Source: Marsupella aquatica
Lineage: Eukaryota > Plantae > Marchantiophyta
Direction of reading: 5' to 3'
NCBI GenBank assembly: GCA_973895155.1
Contig: OZ316897.1
Location: 13,949,375 to 14,013,374, forward strand
Length of the DNA stretch: 64,000 nt
Shown here: one piece after another, positions 1-64,000 of the stretch
Layout: the number at the start of each line of letters is the position of its first letter
Numbering within the stretch: position 1 is the first letter of the stretch
The notes under the pieces: model-generated
What the model was told of the DNA's origin: nothing
Databases searched by the model: none
Seen by the model: the letters and a program-made list of their open reading frames with translations, nothing else
Translations under genes and position numbers: made by a program

Positions 1-463
1 TGCAACGTAAAGCAAACACCAACAGTTCAGCGTCGGTAGTCAGCATCACAACGGCCCTTTCAAGAGTTTGAAAATTTATCCAATCTCACTTGAACGTGAC
101 ATATGCATAACAGTTCTTTCACCAAGTCCTCACTAAATTGACCAAGAAATTCGGGAAAGTCATCTTCAATGGATATGAACGGCTCCGGCTTGTGAAACGG
201 CAATGCAAGGGATGTCGTGTCCTGATGCAATTCGACAACAACGTTCCAAGATTCCCCTCGCATGCATTGAAGACAGTTGGGGGATGAACAGCCTTGCGAT
301 AGCTGAATCCGTCATATGAATTTGAGGCCTCCGTAAACGAGATGGGAATATCAATACGAAAATAGGCATGTAGGGAGGTATTTCCCAAGATCTCCAGACA
401 CATGCAACAATTCAACATTTTCCTGGAGTTTTGGATGGCTGGCCTTGCAGAATTCCGACATAC

Positions 464-985
464 CTGTAGCAGAGACGAGAGAGTCTCAAGTGAGACTGTC
501 CCGCGATGACCAGCCTCAGAAAACCTAATGACGAAACGTTCCCTGAACAAAGAGCCTCCCTCAAGAATGCAGCCGAAACCGATGTAATCCCTAGAATACA
601 ATTGAAGATCCACTGAGCGATCTGTGGTCAAAATGGCTGATCCATTTTCTGTCGCAGCGGCAGGTTTTCCCACAACCGTACTGAGGCTGCTTTCTTGCAC
701 TGCTGCCCGGCAGTAGCCGGTTGTGCTTCTCTCGATCCCTTCGCTCCTCACATGGCTGCCACTTCTCCCGCCCACAGCTGCTGCACTGGAGAAATCGCTA
801 GCGGCATCTTTGGCTGTCCTCAACTTCGGGGAAGAAGAATTACCAACGCAGGCTCTTGGCATCGCCACTTGGGACGCTCCATGAGGTACGGTGGTGGCGG
901 CCTTAGAAGGCCGAAAGGGAGATGGCAGAGGTATACCACTCCGGCATTGGGCAATCGCCGGGCAAGCAGCAGTGCGCATTTGCAT
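464..985 (-). CDS. Acyl-ACP thioesterase (FAT family), first coding exon; gene continues off the left edge of the window
   Basis: ATG at 985, Ser/Ala-rich transit-peptide-like N-terminus, then GCILEGGSLFRERFVIRFSEAGHRGTVSLETLSSLLQ, resembling the FatA/FatB hot-dog domain start (G..F...F.IR..E.G....S.ET...LQ). Ends at CAG|GTATGT donor at 464/463, the usual first intron position in plant FAT genes. Confidence 0.85.
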
Positions 986-3899
986 TTTGCCGGATTAGAT
1001 CGATTTCTTTCCCGCGCCTTCTCTCCCCCTGCCTCTAACCCCCAAGCAAGTGATCTACAGGAAAGCAGCACACCGAGAATCACTACTACGATATCACAAC
1101 CACCTCTAGGGTACCGGAGGACTAGCTCCTCAAACATAGGGGCCCTGCAAACAGCAACAACAGCCCCAAGAATTTGGTAAAACCCCGGACCCGAACCCAA
1201 AAACCTCAATCTCTCGGCCTCACAGCTGTTGGGTGGCGTGGGTTTGCCTGAAGCAAGATTCACTCGCTCTAAAGCACGAACCAACCCAACCGATCAATCA
1301 ACAACAAACGATTCCACCGACAAGCTAAAAACCATTCCGCCAGCAGACAGCAAGACACCCTCACCCACGCCAAGCTAAGCCAAGCCAAGGAATGCAATGA
1401 AAGAAATCCACCCTGCTTGATTGTTCTGGCTACCATACAGTGCAGTGCCGAGCAGCAGAGCAGCAGTGGTGGCGCCGGTAAGCAAGCAGGCAGATTTTAG
1501 AACTGTACAAGAAGCGGAACAGGGGATCGAAAAAATCGAGATAGGCTGGAAGCCTTCTCGTAGTTGATCTGCCTGATTATTGGACTCGGCCTGTATAAAG
1601 GAAGGTAAGGCAAGGCGAGGGCAGGCAGGCAATCGCTTTCGCTGCAGCAGAAGCAGACGCTGACTGATGAGCGGCCAAGCTCCGCAGCAGAGGAGCCCAC
1701 CACTAGGAGACCAACGAACCCAATAGGCAAACCAGAGAATCGGGAGGCAACAAGCAATGTCAAGACAGGGCTTGAATTTACTCTGCATATATTATTGGGA
1801 AGCAATCAAGACGCCAATGCACCGATTGTACCACGCCACGAAGGGCGGTTGAGTCCGACAGGCAAACGACATGCGCGCACGGAGACAAGAGCCCGGCGAT
1901 TTGGACGAGGAGTTGGAAGGGGATTTGCGGTCGCAGTCAGCTGCGAAAGGGGGACATCGATGCGGAGAAACCCAAGATTCTGCCAGTCCCCCTCTGCATG
2001 GGAGGCAATGCTGAATGCTCCCCCCTAGGCCCGGACCGACCCAATTTGTGCAACGTGCACGACTAGGAGCGATCGAGCGAGCGAGCGAGCTTGTGAGCCA
2101 CCCCGTATTTTACAGGAGAGCAGGGCAGAGGAATGTGCTCGTCCGGTTCCTAATTACAGCGGTACTTCGACACGTTTGACTCGTGTGTAATGCGTACCCA
2201 GCGGTGGTTCCTCATCTTGTGACGTTTGTTTCCCTCTGTGCGTGTGCTCCACTACAGAAGTACAGAGAGCTCATGCATTATTCGAGCCAACTCGCATGTA
2301 CCAGACCTTAATTTACCAGCCCTCACCGTCACCCCTGTCGCGAAATAATTGGCAAATATAGATCGCGTTTGACAGGAGTGTATGCCCTTAGTTTACCTGC
2401 CATCAAGATTGCAAAATGATCAGGACAAAGTAGATGAGGGCCTCTCAAAGTTATCCCCTAACCAATGTGTTATGAGTTTGTTTGTTTTTAACCTATCACC
2501 CTTATGGGGTAAGTATTTTGATAATCCATAGTCATTTTGCTCTACGTAAGAGAGTTTTAAGCCTGAGCCATAATTGAATCATAGCTGTGTTTTGACACTC
2601 CCTATTGCATTTGATAGGTGTAGTATTGGCTGACTTGCAAGGACACGTGAGTGCTTTGCTTTTGTATTCTTGACATGTCAAAGGTCAAGACCTTGAGGGC
2701 TGGAAAGTTTCTAGCCCTTGCCCTTGGAAGTCCACATCATGTGCCGTCTGGCCTTGCCTCGGAGGGGGTTTAGGCGTCCATTTCTTGCTCACTTACATGC
2801 TGCCATGAGTCAGTCAGGCTGAGGGGTAGAAAACATAGGGCCACTCATATGCAAGTTAGCTCTTAGCTATTCTTGGTATTCACTATGCTTTGTAGGGCAG
2901 TGGGGGTCCATTTAAGGCCCAACTTGCATGTACGCAGGTCTAAAGAATGCAACCCTCAACTTGACTCCGGGCAACACTTGATAGAGTGCAATTTGCATTT
3001 GTAGAGCATCAACATTTGTAGAGCATCATCTTTGTAATGGGTTTATTTGCAATTTTGCCTTGGAACCAGAATGAAAGAGGACCATCATCTGTAGCAGGAT
3101 AATTTTTAAGGTTTTTCCTTTTCCACAAGGTGGCCATGTCACCTTGTGTGAAGGACAAGTTGCTAAGAAGTTCCTTTAACTAATCTAACTAGATTAATTT
3201 GTGACCATTAGATCTTGCTAGATTAATGGGGCACCTATGTGGGAAACTGGCTACTCACAGACAAAAAACATGGCCATGTTTTCCCAAAAGTGGCCAAAAC
3301 GTTTGGGTGAGGTGAAATATGTTATTTTGCCACTTTAAAAAAATGCTGACCATCATGGCTTTGGTGGGTTGATTTGCTTTTTGCCTTGGAACCGAAAAGA
3401 AGGCCATCGTCCGTTGACTATCTTCACTTTGGTGGGTTTATATTCTGGTTATACTACTCTGGTAGCAAGAGTATTCCTACATAAAGGCGAGGTCAAAAAG
3501 TGGCCCCTCAACAGCATGCAGCTCGGACTTACAGAAAGGCAAGGTCAGAAAGGCCGCCCCTCTATATGGTTATTAGGCCCCTCAAGTTACACCCCCTCTA
3601 TAGTGCTCTATAGTGCTGTGGTTTAGAAAAAATGGTAGAGATATATCCCCGGGTTTTAGCAAGTTGCTTTTAACAATTTGACCAACATAGAAAACCTAAA
3701 AATCCCACAATCCTAGCAATCACCAGTACAAAGAGGGAAATTAGCTTTAAATGGTGTCCCAAAACTGCTTGTTTCTTGGGGTGTGACCCCTTTTGCAAAG
3801 TTATTACTTGGTGGGGGCCAGACAGTCGCACCGTCACCGTTGTTCTCATGCATGTTCACCGTTGTTCTCATGCATGTTTCACAATTGTGACAAATGTTG

Positions 3900-4490
3900 T
3901 GCATGAACAAACTGCATCCGGCTGTCAATCTTGTCACCCATATGACTGCATGGGGCTATTTCCAGCATGTTGGGCTGCCCTTCTGGCAGTTCTGCATGTT
4001 GTATATGGAGAGGAAAATGTATCTCAAGCAAGATACCATCTCAACTTAGCTTGGGTAGGATTGCACACATAGAGGTGGCCCTCATCAATCAACAACACTG
4101 AGCATCCCCAAGATCTTTGGGGTCTCAGTATGAGGAGGCACTCCCATGACATGAGACCATGTTGGACTTAGATCTAGAAATGGTTTTGAGGCAGTGCAAC
4201 AATCCCAATTAACATTCAGAACTGATGTTGCTGCTACCTTCTCTAAGCCCTGCTCCGAATTTGGGTTTATAACTCAGACAATCTTTACCTAGAACAAGGT
4301 TCCAAGGAAAAGATTCAAAATCTTTCATATTAAGTCTTGCTCCAAAGGCGATATAACAATTCTATTCTTTTTTGCACTAAATGGTCAACTCGAGTACTGG
4401 AAGTGAGCATTGTGGAGCTATTCCTGTCAGGGAGCCCCCACAAATGAAATACCCTTAGCTGGGCTCAGAACACTCCATGTGATAGTAAAG
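3900..4490 (+). pseudogene. Heavily decayed extracellular LRR (PGIP-like) gene remnant
   Basis: Fragments in shifting frames: LHGAISSMLG, ISSKIPSQLSLG, TMLDLDL, NGQLEYW, CGAIPV..PQMKYLSWAQN resemble plant LRR xLxGxIP repeats and the LCGxIP cap; many stops and frameshifts. Confidence 0.3.
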
Positions 4491-5699
4491 AGTACAGGAA
4501 ATAATGAGGATTGGAAATCAAAATTTGTTAAGTGTTTGAGAAACACACTATATTGCAACATTTTGGGGTAGCTTATGGTATGATTATGACAAATTGGTCA
4601 CTTTTTGTGCAATTTGTGCCTTTAAATCTTGGACTCAATACAAAAATATCAACCCTAGATATTGTTTACAAGGGAGTCATTTGACTTCACAAAAGAGATG
4701 TCATTTAGGGGGCTACTTTTGGGTTGGCAAAAATCCAATCCTACCTCGTGTTTTGTGGGAACCTCAATCATCCGTTGTAGCACGGTCACTTTTGTCAGTT
4801 TTATACCATGGCATTGGATGATTTCTTTTTATACCCTTAGGGCTATTTGTTTTCACTAGTTCCTCCGCCCCACCTTGATAGTGTGGCAATCCTAAAACAC
4901 ATGAGTAGCTTCAATTCGTTAGAAAAAATGTCCAGGGTTTTATAAAATTAATTAAATATTGGGGAATATAAAAAAGAAAGAACATATGTTAACGTATTGG
5001 GGGGATTTTTTCACTATCTAGATAAATTGATTAGATTTGAGTCCATGTATCCAGATAGAAGTTGTTACTATTAAACAAAAATAGATCTTTGTAGTGGCAT
5101 AAAGACGAAAGTCCCCATTTTGCATTTGAAAATAGACAAGAAAATTGTTTTAATTGTTTGTAGGGGAAAAAAAAGGGGTCGGGCCCAAGCAAGACAAGGA
5201 ATCAACTGTCGGCATTCCTTGTGAGGAAAAATCTTTGATTTATAATATGAGCTGGACAGACAAACCTTATTTAGTTTTAGAGTACTTTACACATTGTGTT
5301 TTTTGGTTTTCTGGTGAAGTTTACATATTGGATGTGATTTAAGTCAGGAGCATCTTTCATGGTTCAATCACCATTCCAATTCTAATGTAATGGATGGCAA
5401 CTTTTCAGAATTACAAATATTATCACTTTAATAAAAGAATCAAATACAACTTAGATTAGTTTTATGTACTCCTACTTATGTAAACTTTAATACTTGTAAG
5501 TAAGCTAATACATGTTCTCTTACTTTTGTTCCTTTTCAATATAAAATGTAATACATACACTTCAAAGTCAACAAAGTCAAATGTTTACACCAAAATGCTC
5601 ATGAAATTCTTAAATTTGCATCACAAATCATTTTGATGTTTCATAAGCACTCTAAAACATTTTGTTAGTCAGGTATTAAATTTTAATAATTATTTGATG

Positions 5700-7392
5700 A
5701 ATCCTCAGAAAGTTTTGGGCATCCAGTTTTTTTCAGTTTTTTTACTATTTGGCGCGTTAATTCCATTTTTCTTAAGTTTCTACCATTCCTAAGTACAACA
5801 ATTTTGATGGTGTTTCAGACTAACACAATGGAGTTTGTTTTGCCCATCCTAACAATTTTTGATGGCGTTTCAGACTAACACAAGTAGTCGTGTGTGTTTG
5901 TCACAGTGGAGTTTGTTTTGCCCATCCTGATTGACTGCGTAAAGTTAGCAGCCAATTCACACCAAAAAGAAAACATGATTGGCTGTTTTTGGAAGGACAC
6001 TTCACTTTTGAGGACACCCCTGAGTAGTTTTTCCAGCCGCTTCAACCAATTGCAAATTATGGATTTTTGGCATACTTCTGCGTCTGGTGTAGCAGACTTA
6101 TGTGCTTATTTGGACAACTTTTGGATCTCTCTTTAATTTCAAATTTTCCAGCTATACTAATCAAACCAAGTATCAATGGACGTTTCACTTTTGTGAAGGA
6201 TACCCTGAGTAGTTTGGGCATGAGCAACTACTTCTCAATGGGTAAACTAGTTGAAACCAACTGCAAAAGGTGAGTCCATTTGAAGGTCACATTTCAATCA
6301 AAACTGTAAAATGTGTTACTGGAGTCTTTTCAGACATTCTATGTCACTCCATATATTATAGCTTTGGAAAACCATTCACACTTCACAACAAATCCCTTGG
6401 TCCATCTAGGCTTTCTTTGAAAAATTCTCATCATACACTTCATAAACATATCTCAAAACCTTTGTAGAAGATTGGTAAAGACTGAAGTGATGCTTCCATG
6501 GAGCAAGCAAGTGAACCATGCAACTTCCATGGACCACACCACTCTTTACACATTTACTCATGGACACCCTTATCTTTTCCAAACAACTTTCACCAATAAA
6601 GTTTGACCTTTATTGTCTACCTTAGTTATTATTGAGTGTAATTGGCTCTTCTTGGACTTTTGGAAGCATCTTGGAAAGATCTTCCCATGCCAACAAGTCT
6701 AATGTCTCTAATTTTCATGAAGAATTGAGAGTCTAATCCTAAATTTCTAAAGATTGCTCAGTCACTTGTCAACACTTTATGCTTCTTATATATTGTAGCT
6801 TCTAACTTTGACATTTAGTATGTCCTTGATACCCATTGGAATCTCACTTTATTTCAGCAGCAACCGTTGACATTTAGTATCTCCCTTGATACCCGGCCAA
6901 TGGAATCTCATGTAATAGGGTTCCTTAGAAACTACTTGGAAAGATCTTTCCCATGAGCCTAAAACTGTCAAATTTCATTTACAATTGAGAGGCCTACAAA
7001 TTTTCAAAGGTGACTCTCTTTTTCTTGCCACATTTCTCCCATATGTGTGAGGATCTTTTGTTTCAGACCCGGTTTCAAGACAACTTATATTTCAATTGAC
7101 AGCAGGATTGACAGCCAAACTTTTGAGGTTTCATAAGGATGAAGAATAGTTTAAACGCTTTTGTAATAAACTTTTATGTTAATCTTATGAAGATCATCAC
7201 TCTGAGTTTATTTACAAAAATGGGCCAAACGAAGTTTAATGAAGAATATGCAAAGGAGGTCCATTGCGAGCAATCTTCTTAAAATTTGTTGAAGGTCTTG
7301 GGATATTTTTTTTCAGACAACTTGCATTCTAATTCAGTGTCTAGATTCAATTTAAAAATTAAATAAAGATTGTGTATAAGACTCGAAATGAA
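5700..7392. mobile_element. Old degenerate LTR-like repeat, host sequence of solo LTR 1
   Basis: Repeated TTGGAAAGATCTT(T)CCCATG motifs (~6671, ~6936) resemble the reverse complement of the GAGCTCTTTCCAA motif of the neighbouring 2.5-kb LTRs; AT-rich, no ORF; boundaries approximate. Confidence 0.3.
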
Positions 7393-9922
7393 TGTCACCT
7401 GCTTATCAAACGATTTACACGACAAATACGTATTTACTCCTACTAAAATCGTTTGTTATCGTATGACGGGAACGTGGAGGGACGCTATTCGGATTCTATT
7501 GCATGTAGGATGAGTATGTTTGATTCCGCTCCCGAAAGTGTAATTTTTGATCAAGTCTACCGACTAGCCTCTCTACTTTTGATCAAGTCCCATGGACTAC
7601 ATCACACACACTCATACTGGTCGTTGGTGGAGTGCTGTCACCACCCCTCCTACTCACATGGTTGACCAAACCGTGCAAGGATTCCTTAGACACTTCTTGG
7701 GGAAACAACACAATCTTGAACCAGAAAAAATAACGCCACACCAAAACTTGAGGAATCAAACCAAATCCATATCTTTTGGCAAAACGGCGTAACACATTGC
7801 AAGGACAACCCGGCCTCCTGCCGTCTGCCCAACTACTGCCTCACTTGGGCAAGTGCTACACCTCTACCTCACTACTCTGGCTTGATTCCCTCTTCTAGCT
7901 ATGAGCTAACTTCCCTAAGCAAACACTAGACTGAGTTCCCCCCCTCACTACTCCGGGGGTCTCCCCCTAAATACTAGAAACAAACATACCAAAGCCCCCC
8001 TCACGGGGTCACAAAGGTGGCGGCTACCCTAGCGGCGCTGCTAGAACCCTTCATGAAGAAATCCCTAATCCTAAAGCATGCGGCACATACATGCTCCTAA
8101 AACCCTAATCTAACAATGGGACCGACGGTGCCTTCGATGGCGCCCCAACATTGCTCCGTGAACCGCGAAAATGCAAGGGACCCCACAATTGCCCAAACTA
8201 GGTGCCACTCTGATTGCACCTCTGAACTCACCCCTGGGTAGCCCTGCTCCTCCTGATCATGAATCACCAAACCGCTCACGAAACGGACATCGGACGACCA
8301 AGTTATGGCCATTTCAGTATCCCGTACCAACCAACTTCGCGGGGCCCTATCTTCCTCATCCTCGCTCTGTTTGAGGAGCGCCGCCTCTTGTTGGAATCAG
8401 CTCCACGAGCTCTTTCCAACAAACCCATGAGTGCCCACTTCCAAAAAAATTCCAAAGTCAAGAAGTCGTACGACCAAGTCCGCACGGCCACCCTAGTCCT
8501 CCTCCTCACTCACTCACGGTGCCATGGCTTGAGCCCCGTGAGTTGGTCTCCTCATCGCTCTCCATTGGAGTGGATACCACTCCGCTAAACAAGGACTCAC
8601 TTGAGTCCACCACCTCCTATCCTATCTATCTACCCTGCCTACTAGCCTCAATCCTCCTGATCGCCACCACCGGTCCGTTGTAAAAGGAGGGGGCCCCTAT
8701 ACTTGTCAAAACTAAAATTTTCTCATAATTCACTTCTGAAAACATATCCGAGGAGCACTCCTCTTCCTGATCACGGCTCCGTAAACGGTGCACAAAACGG
8801 AGGTCAAATGGCCAAGATATGATCGTTTAACTTTGCACGGGACACCGTCTCTATCCATTTCGTCCGTACAACTCCAGGGGGCCCCGGCTTTGCAAAACAT
8901 GGATCATGGTTTCCTCTACCTCCTCCCTCCCTTGCAAAGCCGGGACCTCCTGCCGTACGGACGTCCGTACGGCCTCATAACCCCCGTATTCTCAAAAAAT
9001 GCAATCTGTTGTATCTCCCCCGTCTTAGCTCTGTTTTGGCCATGTGACACATTGTTGGATTCAGCTCGGCGAGCTCTTTCCAACAAGCCCATAGACTCCT
9101 GATTTTGAGATGATCGAAAATCTGATGTTTGTACAACCAGGGTCCGTACACACGGTGGAAGCAAGCACAAGAGGGAAAGGGTTTAGGGTTTAGGTATGGG
9201 AAGAAACCCCACAAGTGAGAATAGAGAAAAAGGGAAGGAAGAAAGTGTGAGGGCCCCTTCTACGGATGTGTTCTTCTACGGAGTGCCTCTCCACGGAGTG
9301 GGGAAGGGAAAGAGAGCAAAAACCATGTGAGAACCACACAAAGGGTGAAGGGGAACACAAGTGTGGGAACCCCTCCCTTCTAACGGCCCTCCCACCATCA
9401 CTACTCCAAGATTGCTTAGTTTGTCATTTTACGGGCGTTGAGGTCCCTCAAGATGTCACTGTTTGATATGAACCTAAAATCAACTAGAGAACCTCAGTTT
9501 TGCATGGGGCTCATTGAAGGCTTCAAAATGGATCCAAACATGACCATGTTTGGAATAGTACTAGCGCAGTAACGTCTATTTTAAGTTTCAACATTTTCTA
9601 TATTTTGGTCATTCTTTCCATTTTGCGCCTAACGTGGAGCCTCCGACCAGCCCCCACCCCTCCAAGATGCCCACACCTTGGCTCCAAGTCCTTGGGCTGC
9701 CTTGTGGCCTCCTTGTACCCCCTCAATGGTTCCCTTGTCATCCATCACCGCCCGACACCCCTCTCAACTCCGGCCTTCGGTTGTCGCATCCATTTATTAG
9801 AACTAACAAAAATAAAAAAAATCGAAAATCCAACCACTTTTACTACACCTACTTATCTTTCTACCTATATACGTAATTATAAGTCATCACTAAGTTACTA
9901 CCAGGTTTGGGGCCCTGTCACA
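7393..9922. mobile_element. Solo LTR (family L, 2530 bp), probably Ty3/gypsy-type
   Basis: TGTCACC...TGTCACA termini, perfect 5-bp TSD ATGAA (7388-7392 and 9923-9927), homologous along its length to 11277-13853, no internal coding domain. Confidence 0.92.
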
Positions 9923-11276
9923 ATGAACCTGGTCAGTTCATCCACATTTGAATCTAACTCCAAACCAATGTCACACCATTCTAAGTAGGGTTAGAGTGTA
10001 TTGTACTATCTAGATCTGTATGCTTGGTATGTGTGCTATATGAGCCGATAAGGTTTTGTTAGGTTTGTGTGAGAGGATAATTCTCTCTTGTGAGGCATCA
10101 AAAGGTTATCTTTCAATGCTGAGCCTTGGAGAGAGGAGCTCGTGTTGTGGCTATGGTGGTAGAGCTCCTTCTATGTGACATGGATTCCTTGAGTGTGTTG
10201 GCTTGACATATGTGTGTGATCGGATCGAACACAATCGAGTGCGTATTGTTGATGTCGATTGTGGTTCGATTCTATTGAGATTACATCAAAAGATCTGAGG
10301 AGCTTCAAACTCTGTTGTGCGGACAGAAGCTTGGTTTGATTTTGATTTTGTCATTGACAGTTTGTGGTAGCTCGAATTGATCGGATTTGTGTTTGACACG
10401 GATTCGTGGTATCTCAGATTGTTGGTTCTATTGATTCAGTACACCGTTGCTATTCAATCTGGTTCTGGCCGAGCTTGAACGTTGTTGGATCTGAATCTGG
10501 TCAACTGACAATTCAAAGGTTGTTGATTGAGTTGGAGTGGGAACAACAATGCTTTTTATGAAGGAAAGTGATGACTGAAGGTTGCTATTTTGATGGGGAG
10601 AATTGTTGTTTCTATCGCGCTATTGTTTTGTGGACAAATCTATTGGAATGTTGCTGAGTTCACAACAACATCAATTTGAGTGCTCACAATTGCGTTTTAT
10701 TGTGAAAGAACGCTTGTGAATGTCCCAAAACCGTGCGTGGCAATTTTGTGGAGGTCGAGAGTGATCAACATTGCTGTTTTTGTGAAGGAAACCACAACAG
10801 ATGTTGCCAAATTTTGTAGCGACAATGCAAGGGGTTGCTGCGTAGTCGATGCTGCATTTTTATGAAGAAAAATGACTGGTGATAGTCGCGTATATTGCCA
10901 AATCAATGTGTGGTCGGTTGTATCTGTGGATCCAACAGGGCAGGTCATCGACACAGCCGGTTGCTGAGTTTTTTTGTGAAGGAAATGGAGGACCAAAACC
11001 GGAAATGTTGTAGAAATTGGATTGAGTCTCGATGTAGCGAGCGTGGCTCACTCTTTGGCCTTGGTGTTTAGAGGCTTCGAGGCAACTCATGGTAACTCGG
11101 GACGAGGGGCATGAGGGCGGAGTAGGAGCGGGCGGACCAACAATTACGTGAGGAGAATTGCAAGTGCTATCATTTTGGAGTGGCAGATTGGTGCATAATG
11201 ACAAGTGAGAGGTCACCCATCCCAAAGCTATTCCTCCCCTCACGCGCTTAACTAGCTAGTTCTTATGTGGTGCATT

Positions 11277-13853
11277 TGTCACCTGCTTATCAAACAATTT
11301 ACACGATAATTACGTATTTCCTCCTACTAAAATTGTTTGTTATCGTATGACGGGAACGTGGAGGGACGCTATTCGGATTGTATTGCATGTAGGATGAGTA
11401 TGTTTATTTCCGCTCCCGGAAATGTAATTTTTGATCAAGTCTACGGACTAGCCTCTGCTTTTGATCAAGTCCCATGGACTACACCACACACCCTCCTGCT
11501 GGTCGCTAGTGGGGTGCTGTCACCACCCCCCCTACTCACATGGATGACCAATCCGTGCAAGGAGTCCTTAGACACTTCTTGGGGGAAGAACACAATCGTG
11601 AAACAGAAAAGATAACGCCACACCAAAACTTCAGTAATCAAACCAAATCCATATCTTTTGGTAACAAATCGTAACACATTGCAAGGACAACCCGGCCTCC
11701 TGCCTCACTGGGGCAAGTGCTACACCTCTACCTCACTACTTTGGCTTGATTAATTCCCTCTTTTGGCTATGAGATAACTTCCCTAAACCAACACTAGACT
11801 GGGTTCCCCCCTCTACTCACTACGGGGCTCCCCCCTAAATACCAAAAAAAACACCAAAGCACCCCTCATGGGGTCACAACGATGGCGGTTACCCTAGCAA
11901 CGTCGCTTAAAACCTCATTCAAGAAATCCCTAACCTAAGTCATGCGGCACATACATGCCACCTAAAACCCTAATCTATTACGGAACCGACGGTGCCTTTG
12001 ACGGTGCCAACTACCACTCCGCTAAACAAGGACTCACTTGAGTCCACCACCTCCTATCCTATCTATCTACCCTGCCTATCAGCCTCAATCTTCCTGATCG
12101 CTGTCGTGCGTATACACATCGCTACACAATATACATCGCTTGTCACATACATCCAAACATAGTCACACTGCCACATCACAAACACAAGAGAATGGAATAC
12201 AAGTGGAACTCATGTCCACACATGTCCAAAACCCACAATAATCTCCATACAATCGGCACAACGATCCCGGTCAATAATACCCCATCGATCCCGCACCGAT
12301 CCGATTACACACGTATGTCAAGCCAACGCACCTTGCACTACTCAAGGAATCCACGTTACACAAGCAGAGCTCACAGCCACCATAGCCACTCAAGCTCCTC
12401 TCTCTCCAAGGCTCAACATTGAAAGATGACCTTTCAATGCCTCACAAGTGAGAAGTACCCTCTCACACAAACCTGATGGAACCTTATCGGCTCATATAGC
12501 ACACATACCAAACATACGGATCTAGATAGTACGATACACTCTAACACTACCTAGAATGGTGTGACATCGCCACCACCGGTCTATCGTAAAAGGAGGAGGC
12601 CCCTACAATTGTCGAAACTAAAATTTCCTCAGAATTCACTTCTGAAAACATATTTGGGGAGCCCTCCTCTTTCTGATCACGGCTCCGTAAACGGTGCACA
12701 AAACGGAGGTCAAACGGCCAAGATATGATCATTTAAGTTTTTACGGGGCACCGTCTCCCTTCGTTTCGTCCGTACAACACCAGGGGGCCCCGGCTTTGCA
12801 AAACATAGATCACGGTTCCCCGTATGTGCTGCTACCTTCTCCTTCCCTTGTAAAGCCGGGACCTCCTGCAATACGAACGTCCGTACGGCCTCAAAACCCC
12901 CTATTCTCAAAAAATGCAATCTGTTGTATCTCCCCCGCCTTAGCTCCATTTCGGCCGTGTCCATCGTTGGATTCAGCTTGGCGAGCTCTTTCCAACAAGC
13001 CCGTAGACTCCTAATTTTGAGATGGCCAAAAAATTGATGTTTGTACAACCAAGGTCCATACGCACGTTGAAAGCAAGCACAATAGGGAAAGGGTTTAGGG
13101 TTTAGGAATGGGTGGGAATCTCACAAGTGAGAATAGAGAAAAAGGGGAGGAAGAAAGTGTGGGGGCCCCTTCTACGGATGTGTTCTTCTACGGATGTGTT
13201 CTTCTACGGATGTGTTCTTCTACAGAGTGCCCCTTCTACTGAGTGGGGAAGGAAAATTGTGGAAAACTATGGATTGAGGAAGGGAAATTGTGGGAGTCCC
13301 TTCCTTCTAAGGGCCCTCCCACCATCACTACTCCAAGATTGTCTAGTTTGTTGTTTTACGGGCTTTGCTCAAGGTCCCTCGAGATGTCACTGTTTGATAT
13401 AGACCTAAAATCAACTAGAAAACCTCAGTTTTGCATGGGGCTCATTGAGGGCTTCAAAACAAATCCAAAAATTATCATGTTTGGAATAGTACTAGCGCAA
13501 CAACGTCTATTTTAAGTTTCAATGTTTTCTATATTTTGGTCATTCTTCCCGTTTTGCGCCTTACGTGGAGCCTTCGACCAGCCCCACCCCTCCAAGATGC
13601 TCACACCTTGGCCTCCAAGTCCTTGGGCTGCCTTTTGGCCTCCTTGTACCCCCTCAATGGCTCCATTGTGATCCATCTCCACCCAACACCCCTCTCAACT
13701 CCGGCCTCCGTGTGTCGCATCAATTTATTAGAACTAACAAAAATTAAAAAAATTAAAAATCCAAACACTTTTGCTACACCTACTTGTCTTTATACTTATA
13801 TATGCAATTATAAGTTATTGCCAAGTTACTATCGGGTTGGGGCCCGTGTCACA
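11277..13853. mobile_element. Solo LTR (family L), second copy, with a nested insertion and an internal deletion
   Basis: TGTCACC...TGTCACA termini, perfect 5-bp TSD GCATT (11272-11276 and 13854-13858); lacks about 430 bp present at ~8146-8574 of copy 1. Confidence 0.92.
12102..12566 (-). mobile_element. Stand-alone B-A terminal-repeat unit (465 bp) of the split-LTR gypsy family
   Basis: Reverse complement reads TGTCACACCATTCTAGG...(B)...GAGATTA|TTGTGGGTTTTGG...(A)...GCACGACA, the same layout as 26685-27151. 4-bp TSD TCGC (12098-12101, 12567-12570); the empty site CTGATCGCCACC is visible in LTR copy 1 at ~8657. Confidence 0.9.
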
Positions 13854-14443
13854 GCATTGTACATGCTTCCTTCCACACTTGGTGTTCATGGAATGAGGCC
13901 CCAGGGGTTTTATGCATGTCTGAATCAATCTAAATACTCAGTTTGAACTCGTTTGCGGTGGGTTCTTGGATAATTAACATTGGTTCCTTGAGGCCTATTA
14001 TGAAGACCCTACATTGAATGTTATGAACATTGTTTGATCAATTTGTGATCACTCTTGGCGTGGAGAGTTTTGTTTATCCATTTTTGTTGTTGGACTTTCT
14101 CCACACATGCTTCCTGCCTATGCGCTATGTTAGTTTGGTGTGGGCGTTTGATTCCATAGGAGTGATTTGGGTTTGCAACCGGACACTCTAGTTGTGTTGT
14201 GTATTTCTCTCATGGTGATGTTGGAGTGATGTTCAACACACCATGGTGAGTGCTTGTGGTGTTGGCACGGACAGATTGCCCAATAAGGGTTAGCATATAG
14301 ATAAGATTGATGGCTATGATTTTATGATTGGTCATCACGGATTTTTCTAGTGCTGCGGGGCTACCCGATGGACGACGGACCGGTTTCACTCGGAGTGGGG
14401 TGCAGTTTCAACCAGCCACATTGGTAGCAGTCAACAACACAGT

Positions 14444-14503
14444 CTCGGGGGTCTCACAATATGGATGCCTTCCCATCACTCGCAATATTTTTAGGCCTCG
14501 GAC
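14444..14503. mobile_element. Single end of a CTCGGGGG-TIR MITE
   Basis: CTCGGGGGTCTCAC...TTTTTAGGCCTCGGACCA closely matches the reverse complement of the right end of the MITE at 23997-24290. Confidence 0.7.
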
Positions 14504-17441
14504 CATAAGGTGAGATATCTTTGATTGGATAATAGTGGTGAATACAGTTCCAGGGAATTTGGAACGTATTGTAAGGAGCAGGGGATTACCCGCCATCTCA
14601 TAACAAGTTATACTCCTCAGCAGAATGGTGTTTTTGAGAGACTCAACCAAACACTATTGGACCGCTCGAGGAGTATGTTGAGTCAATCATGCTTACCACA
14701 TGAGTTTTTGGCTGCAGCTGTCAACACTGCAGCTTATTTGGTAAATTTTTCTCCATCCAGTTCTATTGGATTCAAGATGCCATTTGAAATGAGGTACGAG
14801 CGTCCAGCAGATTATTCACATCTGAGGATTTTTGGATGTGATGTTTATGTGCTTACACCTTCCTAGCTTCGATCCAAGCTGGAGTCCAAGTCGAAGAAGT
14901 GCATTTTCCTTGGCTATCAAAAATGTGTGAAGGGTTATAGGTTATGGAATCCAGTAACCTGTAAACTAATTGTCAGTAGAGATGTGTCCTTTAATGAATC
15001 CAAATCATCAAAGGAGGGGGAGAGTTCTCAGGACTCCCATACTGACAAGGAAAAATCTCCCATCCCGGACCAGGTTGAGGGGGAGATTAGCTATGATGTT
15101 GTTCATGACAAGAGAGATGGAGAAGCTCCGGGCATGGAGCTGGTTCCTGGGATGGAACAAGAGGAGCAGATTGTTGCTGGGGTACCTCAAATTCAGCCAG
15201 CAGCAGTAGCAGATCAACCTGAGTCATCTACTAGAAGAACTTCTAGTCGTTCTACTAGAGCTCCTACCAGGTATGGTCAATGGGCAGACTCATCTAAGCT
15301 AGATGATATTGACATTGCACGTGATGAAGATGATATGGCTTTGATCTTAGAAGAAGGAGAGTCTTCTTCGTACGGTGAGGCTTGTGCTTCAGAGCAAAAG
15401 CATGAGTGGAATACAACAATGTAGAGGGAGTTGCAATCTTTGAGTGACAACAAGACATGGGAGCTGGTGGAGCTTCCAAAAGGTCAGCAAGTGGTGGACA
15501 ACAAGTGGATTTACAAGTTGAAGGACAGTCCTTCAGAGGGTGGAGATAAGATCTACAAGGCACAGCTTGTTGCCAAGGGATTCACTTAGGAGAAAGGAGT
15601 GGATTATAATGAGGTCTTTTCATCGGTGACTAAGTATTTCACAATTTGGATCTTATGTCAGCTTGTTGTGTTTTTTTAATCTGGTGATGGATCAGATGGA
15701 TGTTGTTACTGCTTGTCTCTATGGCAACTTGGAAGATATGACCTTCATGAGACAACCGCTAGGCCTTAGTATGCAGATTGCTCAAGTCCTTGTATGGATT
15801 GAAGGAATCTCCCAGACAGTGGAACAAGCGGTTTGATGATTTCATGTTTGCTCAAGGTTTTACAAGGATCAGGTGTGTATACGAAATCAGTCAAGAATGA
15901 TGTATTTGGTTTCATCATTATGGTGATCTATATGGATGACATGCTGATTGTGGCTAAAGATCAATTTGAGGTTGACAGTCTCAAGGCAAAATTGAGTGTT
16001 GAATTCAGGATAAAGGATCTTGGTAAGGCCAAGAGAATCTTAGGGATGGAGATTTTTAGGAACTTTGGTACTGGACAGTTGTGCTTGAGTCAAGGCCAGT
16101 ATGCAAGGAAAGTACTTGCACGATTCAACATGGAGAACTGTAAGCCAGTGAGTATTACTTTAGCTTCACATTTCAAGTTATCATCGGCTTTCTCTCCTAC
16201 GGATGCTCTAGAGAAAGGTCTGATGGCTAAGATTCGTTATGAGAAGGCAGTAGGCAGTCTGATGTATTTGATGACTTGTACTAGGCCTGACTTGGCCCTA
16301 ACGATGGGCAAGGTTAGCAGATTCATGTCAAATCCAGGGAAGATACACTAGGAAGCTGTGAAGTGGATTCTTGATCAGATATCTAAAGGGAACACAGGAC
16401 TATGGATTACTGTTTGATAATAGATCAAATAGAAGGTTAGTTGGCTATGTAGATTCTAACTATGGAGGCTGTCTGGACACAAGGAGGTCTACAACTGGGT
16501 TTGTTTTTACTCTTGGAGGAGGATGTATCAGTTGGAAATCTACCTTGCAAAAGTGTATATCTCAGTCTACTACAGAAGCAGAGTATGTTGCAACAGCAGA
16601 AGCAACAAAGGAAGCAATTTGGTTGGACAAGTTGATAGCGGAGATGGGTTTAGAGCATGGCAAAATGACTCTAAACTGTGATAGTCAGAGTGCTCTTCAC
16701 TTGGCTGCTAACCAGGTGATGGATAGTAGGGTGAAGCACATTGATATCAAGTACCATTTTATCAGGCAAACAATGTCTGATAAAACTTTTGAGCTAGTCA
16801 AGATTGATGGAAAGCTCAATCCCGCTGATGTCTTTACCAAAGTGATTCCTTTGGAGAATTTCTCAAGACACGGTGCTACTTTGCAGGTTTTGCAGTTGTA
16901 GTACAAGTAGAGTTATGTAGCAATGTGTGACTATTTGTATATGGATTACTCATTCCTGTTTGGCTACGGCTTAGTTTTAGTTAACCCTTGTGGTTTTTAG
17001 GGGGAGACTTGGTTTGGTGATTGTCTAGAACTTCCCGCAGAGGATTCCATATGGTAGCATTTAGTCCAGTCCCCAAGATAAGAATCAAGGGGGAGTTTGT
17101 TAGATATTGCTCTAGTCTTGTGACTCATGAGCTAACCACAGTTAGTCCAACTCGGGTTAGGACTTAGCTATTGTTAGCGATAGTGCTGTTGTGTATTAAG
17201 CCAGGGCTGATGCCAGACCCTGGTGGAACTTAGGCTCATTGTTACGGAGCTAGTTGAGAGATAGGGAGAGCTTGTGTTGTGGATGCTTGGTATGGCCGGT
17301 CGGCCTAGAGTGCAGTAAAGCTCTTGTGTGTTCCCATGGACGTCGCCTCATATGGAGGTGAACCACGTATCTCTCTATGTCGACTATTGTGCGTTGGATG
17401 GTTTATAGGCTTGCCGTTGCAAATGTCGTCTATGCTCAACA
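14504..17441 (+). mobile_element. 5'-truncated, decayed Ty1/copia element (integrase core, RT, RNase H, PPT, 3' LTR)
   Basis: LDNSGEY...TPQQNGVFER..LRIFGC (integrase); YKAQLVAKGF, SLYGLKESPRQW, IYMDDMLI (RT); GYVDSNYGGCLDTRRSTTG, STTEAEY, KHIDIKYHFIR (RNase H). INT-RT-RH order; stops and frameshifts. Confidence 0.95.
17098..17441 (+). repeat. 3' LTR of the copia element (344 bp)
   Basis: Preceded by PPT AAGGGGGAG (17087-17095); TGTTAG...TCAACA termini; no 5' partner in the window. Confidence 0.7.
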
Positions 17442-17579
17442 GACCTGTATCTATTGACTTTGCCCATCCCTAGGGCAATATCTAGCTATTGCATGCAGAT
17501 CATAAGAAACATGAGAGGGACTACTCCTTGCTCATCACTCAAGGATTTTTGACATCAATCCCTCGCCACAACATCAACT

Positions 17580-17757
17580 GGACACTATGGAGAGGATAAT
17601 TAACTTACAATGAGATCATGCCAATTGGTACTTCTAGCCTTGCAACCCTTCATGTTGAAGCTTGCAAGCTTCTTACTCACATAATTGCCCTGCGTTAACC
17701 TTTCCAAGTCCCTATGCATCTCCGTACCCAAAATATTATTGGTTGCGCCTAGATCTT
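17580..17757 (-). mobile_element. Ty1/copia RT fragment (downstream half), target of the gypsy insertion
   Basis: Minus strand reads DLGATNNILGTEMHRDL..LTQGNYVSKKLASFNMKGCK; joins 27156-27340 in frame as KMKDLG once the gypsy and one TCTT copy are removed. Confidence 0.8.
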
Positions 17758-18086
17758 TGTCACACCATTCTAGGTAGTGTTAGAGTGTATCGTACTATCT
17801 AGATCCGTATGTTTGGTATGTGTGCTATATGAGCCAGTAAGGTTATGTTAGGTTTGTGTGAGAGGGTAGTTCTCTCTTGTGAGGCATTGAAAGGTTATCT
17901 TTCAATGTTGAGCCTTGGAGAGAGGAGCTTATGTGGTAGCTATGATGGCTGAGAGCTCTCTCTCTATGTAGCGTGAATTCCTTGAGTGCAAGGTGCGTTG
18001 GCTCGACATACGTGTGTGATCGGATTGGATGGGATTGAGTGCGTATTATTATTGTCGATTGTTGTTTGGATTCTACTAGGATTACA
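17758..18086 (+). repeat. 5' terminal repeat, B segment (distal part of the LTR)
   Basis: Direct repeat of 26685-27014; starts TGTCACACC, ends GGATTACA; contains hairpin CATTGAAAG-GTTAT-CTTTCAATG. Confidence 0.9.
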
Positions 18087-18095
18087 TTGAAAGAT
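18087..18095 (+). promoter_or_regulatory. Putative self-priming primer-binding site
   Basis: ACATTGAAAGAT (18084-18095) is the exact reverse complement of ATCTTTCAATGT (17897-17908) inside the LTR; there is no TGG-type tRNA PBS. Confidence 0.65.
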
Positions 18096-18829
18096 CAGGC
18101 ACCAAATTCTGCTATGCGGATTGTGCAAACAAAAGTTTGTTTCATGTTGATTGAGTTGGCAACGGTTTATGGAAATCATTTGAATTTGTTGTGTGGATCC
18201 GTGGTAGCTTGGATCGCATTGAGTAGATCGTTAGTCTTTCAATCTGCTACAATCTGTATTTTGTTGTTGGGTTGGCAAATGCGGGTTGTTTTGAGAAGAG
18301 AGATCGCAGATCATTGGAAATCATAGATTGCTCAATGTTTTGCCAGATTTTTAAGGAGATAGTGTGTCGATCTGGGACCAGTGCTGCCATTTTGACGGAC
18401 AATATGTTGTTATCCGCGTTTTTATGAAGAAAATTTCTGCTGCTGAGTGCGAATGTTGATAGATCGGGCCCACCTGAACCGTATTCGACTCCAAAATTGC
18501 AAGATCTATTTTTGTTGCGGACCGATTGCTGCATAGTCAACGCCGGATCAACTATGTGCCGGATCTATGATTTTTGTGAAGGAAAAGAGGACCAAACGTT
18601 GTAGTTTTTGCCGTCAACAGTAGGCCGATTGAACCCCGCGTTTGTGCGCTAAAAGTTGCAGTTTTGTTGACTCGACGATACCTACATCGTCGTCATGATC
18701 TTCAGTGATTTTGATGAGGACTTTGTGACCAGTTCTCCTCGTCATCAGGTGATTGCACCTTTGTTGTGGGATGTGGAAGAGATGTACGAGGCTACAAAGA
18801 GCCAACGACGATACTCTGGTGCAATTGGC

Positions 18830-19810
18830 ACAATTGATCTGGATGACTTTATCTAGGAGTTTGATACGTGATGCGATATGCAGACATTGCGTAACACCAC
18901 GTTATTTACCCTTTTCATGGCATGGAAGGGATTATTTTAGCATTTGGAGGGGTCACCCATGGATGACTACCATGAGTTTCAGAAGGCTCATTTGGTTGAA
19001 ATTGAAGCATGGAGACAACATTGGTCGCCTAATTACGTGTCCATCACCTATGGCACTAGTGCGGCTACCTAACCCATTGCCACAACTGCTACTTCTTCTA
19101 GCACTACTAGCCAGAGTGGCACACCATCCACTAGTAGCACTCTAGCAGCATTCATCGCTACTCCTACTGGTGCGATTCTGGCAGGGGCTGGAGCTGCGCC
19201 AACATTTAACCCTGTGGTGGATTTCTTTGAGGTATTGAAGCAGAACTATCAGGGTGTGAGAATATATAAGCTGAAGGGTCTCCAGGAGTTTGAGCCCACG
19301 ACTGGAGAGAGTCTACGTGAGGCATACACTCGTATGCGCAAATTGATCACTATCACCAAGAGAGTGACAGAGACTCAGGCAGTCCAATTTTGGTATGCAA
19401 TTCTGGACAGAGAATTGCGACGCAAAGTGAGAGATGTCACTCTACTTAGGGATGCAGATCCCACGTTGGCAATTGTTTTCACACTTTCTAAGCGCATTGA
19501 GTTCAATATGGTGAATGAGAAAGTGGTGACTTCCGGATTTTCCAAGCCAGGAAGCATCAAAGGCTGCATCTACACCCACATCACAGCCTACTACACGTAA
19601 GAGCCAAAGGAAGAAGCCCACTACACAGAAATCTACCAGTTAGAGACCTGTGTCTTCCTATGCTGGGCAACAATCAGGATGTTGGACCTGTGGTGGGGAT
19701 AATGCACAACAATATTGCCCTAATCATAGAGGGCCATAAGGGGCCTCAACACTTGATTAACAAAAGTGTGACCATTGTGGAGCTCCTAGACACACCAAGG
19801 ATAGGTGTTT
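18830..19810 (+). pseudogene. Gag with CCHC zinc knuckle
   Basis: LKQNYQGVRIYKLKGLQEF...GESLREAYTRMRKL (retrotransposon gag-like); CDHCGAPRHTKDRC = CX2CX4HX4C at 19767-19808; a degenerate knuckle CWTCGG at 19680. Confidence 0.8.
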
Positions 19811-20699
19811 CTCACTCCATCATGAGTTACGGAGAGGAGGACAACGCATACATGATTAGGAAAGAGGAGGTAGAGGTGGTGATCGTGGCCGAGGTATGCC
19901 ACATGCAGGAAGACAGGGGAGGTGATGTTGCTCCTACTGTGATCACATATCCTAAGGATGCTAAGATTTCTCAATTGGAGCAACAACTAGCTGCTATGAC
20001 TAGTTCTCAAGTGAGGTTTGCTTATGGTGATGGGGCTTCTACATCTCATGGAGCTTCCACATCCTATGGGATTGATGGAGCCCTTGCCACCATGGGATTC
20101 ATGTGTGGCACTGCGGATATTGATGCATCACCAGCTTTGACATGTGGGGCAGCCAAAGCTCTTGAGCCTCGAGGAGCAGTAGTGGAGCTAGATCCACAGA
20201 GGGGGGATGCACGTTGTCAGACAAAGCTTCCTCAATCTTTTACATTGTCAAAGATAGTTTAGATTGTCTCCCGAACTGCCTCTATGAACCCGATTCGGAC
20301 AAACCGTGGTGTGGGTAAGTTGGCAAAATCATAGGATGTTGCAACAGGGATGACAGGTACCTTGTTGGGGGTGGCTACCACCATAGTGCGCACCCCACTA
20401 TCTTCAACAACATATATGCTGACATTGGAGGTTGGTCTAGCTAATGTGTTTAGATTAGCAGCCAAATTATGCGAGGATACTCCAGTTTTGGCTTTTCATG
20501 CAAAGGCAACATGCAGTTATGGAGCAGCGGAGTTGACACCACCTACTGCTATTAGTCAGACATGGCATGCAATAGTGGAAAAGTTGATGGATTTGTTAGC
20601 ACGCCCTGCATTTGAGAGGATTAGGTTTAAACCTAGCGTTGTGTCATTGGATAATTGATATCTTTTGATTAGTTGGGCCTACTAGAGCAGTATACCAGC

Positions 20700-21330
20700 C
20701 AAAGAGAGTGTTACTGGATACTGGTGCCCAGCCCTTAATGTTGGGTAAGTCTGTAGTACGAGGATTGGGATTGCATCCAGATGATCTCGAGGAATGTCCC
20801 TTTCCTATCCAGACTTCATTGGGGGGACCTACACCCACACAACCCGGGGTCCTCACTTCTTTTCTTCCTACCCATCACGCGCGAATAAGTATAGGGTTTT
20901 TTTATTGGGTTTAGTGAAATACTTTTAAATTTTTGTTGAAGAACATTAGGGTTATTTTAATCCAATTTTGAGAATTATAATAATCATAGGGTTTTTTAAA
21001 ATCAAATATGGGAATATTATTGGAATATTCCATTAAGTTAGGGGTAAAAAAATTCCTAAAAAAAACTTTATTGACTTAACTTTTAGGGTGTTTATTCTCC
21101 CAAAACTTCGAGCGTGATATGGGACACCCCTTGGATTGGGGCCCCCGAGCCACACAACACATCACCAGACAACCACTTGACTTGCGAATTCAAGAGGGTC
21201 ATGCAAAGGATAGCTCTCACATACAAACGTGAGCTATTTTGACTAAGGCAGAGTCCTATGATGTGTTGGTGGGATGTACGATGCTTTATCCCATGGGATT
21301 CATCCTTGATTTTTGGGATGAATCAGTTTT
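20700..21330 (+). pseudogene. Aspartic protease, split by a MITE
   Basis: VLLDTGAQ (DTG at 20717-20725), IQTSLGG flap, and YDVLVG after the insertion. Confidence 0.85.
20843..21149. mobile_element. MITE (307 bp), 8-bp TSD, hAT-like
   Basis: TSD CCACACAA (20835-20842, 21150-21157); imperfect TIRs CCCGGGGTCCTCACT / ATTGGGGCCCCCGAG; AT-rich interior. Confidence 0.88.
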
Positions 21331-21735
21331 CTATCAACCTGCTTGGCATCTGGAGATGCTAGATTGAGTAGATTGCCAGTGCGATTTAGTGGACCTATGG
21401 GGGGCCCTAAACCCGCACCATTATCTTTGGCAATATTCATTGGTATGATCACTGATCCTGATGATTTGATTGAGGGCAACGCACATGCAGCAGATATTCC
21501 AGCAGTGGAGCAGTCACATGAGGAGAAGGTCATGTGTGGGTTACCTATTGGTAGTGTTGTGCCACTAGTGTGGGGCACTAGCCAGGCCTTGCCACAAATA
21601 GCAGCACGATTGGTACATGATGCATGGCGTCATGCTTTTACACCATAGCTAGGAGCATAGTAGTCTCCTACAGGTGGGCCAGTGACTCTTTCACCATTGG
21701 ATGCCACTCCCATTGCATGACAATATCCACCATAG

Positions 21736-22690
21736 GGTATTTGTTTGTTGGATTTATTTGCTGGGATTAGCACTAGATTGGCTGTTGTTTTTCAGGTAGG
21801 AATTCCAATGCATCGTTACTTGTATGTGGAGACAGATGAGACAACATGAAGAGTCTCATTGCACCATGTGGCTATGTTGGTGGATTGTTATCCACAGTTA
21901 TTGCCAGTGGATGTTGTTTGTGACTATCAACATGCACTACTTATTGATATTTTACTGCTGCCCAGGGTGGATCATTTGGATTGCGTTGGCCCTATTGATT
22001 TGGTGATTGCTAGTTGACCATGTTAGGGCCAATCTAGAGCTGGAGTTGGACATGTACTTCATGATTTGCATTGTTTTGGGAGATATTACGGGTGTTACGT
22101 CATCTCTAGTTGCATCAGACACAGTCTCCAGCCTACATTTTGGAGTATGTGTCACTCTCGGGTGATCATCATCAACGGATTGTTGCTAGTGTTCATCAGG
22201 TGAGGTCTTGGACCTGCTGTGTTATTGGATGTTGTACGTGTGGATTCTTGTGCACATTGTCCACGTTTGTGGTGGACTAATTTGTTACCAGGTGAGGTGT
22301 TGAAGTGAGCATTTAAAAACATTCCTCGCTTGCCAGCCTTGGTAGTAGATGATATTTTGGATCCAGGGTGTTGTTCACAGGGTGTGACCTAGCCTAACAG
22401 ATCTCCATTGGCCATAGTCAATGTGGTTGGGCGTCCACATTGTGCATTACCCACTTTTGTGAGTCACTCTACTTCATATGCTTTCAGTGCATATGGCCCT
22501 GGACTTGTGTGGGATACAGCTCTACGATAGTTAGTAGAGCCCACTGTTGATGAGAGACAACGAGCCATGGGGTTCTCCACAGGTACAACTGTTGTTGCAT
22601 CTGTGTCAAAGAGTTCATGCCGCCAGGTCCTTGGCCAAGCCATGGATTTGAATTGTTTGACTTGGATTGTCAGCTTGGGAGTAGCAGAGC
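21736..22690 (+). pseudogene. DNMT3-like C5-cytosine DNA methyltransferase domain inside the gypsy pol
   Basis: Motif I LLDLFAGIST (21745) followed by GIPMHRYLYVETDE; motif IV GPIDLVIAS*PC*G (PC at 22018-22023); motif VI YILEYV (ENV position, ~22140); motif VIII LLD..RVDSCAHCPRLWWTNL (~22225-22284); IX-X ERQRAMGF...RQVLGQAMDLNCL (~22550-22660). Order and spacing match the DNMT3 catalytic domain. Confidence 0.85.
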
Positions 22691-23049
22691 AGTTTTGGAT
22701 GCGCTTTGCTGGTGTTACAGATCGTCCATTGGTAGCTTGCGGCCTATTGAGACAGTAGTGGCCACAGCTAGGAGCGAGCAGACAGTCCATGGACCTATGG
22801 CAGGATTGGCCAAGGCTGGACAGATTGTTGAGCAAGAAGGGACTGCTCAAACTAGCAATCATCGGCTATCTTCTTCTACCCTACAAAAAGATATTAGGGA
22901 TTTGGTGGAGAGTTGGGAGCCATAGATTGGTCCTAAGTTAACAAGGGAGGAGAGACGTCGCATGCATCGATTCCTAAAGGAGTTACTAGAATTTTTTTGC
23001 ATTCAACATGAAGGATTGGGGACATTGAAGGGCCCTGACATTCATTTTG

Positions 23050-23720
23050 AATTGGCTAGTGATGCCCCAATCTTTCTAGATCATACTGTTACAATGACAT
23101 GGAGAGAGCTTTGATTCGGAGCAGAACTCAGGATTTGTTGGAGGCTGGTTTGGTGGAGATCTCATACGAGGAGTATGCATCTGCCATAGTGATGCCAGCC
23201 AAGAAGGATGTGCATGGTAATTACACGGATAGGCACATGTGTGGTGATTATTGACCTATTAATCGTCAAACAAAATCTGATTGATATGCTATGCCCACAC
23301 TTGAGAAGATCTTTGATGCTATGGGGCATGCAAATTGAAGGTTTTTAGTTCATTGGATCTGAGGGCAGGGTACCATCAGCTTCCAATCAGACATTCTGAC
23401 AGGTCCAAAACAACATTATGGGGAATTGATTTGCATGGCAAAGATCGTTTATATCAGTGGTTGTTCTTACCATTTGGGTTGAAGAATGCACCAGCTGAAT
23501 TCCAGAGAGTCATGGATCAAATTCTTGCAGGTTTGGATTTTGTTAGATGTTACATTGATGATATTTTGGTCTATTCTTCCACTGTGGAAGAACATCAATA
23601 GCACTTGCAGATTGTGTTGGAGAGATTGAGAGAACATGGGTTGAAACTCCATCCTAGCAAGTGTAAGTTTGTCCAAGACCAGATTGAATATTTGGGCCAC
23701 ACTATCTACCCAAGGGGATT
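23050..23720 (+). pseudogene. Gypsy reverse transcriptase
   Basis: SLDLRAGYHQ, LPFGLKNAPAEFQRVM, YIDD (23551-23562), KCKF...YLGH. Confidence 0.95.
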
Positions 23721-23969
23721 GGGTGTGCAACAGACCAAGGTGGAGGCCATAACACAGATTCCTTGTCCTACTGATATGAGTAGAGTTTGTGCATTCTTGG
23801 GATTGGCGAGCTACTACAGGAGGTATGTTAAAGGATTTAGTCAACTTGCTAAACCTTTGACCATACTCACTAAGTTGGATCAAGAGTGGATTTGGGGTGA
23901 TGACCAGGAGCATGCCTTTCAGGAGTTGAAAGAAAGATTGGCATTATCCCCTATTTTGAGAAGACCCAT

Positions 23970-24650
23970 TTCAAGGAGACCATTTCAGCTACACACCTTG
24001 GGGGTTTCACTTCCACAAAATGACATATCACGTGCGACGAAGGATAGGGTCATTTTATTGGTTCTAAGGGAAGACTTAAGAATTTTTGTAGAAGAACAAC
24101 AGGGTCTTTTTAATTCAATTTTGAGACTTATAAGAATATTAGGGTCTTCTAATCCAATTTTTGGAATATTCCAAGAATATTCCAACTTTATAGAGGTTAA
24201 AAAATGAATTTGTTTCTTACATTTTAGGTGGTCCGAGGCCTAAAAACGTCATAGGTGACGGGGAGGTCCCCATATAGTGAGACCCCCGAGCTACACACTG
24301 ATTGGAGTGGAGTAGGGCTTGGAGCAGTGCTAACTCAGAAGGATGATGAGGGGAATGAGTTTGTTGTGGCTTATGCCAGTAGATCAAACAATTCAGCAGA
24401 GGCTAATTATAGCTCTTATGAGGGAGAGTGTTTGGCTGCAGTGTGAACTGTTGCACACTTTCGTTGCTACTTGTTTGGTAACCCCTTCACCTTGGTCACT
24501 GATCATCGGTCTCTCAAGTGCTTAATGGAGTCTAACAAGCTTACAAAGAAGCTTGCACGATGGGCATTGTTGTTACAGGAGTATGATTTCCAGGTTGTGC
24601 ATATGCTTGGAAAAGTGAACTTGCATTGGATGCAGATGGATTGAGTCGCA
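23970..24650 (+). pseudogene. Gypsy RNase H, split by a MITE
   Basis: PFQLHT|[13 protein letters not shown]...[40 protein letters not shown]. Confidence 0.9.
23997..24290. mobile_element. MITE (294 bp), 8-bp TSD, same family as 20843
   Basis: TSD CTACACAC (23989-23996, 24291-24298); TIRs CTTGGGGGTTTCACT / AGTGAGACCCCCGAG; removing it restores LHTDW. Confidence 0.9.
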
Positions 24651-24795
24651 ATCCATGTACCAGTCAAGAGGATAAGACTAGAGCCAGATGGCATGATGAG
24701 TCAGATAAGGAGATGGTGCCAGGATGGCATGCATCTGTCTTCCTTTGTTGGGTTCCAGCATGCAATGGGTCTGTGAACTCTACTTCAATCATTGA

Positions 24796-24943
24796 ATGAA
24801 GTAGATGATGAGTCTACAGATATGGATGTTGGTGAGATTGTGGTTGGACAGCAAAATATTCACAACGATATGAAGTAGATGATGAGTCTACAGATATGGA
24901 TATTGGTGAGATTGTGGTTGGACAGCAGGATATTCACAACGAT
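24796..24943 (+). repeat. 74-bp tandem duplication within pol
   Basis: ATGAAGTAGATGATGAGTC...CACAACGAT occurs at 24796 and 24870. Confidence 0.85.
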
Positions 24944-25099
24944 GAGAGAGTGTTGGAATACCTAGCACTCATTCTATTGGTGGTAGTGTTGATGCCAAGG
25001 AGCGTGACAGGGTTTTGCAAAGAGCCAAGAGGTTTTGATGGGAAGGAAACCATCTTTTGAGAGTACTACGTGATGGTAAGGTATTGGTGGTACCAAAAC

Positions 25100-26170
25100 C
25101 ATCACAACGAGTACATTTGGTGCGACATGCGCACGAGGAGTTGGGTCACTTGGTGTGAAGCGCACTTACAGCTTGCTGCAGACACAATATTGGTGGCGTG
25201 GTATGCACACTCATATCCAACAACTGATAGCTAAGTGTGTGGTATATGATCGAGTGAGAGCATCCTTCAATGCTCCCACTCCCCAGTTGCATCCATTGCC
25301 GATCATGGGTTTGGGGTACAGATGGAGTTTGGACTTTGCTGGTCCATTGTACCTCTTACCCAATGACATAATTGATATGTTTTGGTTATGGTGGAACACT
25401 TCTCCAAATGGATTGAGCTAGTAGCGTTGCCAGATAAAGTTAGTGGAGGAGTTGCTGCCACATTTTTGGATTGTGTACTCAATCATTTTGGAGCACCAGC
25501 TGAGGTGTTGACTGATCAGGGAATTGAGTTTCGTGGAGAGTTTGAGAGTTTGTGCAAGCAAGCTCTGATTAATCATCATACTACTTCTTGTGACCATCCT
25601 GAGGCAGATGGATTGGCTGAGAGAATGATGCAAACTGTGAAGAGAGGATTGCGCAAGTATGGCTTGCAAGTTGGTCATCTGGGAATTGAGATCTCTAATT
25701 ACCTTGGTTAGCTATGGGCTACTGTTCAGTTGGCAAACATCACTTGCATCCTTCTCACCTTATTTCTTGCTCTATGGTAGTGAGCCAAATTTGCCAGCAA
25801 CTATTCGTCGTGATACTGCATCGGTTGTGAACTTGGAAAATCCTGATGTTTGGATCAAGGTTTGTTTAGAGAGGGCAAATATTTTTGAGAGAGTCATGCC
25901 CATGGCCTTTGACAGCCTTGCCATTGCTCAACATCGTGATACTTTGCGGTATGCCACTATTTGTGGAGGAGGTTATCGTGCAAGAATTTGATGATTTCAT
26001 CCTGGTGATTATGCTTATTTGCAGCAGACAGCACCAACTACACTTGATGTGACTGCGGGTTGGACCATTTTATGTGTGCGTGAAGTGTTGCCTTCTGGTG
26101 TACTGATGTTGGAAGGGCTTGATGGTATGATTTGGAAGGATCATATATGTGCACAATTGTGCACCATGTC
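25100..26170 (+). pseudogene. DDE integrase
   Basis: HAHEELGH and a partly decayed HHCC zinc domain, WSLDFAGP, VEHFSKW, VLTDQG.EF, HPEADGLAER, FSPYFLLYG. Confidence 0.93.
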
Positions 26171-26229
26171 ATCTTCCAAACATTGATGGTACGGTGGATC
26201 CAAGCTTAGCACATGTTCGTGCTAGTTTG

Positions 26230-26373
26230 AAGTGTATGTTGTGTGGATCTACTCAGGGAACAACTACTATGTTAGTTTGTGATAAGTGTTCTAGAGGATG
26301 ACATATGTCGTGTTTGACACCACCATTGCAGGTGATTCCTAGTGGATTATGGTTGTGTCCTCAGTGTCGGTGA
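26230..26373 (+). pseudogene. C-terminal PHD finger
   Basis: KCMLCGSTQGTTTMLVCDKCSRG*HMSCLTPPLQVIPSGLWLCPQCR* = C4HC3 with the canonical CLxPPL...W.C..C signature. Confidence 0.92.
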
Positions 26374-26536
26374 ATCCGACTAGTTATCAATTGTGTTCTC
26401 TTGGAAGATATGGATTACAAGTAGGTGATCGATGGGGCTCACCTGCACCCAGCCTCCTGATCTTCACACCTAAAAGGTGTATATCAACATTGTATAACTC
26501 ATGGCTAGCTAGAGTTAGGGGACCTTAATCCCAACT

Positions 26537-26546
26537 AGGGGGGCGA
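26537..26546 (+). other. Polypurine tract
   Basis: AGGGGGGCGA immediately before T-TGTGGG, the start of segment A. Confidence 0.75.
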
Positions 26547-26547
26547 T

Positions 26548-27151
26548 TGTGGGTTTTGGACATGTGTGGACATGAGTTCCGCTTGTATTCCATTCTCTTG
26601 TGTTTGTGATGTGGCAGTGTGACTATGTTTGGATATAGTGACAAGCGATGTATGTTGTGTAGCGATGTGTATGCGCATGACAGCTGTCACACCATTCTAG
26701 GTAGTGTTAGAGTGTATCGTACAATCTAGATCTGTATGTTTGGTATGTGTGCTATATGAGCCGATAAGGTTCCATTAGGTTTGTGTGAGAGGGTAGTTCT
26801 CTCTTGTGAGGCATTGAAAGGTTATCTTTCAATGCTGAGCCTTGGAGAGGGGAGCTTATGTGGTGGCTATGGTGGTTGAGAGCTCTCTCTATGTAGCGTG
26901 GATTCCTTGAGTGCAAGGTGCGTTGGCTCGACCTACGTGTGTGATCGGATCGGATCGGACAGGATTGAGTGCGTATTGTTGGCGTCGATCATTGTTCAGA
27001 TTCTATTGGGATTATTATGGGTTTTGAACATGTGTGGACATGAGTTTTGCTTGTATTCCATTCTCTTGTGTTTGTGATGTGGCAGTGTGACTATGTCTAG
27101 ATGTATGTGACAAACGATGTATGTTGTGTAGCGATGTGTATACGCACGACA
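26548..27151 (+). repeat. 3' terminal repeat block A1 (26548-26682) - GC - B2 (26685-27014) - A2 (27016-27151)
   Basis: A1 and A2 are ~135-bp direct repeats; B2 repeats 17758-18084; the A1/B2 junction is the palindrome TGACAGCTGTCA. Confidence 0.92.
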
Positions 27152-27155
27152 TCTT

Positions 27156-27340
27156 TCATCTTAAACTTAGAGCTGTCAAGCTTTGCCTTGAGTTTGTCCA
27201 CCTCAAACCTATCCTTAGCTACAATAAGAATGTCATCAACATATTGTACCAAAATAATGAAACCAAACACATAATTATTCACATGCTTTAAATAATCACA
27301 TGGATCAAAATCACTTTGCTTGAAGTCTTGTGACAACATG
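27156..27340 (-). mobile_element. Ty1/copia RT fragment (upstream half)
   Basis: FKQSDFDPCDY...IILVQYVDDILIVAKDRFEVDKLKAKL..FKMKD. Confidence 0.85.
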
Positions 27341-29021
27341 CACAGTTACTAGAAAATTATATCATGTGCTATACTCAACGTTGCAAAGCCCTAAAAGCGG
27401 ACGGTATGCTCTACATCGCTACAAAATTTGACAACCATTCATTGGTTCTGGCGTCCACATGGGTCTAGGCGCTCGTTGGGGTTGGCGACGCAAAACCATT
27501 GTCTATTTTTTTTACGTTCTGGAGAGAATTGTAACATCAATGTCATCTTTTGCCACCCAACGCCCTCACCAATCCCAACACCCTCGCCTTAGTGCCCTTG
27601 GTGCCCAAACGCCTCCACGGAACTCTTTGAGCAAGTAACTTGATGCCCCTTGCACCCCCGACGGCCACTCCCATATGAAGCCACACTTGCTCCATAACAC
27701 GACCATTGTTCAATGACCCTCACTATCTGCACAAGCAACCAAGCACTCCGGTAAGTAACCCAAAAGGATCTAGATCTCCAAAGTCTAGCATCCTAACTCA
27801 AGCTTAACAAACATTGGTAAGTAGATCAGTGATAGGGGCAAGTGAACTTGGAACTCAACCTCCCGCTCAACCTCCATGCCTACTTGGTCTTGCCTCCCCA
27901 ATGCAAGCTCCCTTGGAAAACTAAATGCGGCTTGGCTACTATTTTGCAGGATTTGGCAAGCGGACGAGATAGTCCCCGCAAACCCCAAGAATCCATGGCA
28001 CCCCAAGACCCAATTGAGCTGAGGAGGATGTAGTACTCCTTGAGAGATTTTCAATGCACCCAAGAAGTACTCCAATGGACTTTTCGTTGGGATGTTATCG
28101 CCGTTTATGTTGCTCGTCCTTGGCCCAAAGGGAGACACCATACCCCTCATATATGCTTCTTGAGAACTGCCACCCCCGGATAGACTTTGGTCCCCATATT
28201 TTGGCTCCCCACCTGGACCCCAACCTACACGTCTAGGTACACCACCAACTGGCTATGCCCATAACATTTTAGTTACGCATCCGTAGGCGGAGCCTTAGCC
28301 CGTTGTGATTGGGCCGACTCAGTGCTCATGCCTAGGCCCTCGGAACCCATCATCGCTCGGGGTCCCCGAATGGCCAAACCTGGGCCAGGCCGTATCTCGT
28401 GCCCCAAACGTTGGCTGTGCATGAAGTAAATTCCATTAGCCTTGGGCTCAAAAGAAGCTCTCATTCAAGCTCTTAGAAGTCAAAGTCCGTTCGGGGGTCC
28501 GAACGGTCGACCTTGAGTCCGACAATTTTTCATGACCCGACTAGCCCCCAACTAGTCTAAGTCCTTGGTGTGCTTCATAAGTTTAGCGCCCTGCCTTTGT
28601 CAACGGTGCAATGCCTCATTGCCCACAAATCTCTCCATGTTAAGTCTCGGATGACCATTCCATGACCATTTCCCCGGATGACCATTCCATGACCATTCCG
28701 GGCTTGGACCATAGAGGAACTCATAGAGTAACCCATAGAGGTTTGAAAGAACGAAGGATCGATGACGGAGAAGGATGGAATCATAGGCGCGCTAAATCTA
28801 CAGTTATTAAGCTCAACGCGAACTCACCTTTTGTAGAAAAGGCGGCTTGAAAGAGGAGCACTGAGCCACTCGGTGTGTATCTGCTGATCTCCATCTCTGT
28901 TGTTCAGCCGTTGCCTGCGAGGTTTGAGATTCTCGTCCCGCGTTTGTTCCGTTTGTAAGCGAGTAAATTACCTCAGTACACACGCTGCGCAGGAGAATTT
29001 GGACCAATCGGCCAAGCAGCT

Positions 29022-29435
29022 AATGATCTTCTGGGCTCTGCGAACCTCGAAAGAAATCGAAGAGCAAACTCCCTTCTTGCAGTCTGTTCGTAATTGCTTT
29101 TGAATTTTCCAGCTGAATGATCTTCTGGGCTCTGCGAACCTCGAAGGAAATCGAAGAGCGAACTCCCTTCTTGCGTCTGTTCGCCAATGCTTTGAATTTT
29201 CCAGCTGAATGATCTACTGGGCTCTGCGAACCTCGAAGAAAATCGAAGAGCGAACTCCCTTCTTGCGTCTGTTCGTAAATGCTTTGCATTTTCCAGCTGA
29301 GAGGAGATGTCAAAGTGCGGGAGTGCAGCCAATGATCTTCTGCGCTCTGCGAACCTCGAAGGAAATCGAGCAGCGATCTCCCTTCTTGCGTCTGTTTGTG
29401 TATGATTTGAATTTCCCAGCTGAGAGGAGATGTCA
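29022..29435. repeat. Minisatellite, 4 copies of a 92-94 bp unit
   Basis: AATGATCTTCTGGGCTCTGCGAACCTCGAA...TTTTCCAGCTG starts at 29022, 29116, 29208 and 29331. Confidence 0.9.
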
Positions 29436-29813
29436 CTGTGCAATTGTGTAATCCAGAAGGTCGTCTCTCTGCTGGTCCTGCAGTTGAAATTTTGATTACG
29501 ATTCACAAGTACTGATTAGAATTAAGTTGGCGAATTTAAATGTGCAGTAATATGTAAGGATTCCTTCATTCAGGTCTCTCACTGGACGAGCAGCTCGCGC
29601 TACGGAAACAGCCATCTCCGGGGGAGAGTGAGAAATGAAGACCGCGGACGATCGAGCGATTACTGCAATGGGCGATTGGAGCAAGAAATAGTTGCATGTC
29701 CAATTGGACGGAATGGCTACGACAGAGGATTGGAATCGAATTGCAAAAGTGCCCCGGATTCAGAAACTAATTCAATTTTCCCCGAGAATTTCAAATCGAC
29801 TGATTAGTTCAAG

Positions 29814-29816
<3 letters not shown>

Positions 29817-29863
<47 letters not shown>
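29817..29863. repeat. (CT)n microsatellite
   Basis: Perfect CT run of about 47 bp. Confidence 0.95.
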
Positions 29864-29867
<4 letters not shown>

Positions 29868-30159
29868 AAGAAAAGTCATCTTCACCTCCTCCTCTCTTCC
29901 TCGCAGAATTTCACCGGCCAACTTCCAAAGGCTTGTCAAGACATCGACAAGAGCATTTTCACCTTGCCCCATTGCACATGAGACCGCCACCTCACAGGAG
30001 CCCATTGATATGGCCCATTCCCGCAGACATTTTGAAACAGCTCTCGTCCCGCCCCAGCTCGTAAACTAGTGTTGAGGCACTGCAACAAGGGTGTAGGGTT
30101 TAAGGGAAGAGAGTGAAATGGAGATGAGATACCGTAGAGAGAGAGAATAAGGAGACGAA

Positions 30160-32283
30160 GTGGCCATTGAAGGAGCCCGTGAGGGCCATAACGGCAACAA
30201 GTGTCCAACAAGAACGAAGCAGCCACCTCCCGTGGACTTCGAGGACGAGGAGTTCGGCAATGACGAGGATGTCTTTTTGGAGGAGGTGTTGGACGAAACT
30301 CTTTACAGGGATGAGGAGATGCTTAATGAGACCTTAGCTTCTGGAATCTTAGCACGACTTGCCTAGTGCCGACGACTCAGGGTTAATCTGGATCCCAACA
30401 CATACTGTTCCAGCAACTCGAAATTAGAGACGTCATCGAGGACAACAACGGGCCCCTCTGCTGACTTACGAGTTTTCGGTGTCACCACAGAAGGAAACAG
30501 TGTTTGCTGCCATGTTTATGGATTTCAACCTGACATTTACATTAGGAGCCTTGCTGGTTGGGTGACAGGGGCATCAGCATACTACGCCACACACTCGAGG
30601 CTCGGACGCGAGGGAATGGTAAGATCGGCCAAGCTCCAGTGTGTGTAACCGAAGTAAAGATGGTGTAGAAGAAAAGTGTGATGTGTATCCAGCCCCAGAA
30701 GAGCTATTCCTTTCTCCAGATCTATGTACACAGCCATCCATGGTCAGAGTCTGTAGAGGCGTTTTCGAAAAGGGTCTAAACATTGAAGGCCTCGGCCACA
30801 ACGGCTTCGTAGCCTACGCGAGTAATGTGCTCTTTGCGCTTCATTTCATGATCGATTGTGGGATAAGTGGTGGCAACTGGATTGAATTGCCAGTCAATTC
30901 TTTCCACTACCGTGACATGAAGAGCAGGTTGGCCCGATTCCAGCTTGAGGTTGACATACATTATGACAAGATCATAAGCCATCTAGCAGTGGGAAAATAG
31001 TCAAACGATGGCACCGTTTCGGATCCTTAGTTGACATTGAATGTGCCGGGCGGAAGGGTCATTTTCCTGAAGCAGATAAGATCCTGTAATCCGGCAACAT
31101 GGTGACCATGCAGGGTAGTGGCCAGCCAATGGTTCGCAATCTGATAACTCTCAAGACCAGTTCACCCATAATAGGAGTTGATGTCATGTCCTTTGACACG
31201 GAGAAGGAAGTATTACTTGCATGGAGGGATTTTTCAGGGAGGTGGATCCTGACATCGTAATTGGGTACAATATCTGCAAATTCGACTTGCCATACCTTCT
31301 TGATAGAGCTGAAACTTTGAAAGTGGTTGGCTGCCCTTTGGGCGAGTCAAGTGCGAATGAGAGATGCATCGTTTAACTCGAGACAGTACGGTACCAGAGA
31401 GAGTAAGGAGGCAACTATCGAGGGACATCTACAGTTTGATCTTCTTCAGGCTTTGCAGAGGGATCACAAGCTTAGTTTTCTCTCAATTCAGTTTCCGCAC
31501 ACTTTCTTGGTGAACGGAAAGAGGAAGTCCACCATTCTATCATGATAGATCTTCACAATGGAAGTCCAGATTCGAGGAAAAGATTGGCTGTTTATTTCTT
31601 GAAGAATGCGTATCTTCCCCAGCGCCTCCTCGACAAGCTTATGTATATCTACAACTACTTAGAAAAGGCTCGAGCTACTTAGAAAAGGCTCGAGTTACTG
31701 GCGTTCCGCTGTCATTTCTTCTCGCTGGTGGTCAGACCATATAGGTATTGTCAAAACTACTTAGAAAGTGCCGGCAAAGAAATATGCTTGTCCCAAATCT
31801 GAAAGCGGCTGCTGGCCAGGAGGGATTTCAGGGTGCTACGGTTTTGGAAGCCAAAACTTGCTCCAGATAGTTTCTTGAAAACGCCCTCGCCTCGGGTGAG
31901 GCTTTTGTGAAAACCTGTCTAGAAAAGGAATCCTTTGCTCGTAAGATAGCAAAGGCAGACCTGAAGAAAGCAACTGATCCCTTTGAACGATAAGTGCGAA
32001 GTCGGTCTATGGATTTACTGGTGCCACTGTTGGGGGCAGCTGCCATGTCTCGAGATTCCATCTAGTGGCACTAGCTATGGTCGTGCAATGATTGACCACA
32101 CCAAAAGCTAGTCCAAGAGAAATTGAACATAAGCAATGGGTATCAAGATGAAACTGAGGTTGTGTATGGAGATACGGATTCTGTGATGGTACAATTCGGG
32201 ATGCCCACAGTGGAAGAATCTATGGAACTTGGTCGAGAAGCAGCAGGGTACATCAGTGCAACGTTTACCAAGCCTATCAAGCT
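30160..32283 (+). pseudogene. POLD1: Intronless (processed) pseudogene of DNA polymerase delta catalytic subunit
   Basis: FQQLEI, RVFGVTTEGNSVCCHVYGF, FMIDCGISGGNWIELP, DIECAGRKGHFPEA (ExoI), [18 protein letters not shown] (ExoII), [51 protein letters not shown] (motif C), FTKPIKL. Collinear without introns; many stops, frameshifts and deletions. Confidence 0.92.
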
Positions 32284-35200
32284 GGACACCTTGCCAGAGT
32301 GGAAAGGGGCACGGGTCAAGGTAAACTGCCTATCCTTTGACGTTTTTGTGTCTGTATTGCCCTTCTGAGCTTTCATTATTGCTTCAGGGATTGGACGGTA
32401 TGATAATTTGAAATCGCATCTTCGGGAGTACCATACAGGAAATAGCAGGTGCTTGAATTCTCTACATTTCATTTTTCTTATCGGAATGAAATTAGATGTA
32501 ACTTGAATGGATCATTGGTCTGAAGGCCAAGGGAAGCAGAACAATGAAAGTCATTGTAGCGTCATCAGCTCCCCTTGAGATCACCAGGAGTTAAGCCAAA
32601 CACCTAGAGACAACGGGAGTCCACAACAACATGCCAGTGACAGGATTACTATGTGGTGTCCATTTTCTGGTTGCCTGTTCTTTTGAAATTTATTTGAGAG
32701 GAACAAGTCTGGCGTTTCTTAAATGAGATCTGTCAGTGATAATTTCATGAGATAAAAACGTTTGATTGCAAATTCTAGCATGGTAGATAAAAAGTGAGAT
32801 TCATCCTTTGGACTTCTGTTTTTGGATGAAGTCTCGTGACTAGCAGTTAGTTGGCTGTTGAGGACAGTTTTTGTCAACAATTGTTTGGTCGATGACCCTG
32901 GACCTGGAACTTGTGCAGGAACTTTTGGTAGCCACACGGCACGTCCTGGAAACAGATTTTCGGAGGATCTTCTTCTCTCAGATAGAGACCTTACTAGAAA
33001 AAGCTTGTACATGTCCAGTTCTTCGAGGTTGTTGGATGGTCCTGTTGATCATTTGAGCACATCAAAAGAATGATTGAATTCACAATAAGTTCCTGTTTGA
33101 CTTGTTTGCTTTTAACACGAAGGAAATGGCTGATTGAGCGATTGACGGATTTTGAAGTCCAAGAACTTTGCCAACAAGGAGCAAGGGAAAGAAAGAGAGC
33201 CACCAGTCGAGCAAACGACTCCGTGAAGAGTAATTGTTTGGATAAAACCAGGTCCAAGAATTAGGAAACATGATTCCTTTCTGCAGAAGAAGTAGCATAT
33301 CATCAATTTAAGAGACCTTAACACAGTCAAATTTAAATCAAGGACGCTTTGAACGAAAAGCTGGGAACTTCAGAAGCCCAATTAGAGTGAGTATTGAACG
33401 GAATCAACTCCCAGTTTGCTGTAGCTCTTGTCGTTCGGCTTCCTCCCAGAAGACAAACAGAGGTGCCAGCATTGGCAAGGAGGATACTTGAGCTCCTGCT
33501 GTGGTCCTGTGCATATCTGGAACAGAGAGTCTCGGCCACAGTAAATTTCATAGGTGAACCCCCTTGTGCTCTTGCATAACCAGTTTCAGAGGTGCATGCA
33601 ATTTATGAAACCTATCTTCATAAATGCTGAAAAGGAGACTACAACCGACAAGAAAATGTTAGCTATCTGAAACTGTTAATTAATCGGCATAGTTGGCAGA
33701 CAACCCGACACCCGACGACCAATTCCAGCAAAGCCGTGGCAAACTAGGCTGTGGGGAAGTGCTATCCCTGTTGGATAAGCTAACAGTCTCAAGACTAGAA
33801 TTCTCATTGACGTATCTTGTACCTATAGACAAGGTCAGGGACGGTGAACAGGGCCGTTCTAGATAGCTCTACATACTGGATTCTGGTGATTCATTTGATA
33901 GGTTTGCTCACAATTATTCCCCAAATAGGGTAAGAATAATAATGACTTCGTCGTGATTAGTTACAGTAGAAGACGAAGCGATGAAAGGAGCTCTAATGGT
34001 GAAAGGTATCAATTGCATTTGACCGATCTTAGGGGATTACTCTGTACCATCGTTGTCCTTTCCATGCATGGACTTAAGTGGCTACATGATTTTGAGACCC
34101 TGTTTAACAGTTTGCGTTAGACTAGGTTGTGTCGAGAGACTGGAATGTTAAACGCATAGAGCAGCAGCGGAAGCACGCTGGAGATCATTTCTTCAATTTA
34201 GAGAAACATTCTCACTGTTTGTTCTAGTTATGTAATGTGTGGAAATGCACTGCTAGACCTGTCTGGCTGTAGGGCGCATCACTGTAACTGATGATTTGTT
34301 ATTACGTGTGTGTAGTTCAGCGGATTCTACTGTAGTTGCAATGTGGATTGTGGTTTCAGAGACTCTTTGCATGTTTGCCCCAATCATCCCTCTTGCTTCG
34401 TTGTAGCTATCCTCCCCTATCAGGAAACTATCGGGAAGTGGGCTGATTCAGGCCGTGTATTGTAGTTTTATCTGTCCTTATGCTGAAGATATAGGTACAG
34501 TAGTTGTATGCTCGCCTTGGAGAGACAAAAGAGCAACCTGAGTAAGCAGAGGCCTATCACAAGTGCAGATTTGATTGTTTCTTTTTGGCGTAAGCTTTGT
34601 GTCCTACCGCCTTGGTGCACCAGTACCTGAAGCTCCCACAGACTACAACATTTGATAAGATGCTTATTTTGACTGCCAAGACTTGAGTGGACAACTTCTT
34701 AGTTAACGCTTTTCCTTTGAAAAAATGGTCACATTTGTTTGTGTTACCTAGTGCCCCACATATTAGGATTTAAGTGGTATGTCAAAGTTGACTTTATGGC
34801 CATGACCATCAAACAATAACAAGTGAAGCTCAACCAAACCCCCTGCATTAAGGTAAACAACTGTGGTTATGCACAGCTTCCATTTTGATATCTTGAGTCA
34901 AATTATTTGCCTTGACAATTTTTTCTTTCCAAAATGCAAGTTGTGATCCCAACATGGTGGGATTTCAACATAGACCTATGGCCTAACACAAGGTCCAGTG
35001 AAAATTTGGACCAAACTCAACCAAGTAATGCTGGCAGTGATGCAATTTGAATGGACTAGAAAGGAAGCCTATGATTCTATCCTGCTATCCTCTTATCGTA
35101 TAAGTGTGGCCCCTACCATATGTAACAACCCATTTTATTAACAAAATGAAACATGACGACCTGTCATTCGCTGAGAATACTTTGGGCTGCATGCTGCTTG

Positions 35201-38200
35201 ATAATTATGCCATTAATGTACTATAGTATAATATTCAAGTACGTGATTTCATCCAGAATTTGGATACTTAAGCAATCACATGCAGTTTGTAACCCATAGA
35301 GGTTTATCTTGTCCCTATTATGGATGGGGTTACTCTAGCGGTTGTAGGAGGAACCCCATATTAATAACAACGTGAACCTAAGATAGAGACTTGAACTTTT
35401 AGACTATGAAGCTCTCGAAAACATCATTTATCTGATTTTTAGGTGTACTGGTCAACTACTAGAGAAGCACATTTGATAGCTCATACTCATTGTTTGAAAA
35501 ATCTAATGGGTCAACTACTAGAGAAGCACGTTTGATAGCCCAACTCCTCTACACAAAATACCATGATTAACATTATTAATTGAATGCACATCGCTAGAAT
35601 AGCTGAAGGCATTAATCGGAGCACGGCTGTGTCGTTACAAGACAAATAGTGCACAGCATCCACATTTTCAACTCTAAAGCCTTAGACCCTACAGTATGCA
35701 ATTCTAACTCATTCAACTCTCATGACCCATCTTCTAAGTCTTTGTAGACCCCCTTGAGCACAACAGGGGAACTCGATTCTTGGAGGTAATGGTTGGCGGT
35801 CATAATGTTTGGAGCTACAATTGGGTCAATAACTTTATTTAGGGCCACAAAATTTTCCTCTTTTTCTACTTCTACTTTTGTGCTGCCGGTAGAACAATCG
35901 TATGGCACAGCCATGACTTATTGGGCATTTTTATGGATCACAGATTTCCCAGACCATAACATTTTAGTTCTTAAGTTGTAAGAAATTTAAGTACATGAAA
36001 AACACTAGGGCAACACAAACTTCAAGGGAGTTCCAAAAGTAGCACTACTGCACTTGATGAGTGTGAGTGTCCAAAAAAGGCCATTCCGGCAGGTGAGCTT
36101 TGGGGCCAGTTGCATGACCATCTGGCTGGGCGAACCCTTCTTTTCTTCTTTCAAAACAGAAACAAGTGTCTCGTGAAAGAGGGATTCCTTTCCCTTACTC
36201 CAGACCTAATCTTATTTATTTTTAATGCTTGTACGAAAACACAACTTTGCAAAAATATATTATATAGGTGAATTTACTCATGAGCAAAGTCAGTTTCAAA
36301 TTTTTTCTGCATCCTAACTTCTCATCATCATGTACAACGTACAGCATACGGTGTGAAAAGTGGTGGCACAAAGCGTATCTCCCAAAAGTGAAAAGAAATA
36401 AAATTGCCCAGTACACAAACAACAATTAAAAAACGCACACTCTCTGCACGGACCCCAATAAAGATATATCTCCCGTCCCTCCTGTGGCCCGACTCCCAAG
36501 GTGAGTAAAGATGACTGCTCTCCTGCCACACTGCCATTGGGTAATGATGACGAGGGGAGAAAAAAGAAACCCACTTGTGGGCTATGGGGCCTCCCCCCAT
36601 GTGGGAATCTGTACCATCTAAGTGGGAGAATCTGGGTCGAGCCCTCTTTCAGCCCAGCCCCCAGCCCAGCCCCTTGTCCTTTGAGGAGCGGATGGCCATT
36701 TTTCGATAAGGTCGAGGCATAGAAAAGACGGAGGGGGGAGTTGAGGAAGGGCGGTGGGAGGTGGTGGGGTTTGGGTCCCACTCATCAACCCACAACAGCA
36801 GCAACAACAAATGGGGGTCGGTCAATATATGTCAATATCGTCTCGTGAGAGAAGAAAAAACGACGTCGTCGTAGTGATGAAAGAGGGGGCCCGCCCGTTG
36901 AGTGCATGAGGTGACTTGACTGCTGCTGCTCCCCAAGGCATGGTACCACTACACTACTAACTTTTTCCTTTTTTTAGAGGAGTACACTGGTACTGTAGCG
37001 CCATCCCTCATAGTACAAGAAATAAATTATTATTATTGAAGTTTTGGACAGTACTGACGAAATATTTTAGGGGTTTTGTGAGGCCGAGACAGAATTTCTC
37101 TATGTAAGTTTCAAGGATATTTTGCGGATGTTGATGCAAACACTGACTTTTCAGTGTTTGCACAGTTTTTAAAACTAAAGCTAAAGTGCGACAAGAATAT
37201 ATTGGGATTGCCTTGCCTTTTGGGGGAGTAAAAACTAATAACATTTTATGCACTGAGACATCGAGTGCCTATGTAATCTTAAGAATCTTGATGTAAGCCC
37301 CAACTTTTCAATTAACTGACCGTTTTTAAAATAGAACAACCGGAACAGGAGCATCATACTTTGGCCTTGTACTTTGGCCTTGCTGTTTCCTGGATTCAAA
37401 AAAGAATTGCCAGTATTTCCAACTATTAAGGATGGCGCTACGGTAACCTCTCTCTGCTCTCCCTGTCCGCCACCGTATAATATGCTGCCGTTGTTGATCA
37501 TTCTGAATAGACTAGAGTAGAGTCCAGATGGGACGGGACCGCACCAGGCACACTGTCCTTGGACTAGGGTAGAGGGCCCAAATTCCATTCCCGTTATGTA
37601 CCTATTTAGTGATTACTTGCTCCTCAATTGTTGCAGCACCCACTCCTAGAGCCTTTCGCGAACCCCTACATCACATAAGTGTAAAACCTGGATAATTGCA
37701 AGGCATTCCATTCTGCCCTATTTTCCGTACCTTTTTGCAGTTTTTGTCACTTTTTGTAAGTGCAAAGAGGGCTGAGGAAATGGTGAATATACCAAGCCAG
37801 GGACCAAAGCAATGTGGTCCAATAAGCAAAACAAATATGGTTTGTGAAAATGGGGGATTTGTGACAATAGTGTCCACTATAAGGCTGGGGCCATTTTTTG
37901 AGCTGCCATCAATACTAAACTATAAGGTCAGCTTATAAGTAAACCTTCTTTCCATGTTTTTGAAAACCTAAATTCCTTGACTTACACTTATTGATAAGCT
38001 TATGTGGATTTTTTGGTGGATGTTGCACATGTGCATACTTTCCTATGAATAATAGTCATTTTACTTAACAATGGTTACCTCATTCAAAGAAAGAAATAAA
38101 ATGTTCGATGGCTACTAGTGATAGCATCAAATTAGCGTTACTAGGGCATATCTACACTAATTCATGCATGCCAAGGCCAAGGATTTTCATGCGCAACCTA

Positions 38201-39713
38201 GCACACCCACCTTCTTTCCATTACACAGTAAGAATTGTTTAAAGTGTAAAGTTTAGCTAAAATGTTGCTTCACCAGAAATATTGTAACATTAGTGCAGGT
38301 GAATAGGGGTGTTTATCTTTCTACCTTTAGCTCTCCCATAAAAATCGAAAATTTATAACCTGGGGCACCCTTTTCATTGGGCCGAAAATTTGTTCAATAT
38401 GTAGATCCTAGCGCATCACGAGAATAAGTGTGAATAAATACTACCTGCGGTGAACAGGGATATTTCTCTCTCTACCTTCTCTCGCTCATTAAATTAAAAA
38501 TTCTTAGTCGAGTGCTTGGATCACATCAAGCTCATTTGCTGTTGTACTTTATTGGGCACTCGGCTTTGATTTGTTTATTTGTTGTTTGTTCTTGTCATCC
38601 AAAAGGTTGTTTGTGGGAGGGGGGCTCCGGTTGATTTGGTGTTGTTTCTTTGCCTTGGAACATGCTCCTATGAACTCGGCCGTGTACGATATTCCTCGGC
38701 TACTCGCTTGAGGGAATTTTGCTCTCTCTAGACTAACAGACTAGAGAGAGTGAGATATGGCGTTCCATGTCTTTTTCTGTCTAACTTATTTTGTCTGTTG
38801 TTGCTTTTCCTCTTCCTAACTCAATACTAGATTCTGTAGACTGTAATATGACTCACCAAAAGACTACAGTCCCCCAATTTTGCAGACATTCTTTAAATCC
38901 TTTCACTCGTGCATGAGGACGACTACACTACCACTCAGTTGATTCCGTTCTAGGGAGGTATTTACAAGTTCAACTTTGGTCTGAAGGTTATTTGAACTTT
39001 TGTGAATTCTTGTGAGAGCTGTAACACTTAAAGTGGAGGGAGGCTAACTCTTGTGTGACTTCTTGTGAGAGGAGGGAGGGAGGCTAAGCTTGAGGACAAT
39101 GGGGAGGGACTACTATTAGTGAGGGAGGCTAAGCAAGGTGAGGACATCAGTACAGCCAGTGAGTCAATTGATCCGCCCTCCAGTCCGTCACTTCCTTAAT
39201 TACGAGCTAATCACCCTCACACCTTCTTCATGATCCGGTCCCGGGCTGGCACCAACCTGGCACAACCTTGAGGGTCGGGGTCCGGGCTGTGGCTTGATTT
39301 TTATTCTCTTCCCTCCGTGCTCCCCACCTGGCTGGGCTGGGCAGAAAAGTGGACCGCGCGTAGACCTGCTCACATGGTCACGGCGATCGATATTTGCGAT
39401 GGATGCGACGGCCATCCGTCGATTTGCCTGGACACGACTTTTCATACTCATTGTCAGTAATGCGGTCTTCGAAGGAAATTAATTTTAAATACCTTATGAT
39501 GAAGATGGCATATAAATGCTCTAGACTTTGGGAGCATAATTATGATCACATACATGGGGTGGGATCTGATGCATTTTAAAATGGCAAATTGGAAAAGCCA
39601 GTGAAACAAATTGTGTCTGTGGATCTCTTGTCTTTCGGAAGGGGAAAAACAAATCAAAACAAATTGTACCATTTAAATACCAGAATACTGGTATATCGGG
39701 TAGAGATCGTACG

Positions 39714-39786
39714 TATTGTACTTCTATAATAATACAATATTGTACTTCTATAATAATACAGTATTGTACTTCTATAATAATACAGT
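39714..39786. repeat. 24-bp tandem repeat x3
   Basis: TATTGTACTTCTATAATAATACA(A/G) three times. Confidence 0.85.
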
Positions 39787-42700
39787 AAAGTATATCACGC
39801 CCGATTTGCCTCATAATACTATACGGAAGGAGATACATTCCGTACCTACTGTATCGTATTCTCCCTATCGTCAGCTGTGTCAGTATCTCTCACTTTCCCA
39901 TCCTTCTAGTTTTTTTGGTTTTGTTTTGGGGGGGGGGGGCCGGTGGGGTTTCGAATTAGGTTTATTTGATGGGACCCACTAATGATCCAAATTGTTGATA
40001 GACAAGGTACTCAAAACTTCATGGGGTTGGTACGGAGAAAATTGTGGTTTGGACCCTCCAGCAGTCTTTGTTGCATGAAATGCTTGTGTTGTCCAATGAT
40101 GATAGTGGAGTGATCAAGAAGGTCCTTTGGCTAGAACTCTTTAGAACTGCCCTCAACGCGTTTTCAAGGGAAAAGGCAAAAGGGTTCAAAACTTGGCCTC
40201 AGTCTGCACCATAATTTGCAATTGAATTATAATATTCATGGCATGACGTACTTCATAGAGTGAAGCATGGCCTACCTCATAAACTAGCTTGCAGGACAGG
40301 ACCGTGGGTTACATCTCCATATATTTTGTATATAATTCCTACAACTACCACAGAAGCCTACGGTGCATAACATTTGAGCCACCCAAAGCAGTTTTGCACA
40401 GCACCCATATGGCATGCAAGAGCAGAATCTCGAACAAACTCTAGACAGTAGTAGCAAATGAGGCTACTACAAAATCAGTCATCCCATGCAAGACACTTGT
40501 CCCCTACATGGGTTCTGCAAAACCAGCAGTTTAAATTTCCATATGTCGTCTGCGTTAAGGTAGCCTGGTCTTCAATCCAGAGGTTCTGGTTCACTCAGAC
40601 CCTGACACATCAGCATGATTAGAACTAACCATATGAATACAGGGTCCGCTATACTAATATATTTGCCAGAGCAGTAGCAGAATGTTCAGGGTGTTGTCAA
40701 TACTCACTGCAAAGTATATTTTGTCAATGTTTGACAACCTTAAACGTAATGTTGAGGTCGGTCACTCATCCCTTTATGGGATATATTGTCTCGCATATAC
40801 AGTCGGCAATATCCCATAAAGTGACACCTCCCGTCCTTAACCATGTACATAATTCCTACAACCGCCACAGGCACCTATGGAGAATAACACATTCGAGCAT
40901 CCCAAAACGGTTTTGCAAAACACCCATATTGCATGCAGGAGCAGAATCTGGATCTGAACTGTAGACCAAGACAATTGCAACAATAACAATGAGGCTAAAA
41001 TAAAAACAGGCATCCCTATCCAAACAGTGAAACCCAAGAGTCTCGATAGCTATCATTCAATTTGTGTTTCATCCTATCTGTAGCCCACAGACCCTGCATC
41101 AGACTTCTGATGCTAGTGTGTCTTCTAGTGTTTTTGTTGTGTTATGATGGATTTGAGAGTGGTTTCTTATTTAGGTCCATGCTTGAACAACACCCAATGT
41201 AGGCTAAAGTGAAAGTGAGGGGAAAAAACACCATAGAGTTATGACCTACCTGAAGTTACCAAATTGCAGCTCTTCAAAATTGCTTCCACAAAGTTGTATT
41301 CTTTTGAAAGATTAAGGCCAAGTGCCTATACGGTTAGTTCACAAAATTTGTAGGGACAGAGGTTTTTGTTTCCTTGGGGTGAGAGGATTCCACGGATGAG
41401 AGGAAGAAAATGGCCCAAAGGGGACCTAACAAGAGGCCATGGGGAGGCCAGAGATGAGGCAGGGCAGGAGGCAACAAAGCCCAGTCCAAACCAGTGTGGA
41501 TGAGCCGACATCAAAACCAATCTACTAACCAAGGATTTGACAGCAATATAAGACCATCTAAAAATGAAAGAACTGTGGACCTCAACTGCACCAACCAAGC
41601 ACCTAACCAAGAGCACTAGGAGTCTCAACTGGGGCCAGACAAGGCCACACCGGCAGGAAAATCAGACCAGCTGACTGACTGACTCAATTTATGTATTACA
41701 GTTTTGCACTATGCACACATTTTCATATTTTTTACTACTTTTAGGAAAATTAGAGAAGAAGTTCACAATCCCTACTCAATTTGGGGGTACCTTCTTCTCC
41801 ATATGGCTCCAACTCTTGCAACTAGAAAAATCATGTAGGACACAATTTTGAGTATCGATAAGGGGATGGCACTATGGTAGAATACTGATAGTTAGTAATT
41901 AAGAAGAGTAAATAGTGATACTGACTGTAGAAGGACATGTTGTCATTTGTTGTGAGCCCCCGTGACATAATGATATGCATGGGTCCATACTTCCTAACTC
42001 CCTATAGTGGAATAGGTGAATTATTTCGGGACAGCTGAAAATATGTACTGTAAGGCTTGCCCCTCTTCTGCTACACTCTGCAGCCCATAAATTGTGTCCA
42101 AAGATGCCTTGACCTTATCCTACCTACCCAGAGTTGACTGGCGGTTAAGTAGCCAGACAGATCTGAAAACAAAATTTCTGGGGTATCAGATTGTCTCACA
42201 CTCACCGACTAGCCATGCCGTCACATATTGGAGATTTGAAGAGATTGAGCTGCTGAGCTGGGGACCAGCGTAACTTGGCCTCCCACCTCCATCTCATGGA
42301 ACCAAACCAGTGCTCATTCGACATGCATTTTGAGTCATTTGCAAGGATTTTTTCTGTTTGGCGATGGTGGCCAATGTTACCTTGTGAAGAAGACTCCTTC
42401 TCTAATGTTCCTAGATTACTTTTAACCATTAGACTTTGGCTAATGGAGTCGATGGCTATGTGGGGAAACGGCTGATCCATGGCAAGCCACAATTTTCCTT
42501 GGCAGTTGAGGGAATTTTAAGGTCCCAAAATTTGTGGACCAGTCACACGGAAGACAACTCTAGATAGTGCACTGAAGAGACCGAAAACAAACCCGAGATA
42601 ACACCAAATTCGCCATAATAAATAAAATATCTTAATTTCAAAACCAAATGACCTCCACGGATGTAAGAACTCGCGAAGCATAATTATGGTGCGTTCTCAA

Positions 42701-44429
42701 ATTGCGACTCTGGAAAAGCCAGGAAAACAAATAATTGTACCTCTCAATTACCGGAATACCGGTATCCACCCTCCGGGAACGAAAGAACGCACGTACTGTC
42801 GTATTGTCCGCCCTAGACGATACACATACAGTACAGTATGATTACGCTTCTCTCACGCAGTCACGCCCCATTTCATGGTCCGTCCCTCTTGTAGTCTTGC
42901 CGTATCGTATTCTCTCCGCCGTCAGCTCTGTCAGCGTCGTTTAACTTCTACTCCGATTTCGGTGCGACAAGTCTCTGTTCCGTGAAAATGCTCGGGCCGT
43001 ATAAACTGTGGCATCATTCGTTCTTGGCCAATCCAAATGGGGACAGACGAGTGGATGGACGCGAAAGGTCATCGGTCCCTGTTCCTTCTCCCTCTCCGAT
43101 CTCTCCTAGTGTAACGGAAATGCTCTGCCAACTTAGTGTAGGGGTTAATTAACTACCCTTGGCCCCAAGGGGGTTAGAGCTTTGGCCATTGAGGGGACAC
43201 GGGTTAATTAAACCATAGCTGTCCCTTCAAGAGCTATGGGTTACCCATAATATCCAAATTTCAATATTAAGAGTAATTTTCCCAAAATAGTGAAGAAAGG
43301 AAAGAAGTGAGGGAAATGTGAGAAAGGGAATAAGTTTGGGACTCCTCCCCTTATATATTGGGCAATTTGATTTAACAATTATAACCTCCAAGTGAAGTTG
43401 GATAATTCTAGAGACAGGCAGCTAGCCAGAGGGGCTGAAATCTCATAATCCAGTGGGACAGACAGACGAGGGGAGTTAGGGCTCATAAGCACCGATAGAA
43501 ATTCAAAGAGAAAACTACAGGAGGGGCTTGTCCTGAGCATAAACGAGGGTTTCATGCATACATACGAGGGTTTCAGGGGCATGCATACCAGGGTTGTCAA
43601 AGGTGAATAAAGGGGCATGCTACCAGGGTTTCAGGCTTTCCCTTCTCCTCCTATAATGTCTCGAAAGAAAACTAAATACACTCCAGTGTAGAACCACATC
43701 CGTGACCAGAGAGGACTTTGGTCACGTGAACAAACCTCGTCCCACCCCTCAGCATCGCCTCTTGTTTTTCAACCTCCCTGAATACCTGCATACTGTTTGG
43801 AGATTTGTGGGTCACATCTTTGGACTTTGCTTTGTTTGTCAACAAGCCTCATTGTGCATTCAATATGATAGAACCAAACTTTTACTTTGAGGTGCTCCAA
43901 CTTCATTGAGCCAAACTCAAATACTTATGAGAACACTTGACAAATGGAATTCATCATTGCCCAGCCAATAGTGAGGGAGGAATACAAAAGCATTGGCCTT
44001 TTGGAACCAATGGAGTAGTTCAGGGATAGCCTTTAAAAAAAACCTGGTGTAGACCTGAGGGAGAGGGGCCGAGATGAATGGAGGAGACATGCCTCAAAGA
44101 TTAGAGAAAGGAGAGCTCAAACATACAAGCAAGAAGATGCCATGACTTGAAATTCTAGTTTTGAAAACGGGAAAATAGTTTTATGAACACTAAGAGGGGA
44201 ACAGGGCTTTTCTACACTAAGTAGGGCAAGCATATTCATGCAAAACCAGGGACACCCACCTTCCTTCCATTGGGCAGAAACACAATTGTTTAAAAAACAA
44301 TCCCATTTTTCTTAATTTTGAGGTCACATTAATTCATGACTGGACCCAACAATTCAATCACCAAAATTAGTGTCACTAGTGCACTAGTGTGAGTGACAGT
44401 ATTGGCAGTAAACAGCGTAGACTCACTTT

Positions 44430-45100
44430 TTAGCCCCTTGAGCCTTGTATACGGGGGAAAAGCCATTGAACACGAACTCGAAAGAGAATCCCATCAGGTG
44501 CCGCTCCAACGGGAAGGAGAAGAATGATGCCCCCGACAAAGCCATGGAACCATGAATGCCGCCTGATCAGGCAGAAATTTGTAGTGTTGGCCAGGGTACT
44601 CAATTCGGTACTCACTGATATACAAACTTTAAACAAATTGGTGGCTGGGATCTGGAGACAAGCGCGTTCCAAGCAATTCACTCCTCGATTCATCGCTCTC
44701 ATCGAGCTCTCACTTCGACGACAACATTCCTCATGAGGCAGGGAGTGGCGGAAGTGCGTGCAGAACGACAGCAGCAGCAGTTCGAGGCGAAGTACAATCG
44801 TCCCATAATTGACAGAATGACAGCAGGGGGATGGCAATAGTTGCCGTTGTACCGTACTCGCCACATAATAATTGACAGAATGACAGCCGGGGATGGCAAT
44901 CGTTGGCGCTGTGCCGTATTTATGGCGTCGTCATTCCTGCCTGAGGATCGGAATCTACGCCGAGGTACCGCAACAATCCATGTACTGTCGTCGAATTCCC
45001 CCGTTCTACACCACCTTCTCCGTCTACAGTCCCGTCGTCAAGCTTCGAGCAGTCGACCTGCTGATGAGTGCTGAACTGCTGGTGGAGACTTTGAGATCGA
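44430..45100 (-). pseudogene. Possible F-box gene remnant with internal ~62-bp duplication
   Basis: LPSPAVILSI / HPPAVILSIMGRLYFAS...LLLLSFCTHFRH loosely resembles an F-box motif; ATTGACAGAATGACAGC..GGGGATGGCAAT duplicated at ~44808 and ~44871. Confidence 0.25.
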
Positions 45101-47180
45101 GATTTTGAGTGGGAGCTATTAAAAGCGGATATCGAGCTCCAAGGAATGAATGCTGGAGGTCTCGTGGATCGTCGCCGCCGACTCGTGTAATCGCACTGCT
45201 CTAAAAATGCTTGGAGCAGCAGAGCTCCCCCATGCGTTTGTGAAAGAGGAAATGGAGGCCAGCGACAGTCGAGTGCCTGTTACGAGTGGCGTTTAATATT
45301 AGCAGACAGCGCTCGAGCTTGTAATTAGTGGCGAAGTCAAGTTGAAGTCACGGTGAGGTGACGCTTGTACACGTCGTCCAAACGCTCATGGAGGCTAATA
45401 AATGTGGAAAAGGGCATCCGAATTGAGTAATGTCTGGACAATTAACTTAACTCGGTTCTGACCACTAAGGGATAACTATTAATTATGGAGGGTATCATTA
45501 CCATGTGAGCTACAGGATATTAACTTGCAGTACCATACTTTTTTCTTATTGGAGCAAAAACAAACTCGAAATATACACCACTTTGGATGGCAAACTTAGT
45601 CCCTCTGTAACAAAAAAACATTTGTGTCATATACCTTAGATTTTGTGTCATTCTTTCATTAAACCCAATTCTTTTATTCCTTTGGTGGCGAGGTACTGTA
45701 ACTCGCTAGCCTTATGTTCTAGGAATGAGAAATTCAAAAGGCATACAAATTAAAAGGCAAATAAAATTAAAAGGCAAAAAGAACCATGACCATGATTCAC
45801 TAGCAATACTGTTGGTTGCTAGTAAGAATTCCTGTGTGCTTGCATCTTAACAACGCTCATTTATCAGGGTGCCTTGCATGAATGTATCCTAAAACCAATT
45901 TGAAAAGCTGGTGATGCACGAGCTTCACGACAGACCACAAGCAGCCAATGTTTTTTGATGATAAACATTTTTGAGAATAAAAATGATTGGAGGGTGATGC
46001 AATGTGAGTTCAGGAGGGTGGCTTTACAAGACCTAGTAGTACTTCGGACTTTCTTCTCCAATGGAAACTGGATGGCCCCTTCCTCTTTTAAAGAAGATTC
46101 CAACCCATAAACCTTTAAAATGTAGTTCAATAAATGCAAATCCCTTGAATGAAGGAGCCAAGTCTGGAAATGTTTGGACTGCCTCTTGTGCTGGACTAAA
46201 ATGGGACCCCACCAGCAGTACTCACAACCTGCCCATGTCAGGGCACTATCGCTAGTCAAAACCTCCCCAAGATAGTAAAACCGTGGGGGGAAAGAGACCA
46301 CATGGTCCTCCGGCATTTTGAGTGATAGTGGTGGCTCAAGTGGTTGAAGGGTATTTGCTAAGCCTTGATTTGGGGGTGATTCCAATCCTCCACTCTCCTT
46401 TGGGATTGTTTGGATTCATAGTAAGGGACGTCTTTGTTGAAGAGAAACTTGTGCTTTGTTGTATGGAAAAGTGTCAAAGGAGACAAGCATGAATGCCATG
46501 AAAGCATCTTGAGGATTTGGCAATTTAGAATGCAAGAGTTAATGAGGTTGATATAACCAATATTCGTTGAGGATGTGTTACGTTAGTGGAAAGAGGGTAG
46601 GAGACGATGAGGAAGGTTGCTTTGCTGACAATTTTGTATAAACTTCTCTTCTGAGAAAGATGGTGGCACAACACATCGACTAGAAGAAGGGAATGTTGCA
46701 TGCACATCTCTAAGAATACTTCTACATGACGGTGCTGCAAAGGTGGTTGTTAATCAGTTGCCTTATTGTCTAATTGAAGCAGAATCATTCTGAAAAGACA
46801 ATGAGATACTCAGCTTGGGGTGCATACTTTGCCTTTATCTTGGGTTTGTGATCTTTTTGGTCAATGTTTACCTGGTTACCTTTATAAACCTCCTTGCACG
46901 TGCAACTTCATTGGATTAGTTTGACCTCAATCTTATTAAAAAATATATGAGATCTTGAACGAAAATAGCAAAAGGTTTTGCTAAGTAATGTTGGCAGTAA
47001 GTTTGATCCATCTCAGGAGCAAACCTTTCTGATTCAGTCTGAGGTCAAGTTTATCTCCTTGTTTCTAGTGTATTTGTTGGACTCAAATCACAGGATTATT
47101 ACAGAGTTCCGTATCTTAGTGTAAGACATATCCTGAGACATACAGTGTTGGTGATTGAGCCGATCCTTTCTTTTCATAAT

Positions 47181-47278
47181 AATTATGGACCCTTTCTTGA
47201 TTTGTGTGTGCCTTGCGCATCGACCATGCTAATCTTCTCTGTATTGTTGCAATTTTATTGGATGTCCCTTGTAGGAAC
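47181..47278 (-). ncRNA. U6: U6 snRNA pseudogene (near full length)
   Basis: Minus strand GTTCCTACAAGGGACATCCAATAAAATTGCAACAATACAGAGAAGATTAGCATGGTCGATGCGCAAGGCACACACAAATCAAGAAAGGGTCCATAATT aligns to plant U6. ACAGAGA box and AGC triad intact, ISL damaged, no evident USE/TATA upstream. Confidence 0.88.
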
Positions 47279-50200
47279 TCAAGCCCATCCTTCTCTTGTT
47301 GACCGGGCTGTCTACTTTTCTTACTTTCATAGATGACACAGCCCGGGCTCAAGTTGCTGGTCATTTGAGTTGTTTTCTTGATTGTGTACACAGCAAGCAT
47401 ATCTTACCTTCTCTCATGGGAATAAGGGGTCACATTTTCCTTGCCTTGCAAAAAAAAGTACAGTCGCAAGAAAAGATGAGAGCAACCCAACAACTTATTC
47501 AAATGCCTACCTGACAACTTTATAAAAAGTTGACTGGTGTGCAAAAGAGAGGGGCTTGATTTCTCTCAGTTTGGGGAGTCTTTGTAGTGTGCTCCCCTTC
47601 TGTAATTTTTTTTGGGGAGTGGTACAGTTTGATGGTTGATTGTAATACAGTGTAAGAGCATCTCCACCACCGATTTGTGGCCAATGTCCCTCAAACAATA
47701 CAGATTTAGGTGTGGGAAATGTTCCCAAAACAATAGAAATTTAGCTGCCTTTACTCACATTGAGATGACAGTTTTGCTATTAACTATTTGCAACCTTGGG
47801 GTCTTATTTTGCAATGGCACATCACCTCCAACAAAGCACGTGACCCTTATATTGGTCCTACAAATACTTAAACTAAAATGTGGAAGAACATTGGGGCATT
47901 TAAAATCCAATTTGAGAGTTCCAAGAAACGATAAAAATTGAAATGAAAATTTGGAATGTTCCAATATTACTCAAAATTCTTAGGGTTAACAACATTCAAG
48001 TTTTACTTAAGTTTAGCGCGTACAAGACCTCAAATGTGGCGGGTTGATTGGGTGGAGGAGGGGGGGGGGGGGGGGGGGGCACATATCATGAGACCCCAAA
48101 GTCTGCAACCAAATGGGCTGCACTCCTCCAATTGTGCGGTCATTGTGACAAATTAACTACACAAATGGATCTGGACATGTCATTTCTGCTACGGATGAAA
48201 GATGGAGGTCTGAAAAATGGGCGACCACCTTTCTTGCTAAACTGACAGTGGACAGTTTGGATTTGGAAGCGGAGAGTTTTAAATATTTAGACTGTGGGGT
48301 ACTGTTGGGGAAGGGGGATCCCCAAATTTCTGGGGAGTATCTGTCCATCTGGTTCATTTGACGGTTTAGTGGGTAAAAAGGAGCACTGGCACAGATGCTA
48401 TAACCAAGGAATTGTGTATACATATGGCCCACATCTCCATCTAAAAGGAGGAATTAATTAGCATGAGGATGTAGCCTCCACACAGCCTACAAATGGAGAA
48501 GCTTTACTCTCGCTTTTCAACGCCTTTTAAGGAGGAGTATCGATGTCATCCCTGTCACTTGCAAAAGATGAAGAAGTTGGGGAAGAGCTTCAGAGTTCTC
48601 AGCTTTCTTCGAGCCCCTTTCCTTGAATTATTGAGTGCTGCATACTTTTCAGTTCCTTTTGACTCTTACCGTAGCACTTTTGGAACAAAACCAAAGCAAC
48701 TCAATGATTTTGTCGATAGCAATGTCTCGTCCAAAAAATCAATACCTTTCTCGACAAACTGCGTGTTCACTCATCCCTGTTTTTTGACCCCATGCAAGGG
48801 GAATCTTTTTTTGGCTTTTCTCTGCTTTGCGACGCGAATGTCTTCATTTATAGTCCCAGCAAAATTCCAATAATTATCCAAACCCCACCTTGAGATCAAG
48901 GTTCCATTTGTTTGTCACTATATCAGGAAACACCATCATATTTTGGGTGTTCTAGTTTTAGCTTGCAGGTAGCTGGATGTTTTGCCGTGAGCATGAATGC
49001 AAACATTAGAATATGTTGACTCTCATAAAGGGGACAATTCTTGCTCTAGAAGAACATTAAGGCCTCACAAAGCTAGAATGGCAAAGAAAGAAGATCCTTG
49101 TTCCATTCCAATGGTTTGCGGTCAAAGTGATCTCCTCTCTCTATGCTCAGTCTCTCTCTAGTATCGATTTTGGGATGGGTCTACGAAAAGGCCATGTTAT
49201 TAGATGTTATCATTGTTCTCATGTCCACAGTGAATATATACTTATCAGCGACAAGTCTGTTGAGGATATGAGTAGATTTCAAGGCCTATACGAATCTTAT
49301 ATTTAGGTGTATAAAGGTCAGACATGACCCTTCATTGGGGGGGGGGCTTTACCATTGTTTTAAGGGAGGGATTGAACTTGGAGTGCACAGTTTGACACAC
49401 AAAGCTTCCGAATTTTTTATTTCTTAACAACACTTTTAAAATTTCGTTTGGTGGTTCGAGCATCCAAGTGGTGAGCTAGGAAGTGACCTGTCTTTTACAC
49501 AAAATTGACGTCACAATCACAAACTGTGCTCCCACAGAATACACATAGAAACCATGCCACCCGGATGGACTACTTAGACAATTGATACTAGAGTGGAGTT
49601 AAGCCAAATAGGGAGCTGATAATAAAATTACACCATTAAATTAATTTATGAGGGCCAGCTACTGTAGTAGTCTTCATCAATTTGGTGGAGAGGATAGTAA
49701 ACACTGTTGACTTAAATCAGCCAGAAAAAATAACACAATATAAATGATTCCATCCAAGTAAAGTTAGAGTGTTGGAAGGCGGTTGAGTTTCTTTCAAGTG
49801 CCCAAAAGAAAAAGGAGAAAGGGGAGAGGTTAAAGATTCCTTCGTTTCTGCAAAGGGGGAAGGCTGGGTGGGTGCATGGGCCCAATGACCCAATGGGGAT
49901 GAGTGGCTTCCAACTGGATGGTACTGTTGCACCGCAATCGAAGGGATTTGTTTATCACCTGCTAAATTTAAGGATAGTTTAAAATAAACCACCACCTTAA
50001 TAAGACTGCTCCCGCCAGCTTCATCTAGTGGCCAAATTCTCTAGATTCCACCTCTGTGAAAAGTCTTAGCCACATTAGTAGTTTTCCCGCCTAGCCACAA
50101 ACCCCATTAGTCTAATCCTTAAACCTAGGGAGATTTCCTTTTCAGCCAGTGTGGGTAATGTCACCGTCTGTGAATCACAGATGTCAGAATTATTCCACAT

Positions 50201-51728
50201 GTGTTTTCCTACAGTATTTTCGGATCTTCACATCACCCTAAATTTAAGGATGACTTAAGGATTTTGACTACCTGGGGTCTGTGGCTCGGTGGAAACCCAC
50301 TAATGAAAGAGCTAAAACCCAGTAAATTTTAATCAAAAGTGGCAAGAGGAATTATGGACTCTCATGATAAGTGATTCGAAACTCTCAGGCTATAGGTGTG
50401 GTCTAATCAATGTTTGTTGGTCAAAGGGACATCTATGTTCCCAGAACACACACACAACGGCACACAATTGTGTGGGTGTCTGATGAGAAAGCAGAAAAAG
50501 CAAATTAGACCTGGTGAACCGTAATTGTTTTTGTGACAACGAACAACAGGTCAATTATAAACACACGGATAATTGAAGCAGTGTAATGTAAAGAATTTTC
50601 GCCAATAAAAAAAAAACCTCGCTCCACTCTAAGGAAAAAGGTACAAATTACGCTGCTGCGCCTCCCCACCCAACCCCACCCGGTTCGGCTTCCTTGGGAG
50701 CGAGACGCCGATGCCGACTGGACGTCTGGAGCCGAGCCTGGCGGCCCGGGATTGGCCAGGAGGATCCCCTTGGGATGGTCGGGGGATCGAGGCGCTCGCG
50801 GGAGCTGAGGTAAGTAGATTCCTTCATCTCGGTGCTCGCGGGCGCTGAGGAGGTGGGGTAAGCAGATTCCTTCACCTCGGCGCAAAACAATTCGTTAGTT
50901 TATGTTGGGGTAGAAGTGTACACTGTATAGTTCAGTCGCCTACCTTATGTGACCCCTAGCGTACTTCGTACTCGCGCAAGGATATTAATTAATTGTCCCC
51001 GTTGATGTTCCAAAGATTCAGGTGCCCGGAGCAAAGAGAACGGGAGTCGAAAATGTTTTTATTGACCACAATGACTCGCATGGTCCAATGCAATTAACAG
51101 GAACTATTTTAGAGATTGTTTGAACGGAAAGAGTATTGTTCAGCACTTTGGTCACACTTGGTTCAGCATATATAAAGCAATCTAGCTAATACCGGGTGCT
51201 GCTATGGAGGGAATGAGGAGGGTGAGTTTTGTACTCTTCATTTTAGCGGGTGAAGAGTACAAAACTAAGATGGATGGACCACTTTCAAACATTTGCTGAC
51301 CATAGATAGTATTATTTTGTGTGTGTAAATAGTCATACCTTTGGTGCTAAGATGTGAAGCACTACCGTAAAAACTTGGAGTTGCCGAGGTTTTAGCGGAC
51401 GTCCTACATAGGATGTAAAGTGTTACTCGATGTTTCTAGCCATAAAAGAAACAAGGCTGGAAATAACCAAGGAAGTTTGAGATTTCCTGATTTCTAAGGC
51501 ACATTGCAGCACAGTTGTGGCTGTCAAACAATGCACTTTGTGAAAAAATAATGAGCAATCCTGAACGCTGGTTTTCATCCAATGGAAGCTACTTTGAATA
51601 AATTTGTGATTCCTTGGAAACAAGCCAGAGATAACTGCTATGTTTTCTGACTGCTAGATCCATCTGCGTTAACAGGTCAAATGTTGTGCTCTGTCCAAGC
51701 ATGAACTGGGTTGGGAGGAAAAGTGGGG

Positions 51729-52013
51729 GGGGGAGTCCGTACTTCTTTTCATCCGACCCATAGCGTGCGAAGAAATTAGGGGTTTTTAATTCAACTGGGA
51801 ATAAGACTTTAAAAAAATGTTGAAGAAAAATAGGGGTGTTTTAATCCAGTTTTATGAATTATAAGAACTATAGGTGTTTTTAATACCAAATTTCAGAATA
51901 TTTCTAGAACATTCCATAAAGTTAGGTTACTTTATTTTCTTGAGATTTAGGGTGTTTATGACTTGAAAAATTTGTGCCTAACATAAGATCTCCCTTGGAG
52001 TGAGGTCTCCAAG
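51729..52013. mobile_element. Older, diverged copy of the same MITE family
   Basis: Interior collinear with 20843-21149 (ACTTCTTTTC..CC.ACCCAT, TGTTGAAGAA, TTTTAATCCA.TTT, ATTCCAT.AAGTTAGG, TTTAGGGTGTTTAT); right end AGTGAGGTCTCCAAG; TSD not recognisable. Confidence 0.7.
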
Positions 52014-52037
52014 GGGAGAAGAAAGCAAAAGCAGCTT

Positions 52038-52590
52038 GATCCATCCGAGTTATCAATCAAATGTTGTGATCCATGGGTCTTAAAAGCTTCTAGATCCATC
52101 AAAGTGATGAGATCAAATGTTGTAATCTGTCCAAGAGTCCATTTTCTTCAGGGATGTTTGCCAGTCTCAGAATCTGCCAGATCCATCCAAGTAACCTAAT
52201 CAAATGTTGTGATCCATCCAAGTCGCGAGCTCAAATGTTGCCATGCATCCAAGTCATAAAAGCTTGAATGTTGCAATCCATTGGCAGATCAACCTCCTTC
52301 TGGTCCAGGGGAAGAAGGAAACTAGAGAGACAAATTTTACTAGATCCATTTGAGTCACAACATCAAATGTTGCAATCCATGCATCAAAAGCTCCTTGATC
52401 TATCTGAGTCACAAGCTCAAATGTTGCGATCCATCTGCACATCAACCTCCTTCACTTCTGAGGCAAGGAGGGAACTGGTGCAACACAAAAGCTACTCAAT
52501 CCGTCCAAGTCACAACATCAAATGCTGCGATCCATGGGTCTCAAAGGCTACTCGATCGACTCGAGTCACAAGCTGAAATGTTGCAAACTA
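52038..52590. repeat. Degenerate array of about 9 GATCCAT..AGTCACAA..TCAAATGTTG units
   Basis: (C/G)AAATGTTG-like core recurs at ~52058, 52114, 52201, 52232, 52266, 52364, 52418, 52519 and 52576. Confidence 0.7.
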
Positions 52591-54506
52591 TCCGCGCATA
52601 AAGCCTCCTTCTCGTCCTGGGCAGGGAGAAAGGGGAGGGACAAGAAAGATGAGGGGGGGGGGGAGGGGGGGGCGATGAGCAATGATCATGAGCACCACCG
52701 TAAGGAAGACAGGTGAGGCCTGAGGGGGAGGCGCCAGTGTACAATAGTTGGAGGGGAGTGGGACCTACTTAACCTCCACCAACCCAACAACAGCCTGCAT
52801 GAAATGGGAGAAACCATTAAATTAGGCAGGAGGGGAGAGGAGGGGGGGGGGGGGGGGGCTAGTGGCTTCGAGATATGGGAATCCTGCACCGTACGAGAGC
52901 AAAGAGCCCAATAAGTTATGAATATACTGGAAGCTTTGGTCCTTGTGGTGGGATCCATGGCATCATTGGGGTGACGTCATGTCTCGGTGTGTGGGGGCAC
53001 TAAGCGTTGTACCGGACCCTGCTTTCGTTCCCCTTTCTGCACTCTGGGCCGGGCAGGGGGCCCGCGTAGGCAAGCGTTGTATGATTGTTTTTATTTTTGT
53101 CCGCGAGCCCTGGACCAACGGACGGACGGACGGACGGATCTACCTTTACGGCAGATACCGTCCCTGCCCGCGCTAAAGAGTCATCATTGATGCAACCAGC
53201 ATATATTTTTTGGGGGTTTTAAGGCTCTTCCTTTTTTTCGCCAGAGTGGCGAATGTCAGCTGCTCTGAACTACCTCGTTTTCCAGAACACATTTCGACCG
53301 TGAGATCGCCCTGGAGTTTGGGATAATCGTCGGATTCTGGCTTATGGGGTCCTAATCTCATTGGGGGTGAAATCTGGCGAATTTTAGTGATGAACAAATT
53401 AGAAAATTACAAAATAAGAGAGGAAGCAAAGGAAAAAGAAAGAGGTTTAGGGTTTTAAACCCTAAACGTCTCAAGAAGCTTCACTTACCTGATTTCCCAG
53501 ATTAAATTTTAATGTGGTGTCTACATTTTAGGATAATTGTCAGATTGTGGCTAATGGGGTGTTAATTTCAGTTGGGTGGAATTTTTCGTCCATTACTTAA
53601 AGAGACGATTAGAAGATTATCTCACCCAATTTACCTATTAAGTTCTGATCGTTAGATCTCCTTACTAGATTTTAGAACAACCTTAGATTTCGGCTATTGG
53701 GGTGTTAGTTTCAGTGGGGTGGAATTTGGGCGATTCCAGTACTTGAAAAAGAAGAAAATAAGAGCGGCAGAAAGCAGGAAGGGGGAAAAGAAAAAAAACC
53801 GACTTCGTTTTGACCAGTCACACGACTGGTCACTGGTACCCTCTGCCCTGCCCTGCCCTGCCTGCCTGCCTCGGGCTCCGACGTATGGATGCAGAAATCA
53901 TGAATGCGGTGATGAATAATGACTGGATAGAAAGCTGGAGCCTATCTAATCGGAATCGTCGATCCTTGACGTCGTGGGCAGCAGAAACATTTAATGCTGT
54001 GGAGGCTCTCCTCTCTGTAATTCTATTCTTCTCTCGGGACCAGGCTCCTCGGTGAATTGGTGATGATTCTCTCTCTGACACACTCTCTCTCTCTCTCCCT
54101 TAATGGCTGCTTCCCTACTACTCTCCCGGGACTACTCTACTCTACTCTACTCGCCTCGCTGCTGCCCCCGTTCTCTCCTTGAGTTCGTCCGTATCAGCTT
54201 ATTTTTTAAGTCCGAATTTTCGCCAAATTCCACCTCTCGCCAAATTCCAAATTACACCATTAGCCATTCTTCCATCACGTCATGGACCTCATTAGTCAGA
54301 TTCTAACTGTCCTCCTTAAATCTAAGGATATCTGAGAGTCACGATTTAATTCAGTAAAATCTGATAAAGAATATTTCTAGAATCTACTCCCTTAGACAAG
54401 CAAACATTTGCGCACACTGGCTAAAAATTGAAAAACCTTAAAAATACGCTGGTCTGTATGTCGCCCACTAGTCACTTACTCACTCTTCAGGACCAGCCTG
54501 GTCCCA

Positions 54507-55001
54507 AGAGTGTGGGTTTAGAGAGAGTTAACTTGTATGTTGTCTTCGCTAGAGTGTGTGTTTAAAGTTAGTTTAATTCATATGTCATTCACTAGTCATT
54601 CTTTGGGATGAGCCTCTTCCCGAGAGTGTGCGTTTAGAGAAAGTTAAACTTGTATGTCACTCACTAGTCATTAGGCCTGACCCGCACCTAACTCAGAGTG
54701 TGCGTTTAGAGAGAGTTAACTGGTATGGTAGTTCTTGGGACCAGCTTCTTTCCCAGAGTGTGCATTTAGAGAGAGTTAACTGTACCTAGACGAAGAATGT
54801 GAGGAGAAGAAACTGGTCCTGAAGAATGACTCATCTTTGGTGAATTGGTGATTGTTCTCTCTTTGACACCCAGCCTGCTCTCATTCTCCCTCTCTTAATG
54901 GCTATTCCTCTAGTATATCACTCATTAGTCACTTTGGGAGCAGCTTTTTCTCCGCTCATTCGTCTTCTAGGTGCAGTTAACTCTCTCTAAACGCACACTC
55001 T
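54507..55001. repeat. Five direct copies plus one inverted copy of AGAGTGTGCGTTTAGAGAGAGTTAACT
   Basis: Direct copies at 54507, 54551, 54623, 54695 and 54755; inverted copy ends at 55001. Confidence 0.8.
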
Positions 55002-55693
55002 TGGAACTTGGAAAGATGGATATGGCGAGCACTAAACCATGTGTTGCATTCCATGATATGCCCCCACCCCCTTAAAAGTGCACTTATTGATAAGTGTGCA
55101 TGATTTACATCCCTTTGTTCAGTGTGTATTGAACCCCTTTGGAGTGAGCATCCTAGTCCCTAGTATGCCTACCCTAAATTCTGTACTAGTTTTTAACTCT
55201 CCTAAGAATGGGCATGCATTGATCAGTAAATACGATTTTATGGGGTTGTGCGTATACCCATAACTGCAGATAGGCACTTATTGACGGTTAGCGCTTACAA
55301 AGTTGACACTTCAGCGACACCATGGCAGGCCTGCGTGCGCTTAGAAAAGATAAAATAAAAGGGAACAACAGGCTTTAGAAACGATACACAAAAAAAAGCG
55401 CTTACTCCCAGTAGAATAATAATAGAATGGAACAACAGAATGCCCTGATTTATGGACTATTCAGCTTTACTATGGATTACCTAGTTAAGTAGTTATCAAG
55501 CAGGATAAAAACTCCGTAAGCCGACTGTACTACTGCTGCCTCTCTGACGTCCCTGCCCGCCCGCCTCTGCAAAGCGGCCGCTCCCATTGGTGCGCTGACT
55601 CAACGACATCTCTCCGACTCCTGTAGCTCTGCCCCGGGCCCGGCCGGGCTGCCCCTCGACGACCCGCGCTGTACTCCGTCCCTGACCACGCTG

Positions 55694-55955
55694 CCATGCC
55701 ATGGCATCGCATCGCATCGCATTGCATAGCATGGCATGGCATGGGATGATGGCATGGCGGTCAGTCAGTCAGCCAGTCACTCGGGCAGCCAGCCCTGACG
55801 GGCTGGGCTGGGCTGGGCGGGCAGAGGCTGGGCTGGGCTGGGCTGGGCTGGGATGACTGACCGACTGACGGACTGCCTGGTGCAGAGGGCTGCTGACCAG
55901 TCTCCGGTGCTCCTGACTGAGTGACTGACTGAGTGACCTGACTGAGTGACTGACT
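55694..55955. repeat. Compound SSR: (GCATG/GCATC)n, (GGGCT)n, (GACT)n
   Basis: Directly visible short-unit runs. Confidence 0.8.
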
Positions 55956-58766
55956 CCAAAGTCTTATCAGGCCAGATTGAATTCACGTCCACACAAAGCC
56001 TGTTGGTGGTTATATTCCGTCCCAATGCATGATATAAATCTATCCTTCCTCTGCTGCAAGCTGCGCCGCCCAACTTGACACATCGAACTGCAATGTGATC
56101 TATTATAAGAAAAAGGAAGGGGCTCTTTGTGAGTTTGTTCGCTCGGGAGATGGATTTCAGATAAGAGTCGTTTCTGAAATGAGCAGACAGCCTGGCGACT
56201 TGCTTGGGGCGGGCGAGAGGGTGGACCACACCATCCCTCAGTTCTGTAGAAAAAAATCGGGGAGGGACCGACCATGGTGGGGGAGCCATTCCGCCCACCG
56301 AACAATTCAGCCTCCCGTTTAACTTTCGGCTGAAAGCCTGTCCTTTCGGTTTCGTTACTGTCGCTCGCCAGAACGGAATTCAATTGGGGTGAAGGTCGGT
56401 CAGGAGGTTTTTTCCCTGGAGTCCTTTGCTGTGCTTTCGTCTTTCGTCATCTCAGTTGTTGGGTGTGTGCCCACGTTCCGAATTCGCCTGTGTCTTGCGA
56501 GACTTTGGACCGCGGTCGGACGATGCTGGTAATCAGATTAATAAATTTTCGTGACGCACAGTTGTGTGGTGCGAGTCTGGCCAGCCAACGCTTGATTCCC
56601 CGACGACGATCGATATCTCAGAGGCATACGCAGTACTGATTATAGTCAGGTGAACTATGACACAATAATGCGCCGTGTGGATTTCATATATGGCAGATCT
56701 GTTCCATGGAAAGGTGCGACTGTTCGAAAGGCGAAAAACGAGTTACGGGGAAACAAGTCGAGAATGGGGTACGCGTAGTATGATTTGTGTTCGGCTCCAC
56801 GTCACACAAGTCCATCGGCAGCTCACCAGTCGTCGAGTAGAGAGCAACGATAAAGCGCATGCAGCTTACGACACTGTTGCCAGATCGAAACAGTGTGACG
56901 ACTGAGAGGATCGGCGCAATAAAAGCTAGAGTGACAGAAGAGGAACGAACAGTGGTGGTCCATGGAATCAATCAAATTGGTCGCATGAAAGCGGTTGACG
57001 TTTTCTCTTGTATTACATTTTGCTTCAAGAATCTACACAAAAGTGGGACGTTCTCCGAGAGCATTCAAGGAGAATAATTGTTGTTGTAATGGTGTCTCTC
57101 CCAGGTCGAACACTCATGAATATAAATACAGAAGGCTACCAAGGTAAGCTTACACATAGATTTCACCTCAAATCATACATACAATCGGTATCAAAGTGAG
57201 TAAGTTGCCAGATTCGTGACTAAGGCGGGCATTCTACCGTATGTCAATATCAATGGCTTTCAGTCCACGACGTAGACAAACCCTAACTAATCAGCATCAC
57301 GGGAGGAGGAGCTTGCCGATGATGAAGAAGACGACGACGAGAGGAGCTGGCCCAAGAGGTTGTTGCTTCCCTGGAACTGAAACTGCAAGAATCTGAATCA
57401 ACAAACGTCTTACAAAACATTTTTCCTCTGTTGTTGGGGTACTCGCTCTGCTATCGAAGTGCTGCAGCAAACCAAAATACCAACAAAGCCATTTCGTCAG
57501 CGCCCATGTACTGTAGTCCCTCACTCACTCAGACGAACCAACATTTTCGCCTCACATGATTTATCTAGCGCTACGTATAAATTCGCAAATAGGGAAATTC
57601 ACAGAACACAAATATCAGATATGGCACAGTGGCGTCTACGCAGGACGAGTCTACGCATGAACAGGAAGGCAATGCATTGACAGACGCTGCGAATCATGAT
57701 GTTCGAAATCGCAGCATCAACCGAGAGTACGTCCATCCCTAGCCCACCTCCAGGCAGGGCAATTAATCTCAGAACTTTAGGAGTTTGACCGGCCATGGGC
57801 GGAAGTGCAATGCCTGCCGGACACTACGACTAATGCTCTACATCGCTCCTTCCACCGCAAAGTACGTCGTCCGTAGGCTTCCTTCAGTGAGAGCAATTAT
57901 ACTCGGAACTACTACTACATGAGTTTGACCGACCACGAGCAGAATTGCAACGCCCTCTTCTGACAAAAGCCTGAGTTGCGGGGTGGGGAATCGCCGGATT
58001 GATTGAGAGAGCTAGCTTCAAAGAGGATGTCGCGTCTCGACAAAATACCTTTCCGTATCCCTATCCGTGCTGTCGTAAATGGCAATGCTGCTCCAAGGAT
58101 AGCACTCTCACGAATGGAAATACTCAATCGCAAGCGAACTCGCCATCCACCTCATTCCCCCCAGTGACGAAAGGCCTCTTCCAACCAATTCATGGGGAGA
58201 GTGTAGTTCGGCACAAATGACAAGCGTTGGGAACAACTTTGCATTCTGTGCAGCCAGCGACACCGAGCTTCCGTGCATGCAAGCCGGAAAAAGACTCTTT
58301 GCGAGCTTCTTTACGTTCCTGAGCGCACATTCTCAGAATGCTAGCCTAGATAGCCCCAGACCTGCGGCCGCAATATAGGAGGCAATAAGTTACCCAAGAG
58401 AATCTGACTGCCATCCAATCACTCCACTTGAGAGCGTGCGTCCAAGGATGAACTTGAATGAAGTCTGAGAGCCTCCATAGGAGGCTTTAAGTTCGTCCTT
58501 TAGCAACAAGCCAAAAGTAGTAGACTTCGGATGATGATTAGAAACAGCATTGTGGCAGAATGATTGTCATGTAAATCGATCCAGTGCCCCTCGAAGTATA
58601 TATATCAGACCACGGATAGGGAGAGTGACGCCTCAATGAGCTGACCTCAAAACTTGAGGTCGCCGTCCAGAAGAAACCTACGATGCCTAAAACGTGCAAT
58701 GTCTACCGTTGTGTATCATATGTCTACGACGCGAAACACAATCACCCTCTCGAGCCCCATGAAGAA

Positions 58767-58795
58767 TTAGGCCAGTGACAGTATGAACGCTGTAC
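58767..58795 (-). CDS. SHI/STY gene, putative short last exon (GTAFILSLA*)
   Basis: 69-nt GT..AG intron 58864-58796 with GACTAAT branch site; phase-compatible. Alternatively exon 2 reads through to the stop at 58830. Confidence 0.4.
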
Positions 58796-58864
58796 CTAGG
58801 GTCGCCAAATGCCCACGAGCAGCAATTAGTCACTTCCAAATCTGGATTTCAGTGAATTTCTCAC

Positions 58865-59152
58865 CTCCCAAGAGAGCGCTGCCAGGGTTTCCATACAGAT
58901 TCGACGGATCAATTAGGGCCGAGCTCGATGGCATACTTCTTCCACCGAGCTGAAGATCCGCAACATTCGTATGTTGTACACTAGTACCTCCGTTGTCCAT
59001 TCCTTGATCATAAAGAATGCCTTTAAATACATGACCTCCGATTTTTACAGTGGCTTGATAAGCAAACTCGTTCTCCCCATCCTCCGCTCCTGGCAATTGC
59101 ACACACTTGAAAAGAGCTTGCGCTCTGACCTCCCCAGGAAGGCGTCCTTTCA
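58865..59152 (-). CDS. SHI: SHI/STY (SRS) transcription factor, exon 2 with IGGH domain
   Basis: TGTGCAG| acceptor at 59153; [14 protein letters not shown]...[23 protein letters not shown]; G|GTGAG donor at 58864. Confidence 0.92.
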
Positions 59153-59940
59153 CTGCACAGCCAAGGAACGAGAGCATCGCTCACTCAGGACTCAGGCAAG
59201 ATATAGTAGAAAACATCCAATGTATTACAAGCCCTCGCACTACCAGACTTGATACAACACTTCCGTTTGGAAATGACTGAGGTCCAGGGTTGGGGTGAAC
59301 GACCAACCATCTCGACGAACTAGCAACAATTTGCAGGCACGACATGTTTGTAACTGTAATTCAATTCGGGCCATGAGGCAGATGGCAAAGATATACTGGC
59401 TTCCCAGTGGAAGTAGGAATTCGGCAATTGGCTTCGAAAACACTACAATACTAGTCAGTCAGACCTGGTCGATAACTTATTATCGACGATCAGCCTGGCG
59501 GCCCAAAATATTGGGTACCCTTTAGTACTGGCGCCCAGAAGCGAAAGACGTCAGCTTACTACGGCTGCTGTGATCTTTCTTTCGAATCTCGCCCGACACT
59601 TCCCCAGACTCTTCGAATTACACTGCATATCTGGATATTGCGCAATCACTACAGGGTGCGAGATGCAATGCGGCATTGGACATGACTTTTACGCTGTAGC
59701 CATCACTCACACCCTCAGACAACGGAGGCATCTAGCTCTAGACAGTGCCTGTGAAACACACTACGCAGCCGGGGTGAACAAATGAATTCGAAATCTCACG
59801 TGCTAGATGGAATTTGCGTGGGTTAGTAGAACTGAGCGATATCTGTTACACTAAAGAACAGCTGCTGAGAAAAGGCAATACGATTGATTATACTGTCAAC
59901 CAGGAAAAAGTCCAGGCAGGAAACTGACGAGTCTGCAAAC

Positions 59941-61156
59941 CTTGCTGCTGTCCAGAGTTGATATCAGAACCACGTGGAGAAGTCCCGGCAGAAGTGTTCG
60001 TCAGTGAAGTTGTGGGGTTTGGTGGAGCTGAAAGAGCCAGTGAGCGAGCTCGTTTGGACTTGGGTCTTGGCTGGCCAGCGGCAGCAGCTGCTGCCTCGGC
60101 CGCTTGCCTTTCTCGTCGTTTGGCAGCTGGAACCCACGTACTTTTGATGTGAGTGGGGCACTGCAACCCTCGACTCTTGCAACATGTCCGGCACCTTTGA
60201 TGAAGGCAATCTTTCTTAGCCTGATTCCCACATTCGAGGCAAGCTGTTCCCCCTTGTGCCCCAGCGCTCACTCCTCCTGCGGGTCCCGGTTGTTGAGGTT
60301 GAGGTGTCGGTTTGGCTCGATTGGGGTCGTGCAGCTGGAGAGAGTGGTCTTGGTCGTCTTTATTTTGCTCGACTCGGGAATCGCCAGGTCTCACTTCTCT
60401 GAGAGGCTGGACTTCCAGGCCCTGCATAGAAACGTCTAGTCTGCGCCTCTTGAACGCCTCGGCACCTTCTCTCAAAATGGTATTGCCCCATATTCCGCCC
60501 TCCACCGTAGTAGCTCCTTCCTCGTCCCCTTTTCTCTTGCCACTGACTGGGCCGGTGCTTCCACTACCACTCTCTTCGCGATTCGGACCCCCACCCAAAT
60601 GTCCACGCCCCTCGCCCCCTACGTAAGCTACAAAACTCGCTCCTCGTCCTTCGTCCGCACCTCTGTCGTCCCTGCGAACCCCAACCCCGTATTGGGCTCC
60701 AACTCCACCGAAGTCGTCTCCTGCTCGAGCTCCGACAATCTCCCTAAAAATGTCTTGCTGCCTCCCTAGTCCGCCAGGGATTCCAGTCCCACTTCCCTCC
60801 GCAGCACCCACATATCCGTATCCTGAGTTTCGGATCCATAGCCCATTGCCTTCCTGCGGCCTATGGGCACTACTCGCTCCGAAACCCAGCGATAGGTCTC
60901 GCTCTTTCAAGGGCCTATCGCTTAGCGGGGAGGAGACGGTCCAGTCGGGGGCCGAGTCCACCCTCCCCGCCCCCCCTGTGACCCCTCCCCCGCCTGCCAC
61001 CGCCGGCGCCACGGCTGCTTCTCTCACTTCAGAGTGCGAACTCGCAAACAACGTTTCTTGTCGAGCAATATCTTGTCGAGAAATATTGGTGTTCAGATCC
61101 CGCCTGTTAGACGATGGAGAAGTGCATTGATATCGTTCTCGCTGCGCAAAATCCAC
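59941..61156 (-). CDS. SHI: SHI/STY (SRS) transcription factor, exon 1 with RING-like zinc finger; start codon uncertain (GTG 61156 or ATG 60427)
   Basis: [46 protein letters not shown] is the SHI family signature; AAG|GTTTGC donor at 59941/59940, in phase with exon 2. Confidence 0.9.
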
Positions 61157-62292
61157 CTTCTCATGCCCCCAATTTCGACAAGCAGCTCTCTATTACTTTC
61201 CTCATCAAAGCTAAGCGTATGTAGTACTGCGTAGTCAGTGCAAAATGCCATTTACGGGTGAGAGTGGATTGACGGTGGCAACAACTCACCACATGCAGAA
61301 TCTCCAGACTTCCAATTCCCGAAAGCCTCCTCCGCTCTTCAGGTCCACTCGTCAATCATTCATGCACAACAACGACCACTGGTGAGAGAAACGTTAGCTC
61401 ATATGCTCCCGACTTCACACTTTCTTCCTGCATCGATCCACCCGACCCAGCTCAGCCCGACCAAATGAATATCATGCTATGCTACTACTACTGGACATGT
61501 AAGGAGATAACCGTTACCAATCCATACCTTTCAACGCCCACGCGCCACTAATTCAACAGACCTCCGTGAGTGAGACAGATAGGCTCGCGAATTTTAGGAG
61601 GGAACCAAGTGACTCGACAAGTTGTATGCCTCGACAGTGAGCGAATTCTCTTGTTAGGATCAGTTTGTTTCAAATTACCTTTGGACCACCCACTGATCTC
61701 TTTGCGATGCTATTCTTCTCTCCTCTCCTCTCCTCAACGCGGTGTTCCTACTAAACCATAAACCCTCCCCACGCATGCGCTCAGCTCAATTCATTCTCCA
61801 GACTGTGCAGAAACGGCAGCAGCAGCACCAACACGCAGTCAGAGAAGTCGATCACAATGGGATGAGTTGATGAATGAATGGACCAATCAATCAATCCACC
61901 CCAGAATCACACAGACACGACGCTACTAGAACCAGTCAGCGCGGATGGTCTGGCCTGGCCTGGTCTGGTCGACTGGCTTGGCTGGCCCCTTCCATCCTCT
62001 CTCTACTCGAGGGGAGGCCAGAAGCTTAGTCGATACCACACAGGAGAAAATTCCGTTTCCAATCCTTCCTTGGCTAGGGCCCTAGTAAGAAGTCAACAAT
62101 GCACGACTGACTCGGCTCCTTAAATCTACGACAGTGCGTATGTCTCTCAACAGCAGCTGAGAGCACACCATCGCGCAAGGCCTCGAGTCGAACATCCCAG
62201 CAATCTTCTCTCCCCACCTCACCCCACCCCACCATTCATTAGCCATATGCCCACACAACAAGCCCAGCTGCTGCTACTCATCAGCTGCTTTG

Positions 62293-62680
62293 CCCAGCCC
62301 AGCCCAGCCCAGCCCAGCCCAGCAGCAGCAGCAGCAGCAGTGCCCCTGCCCAGCCGAACGAACCCACCCAGCAGCCCCCGCATGCTTGCTTACCTTTTCA
62401 CGCAATAATCTTCATAAAAGATCGTAACTCCTCTCCCGAACTAGACGTCTTCTGAGATCTTATACCCTGCACGAAATACGGACACACTGGTCAGAGCGAC
62501 ACTGATGAGGCTGGCTCAGGCCTCGACGACCATTCGTGGTCCTGCAGCAATGCGGAGAAGGAAAAGTCGAGCGAGATAAATTCCCCTCGACCGGAGATGA
62601 AGAAGAGAACGAGACGAGACGAGACGAGACGAGACGGGAGGAGACGGGAGGACACGAGACGAGACGAGAGACTAGACGAG
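62293..62680. repeat. SSR cluster upstream of SHI: (GCCCA)n, (CAG)n, (GAGAC)n
   Basis: Directly visible runs at ~62293-62341 and ~62608-62680. Confidence 0.8.
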
Positions 62681-64000
62681 AGGGGAGAGAGGAGACGACG
62701 ACCGCCATACCCCCCACTACTGCTCTCGCTCGGCATCTGGAACCTGTGGCCGTGCTATCGGAGTTCGGCACGAAATTAATATACTCATTTCTATAATCGC
62801 TCAGGATCTCTCTCTTTCTCTGAAAGGGAGTGAACGAAAACTCTCTCCTCCTCTCTCTCAGATTCTCATCAACCTCCCCTCCAATTCTCCTCCAATCCTC
62901 CTCAAAGCACATTACACTTCTGGAGCATACCTCTCGTGTGTGTGTGTTTTCCAGGCTTTCGACGTTCAAAATTTCTCAGCTATTTGAACCACTGATAACT
63001 TTTAATAATAACAAGCGACAACCAAGGGAACCGTAGTACTGTAGCTACACTGTACAGTAAGTTTCTCTGACGGCTACAGCAGCCTACAGAATACAGGTGG
63101 AAATCCACTTTGTATGTTTATTATTATTGGATGATGATCATCATTTGTATGTTTATGGGCTAATGCGACTTGATTTTGGACTTTTGGGGAGCTCATTTAT
63201 TGCTGCCAATTGGGACCCACCAGTTTTTTGCATGCTGTGAAAAAAGATGAAAGTATGAGGGGGAATGTGTTCGTTGCCAAGTCTGTGCCCATATCCAGAT
63301 AAGTGCAAATTTCCTCGCAGTTAGTCTATCTCAACACACGCAGCTCAGTAATTCAGGTTTCCAGTTTAAACCAGAGCCCTTTACCCAGACATTTGGAAAA
63401 ATTGGAGGTCATCGTATCCCCCAAAGGAATGAGGGTCTAAGAGCTAGAACCAATGGGTTCATAAATGAAACAATTTTTGGATCCGTCAACCTGAGTGATT
63501 TGAGTCTGTGACATTCATTTGTCTAAACCCCCTCCTTGTCAGCACCACACTAAAAACAATTCTTGAAAAGGCAGGGCTGAGAGCAAGTTTGAAGTTTAAG
63601 TTCAAACTCAAGGCAATTCAAATAAATTCCACATGCATATAGTTTTGTGTCAAACTTTAACACATGACAGGAGCGCTGGGGGAGCACATGGGCTTAGATA
63701 GAGGCACCTCAATCCTTCAACAAGTACAAGCCCATGTCCACAGTTTCGTGCCAAAATTCTAGCACATGAAAGGGGTGTATTTTCTTTGACAAAGCCAAGT
63801 TCAAATCCTTCACTGTATACAATCCCATCCCTATCGTTTTGTCTAAAGAATTTGACGCATGCAATGAGTGCACCAGGTCTAATGTTCTGCTTAGCAGACT
63901 GCTTGTCCAGGAACTAAATGTCATTAGGACCTATACTTGGGAGCAGTACCAGCTAGGAAAGATTCAAGCCATCAAAGATATTACATTAACTAACTGTCTG

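Follow-up and report, generated by a model that had tools for sequence, protein, structure and literature searches.

At positions 17758-27151 of the window, the 64,000-nucleotide stretch of Marsupella aquatica DNA analysed here, comparison of repeats delineates a retroelement with the order B1-internal-A1-GC-B2-A2 and a copy of TCTT on either side (Table 1). The termini of the element read TGTCAC at the start and CGACA at the end, and two like LTRs bounding the element are absent: the 5' end is formed by B alone and the 3' end by A-B-A. The two B segments match at 90% over 332 nt and the two A segments at approximately 91%, and from this 10% repeat divergence the element is an old copy. The surroundings of the element consist of nested repeats.

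An integrated element that begins at B, ends with an extra A and is bounded by TCTT had been described in an earlier note on this DNA, and these boundaries are confirmed because precise removal reopens a host frame. On the minus strand, a frame of 115 codons (63 + 52) is restored once the element and one TCTT are removed, compared with at most 7 open host codons when both TCTT copies are kept and at most 1 when neither is kept. The restored host reading translates as ...QYVDDILIV...KFKMK joined to DLGATNNILGTEMHRD, and the right flank matches RVT_2 weakly (E 8.4e-4, 19.4 bits), under the cut-off of Pfam.

Table 1. Positions of the element, its parts and related copies in the window
Feature	Position	Strand	Remarks
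5' end of third copy	9969..10323	+	Unrelated flank, TGTCAC...GAGATTA (B), then CATCAAAAGAT
Solo B-A unit, same family	12102..12566	-	TGTCAC...CGACA; GCGA at 12567-12570 and 12098-12101
Left target site duplication	17754..17757	+	TCTT; host frame restored on excision
B1	17758..18084	+	First bases TGTCAC, last bases GGATTA
Hairpin inside B1	~17886-17908		CATTGAAAG-gttat-CTTTCAATG
Predicted primer binding site (PBS)	18085..18095	+	CATTGAAAGAT, perfect complement of ATCTTTCAATG inside B1
Aspartic protease domain	20696..20860	+	Asp_protease_2, E 1.6e-5
DNMT3-like C5 cytosine methyltransferase domain	21724..22761	+	PDB matches; relatives with PF00145
Reverse transcriptase (RVT_1)	23329..23706	+	E 7.1e-31
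RNase H	24282..24584	+	E 3.4e-32
Integrase, H2C2 zinc finger and DDE core (rve)	25149..25588	+	Frameshift-broken
C-terminal PHD finger	26233..26367	+	E 2.3e-11
Polypurine tract (PPT)	26537..26546	+	AGGGGGGCGA, same tract in 8/9 internal-to-A joints compared
A1, 5' part of U3	26547..26682	+	First bases TTGTGGG, last bases ATGACA
Palindrome at A1/B2 joint	26678..26689	.	TGACA-GC-TGTCA, predicted att site
B2	26685..27014	+	Repeat match to B1
A2	27015..27151	+	Last bases CGACA; B2/A2 joint GGATTA/TTATGGG
Right target site duplication	27152..27155	+	TCTT

Coding domains of the element

The internal region carries a pol in the order protease, reverse transcriptase, RNase H and DDE integrase, as in Ty3/gypsy (Metaviridae), with a DNMT3-type C5 methyltransferase located inside it, as in elements of the Gypsy-DNMT3 kind. 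The DNMT3-like domain lies in a single frame that is interrupted by 13 stops over the 535 codons read, and 29 of the 35 PDB matches of this stretch are to DNMT3A/B/C (best E 2.9e-4). No Pfam family was found on this decayed stretch even at E ≤ 1, and the DNMT3 assignment of the window copy is based on the PDB matches together with the relatives; one of these, L046, has protease, reverse transcriptase, RNase H, H2C2 and rve domains as well as DNA_methylase and PHD. The nearest named proteins come from Marchantia polymorpha (13 of 15 matches, 41-49% identity) and also from Sphagnum fallax.

The integrase region matches Integrase_H2C2 (E 3.3e-9) and rve (E 1.6e-10), while Phage_integrase (PF00589) gave no match in the plus frames at E ≤ 0.001 or in the minus frames at E ≤ 0.01. 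These domain matches indicate that the DDE integrase previously reported on this split-repeat element is real. The copies examined are all full of stops, with no intact integrase among them, and the 59 metagenome loci contain no intact copy, the longest open frame being 957 codons.

The permuted layout in other copies

In total, the window contains one full copy, one solo B-A unit, with GAGATTA/TTGTGGG at its B/A joint, and one extra 5' end that starts at B, in which homology to the element runs out at the last position given in Table 1. Relatives were taken from the 59 metagenome loci, 24 of which bear a second LTR family, represented by its A or its B segment. The complete B-internal-A-B-A form, predicted in the earlier note, is present in L046 and L058; in addition, L053 retains A-B-A with its 5' end beyond the contig, and L004 retains B-internal-A-B, its 3' side being truncated at the edge of the locus. 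Each of the 15 distinct left ends (12 from the loci and 3 from the window) begins at TGTCA of B without A upstream, and all 10 distinct right ends (8 and 2, respectively) finish at ...ACA of A. Copies with ordinary A-B...A-B ends, expected to be few or absent, were found at 0/15 left and 0/10 right ends across the window and loci; the mirror form B-A-B-internal-A, which had been held possible, likewise failed to appear at any of the 15 left ends. At four of the eight right ends within the loci (L029, L011, L020 and L045), the internal region and A are followed directly by flank, without B2-A2, which may reflect either dead-on-arrival products or A1 x A2 deletions that occurred afterwards.

Perfect 4-bp duplications flank all six insertions for which both ends are visible, namely TCTT and GCGA in the window, AAGG (L046), AATC (L058), TGTT (L029) and CACA (L032). 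Together with the TG...CA termini, they conform to the short duplications, 4-6 bp in length, of Ty3/gypsy LTR retrotransposons. With a chance of 1/256 for each, the layout is beyond chance given six out of six, and the permuted arrangement is a trait of the family rather than a one-off.

An exact-pattern scan of metagenome contigs for the initial 20 nt of B gave no match. Among the 24 of 490 loose-end rows listed for breaks in A and B, at least 17-34 contigs per run, in four runs, follow A as far as 26682 (...GACA), beyond which their sequence is unrelated, with an agreement figure of 0.36-0.39 for contigs running on past this position, and at least 10 contigs in X6 display the converse break, before 26685. 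For the first contig placement, the rows listed cover 15 of the 252 joints and 24 of the 2878 loose ends. Rare canonical ends may exist elsewhere in the host genome, and the summed contig depth of the family reaches 10^4-10^5, compared with approximately 20-90 for single-copy contigs.

Landmarks of reverse transcription and the internal palindrome

Immediately upstream of A, the PPT reads AGGGGGGCGA or AGGGGGGCAA in 8/9 joints. Downstream of B, a tRNA-type TGG start is present in 0/14 left ends; instead, in 9/14 left ends, a perfect 9-16 nt complement of a site in B begins 0-1 nt past B. The paired sites covary between the LTR families, with CATTGAAAGAT/ATCTTTCAATG in the window and CTCAAAGAACTATGTT/AACATAGTTCTTTGAG in L046 and L036, which suggests that the PBS may be self-primed, as in Tf1. 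For self-priming, transcription would have to begin at the complement of the PBS within B, at about position 140 of B here. B1 would comprise part of U3 followed by R and U5. On these sequence landmarks, the PPT and the predicted self-complementary PBS define the LTR used in reverse transcription as A+GC+B, in agreement with the original assignment.

The palindrome at the A1/B2 joint is perfect over 12 bp, and its central GC (26683-26684) is missing from every integrated end. The breakpoint had been placed within this palindrome, and the copies are indeed bounded by its two halves, with TG...CA ends and 4-bp duplications. Among five A/B joints, the palindrome GACAGCTGTCA is intact in three (window, L046 and L004), and transitions are the sole differences in the variants of L053 (GACAATTGTCA) and L058 (GACAATTATCA).

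The B/A joint, in turn, corresponds to the predicted U5 end and U3 start, without a base lost or gained relative to the PBS and PPT landmarks. It reads GATTA/TTGTGGG in the solo unit of the window and TTTTCA/GTTGTGG in L058, with one base different in L046 and L053. The earlier reading of the B2/A2 junction as an end-to-end LTR-LTR joint, in which the U5 end directly abuts the U3 start, is thus upheld.

Proposed integration from a U5-U3-joined intermediate and its alternatives

Since the observed layout demands that a U5-U3 joint existed before insertion, we favour integration from palindrome halves in a U5-U3-joined intermediate as the best reading. Reverse transcription would generate a linear A-B-internal-A-B copy, the ends of which would be joined, U5 to U3, either in a 2-LTR circle or in a run-on product equivalent to it. 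The DDE integrase would then cleave both palindrome strands of this joined intermediate just 3' of CA, the duplex GACAGCTGTC being the proposed substrate, and insert the CA-3' ends, duplicating 4 bp of the target, whereas the 5'-GC overhangs left at the opened palindrome would be lost on repair. R at both RNA ends would be kept by the B-internal-A-B-A product only, such that only this form would replicate again. Overall, the element is a decayed DNMT3-bearing Ty3/gypsy whose integrase probably cuts the internal LTR palindrome after U5-U3 joining and inserts the resulting CA-3' ends.

A circle with two identical palindromes would be expected to yield B-A-B-internal-A as well, and the simple circle model leaves the absence of this mirror form unexplained. 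One possibility, to which we assign a minor though appreciable likelihood, retains the same att site and integrase, and attributes the U5-U3 joint to the reverse transcriptase rather than to ligation into a circle. Here, plus-strand synthesis would continue from the 5' end of its minus-strand template to the 3' end of that template, copying A as far as the palindrome. The resulting structure would be one-sided, with B-internal-A-B-A as the only product, and would account both for the missing mirror form and for the exact B/A joint, which would also fit a templated origin. Consistent with this possibility, the B/A joint of L032 contains approximately 16 extra nt, the first 9 of which are identical to the PBS (CTCAAAGAA) and the end of which resembles the final PPT bases, a pattern expected of mis-processed cDNA ends. 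However, the rest of L032 is rearranged and includes inverted pieces, such that its joint could also represent an internal deletion, and the run-on route is itself pure inference.

The remaining alternatives fare considerably worse than integration from a joined intermediate. The true LTR could be B-A, with the PBS and PPT mis-assigned, as B-A likewise runs from TG to CA and occurs as a solo unit. This appears very improbable, because B is directly followed by PBS-like sequence, and never by A, in 14/14 left ends, a conserved G6 tract immediately precedes A in 8/9 joints, and an A-to-PBS joint is absent among the copies compared. There is similarly little to be said for a DIRS/Ngaro-like element mobilized by a tyrosine recombinase, either its own or supplied in trans. 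While the split direct repeats are of the PAT/Ngaro type (and PMC5890265 gives such a layout for DIRS), the elements carry an rve integrase, six frames are devoid of a Phage_integrase match, and the 4-bp duplications and TG...CA ends mark DDE integration. Site-specific recombination makes no target duplication. Least credible of all is that ordinary A-B...A-B (or B-A...B-A) elements were rearranged after insertion, or that the assembly is faulty here: the copy is old and lies within nested repeats, but this explanation is already contradicted by the occurrence of the layout at three places in the window and on independent metagenome contigs of the other LTR family, by the duplications flanking the B...A ends (6/6), by the restoration of the host frame upon precise removal, and by contigs from runs of two studies that match 17600-17780/83 and 27123-27300 without difference, although the element itself contributes fewer than 31 letters.

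Relationship to known systems

The earlier note knew of no described equivalent, a claim that has to be withdrawn. KnitGypsy-Dnmt3 from Klebsormidium nitens is a gypsy pol enclosing a DNMT3-type methyltransferase (de Mendoza et al. 2018, PMC5890265), with repeats that, according to the legend of Fig. 4 (panel c), are arranged as in DIRS elements, A-coding-B-A-B. Compared by description rather than by sequence, both elements thus share DNMT3 within a gypsy pol and DIRS-like repeats, but differ in host, namely a green alga as opposed to Marsupella aquatica. The terms 'target site', 'circular' and 'PHD' are absent from the main text of PMC5890265, which proposes no mechanism of integration, and our literature search returned no description of a mechanism for such a layout on an integrase-bearing element.

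Split direct repeats are also found in PAT, Ngaro and TOC1, tyrosine-recombinase retroelements grouped with the DIRS order (DIRS, Ngaro, PAT and VIPER). The plan is common to both, with a single repeat part on one side and three on the opposite side, and with an internal joint that mirrors the joined termini; however, PAT, Ngaro and TOC1 employ a tyrosine recombinase and generate no duplication, in contrast to the DDE integrase, TG...CA ends and 4-bp duplications of the present element. As in self-priming gypsies of the Tf1/sushi type, a TGG-type PBS is lacking and the sequence past the left repeat complements a site in the repeat, although Tf1 has ordinary identical LTRs, whereas the complementarity here extends over 9-16 nt and self-priming is predicted. 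The self-priming principle itself is outlined in PMC5006619.

For retroviruses, cleavage of the palindromic LTR-LTR junction has been described for the integrases of PFV (PMC1180852) and HIV-1 (PMC1905944), and reuse of 2-LTR circles is the subject of PMC4372172. The proposed reaction is similar in that an integrase would act on an internal palindrome of two CA/TG half sites, but distinct in that the retroviral palindrome is the junction of LTR ends, has a 4-bp centre and represents a side route, whereas the present one is internal to U3, is centred on 2 bp and would offer the sole route. The modular LTRs of Dictyostelium DGLT-A were considered as a further parallel and dropped, as the portions of PMC6101501 and PMC5006619 consulted offered no support.

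Implications

In the textbook account, an LTR element inserts the tips of its linear cDNA, and circular forms count as dead ends. The 15 left ends, 10 right ends and six duplications, drawn from two LTR families, point to DDE-type insertion with the halves of an internal palindrome as the reactive ends. A DNMT3-bearing gypsy with this layout had been published before from Klebsormidium (de Mendoza 2018), where the main text presents it without a mechanism. We consider it about an even prospect that these elements belong to a streptophyte-wide gypsy lineage in which the att site moved from the LTR tips into a U3 palindrome and which integrates only from U5-U3-joined DNA. LTR finders built to detect a matching LTR pair will annotate this abundant family wrongly.

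If the proposed route is true, the intermediate with the LTR-LTR junction would be an obligatory precursor of integration, and split direct repeats would stem from the logic of replication rather than from the type of integration enzyme. If confirmed at the bench, the family would provide a natural example of integration via a joined-end intermediate, as well as a tractable model for the origin of split direct repeats, which is unsettled for DIRS/Ngaro.

Structure and target site of the element

The gypsy-type element at window positions 17758–27151 runs in the order B1, 8.4 kb of internal sequence, A1, GC, B2 and A2, where A and B are segments of its LTR, and the direct repeats observed in the earlier note are confirmed (table). 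The element begins with TGTCAC and ends with CGACA, and TCTT adjoins both ends, immediately 5' of B1 and immediately 3' of A2. Removal in silico of the element together with one TCTT restores a 115-codon open frame across the joint on the minus strand; with both TCTT kept there are at most 7 open codons, and with neither at most 1. The flank translations join, such that ...KFKMK runs on into DLGATNNILG..., and the right flank gives a weak Pfam match to RVT_2 (E 8.4e-4, under the curated cut-off). The insertion target is a copia-type reverse transcriptase on the minus strand. The host element, which contains a QYVDDILIV motif, spans window 16800–17757 and 27152–28100 (minus strand), and the gypsy-type element is thus a nested insertion.

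Features of the family in the window and layout of related metagenome loci (a slash marks the B/A joint)
Feature	Position	Strand	Description	Duplication	B/A joint
B1	17758–18084
B2	26685–27014		90% identity to B1 over 332 nt
A1	26547–26682
A2	27015–27151		about 91% match to A1
Palindrome	26678–26689		TGACA-GC-TGTCA, 12 bp, perfect, at A1/B2 joint
Window full copy					one base off each
Solo B-A unit	12102–12566	minus	TGTCAC...CGACA, GCGA on each side		GATTA/TTGTGGG
5' end of third copy	9969		unrelated sequence abuts TGTCAC of B; B then CATCAAAAGAT
L046			complete B-int-A-GC-B-A	AAGG	one base off each
L058			complete B-int-A-GC-B-A	AATC	TTTTCA/GTTGTGG
L053			A-B-A, contig ends before 5' end	not visible	one base off each
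L004			B-int-A-B, ended by locus limit	not visible
L029	2507–11240 (locus)		B-int-A only, both ends present	TGTT
L032			rearranged, B...A at its bounds	CACA

The same layout in other copies

Two further insertions of the family lie inside the window, and a metagenome-contig scan, for which the query was an alignment of DNMT-bearing polyproteins, gave 59 related loci, 24 of them with A or B segments from a second LTR family, one that can scarcely be aligned with that of the window. Loci sharing flanks were counted as one (L029 with L030, L043 with L046, L032 with L033), and the left-end count excludes L044, where B is partial, as well as L023 and L027, where B is truncated at position 83. All 15 distinct left ends (12 in the loci, three in the window) begin at B, none with A upstream, and all ten distinct right ends (eight and two, respectively) finish at the ...ACA of A, none having B against the flank. 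A perfect 4-bp duplication is present in all six insertions with both ends visible, and no A-B...A-B copy was found among those in the window and the metagenome loci. In each of four public sequencing runs, 17–34 contigs match A to 26682 (...GACA) and then continue into unrelated sequence (agreement 0.36–0.39), while ten contigs of one run, X6, show the converse, diverging before 26685, and 11–24 contigs in three runs put the B end (...GATT) ahead of the A start, in each case among the rows listed; this loose-end evidence comes from the best 24 of 490 rows, which leaves room for rare other forms. The B...A layout is a family trait, and the structure predicted in the earlier note, namely B-int-A-B-A with palindrome-half ends and duplications, holds in two LTR families.

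Four of the eight locus right ends (L029, L011, L020 and L045) pass from the internal part through A directly into the flank, without B2-A2; such copies may derive either from a single-LTR intermediate or from A1 × A2 deletion. The rearranged element of L032 (15170–15946) contains two inverted pieces, one a B fragment and the other internal.

LTR limits and priming

A conserved tract, (A)GGGGGGCGA, is located immediately 5' of A in eight of nine internal-to-A joints, the ninth (L045) being deleted there. None of the left ends examined has a TGG start just 3' of B. The bases after B form a perfect 9–16-nt complement of a site ~140–185 nt into B in nine of 14 left ends, and this site makes up the 3' arm in a hairpin. 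The predicted primer binding site (PBS) and its partner covary between families: L046 and L036 have CTCAAAGAACTATGTT/AACATAGTTCTTTGAG where the window has CATTGAAAGAT/ATCTTTCAATG. The principle of self-priming is stated in a passage of PMC5006619; a covarying, B-complementary PBS is its signature, and we predict self-priming here from the sequence. With the polypurine tract (PPT) and PBS as landmarks, U5 extends to the final base of B and U3 begins immediately after GCGA, so that the reverse-transcription LTR is A+GC+B and the B/A joint of integrated copies is exactly that of U5 end and U3 start. The B/A joint of L032 has ~16 extra bases, of which the first 9 nt equal the PBS and the end resembles the PPT; these fit mis-processed cDNA ends, although we place little weight on them because the rest of the locus is rearranged.

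The last ~25 nt of A (GTAGCGATGTGTAT.CGCA.GACA) are conserved between the otherwise unalignable LTR families (window 26660–26682, L046 10325–10347), as are 35 nt ahead of the PPT, making these stretches candidate integrase- and RT-recognition sequences.

Coding content

Every copy seen is decayed, and the internal part of the window element is interrupted by many stops and frameshifts. It retains aspartic protease, RVT_1, RNase H, Integrase_H2C2 and the rve DDE core, with a PHD finger at the C-terminal end of the coding part; a search of all six frames gave no match to tyrosine recombinase families. When the ~1 kb between protease and RT is read as a single frame in which X replaces stops (P0001), it matches DNMT3 methyltransferases of solved structure (29 of 35 PDB sequences listed, best E 2.9e-4); Pfam found no family on this decayed translation. 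A search of 1.84 billion representatives gave 830 relatives of the DNMT-like stretch, long polyproteins being common. Relatives carry PF00145 alongside RT, RNase H or rve (PF00145 in six of ten proteins scanned). A set of 15 hits comprises 13 from Marchantia polymorpha (41–49% identity), one from Sphagnum fallax and one from a metagenome.

Two extra segments of ~300–318 bp, at window 20835–21149 and ~23987–24288, have a 180-bp core in common (76% identity), and the RNase H domain is interrupted by one of the two. Contigs of all four runs skip both (20834>21150 and 23986>24289, among joints listed), and summed contig depth within the element peaks at them; each probably represents an inserted copy of a short non-autonomous repeat of very high abundance. 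Between RNase H and integrase, at 24796–24943, lies a tandem duplication of 74 bp (96% identity). At 18248–18571, summed depth is only 35–300, compared with 10^4–10^5 elsewhere in the element, and this stretch of the leader is almost confined to the window copy. Differences between window 17600–27300 and the runs' family contigs are mainly transitions (in run X7, A>G 194, T>C 154, G>A 104, C>T 82; each transversion 5–26), and the palindrome centre has changed from AGCT to AATT in L053 and L058, a pattern expected where methylated C in the CHG context is deaminated.

Relation to known elements

The legend to Fig. 4c of de Mendoza et al. 2018 (PMC5890265) describes KnitGypsy-Dnmt3 of Klebsormidium nitens as having DIRS-like repeat order and gypsy domains, and a passage of a 2026 preprint mentions 'streptophytes (Gypsy-DNMT3)'. 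The window element shares with KnitGypsy-Dnmt3 this repeat layout on a gypsy. Two hallmarks of the DIRS order, tyrosine recombinase and duplication-free insertion, are missing from it, as are the two like LTRs of ordinary gypsies. With the KnitGypsy-Dnmt3 layout already in print, the window element belongs to a known kind, and the statement in the earlier note that no equivalent had been described does not apply to the layout. It does appear to apply to the mechanism, for which our literature searches found no proposal; neither target sites nor circles nor a PHD finger is mentioned in the main text of the 2018 paper.

Proposed integration route

The TG...CA ends and the duplications establish that each inserted end is one half of the palindrome. 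The central GC is intact at three of five internal A/B joints, with transitions only in the other two, and no integrated end retains it. The simplest explanation is the previously suggested cutting of the palindrome, for which we infer that the ends of the cDNA would be joined, that integrase would cleave each strand of one palindrome 3' of its CA, and that the CA-3' ends bearing 5'-GC overhangs would then be inserted. Cleavage of palindromic LTR-LTR junctions by retroviral integrases is described in passages of PMC1180852 and PMC1905944.

A circle carries two identical palindromes, and the mirror form B-A-B-int-A would thus also be expected. This form was seen at 0 of 15 left ends, compared with five right ends with a B-to-A joint (L046, L058, L053, L032 and the window full copy), and the process therefore looks directional. 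Overall, the interpretation in the earlier note is supported in part. Speculatively, the joint could be made by reverse transcriptase rather than ligase, the plus strand running on from the 5' end to the 3' end of the minus strand, which would confine the discontinuity to the PBS-side LTR.

Under palindrome cutting, the right ends with A directly at the flank (half) and the solo B-A unit could have arisen as dead products of that reaction, or could equally be later A × A and B × B deletions. Among the possible products, only B-int-A-B-A would yield an RNA whose two ends both carry R.

Follow-up and report, generated by a model that had tools for sequence, protein, structure and literature searches.

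A decayed Ty3/Gypsy element with split repeats and an in-frame stop, and the DNMT3-type methyltransferase domain that it shares with relatives from liverworts to green algae

The window analysed here (the whole 64,000-nucleotide stretch of Marsupella aquatica DNA) harbored a Ty3/Gypsy element at 17758-27151 on the + strand, within which a decayed DNMT3-type methyltransferase domain lay at 21736-22692 (+). The element comprised a gag with zinc knuckle, a protease, the DNMT, a reverse transcriptase (RT), an RNase H, a DDE integrase and a PHD finger, all on the + strand, and was framed by a 4-bp target duplication (TCTT, 17754-17757 and 27152-27155). Its terminal repeats were split into two parts, A and B. 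The 5' copy of A (17758-18083), which begins with TGTCA, was 92% identical to the 3' copy (26685-27013), with 298 of 324 positions identical and transitions making up 22 of the 26 differences. A predicted primer-binding site (PBS, 18084-18095) directly followed A and was complementary to the element's own sequence inside A, where the predicted self-primer (17897-17908) displayed an exact 12-nt PBS complement with the 5' arm of a hairpin immediately upstream. At the other end, a polypurine tract (PPT, 26537-26545) stood immediately 5' of the first copy of B (26546-26682, ending in GACA), which was 93% identical (127/137) to the second copy (27014-27151, ending in CGACA) abutting the end of the 3' A. 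The junction between the first B and the 3' A (26678-26689) was palindromic, TGACA-GC-TGTCA, and is the predicted integrase cleavage (att) site.

Between these ends, a decayed gag (18773-20256, zinc-knuckle region 19680-19829, conserved linker) was recognised by its match to Marchantia Mp_4g09160. It was followed by a decayed aspartic protease (20660-21349, LLDTGAQ at 20708-20731) whose Pfam match (E=2e-4) fell below the cut-off. The DNMT3-type domain, with motifs I-X interrupted by stops and a frameshift pair, was followed by TAG CAA TCA (22853-22861), the conserved end of ORF1 in a type I readthrough context (UAG-CAR-YYA). Downstream were a decayed RT (22914-23712, YIDD at 23551-23562, RVT_1 E=1.9e-32), an RNase H (23917-24623), a decayed DDE integrase (25080-25711) with H2C2 zinc domain and rve core (D 25323-43, D 25505-22, E 25607-27) and, at the end of Pol, a PHD finger with one stop (26230-26370, PF00628 E=3.2e-12). 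The protease was split by a later AT-rich insertion with a 9-bp duplication (20835-20843 / 21150-21158), and the RNase H by a second one with a 10-nt duplication (23987-23996 / 24289-24298). These insertions (20835-21158 and 23987-24298), both inside the element, were about 300 bp long and related to each other (76% alike across 182 nt), and had G-rich/C-rich ends and duplications of 9-10 nt; judging by duplication length, we take them to be Mutator-like MITEs. A 62-nt piece related to them was present at 14444-14505, and the linker between RNase H and integrase contained a 74-nt tandem duplication (96%, 24796-24943).

Other remnants of the same family were found upstream. A solo A+B (12102-12566, -) with a 4-bp duplication, GCGA, was inserted in a long repeat of another element, and its duplication could be read against the empty site near 8661-8664. 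A third copy of A with PBS (9969-10323, +) marked the start of a truncated family member, and a 40-nt stretch at 10451-10490 matched the RT over those 40 nt only (73%). Two long direct repeats of about 2.5 kb and about 89% alike (7393-9922 and 11277-13853) are probably the LTRs of another element; the second contains the solo A+B, and the truncated copy starts between the two. A decayed Copia pol (14528-16901, +) with integrase, SH3, RVT_2 and RNase H-like end lay just upstream of the element. In the frames scanned, a single host gene was recognised, by an exon of the SHI/STY zinc-finger type (DUF702, E=8.7e-29; 59888-61189, -). SHI/STY is a land-plant family, and this exon and the tree position of the DNMT both indicate that the DNA comes from a land plant. 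Degenerate tandem arrays occurred at 51641-52642 (units of about 55-160 nt), 29022-29441 (92-123 nt) and 54490-54781 (60-116 nt).

The preliminary description had reported methyltransferase motifs in a translation read through stops, and by coordinates all of them were located on the + strand where they had been placed: LDLFAGIS (21748-21771), DLVIAS*PC*G (21997-22029), ILEYV (22137-22151), AHCPRLWWTNL (22252-22284), ERQRAMGF (22552-22575) and RQVLGQAM (22621-22644), all +. C5-MTase motifs I, IV, VI, VIII, IX and X were thus displayed in canonical, unrearranged order. Stops alone did not account for the reading, as ILEYV (motif VI) lay in a different frame, shifted by a frameshift pair at about 22065-22200. 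The main frame contained seven stops (21847, 22015, 22024, 22201, 22306, 22390 and 22528), the one at 22201 lying at the edge of the out-of-frame stretch. The window copy is dead and its catalytic domain is not intact, while intact domains were present in relatives, e.g., the metagenome locus L068 and Mp_4g09160. The Pfam search that had been suggested with PF00145 gave a divided result: no family matched in any of the four pieces of the decayed window copy (stops read through as X), and seven of the eight relatives scanned passed the cut-off, the eighth being a Sphagnum gene model with a gapped domain. In a formal sense, the ground for refutation named in the preliminary description, a lack of any C5-MTase HMM match, thus applies to Pfam on the window copy, but not to the relatives.

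More sensitive comparisons recovered the domain in the window itself. A profile built from 18 relatives matched 21682-22686 (E=2e-76) and, separately, the out-of-frame piece 22065-22211 (E=5e-7), whereas controls on the other strand and on reversed frames gave a best E of 1.1. With stops read through as X, a phmmer search of the window domain against PDB returned DNMT3C on top (E=7.9e-5), and the top 29 rows were all DNMT3-type (DNMT3C first, then DNMT3A/B). The DNMT3-like identity put forward from the motifs was borne out by both the family profile and the fold of an intact relative: the profile ranked DNMT3A/B/C (E 9e-25 to 4e-18) ahead of DRM (7e-18 to 2e-13), HhaI (8e-10) and DNMT2 (4e-8), and the AlphaFold model of intact relative P0023 (not of the window copy; pLDDT 88.7) matched DNMT3A with E=9e-20 and TMt 0.84. 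The catalytic and SAM-binding residues C140, Q141, E183, R223 and R225 were invariant in 18/18 alignment rows, distant lineages included. Conservation of the PC motif was 79/79, a figure biased by its being part of the scan pattern. DUF3444 was found in none of the relatives scanned.

Searches with the window DNMT retrieved 18 longer proteins and 43 of similar length, at 38-72% identity, and the organisms named among them were Marchantia polymorpha, Calypogeia fissa, Riccia sorocarpa and three Sphagnum species. Scanning metagenomes brought up 100 matches, of which 80 loci (L numbers) were retained; these formed 64 distinct groups, mostly of one family, which groups with Sphagnum. Viral contigs were considered as a source of relatives and dropped, since one of 92 candidates matched, weakly (34%) and with no element, and they were excluded from all counts. 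The DNMT occupied the same place in the majority of the 80 metagenome loci, as it did in proteins of Marchantia, Calypogeia, Sphagnum, Closterium and Klebsormidium. A protease was found upstream in 62 of the 67 loci with room for it and an RT downstream in 52 of 60, so that the DNMT belongs to the element family, as had been proposed, and is no one-off insertion.

A wider search yielded 407 representatives at E<1e-30, with two layouts. The order protease-DNMT-RT was found in bryophytes, in Closterium and, as far as the DNMT, in Klebsormidium nitens GAQ93235.1, while RT-RNase H-DNMT-integrase-PHD was found in Scenedesmus, Haematococcus, Chromochloris and many unnamed proteins. Well above 100 chlorophyte or unnamed polyproteins (among P0071-P0329) carried the DNMT between RNase H and integrase, and many such polyproteins had no precomputed PF00145 match, which makes the family under-annotated. 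The suggested relation to algal elements held for GAQ93235.1, whose zinc knuckle, protease and DNMT matched the family profile with E=3.8e-67. The two frames of intact L068 contained only protease, DNMT, RT, RNase H, DDE integrase and PHD. No tyrosine recombinase was found in these two frames, and no chromodomain followed the integrase in the window element or in L068, where a PHD finger stood instead.

The DNMT domain was under purifying selection between families, as shown by dN/dS values of 0.12-0.37 (24 pairs; five further pairs were saturated); within families, values of 0.48-0.74 (5 pairs) were as expected of decaying copies. Quick trees of DNMT and RT, drawn at midpoint, unrooted by host DNMT3 and including no Klebsormidium RT, displayed similar groups: window and bryophyte sequences grouped together (support 100 for DNMT, 98 for RT) and the chlorophyte layout formed its own group (95 and 90), with the base unresolved. 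Klebsormidium branched separately from the window clade in the DNMT tree, where the base was likewise unresolved, and the out-of-frame entry L074_upstreamRT carries no weight. A captured retrocopy of a host DNMT3, or a secondary insertion confined to this copy, might have been suspected, given that Pfam misses the DNMT in the window and that host DNMT3 genes exist in seed-free plants according to the accessible part of PMC6453930. Such a reading deserves virtually no credence: it is refuted by the DNMT being found at one and the same place in dozens of copies, as well as in named proteins of liverworts, mosses and algae, and disfavoured by the purifying selection and the similar grouping of the two trees. 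The two real secondary insertions in the element, moreover, bring duplications of their own.

The preliminary description had asked whether a consensus would show protease-DNMT-RT as one open reading frame; in the window clade, a conserved in-frame stop instead parts the DNMT from the RT. ORF1 comprised Gag, protease and DNMT and was terminated by an in-frame TAR-CAR. Counted from the RT, TAR-CAR-YYN was found 17-24 codons 5' of it in 47/53 loci, and the other six showed a second stop replacing CAR (two), a different stop (two) or no in-frame stop (two). DNMT and RT were in frame in 38/50 loci (three with insertions dropped), with the stop at the same place in 38/38, and a -1 frameshift after the DNMT was dropped for this reason. 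The exact CAR-YYA context was present in L030, L067, L068, L069 and the window, and was kept although the linker proteins were unalike and dS was near saturation. L068 was open over 1369 codons, continued with TAG CAG TTA and was then open in frame for 1047 codons. Proteins of intact relatives ended 55-130 residues after the DNMT. The stop can be dispensed with in some relatives, since DNMT and RT lay in one frame in those from Closterium.

Plant viruses use UAG-CAR-YYA as their type I readthrough signal, which functions with UAA too (PMC3542737, in its accessible part). From its context and conservation, the stop is very likely read through to yield RT, RNase H, integrase and PHD. The stop could also be a true end of ORF1, with RT-RNase H-integrase made by a separate route (reinitiation, an internal start or splicing): the commonest context, CAA CCC, that of the largest family, differs from the consensus by a single base and is followed by an ATG two codons later, and public gene models stop here or skip across the stop. 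Frame and CAR codon are, however, maintained in divergent families, and no Met stood between stop and RT in L030, L068, L069 or the window, which makes a separate route quite improbable. With readthrough, as the DNMT lies before the ORF1 stop, it would be made at Gag levels and the RT by readthrough.

The ends of the element were arranged as A-internal-B-A-B, with two bases between the first B and the 3' A in the window. An ordinary LTR element does not fit, as two complete identical flanking LTRs were not found in the window, L063 or L074, all three of which displayed the full A-internal-B-A-B; B-A-B tails were read in L021, L044 and L076. Six of six insertions read at both ends had TG..CA ends with 4-bp target duplications, one of them against an empty site. 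These ends and duplications point to DDE integration. The mirror form, A-B-A-internal-B, was not seen, with B preceding none of 20 5' copies of A, some of which are the same insertion. B started immediately after the PPT and A stopped immediately before the PBS, and at the A.B joint the end of A and the start of B were fused with one shared A. The B-A joint showed CA-NN-TG in the window, the L063 family, L067, L068 and a second element in L033, being a perfect palindrome in the first three and departing from one by a single base in L068 and L033. A CG was kept beside the B-A site in the L063 family, L067 and L068, and in the window at the outer end.

Direct integration was weighed as the origin of the copies with the shorter form A-internal-B (L016, L023, L024, L033, L058). 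L023 (short form) and L075/L076 (long form) proved to be the same insertion, with flanks 94-96% alike and a shared duplication, so that a later B-B recombination, or a collapse in the assembly, can account for the short form. At L049 12674-13570 (the same as the L050 copy), the 3' half was scrambled, with inverted A and gag pieces, and the outer ends and duplication were intact. This copy, which may be an autointegration product, still had 10 nt of PBS where A meets B, the residue that poor trimming of a circle junction would leave. An ordinary two-LTR Gypsy element without DNMT and with a tRNA-type PBS (L053 1398-9228) was nested in the DNMT of a family member.

The complement between primer and PBS was 12 nt in the window, a length reached in 0/20000 shuffles, up to 16 nt in the L063 family and 16 nt in L068, where A and PBS were read from a contig end in an apparently collapsed assembly. 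Primer and PBS sequences differed among all three families. The self-primer lay 26-33 nt downstream of a TATA-like box in the L063 family and L068; no TATA box was found 30 nt upstream of it in the window. Near copies of the PBS just upstream of the self-primer formed a hairpin with it (window 17884-17908, L063 at about 1830-1858, L068 at about 8822-8855). With 25 extra upstream bases, a local hairpin beat the primer/PBS pairing in the window, and in the L063 family an exact complement of at least 10 nt was present in only 10/20 copies, two of them at a second site. On the strength of the complementarity, self-priming of the Tf1 type, from the element's own PBS complement, is a likely prediction.

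Taken together, the ends suggest a replication and integration route that departs from the ordinary one in its last steps. The true LTR would be B+A, and ordinary reverse transcription from two primers, with the self-primer initiating cDNA, would give BA-internal-BA. The ends of this product would be joined to form the A.B joint, after which integrase would cut the internal B-A palindrome, a staggered cut leaving processed integrase ends. The genomic A.B joint corresponds exactly to the right end of such a cDNA fused to its left end. The integrated A-internal-B-A-B would then be a circular permutation of BA-internal-BA, i.e., end-joined cDNA opened at the B-A site of the upstream LTR. End-to-end joining with cutting at the internal site is the account of the ends that we moderately favour. 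Integration via end-joined cDNA has been debated at length for retroviruses.

A two-LTR circle is symmetric and has two equal B-A sites, so that the mirror form would be expected; its absence calls for an added asymmetry, either a one-way RT jump that makes the joint or a mark on one site. In the first case, RT itself would make the second B: the plus strand would jump from the right end of the cDNA to the left, over one shared A, and copy B, and integrase would trim at B-A with no ligated circle. Such a jump would account for A-internal-B-A-B being the sole form (mirror form 0/20), and PBS and B each begin with A in all three families; its product is identical to that of the circle, so that sequence cannot favour it further, and we regard it as rather doubtful. 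In the second case, the old strands of the two LTRs would be on opposite sides after plus-strand transfer, and methylation as the mark of one B-A site is a speculation that we offer here.

The best PDB matches of the PHD finger were CHD4, PHF12, PHF21A, KDM5 and ATXR5. PHD fingers of the CHD4/PHF12/PHF21A/KDM5 class are readers of unmodified H3 tails (H3K4), and by analogy the PHD on the integrase most likely reads histone H3. REM1 is a Chlamydomonas element that also has a PHD finger. As to the DNMT, we favour, with moderate confidence, its packaging and the methylation of element cDNA; judged from related enzymes, the packaged DNMT would most likely methylate new cDNA in CG or CHH context. 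In the accessible parts of the sources, SymbioDIRS-Dnmt3 carries an active CG-methylating DNMT3 (PMC5890265), PpDNMT3b performs de novo CG and CHH methylation in moss (PMC6453930), and the Klebsormidium domain gave no DNA methylation in yeast, a result that its authors deem inconclusive (PMC5890265). CpG depletion values were 0.27-0.70 for elements and 0.38 for the window copy, and are not specific to self-methylation, as the neighbouring Copia (0.25) and the whole window (0.57) were likewise depleted.

The DNMT could instead be active or DNA-bound away from cDNA, acting on chromatin at or after insertion while the PHD steers the integrase, or be a non-catalytic part of the particle. The variable position of the DNMT (upstream of the RT in streptophytes and, in chlorophytes, between RNase H and integrase), the chromatin proteins matched by the PHD and the negative yeast assay (PMC5890265, accessible part) lend this some weight. 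The maintenance of catalytic and SAM-binding residues across distant lineages speaks against it, as does the Gag-side position, which suggests a particle-borne enzyme, and on balance we consider it unlikely. Our main reading thus combines a DNMT packed at Gag level, readthrough of the stop, and self-primed, end-joined cDNA cut at the internal B-A site, with a probability of roughly 0.6 for the whole. A broader proposal, tentative and on the whole improbable, is that of a Gypsy class spanning the green lineage that always passes through an end-joined intermediate cut at an LTR-internal att site, in which DNMT3 at capsid stoichiometry would mark the cDNA and the mark on the CG beside B-A may choose the site. 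If such a class were real, a captured methyltransferase would be tied to split-repeat replication.

Gypsy elements bearing a DNMT3 had been described as acquired in Klebsormidium; they appear to form an old family that extends over the green plants and has numerous copies in Sphagnum and Marchantia. Marchantia Mp_4g09160, Mp_8g17980, Mp_6g11220 and Mp_2g26090, which have a DNA_methylase domain or label, are coding regions of the element and not host genes; several Marchantia gene models with a DNA_methylase domain are the ORF1 of such elements, and any tally of host DNMT3 genes is affected by this. LTR-finding programs would overlook these elements, since the target duplication does not flank the pair of A repeats. 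From the stop behind the DNMT, the enzyme is expected to be made in large excess over RT, which renders the role of a retrotransposon DNMT testable in a model plant, and the element ends point to integration via permuted, end-joined cDNA, recorded in every genomic copy.

The closest known element is KnitGypsy-Dnmt3 of Klebsormidium nitens, a Gypsy element with DNMT3 and DIRS-like repeats (de Mendoza et al. 2018, PMC5890265; this and all following statements on published elements refer to the accessible parts of the sources). It shares with the window family the Gypsy domains, an unrearranged, intronless DNMT3-type domain under purifying selection and, going by the legend of its Fig. 4, DIRS-like A-coding-B-A-B repeats. 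GAQ93235.1, a protein record ending 12 residues past the DNMT, has zinc knuckle, protease and DNMT in the same order as the window family, and we infer that it is a copy of KnitGypsy-Dnmt3. The acquisition of the DNMT was placed in the K. nitens lineage, as later papers repeat, and the DNMT in the Pol ORF (PMC5890265); in the window clade, unlike in that ORF, the DNMT is not in the open frame of the RT and precedes an in-frame stop, and the family spans liverworts, mosses, Closterium and chlorophytes. For KnitGypsy-Dnmt3, the accessible text of PMC5890265 has no mention of readthrough, PHD, self-primer, PPT, att site or target duplication, and 'Marchantia' occurs 0 times in its main text and three supplementary files (main supplement aside).

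In the open literature (subscription journals, preprint supplements and the main supplement of PMC5890265 lying outside the search), no description of a DNMT3-bearing Gypsy in land plants was found. The available parts of PMC11982613, PMC12344493 and PMC9915684 describe none, and that of bioRxiv 10.64898/2026.05.21.726589 names only 'streptophytes (Gypsy-DNMT3)'. Apart from the DIRS-like repeats of KnitGypsy-Dnmt3 (PMC5890265), no Gypsy elements with A-internal-B-A-B ends were found described in the open literature either.

Among self-priming elements, the chromoviruses Tf1/sushi and Tcn1 (PMC6317226; bioRxiv 10.1101/2022.12.06.519325) likewise have a PBS complementary to their own 5' end, and in Tj1 and Tosmo of that group an in-frame stop is read through to Pol. 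Tf1/sushi and Tcn1 differ in their two ordinary LTRs and their chromodomain, and such a stop lies in this group between Gag and protease; the window family combines split repeats with a DNMT and a PHD finger, and its stop stands behind protease and DNMT. Neither 'methyltransferase' nor 'PHD' occurs (0 times each) in the accessible text of PMC6317226. PAT/Ngaro/VIPER elements (PMC6681497) share A1-coding-B1-A2-B2 repeats and leave solo A+B remnants (SIRE), and SymbioDIRS-Dnmt3 (PMC5890265) carries DNMT3, but their tyrosine recombinase was found in neither frame of intact L068. Foamy virus integrase is able to cut a palindrome inside a circle, giving processed ends (PMC1180852); there, the palindrome sits where the two LTRs meet and the provirus has the ordinary form, while the window family has its predicted site within the LTR and a permuted integrated form. 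Host PpDNMT3b has a similarly unrearranged DNMT3-type catalytic domain, and the host DNMT3 of seed-free plants differ in carrying DUF3444 and in being genes, not element domains (PMC6453930). Compared with these systems, the kind of element was already known from KnitGypsy-Dnmt3, and what is new here is its wider range, the readthrough layout and the unusual integration route that its ends suggest.
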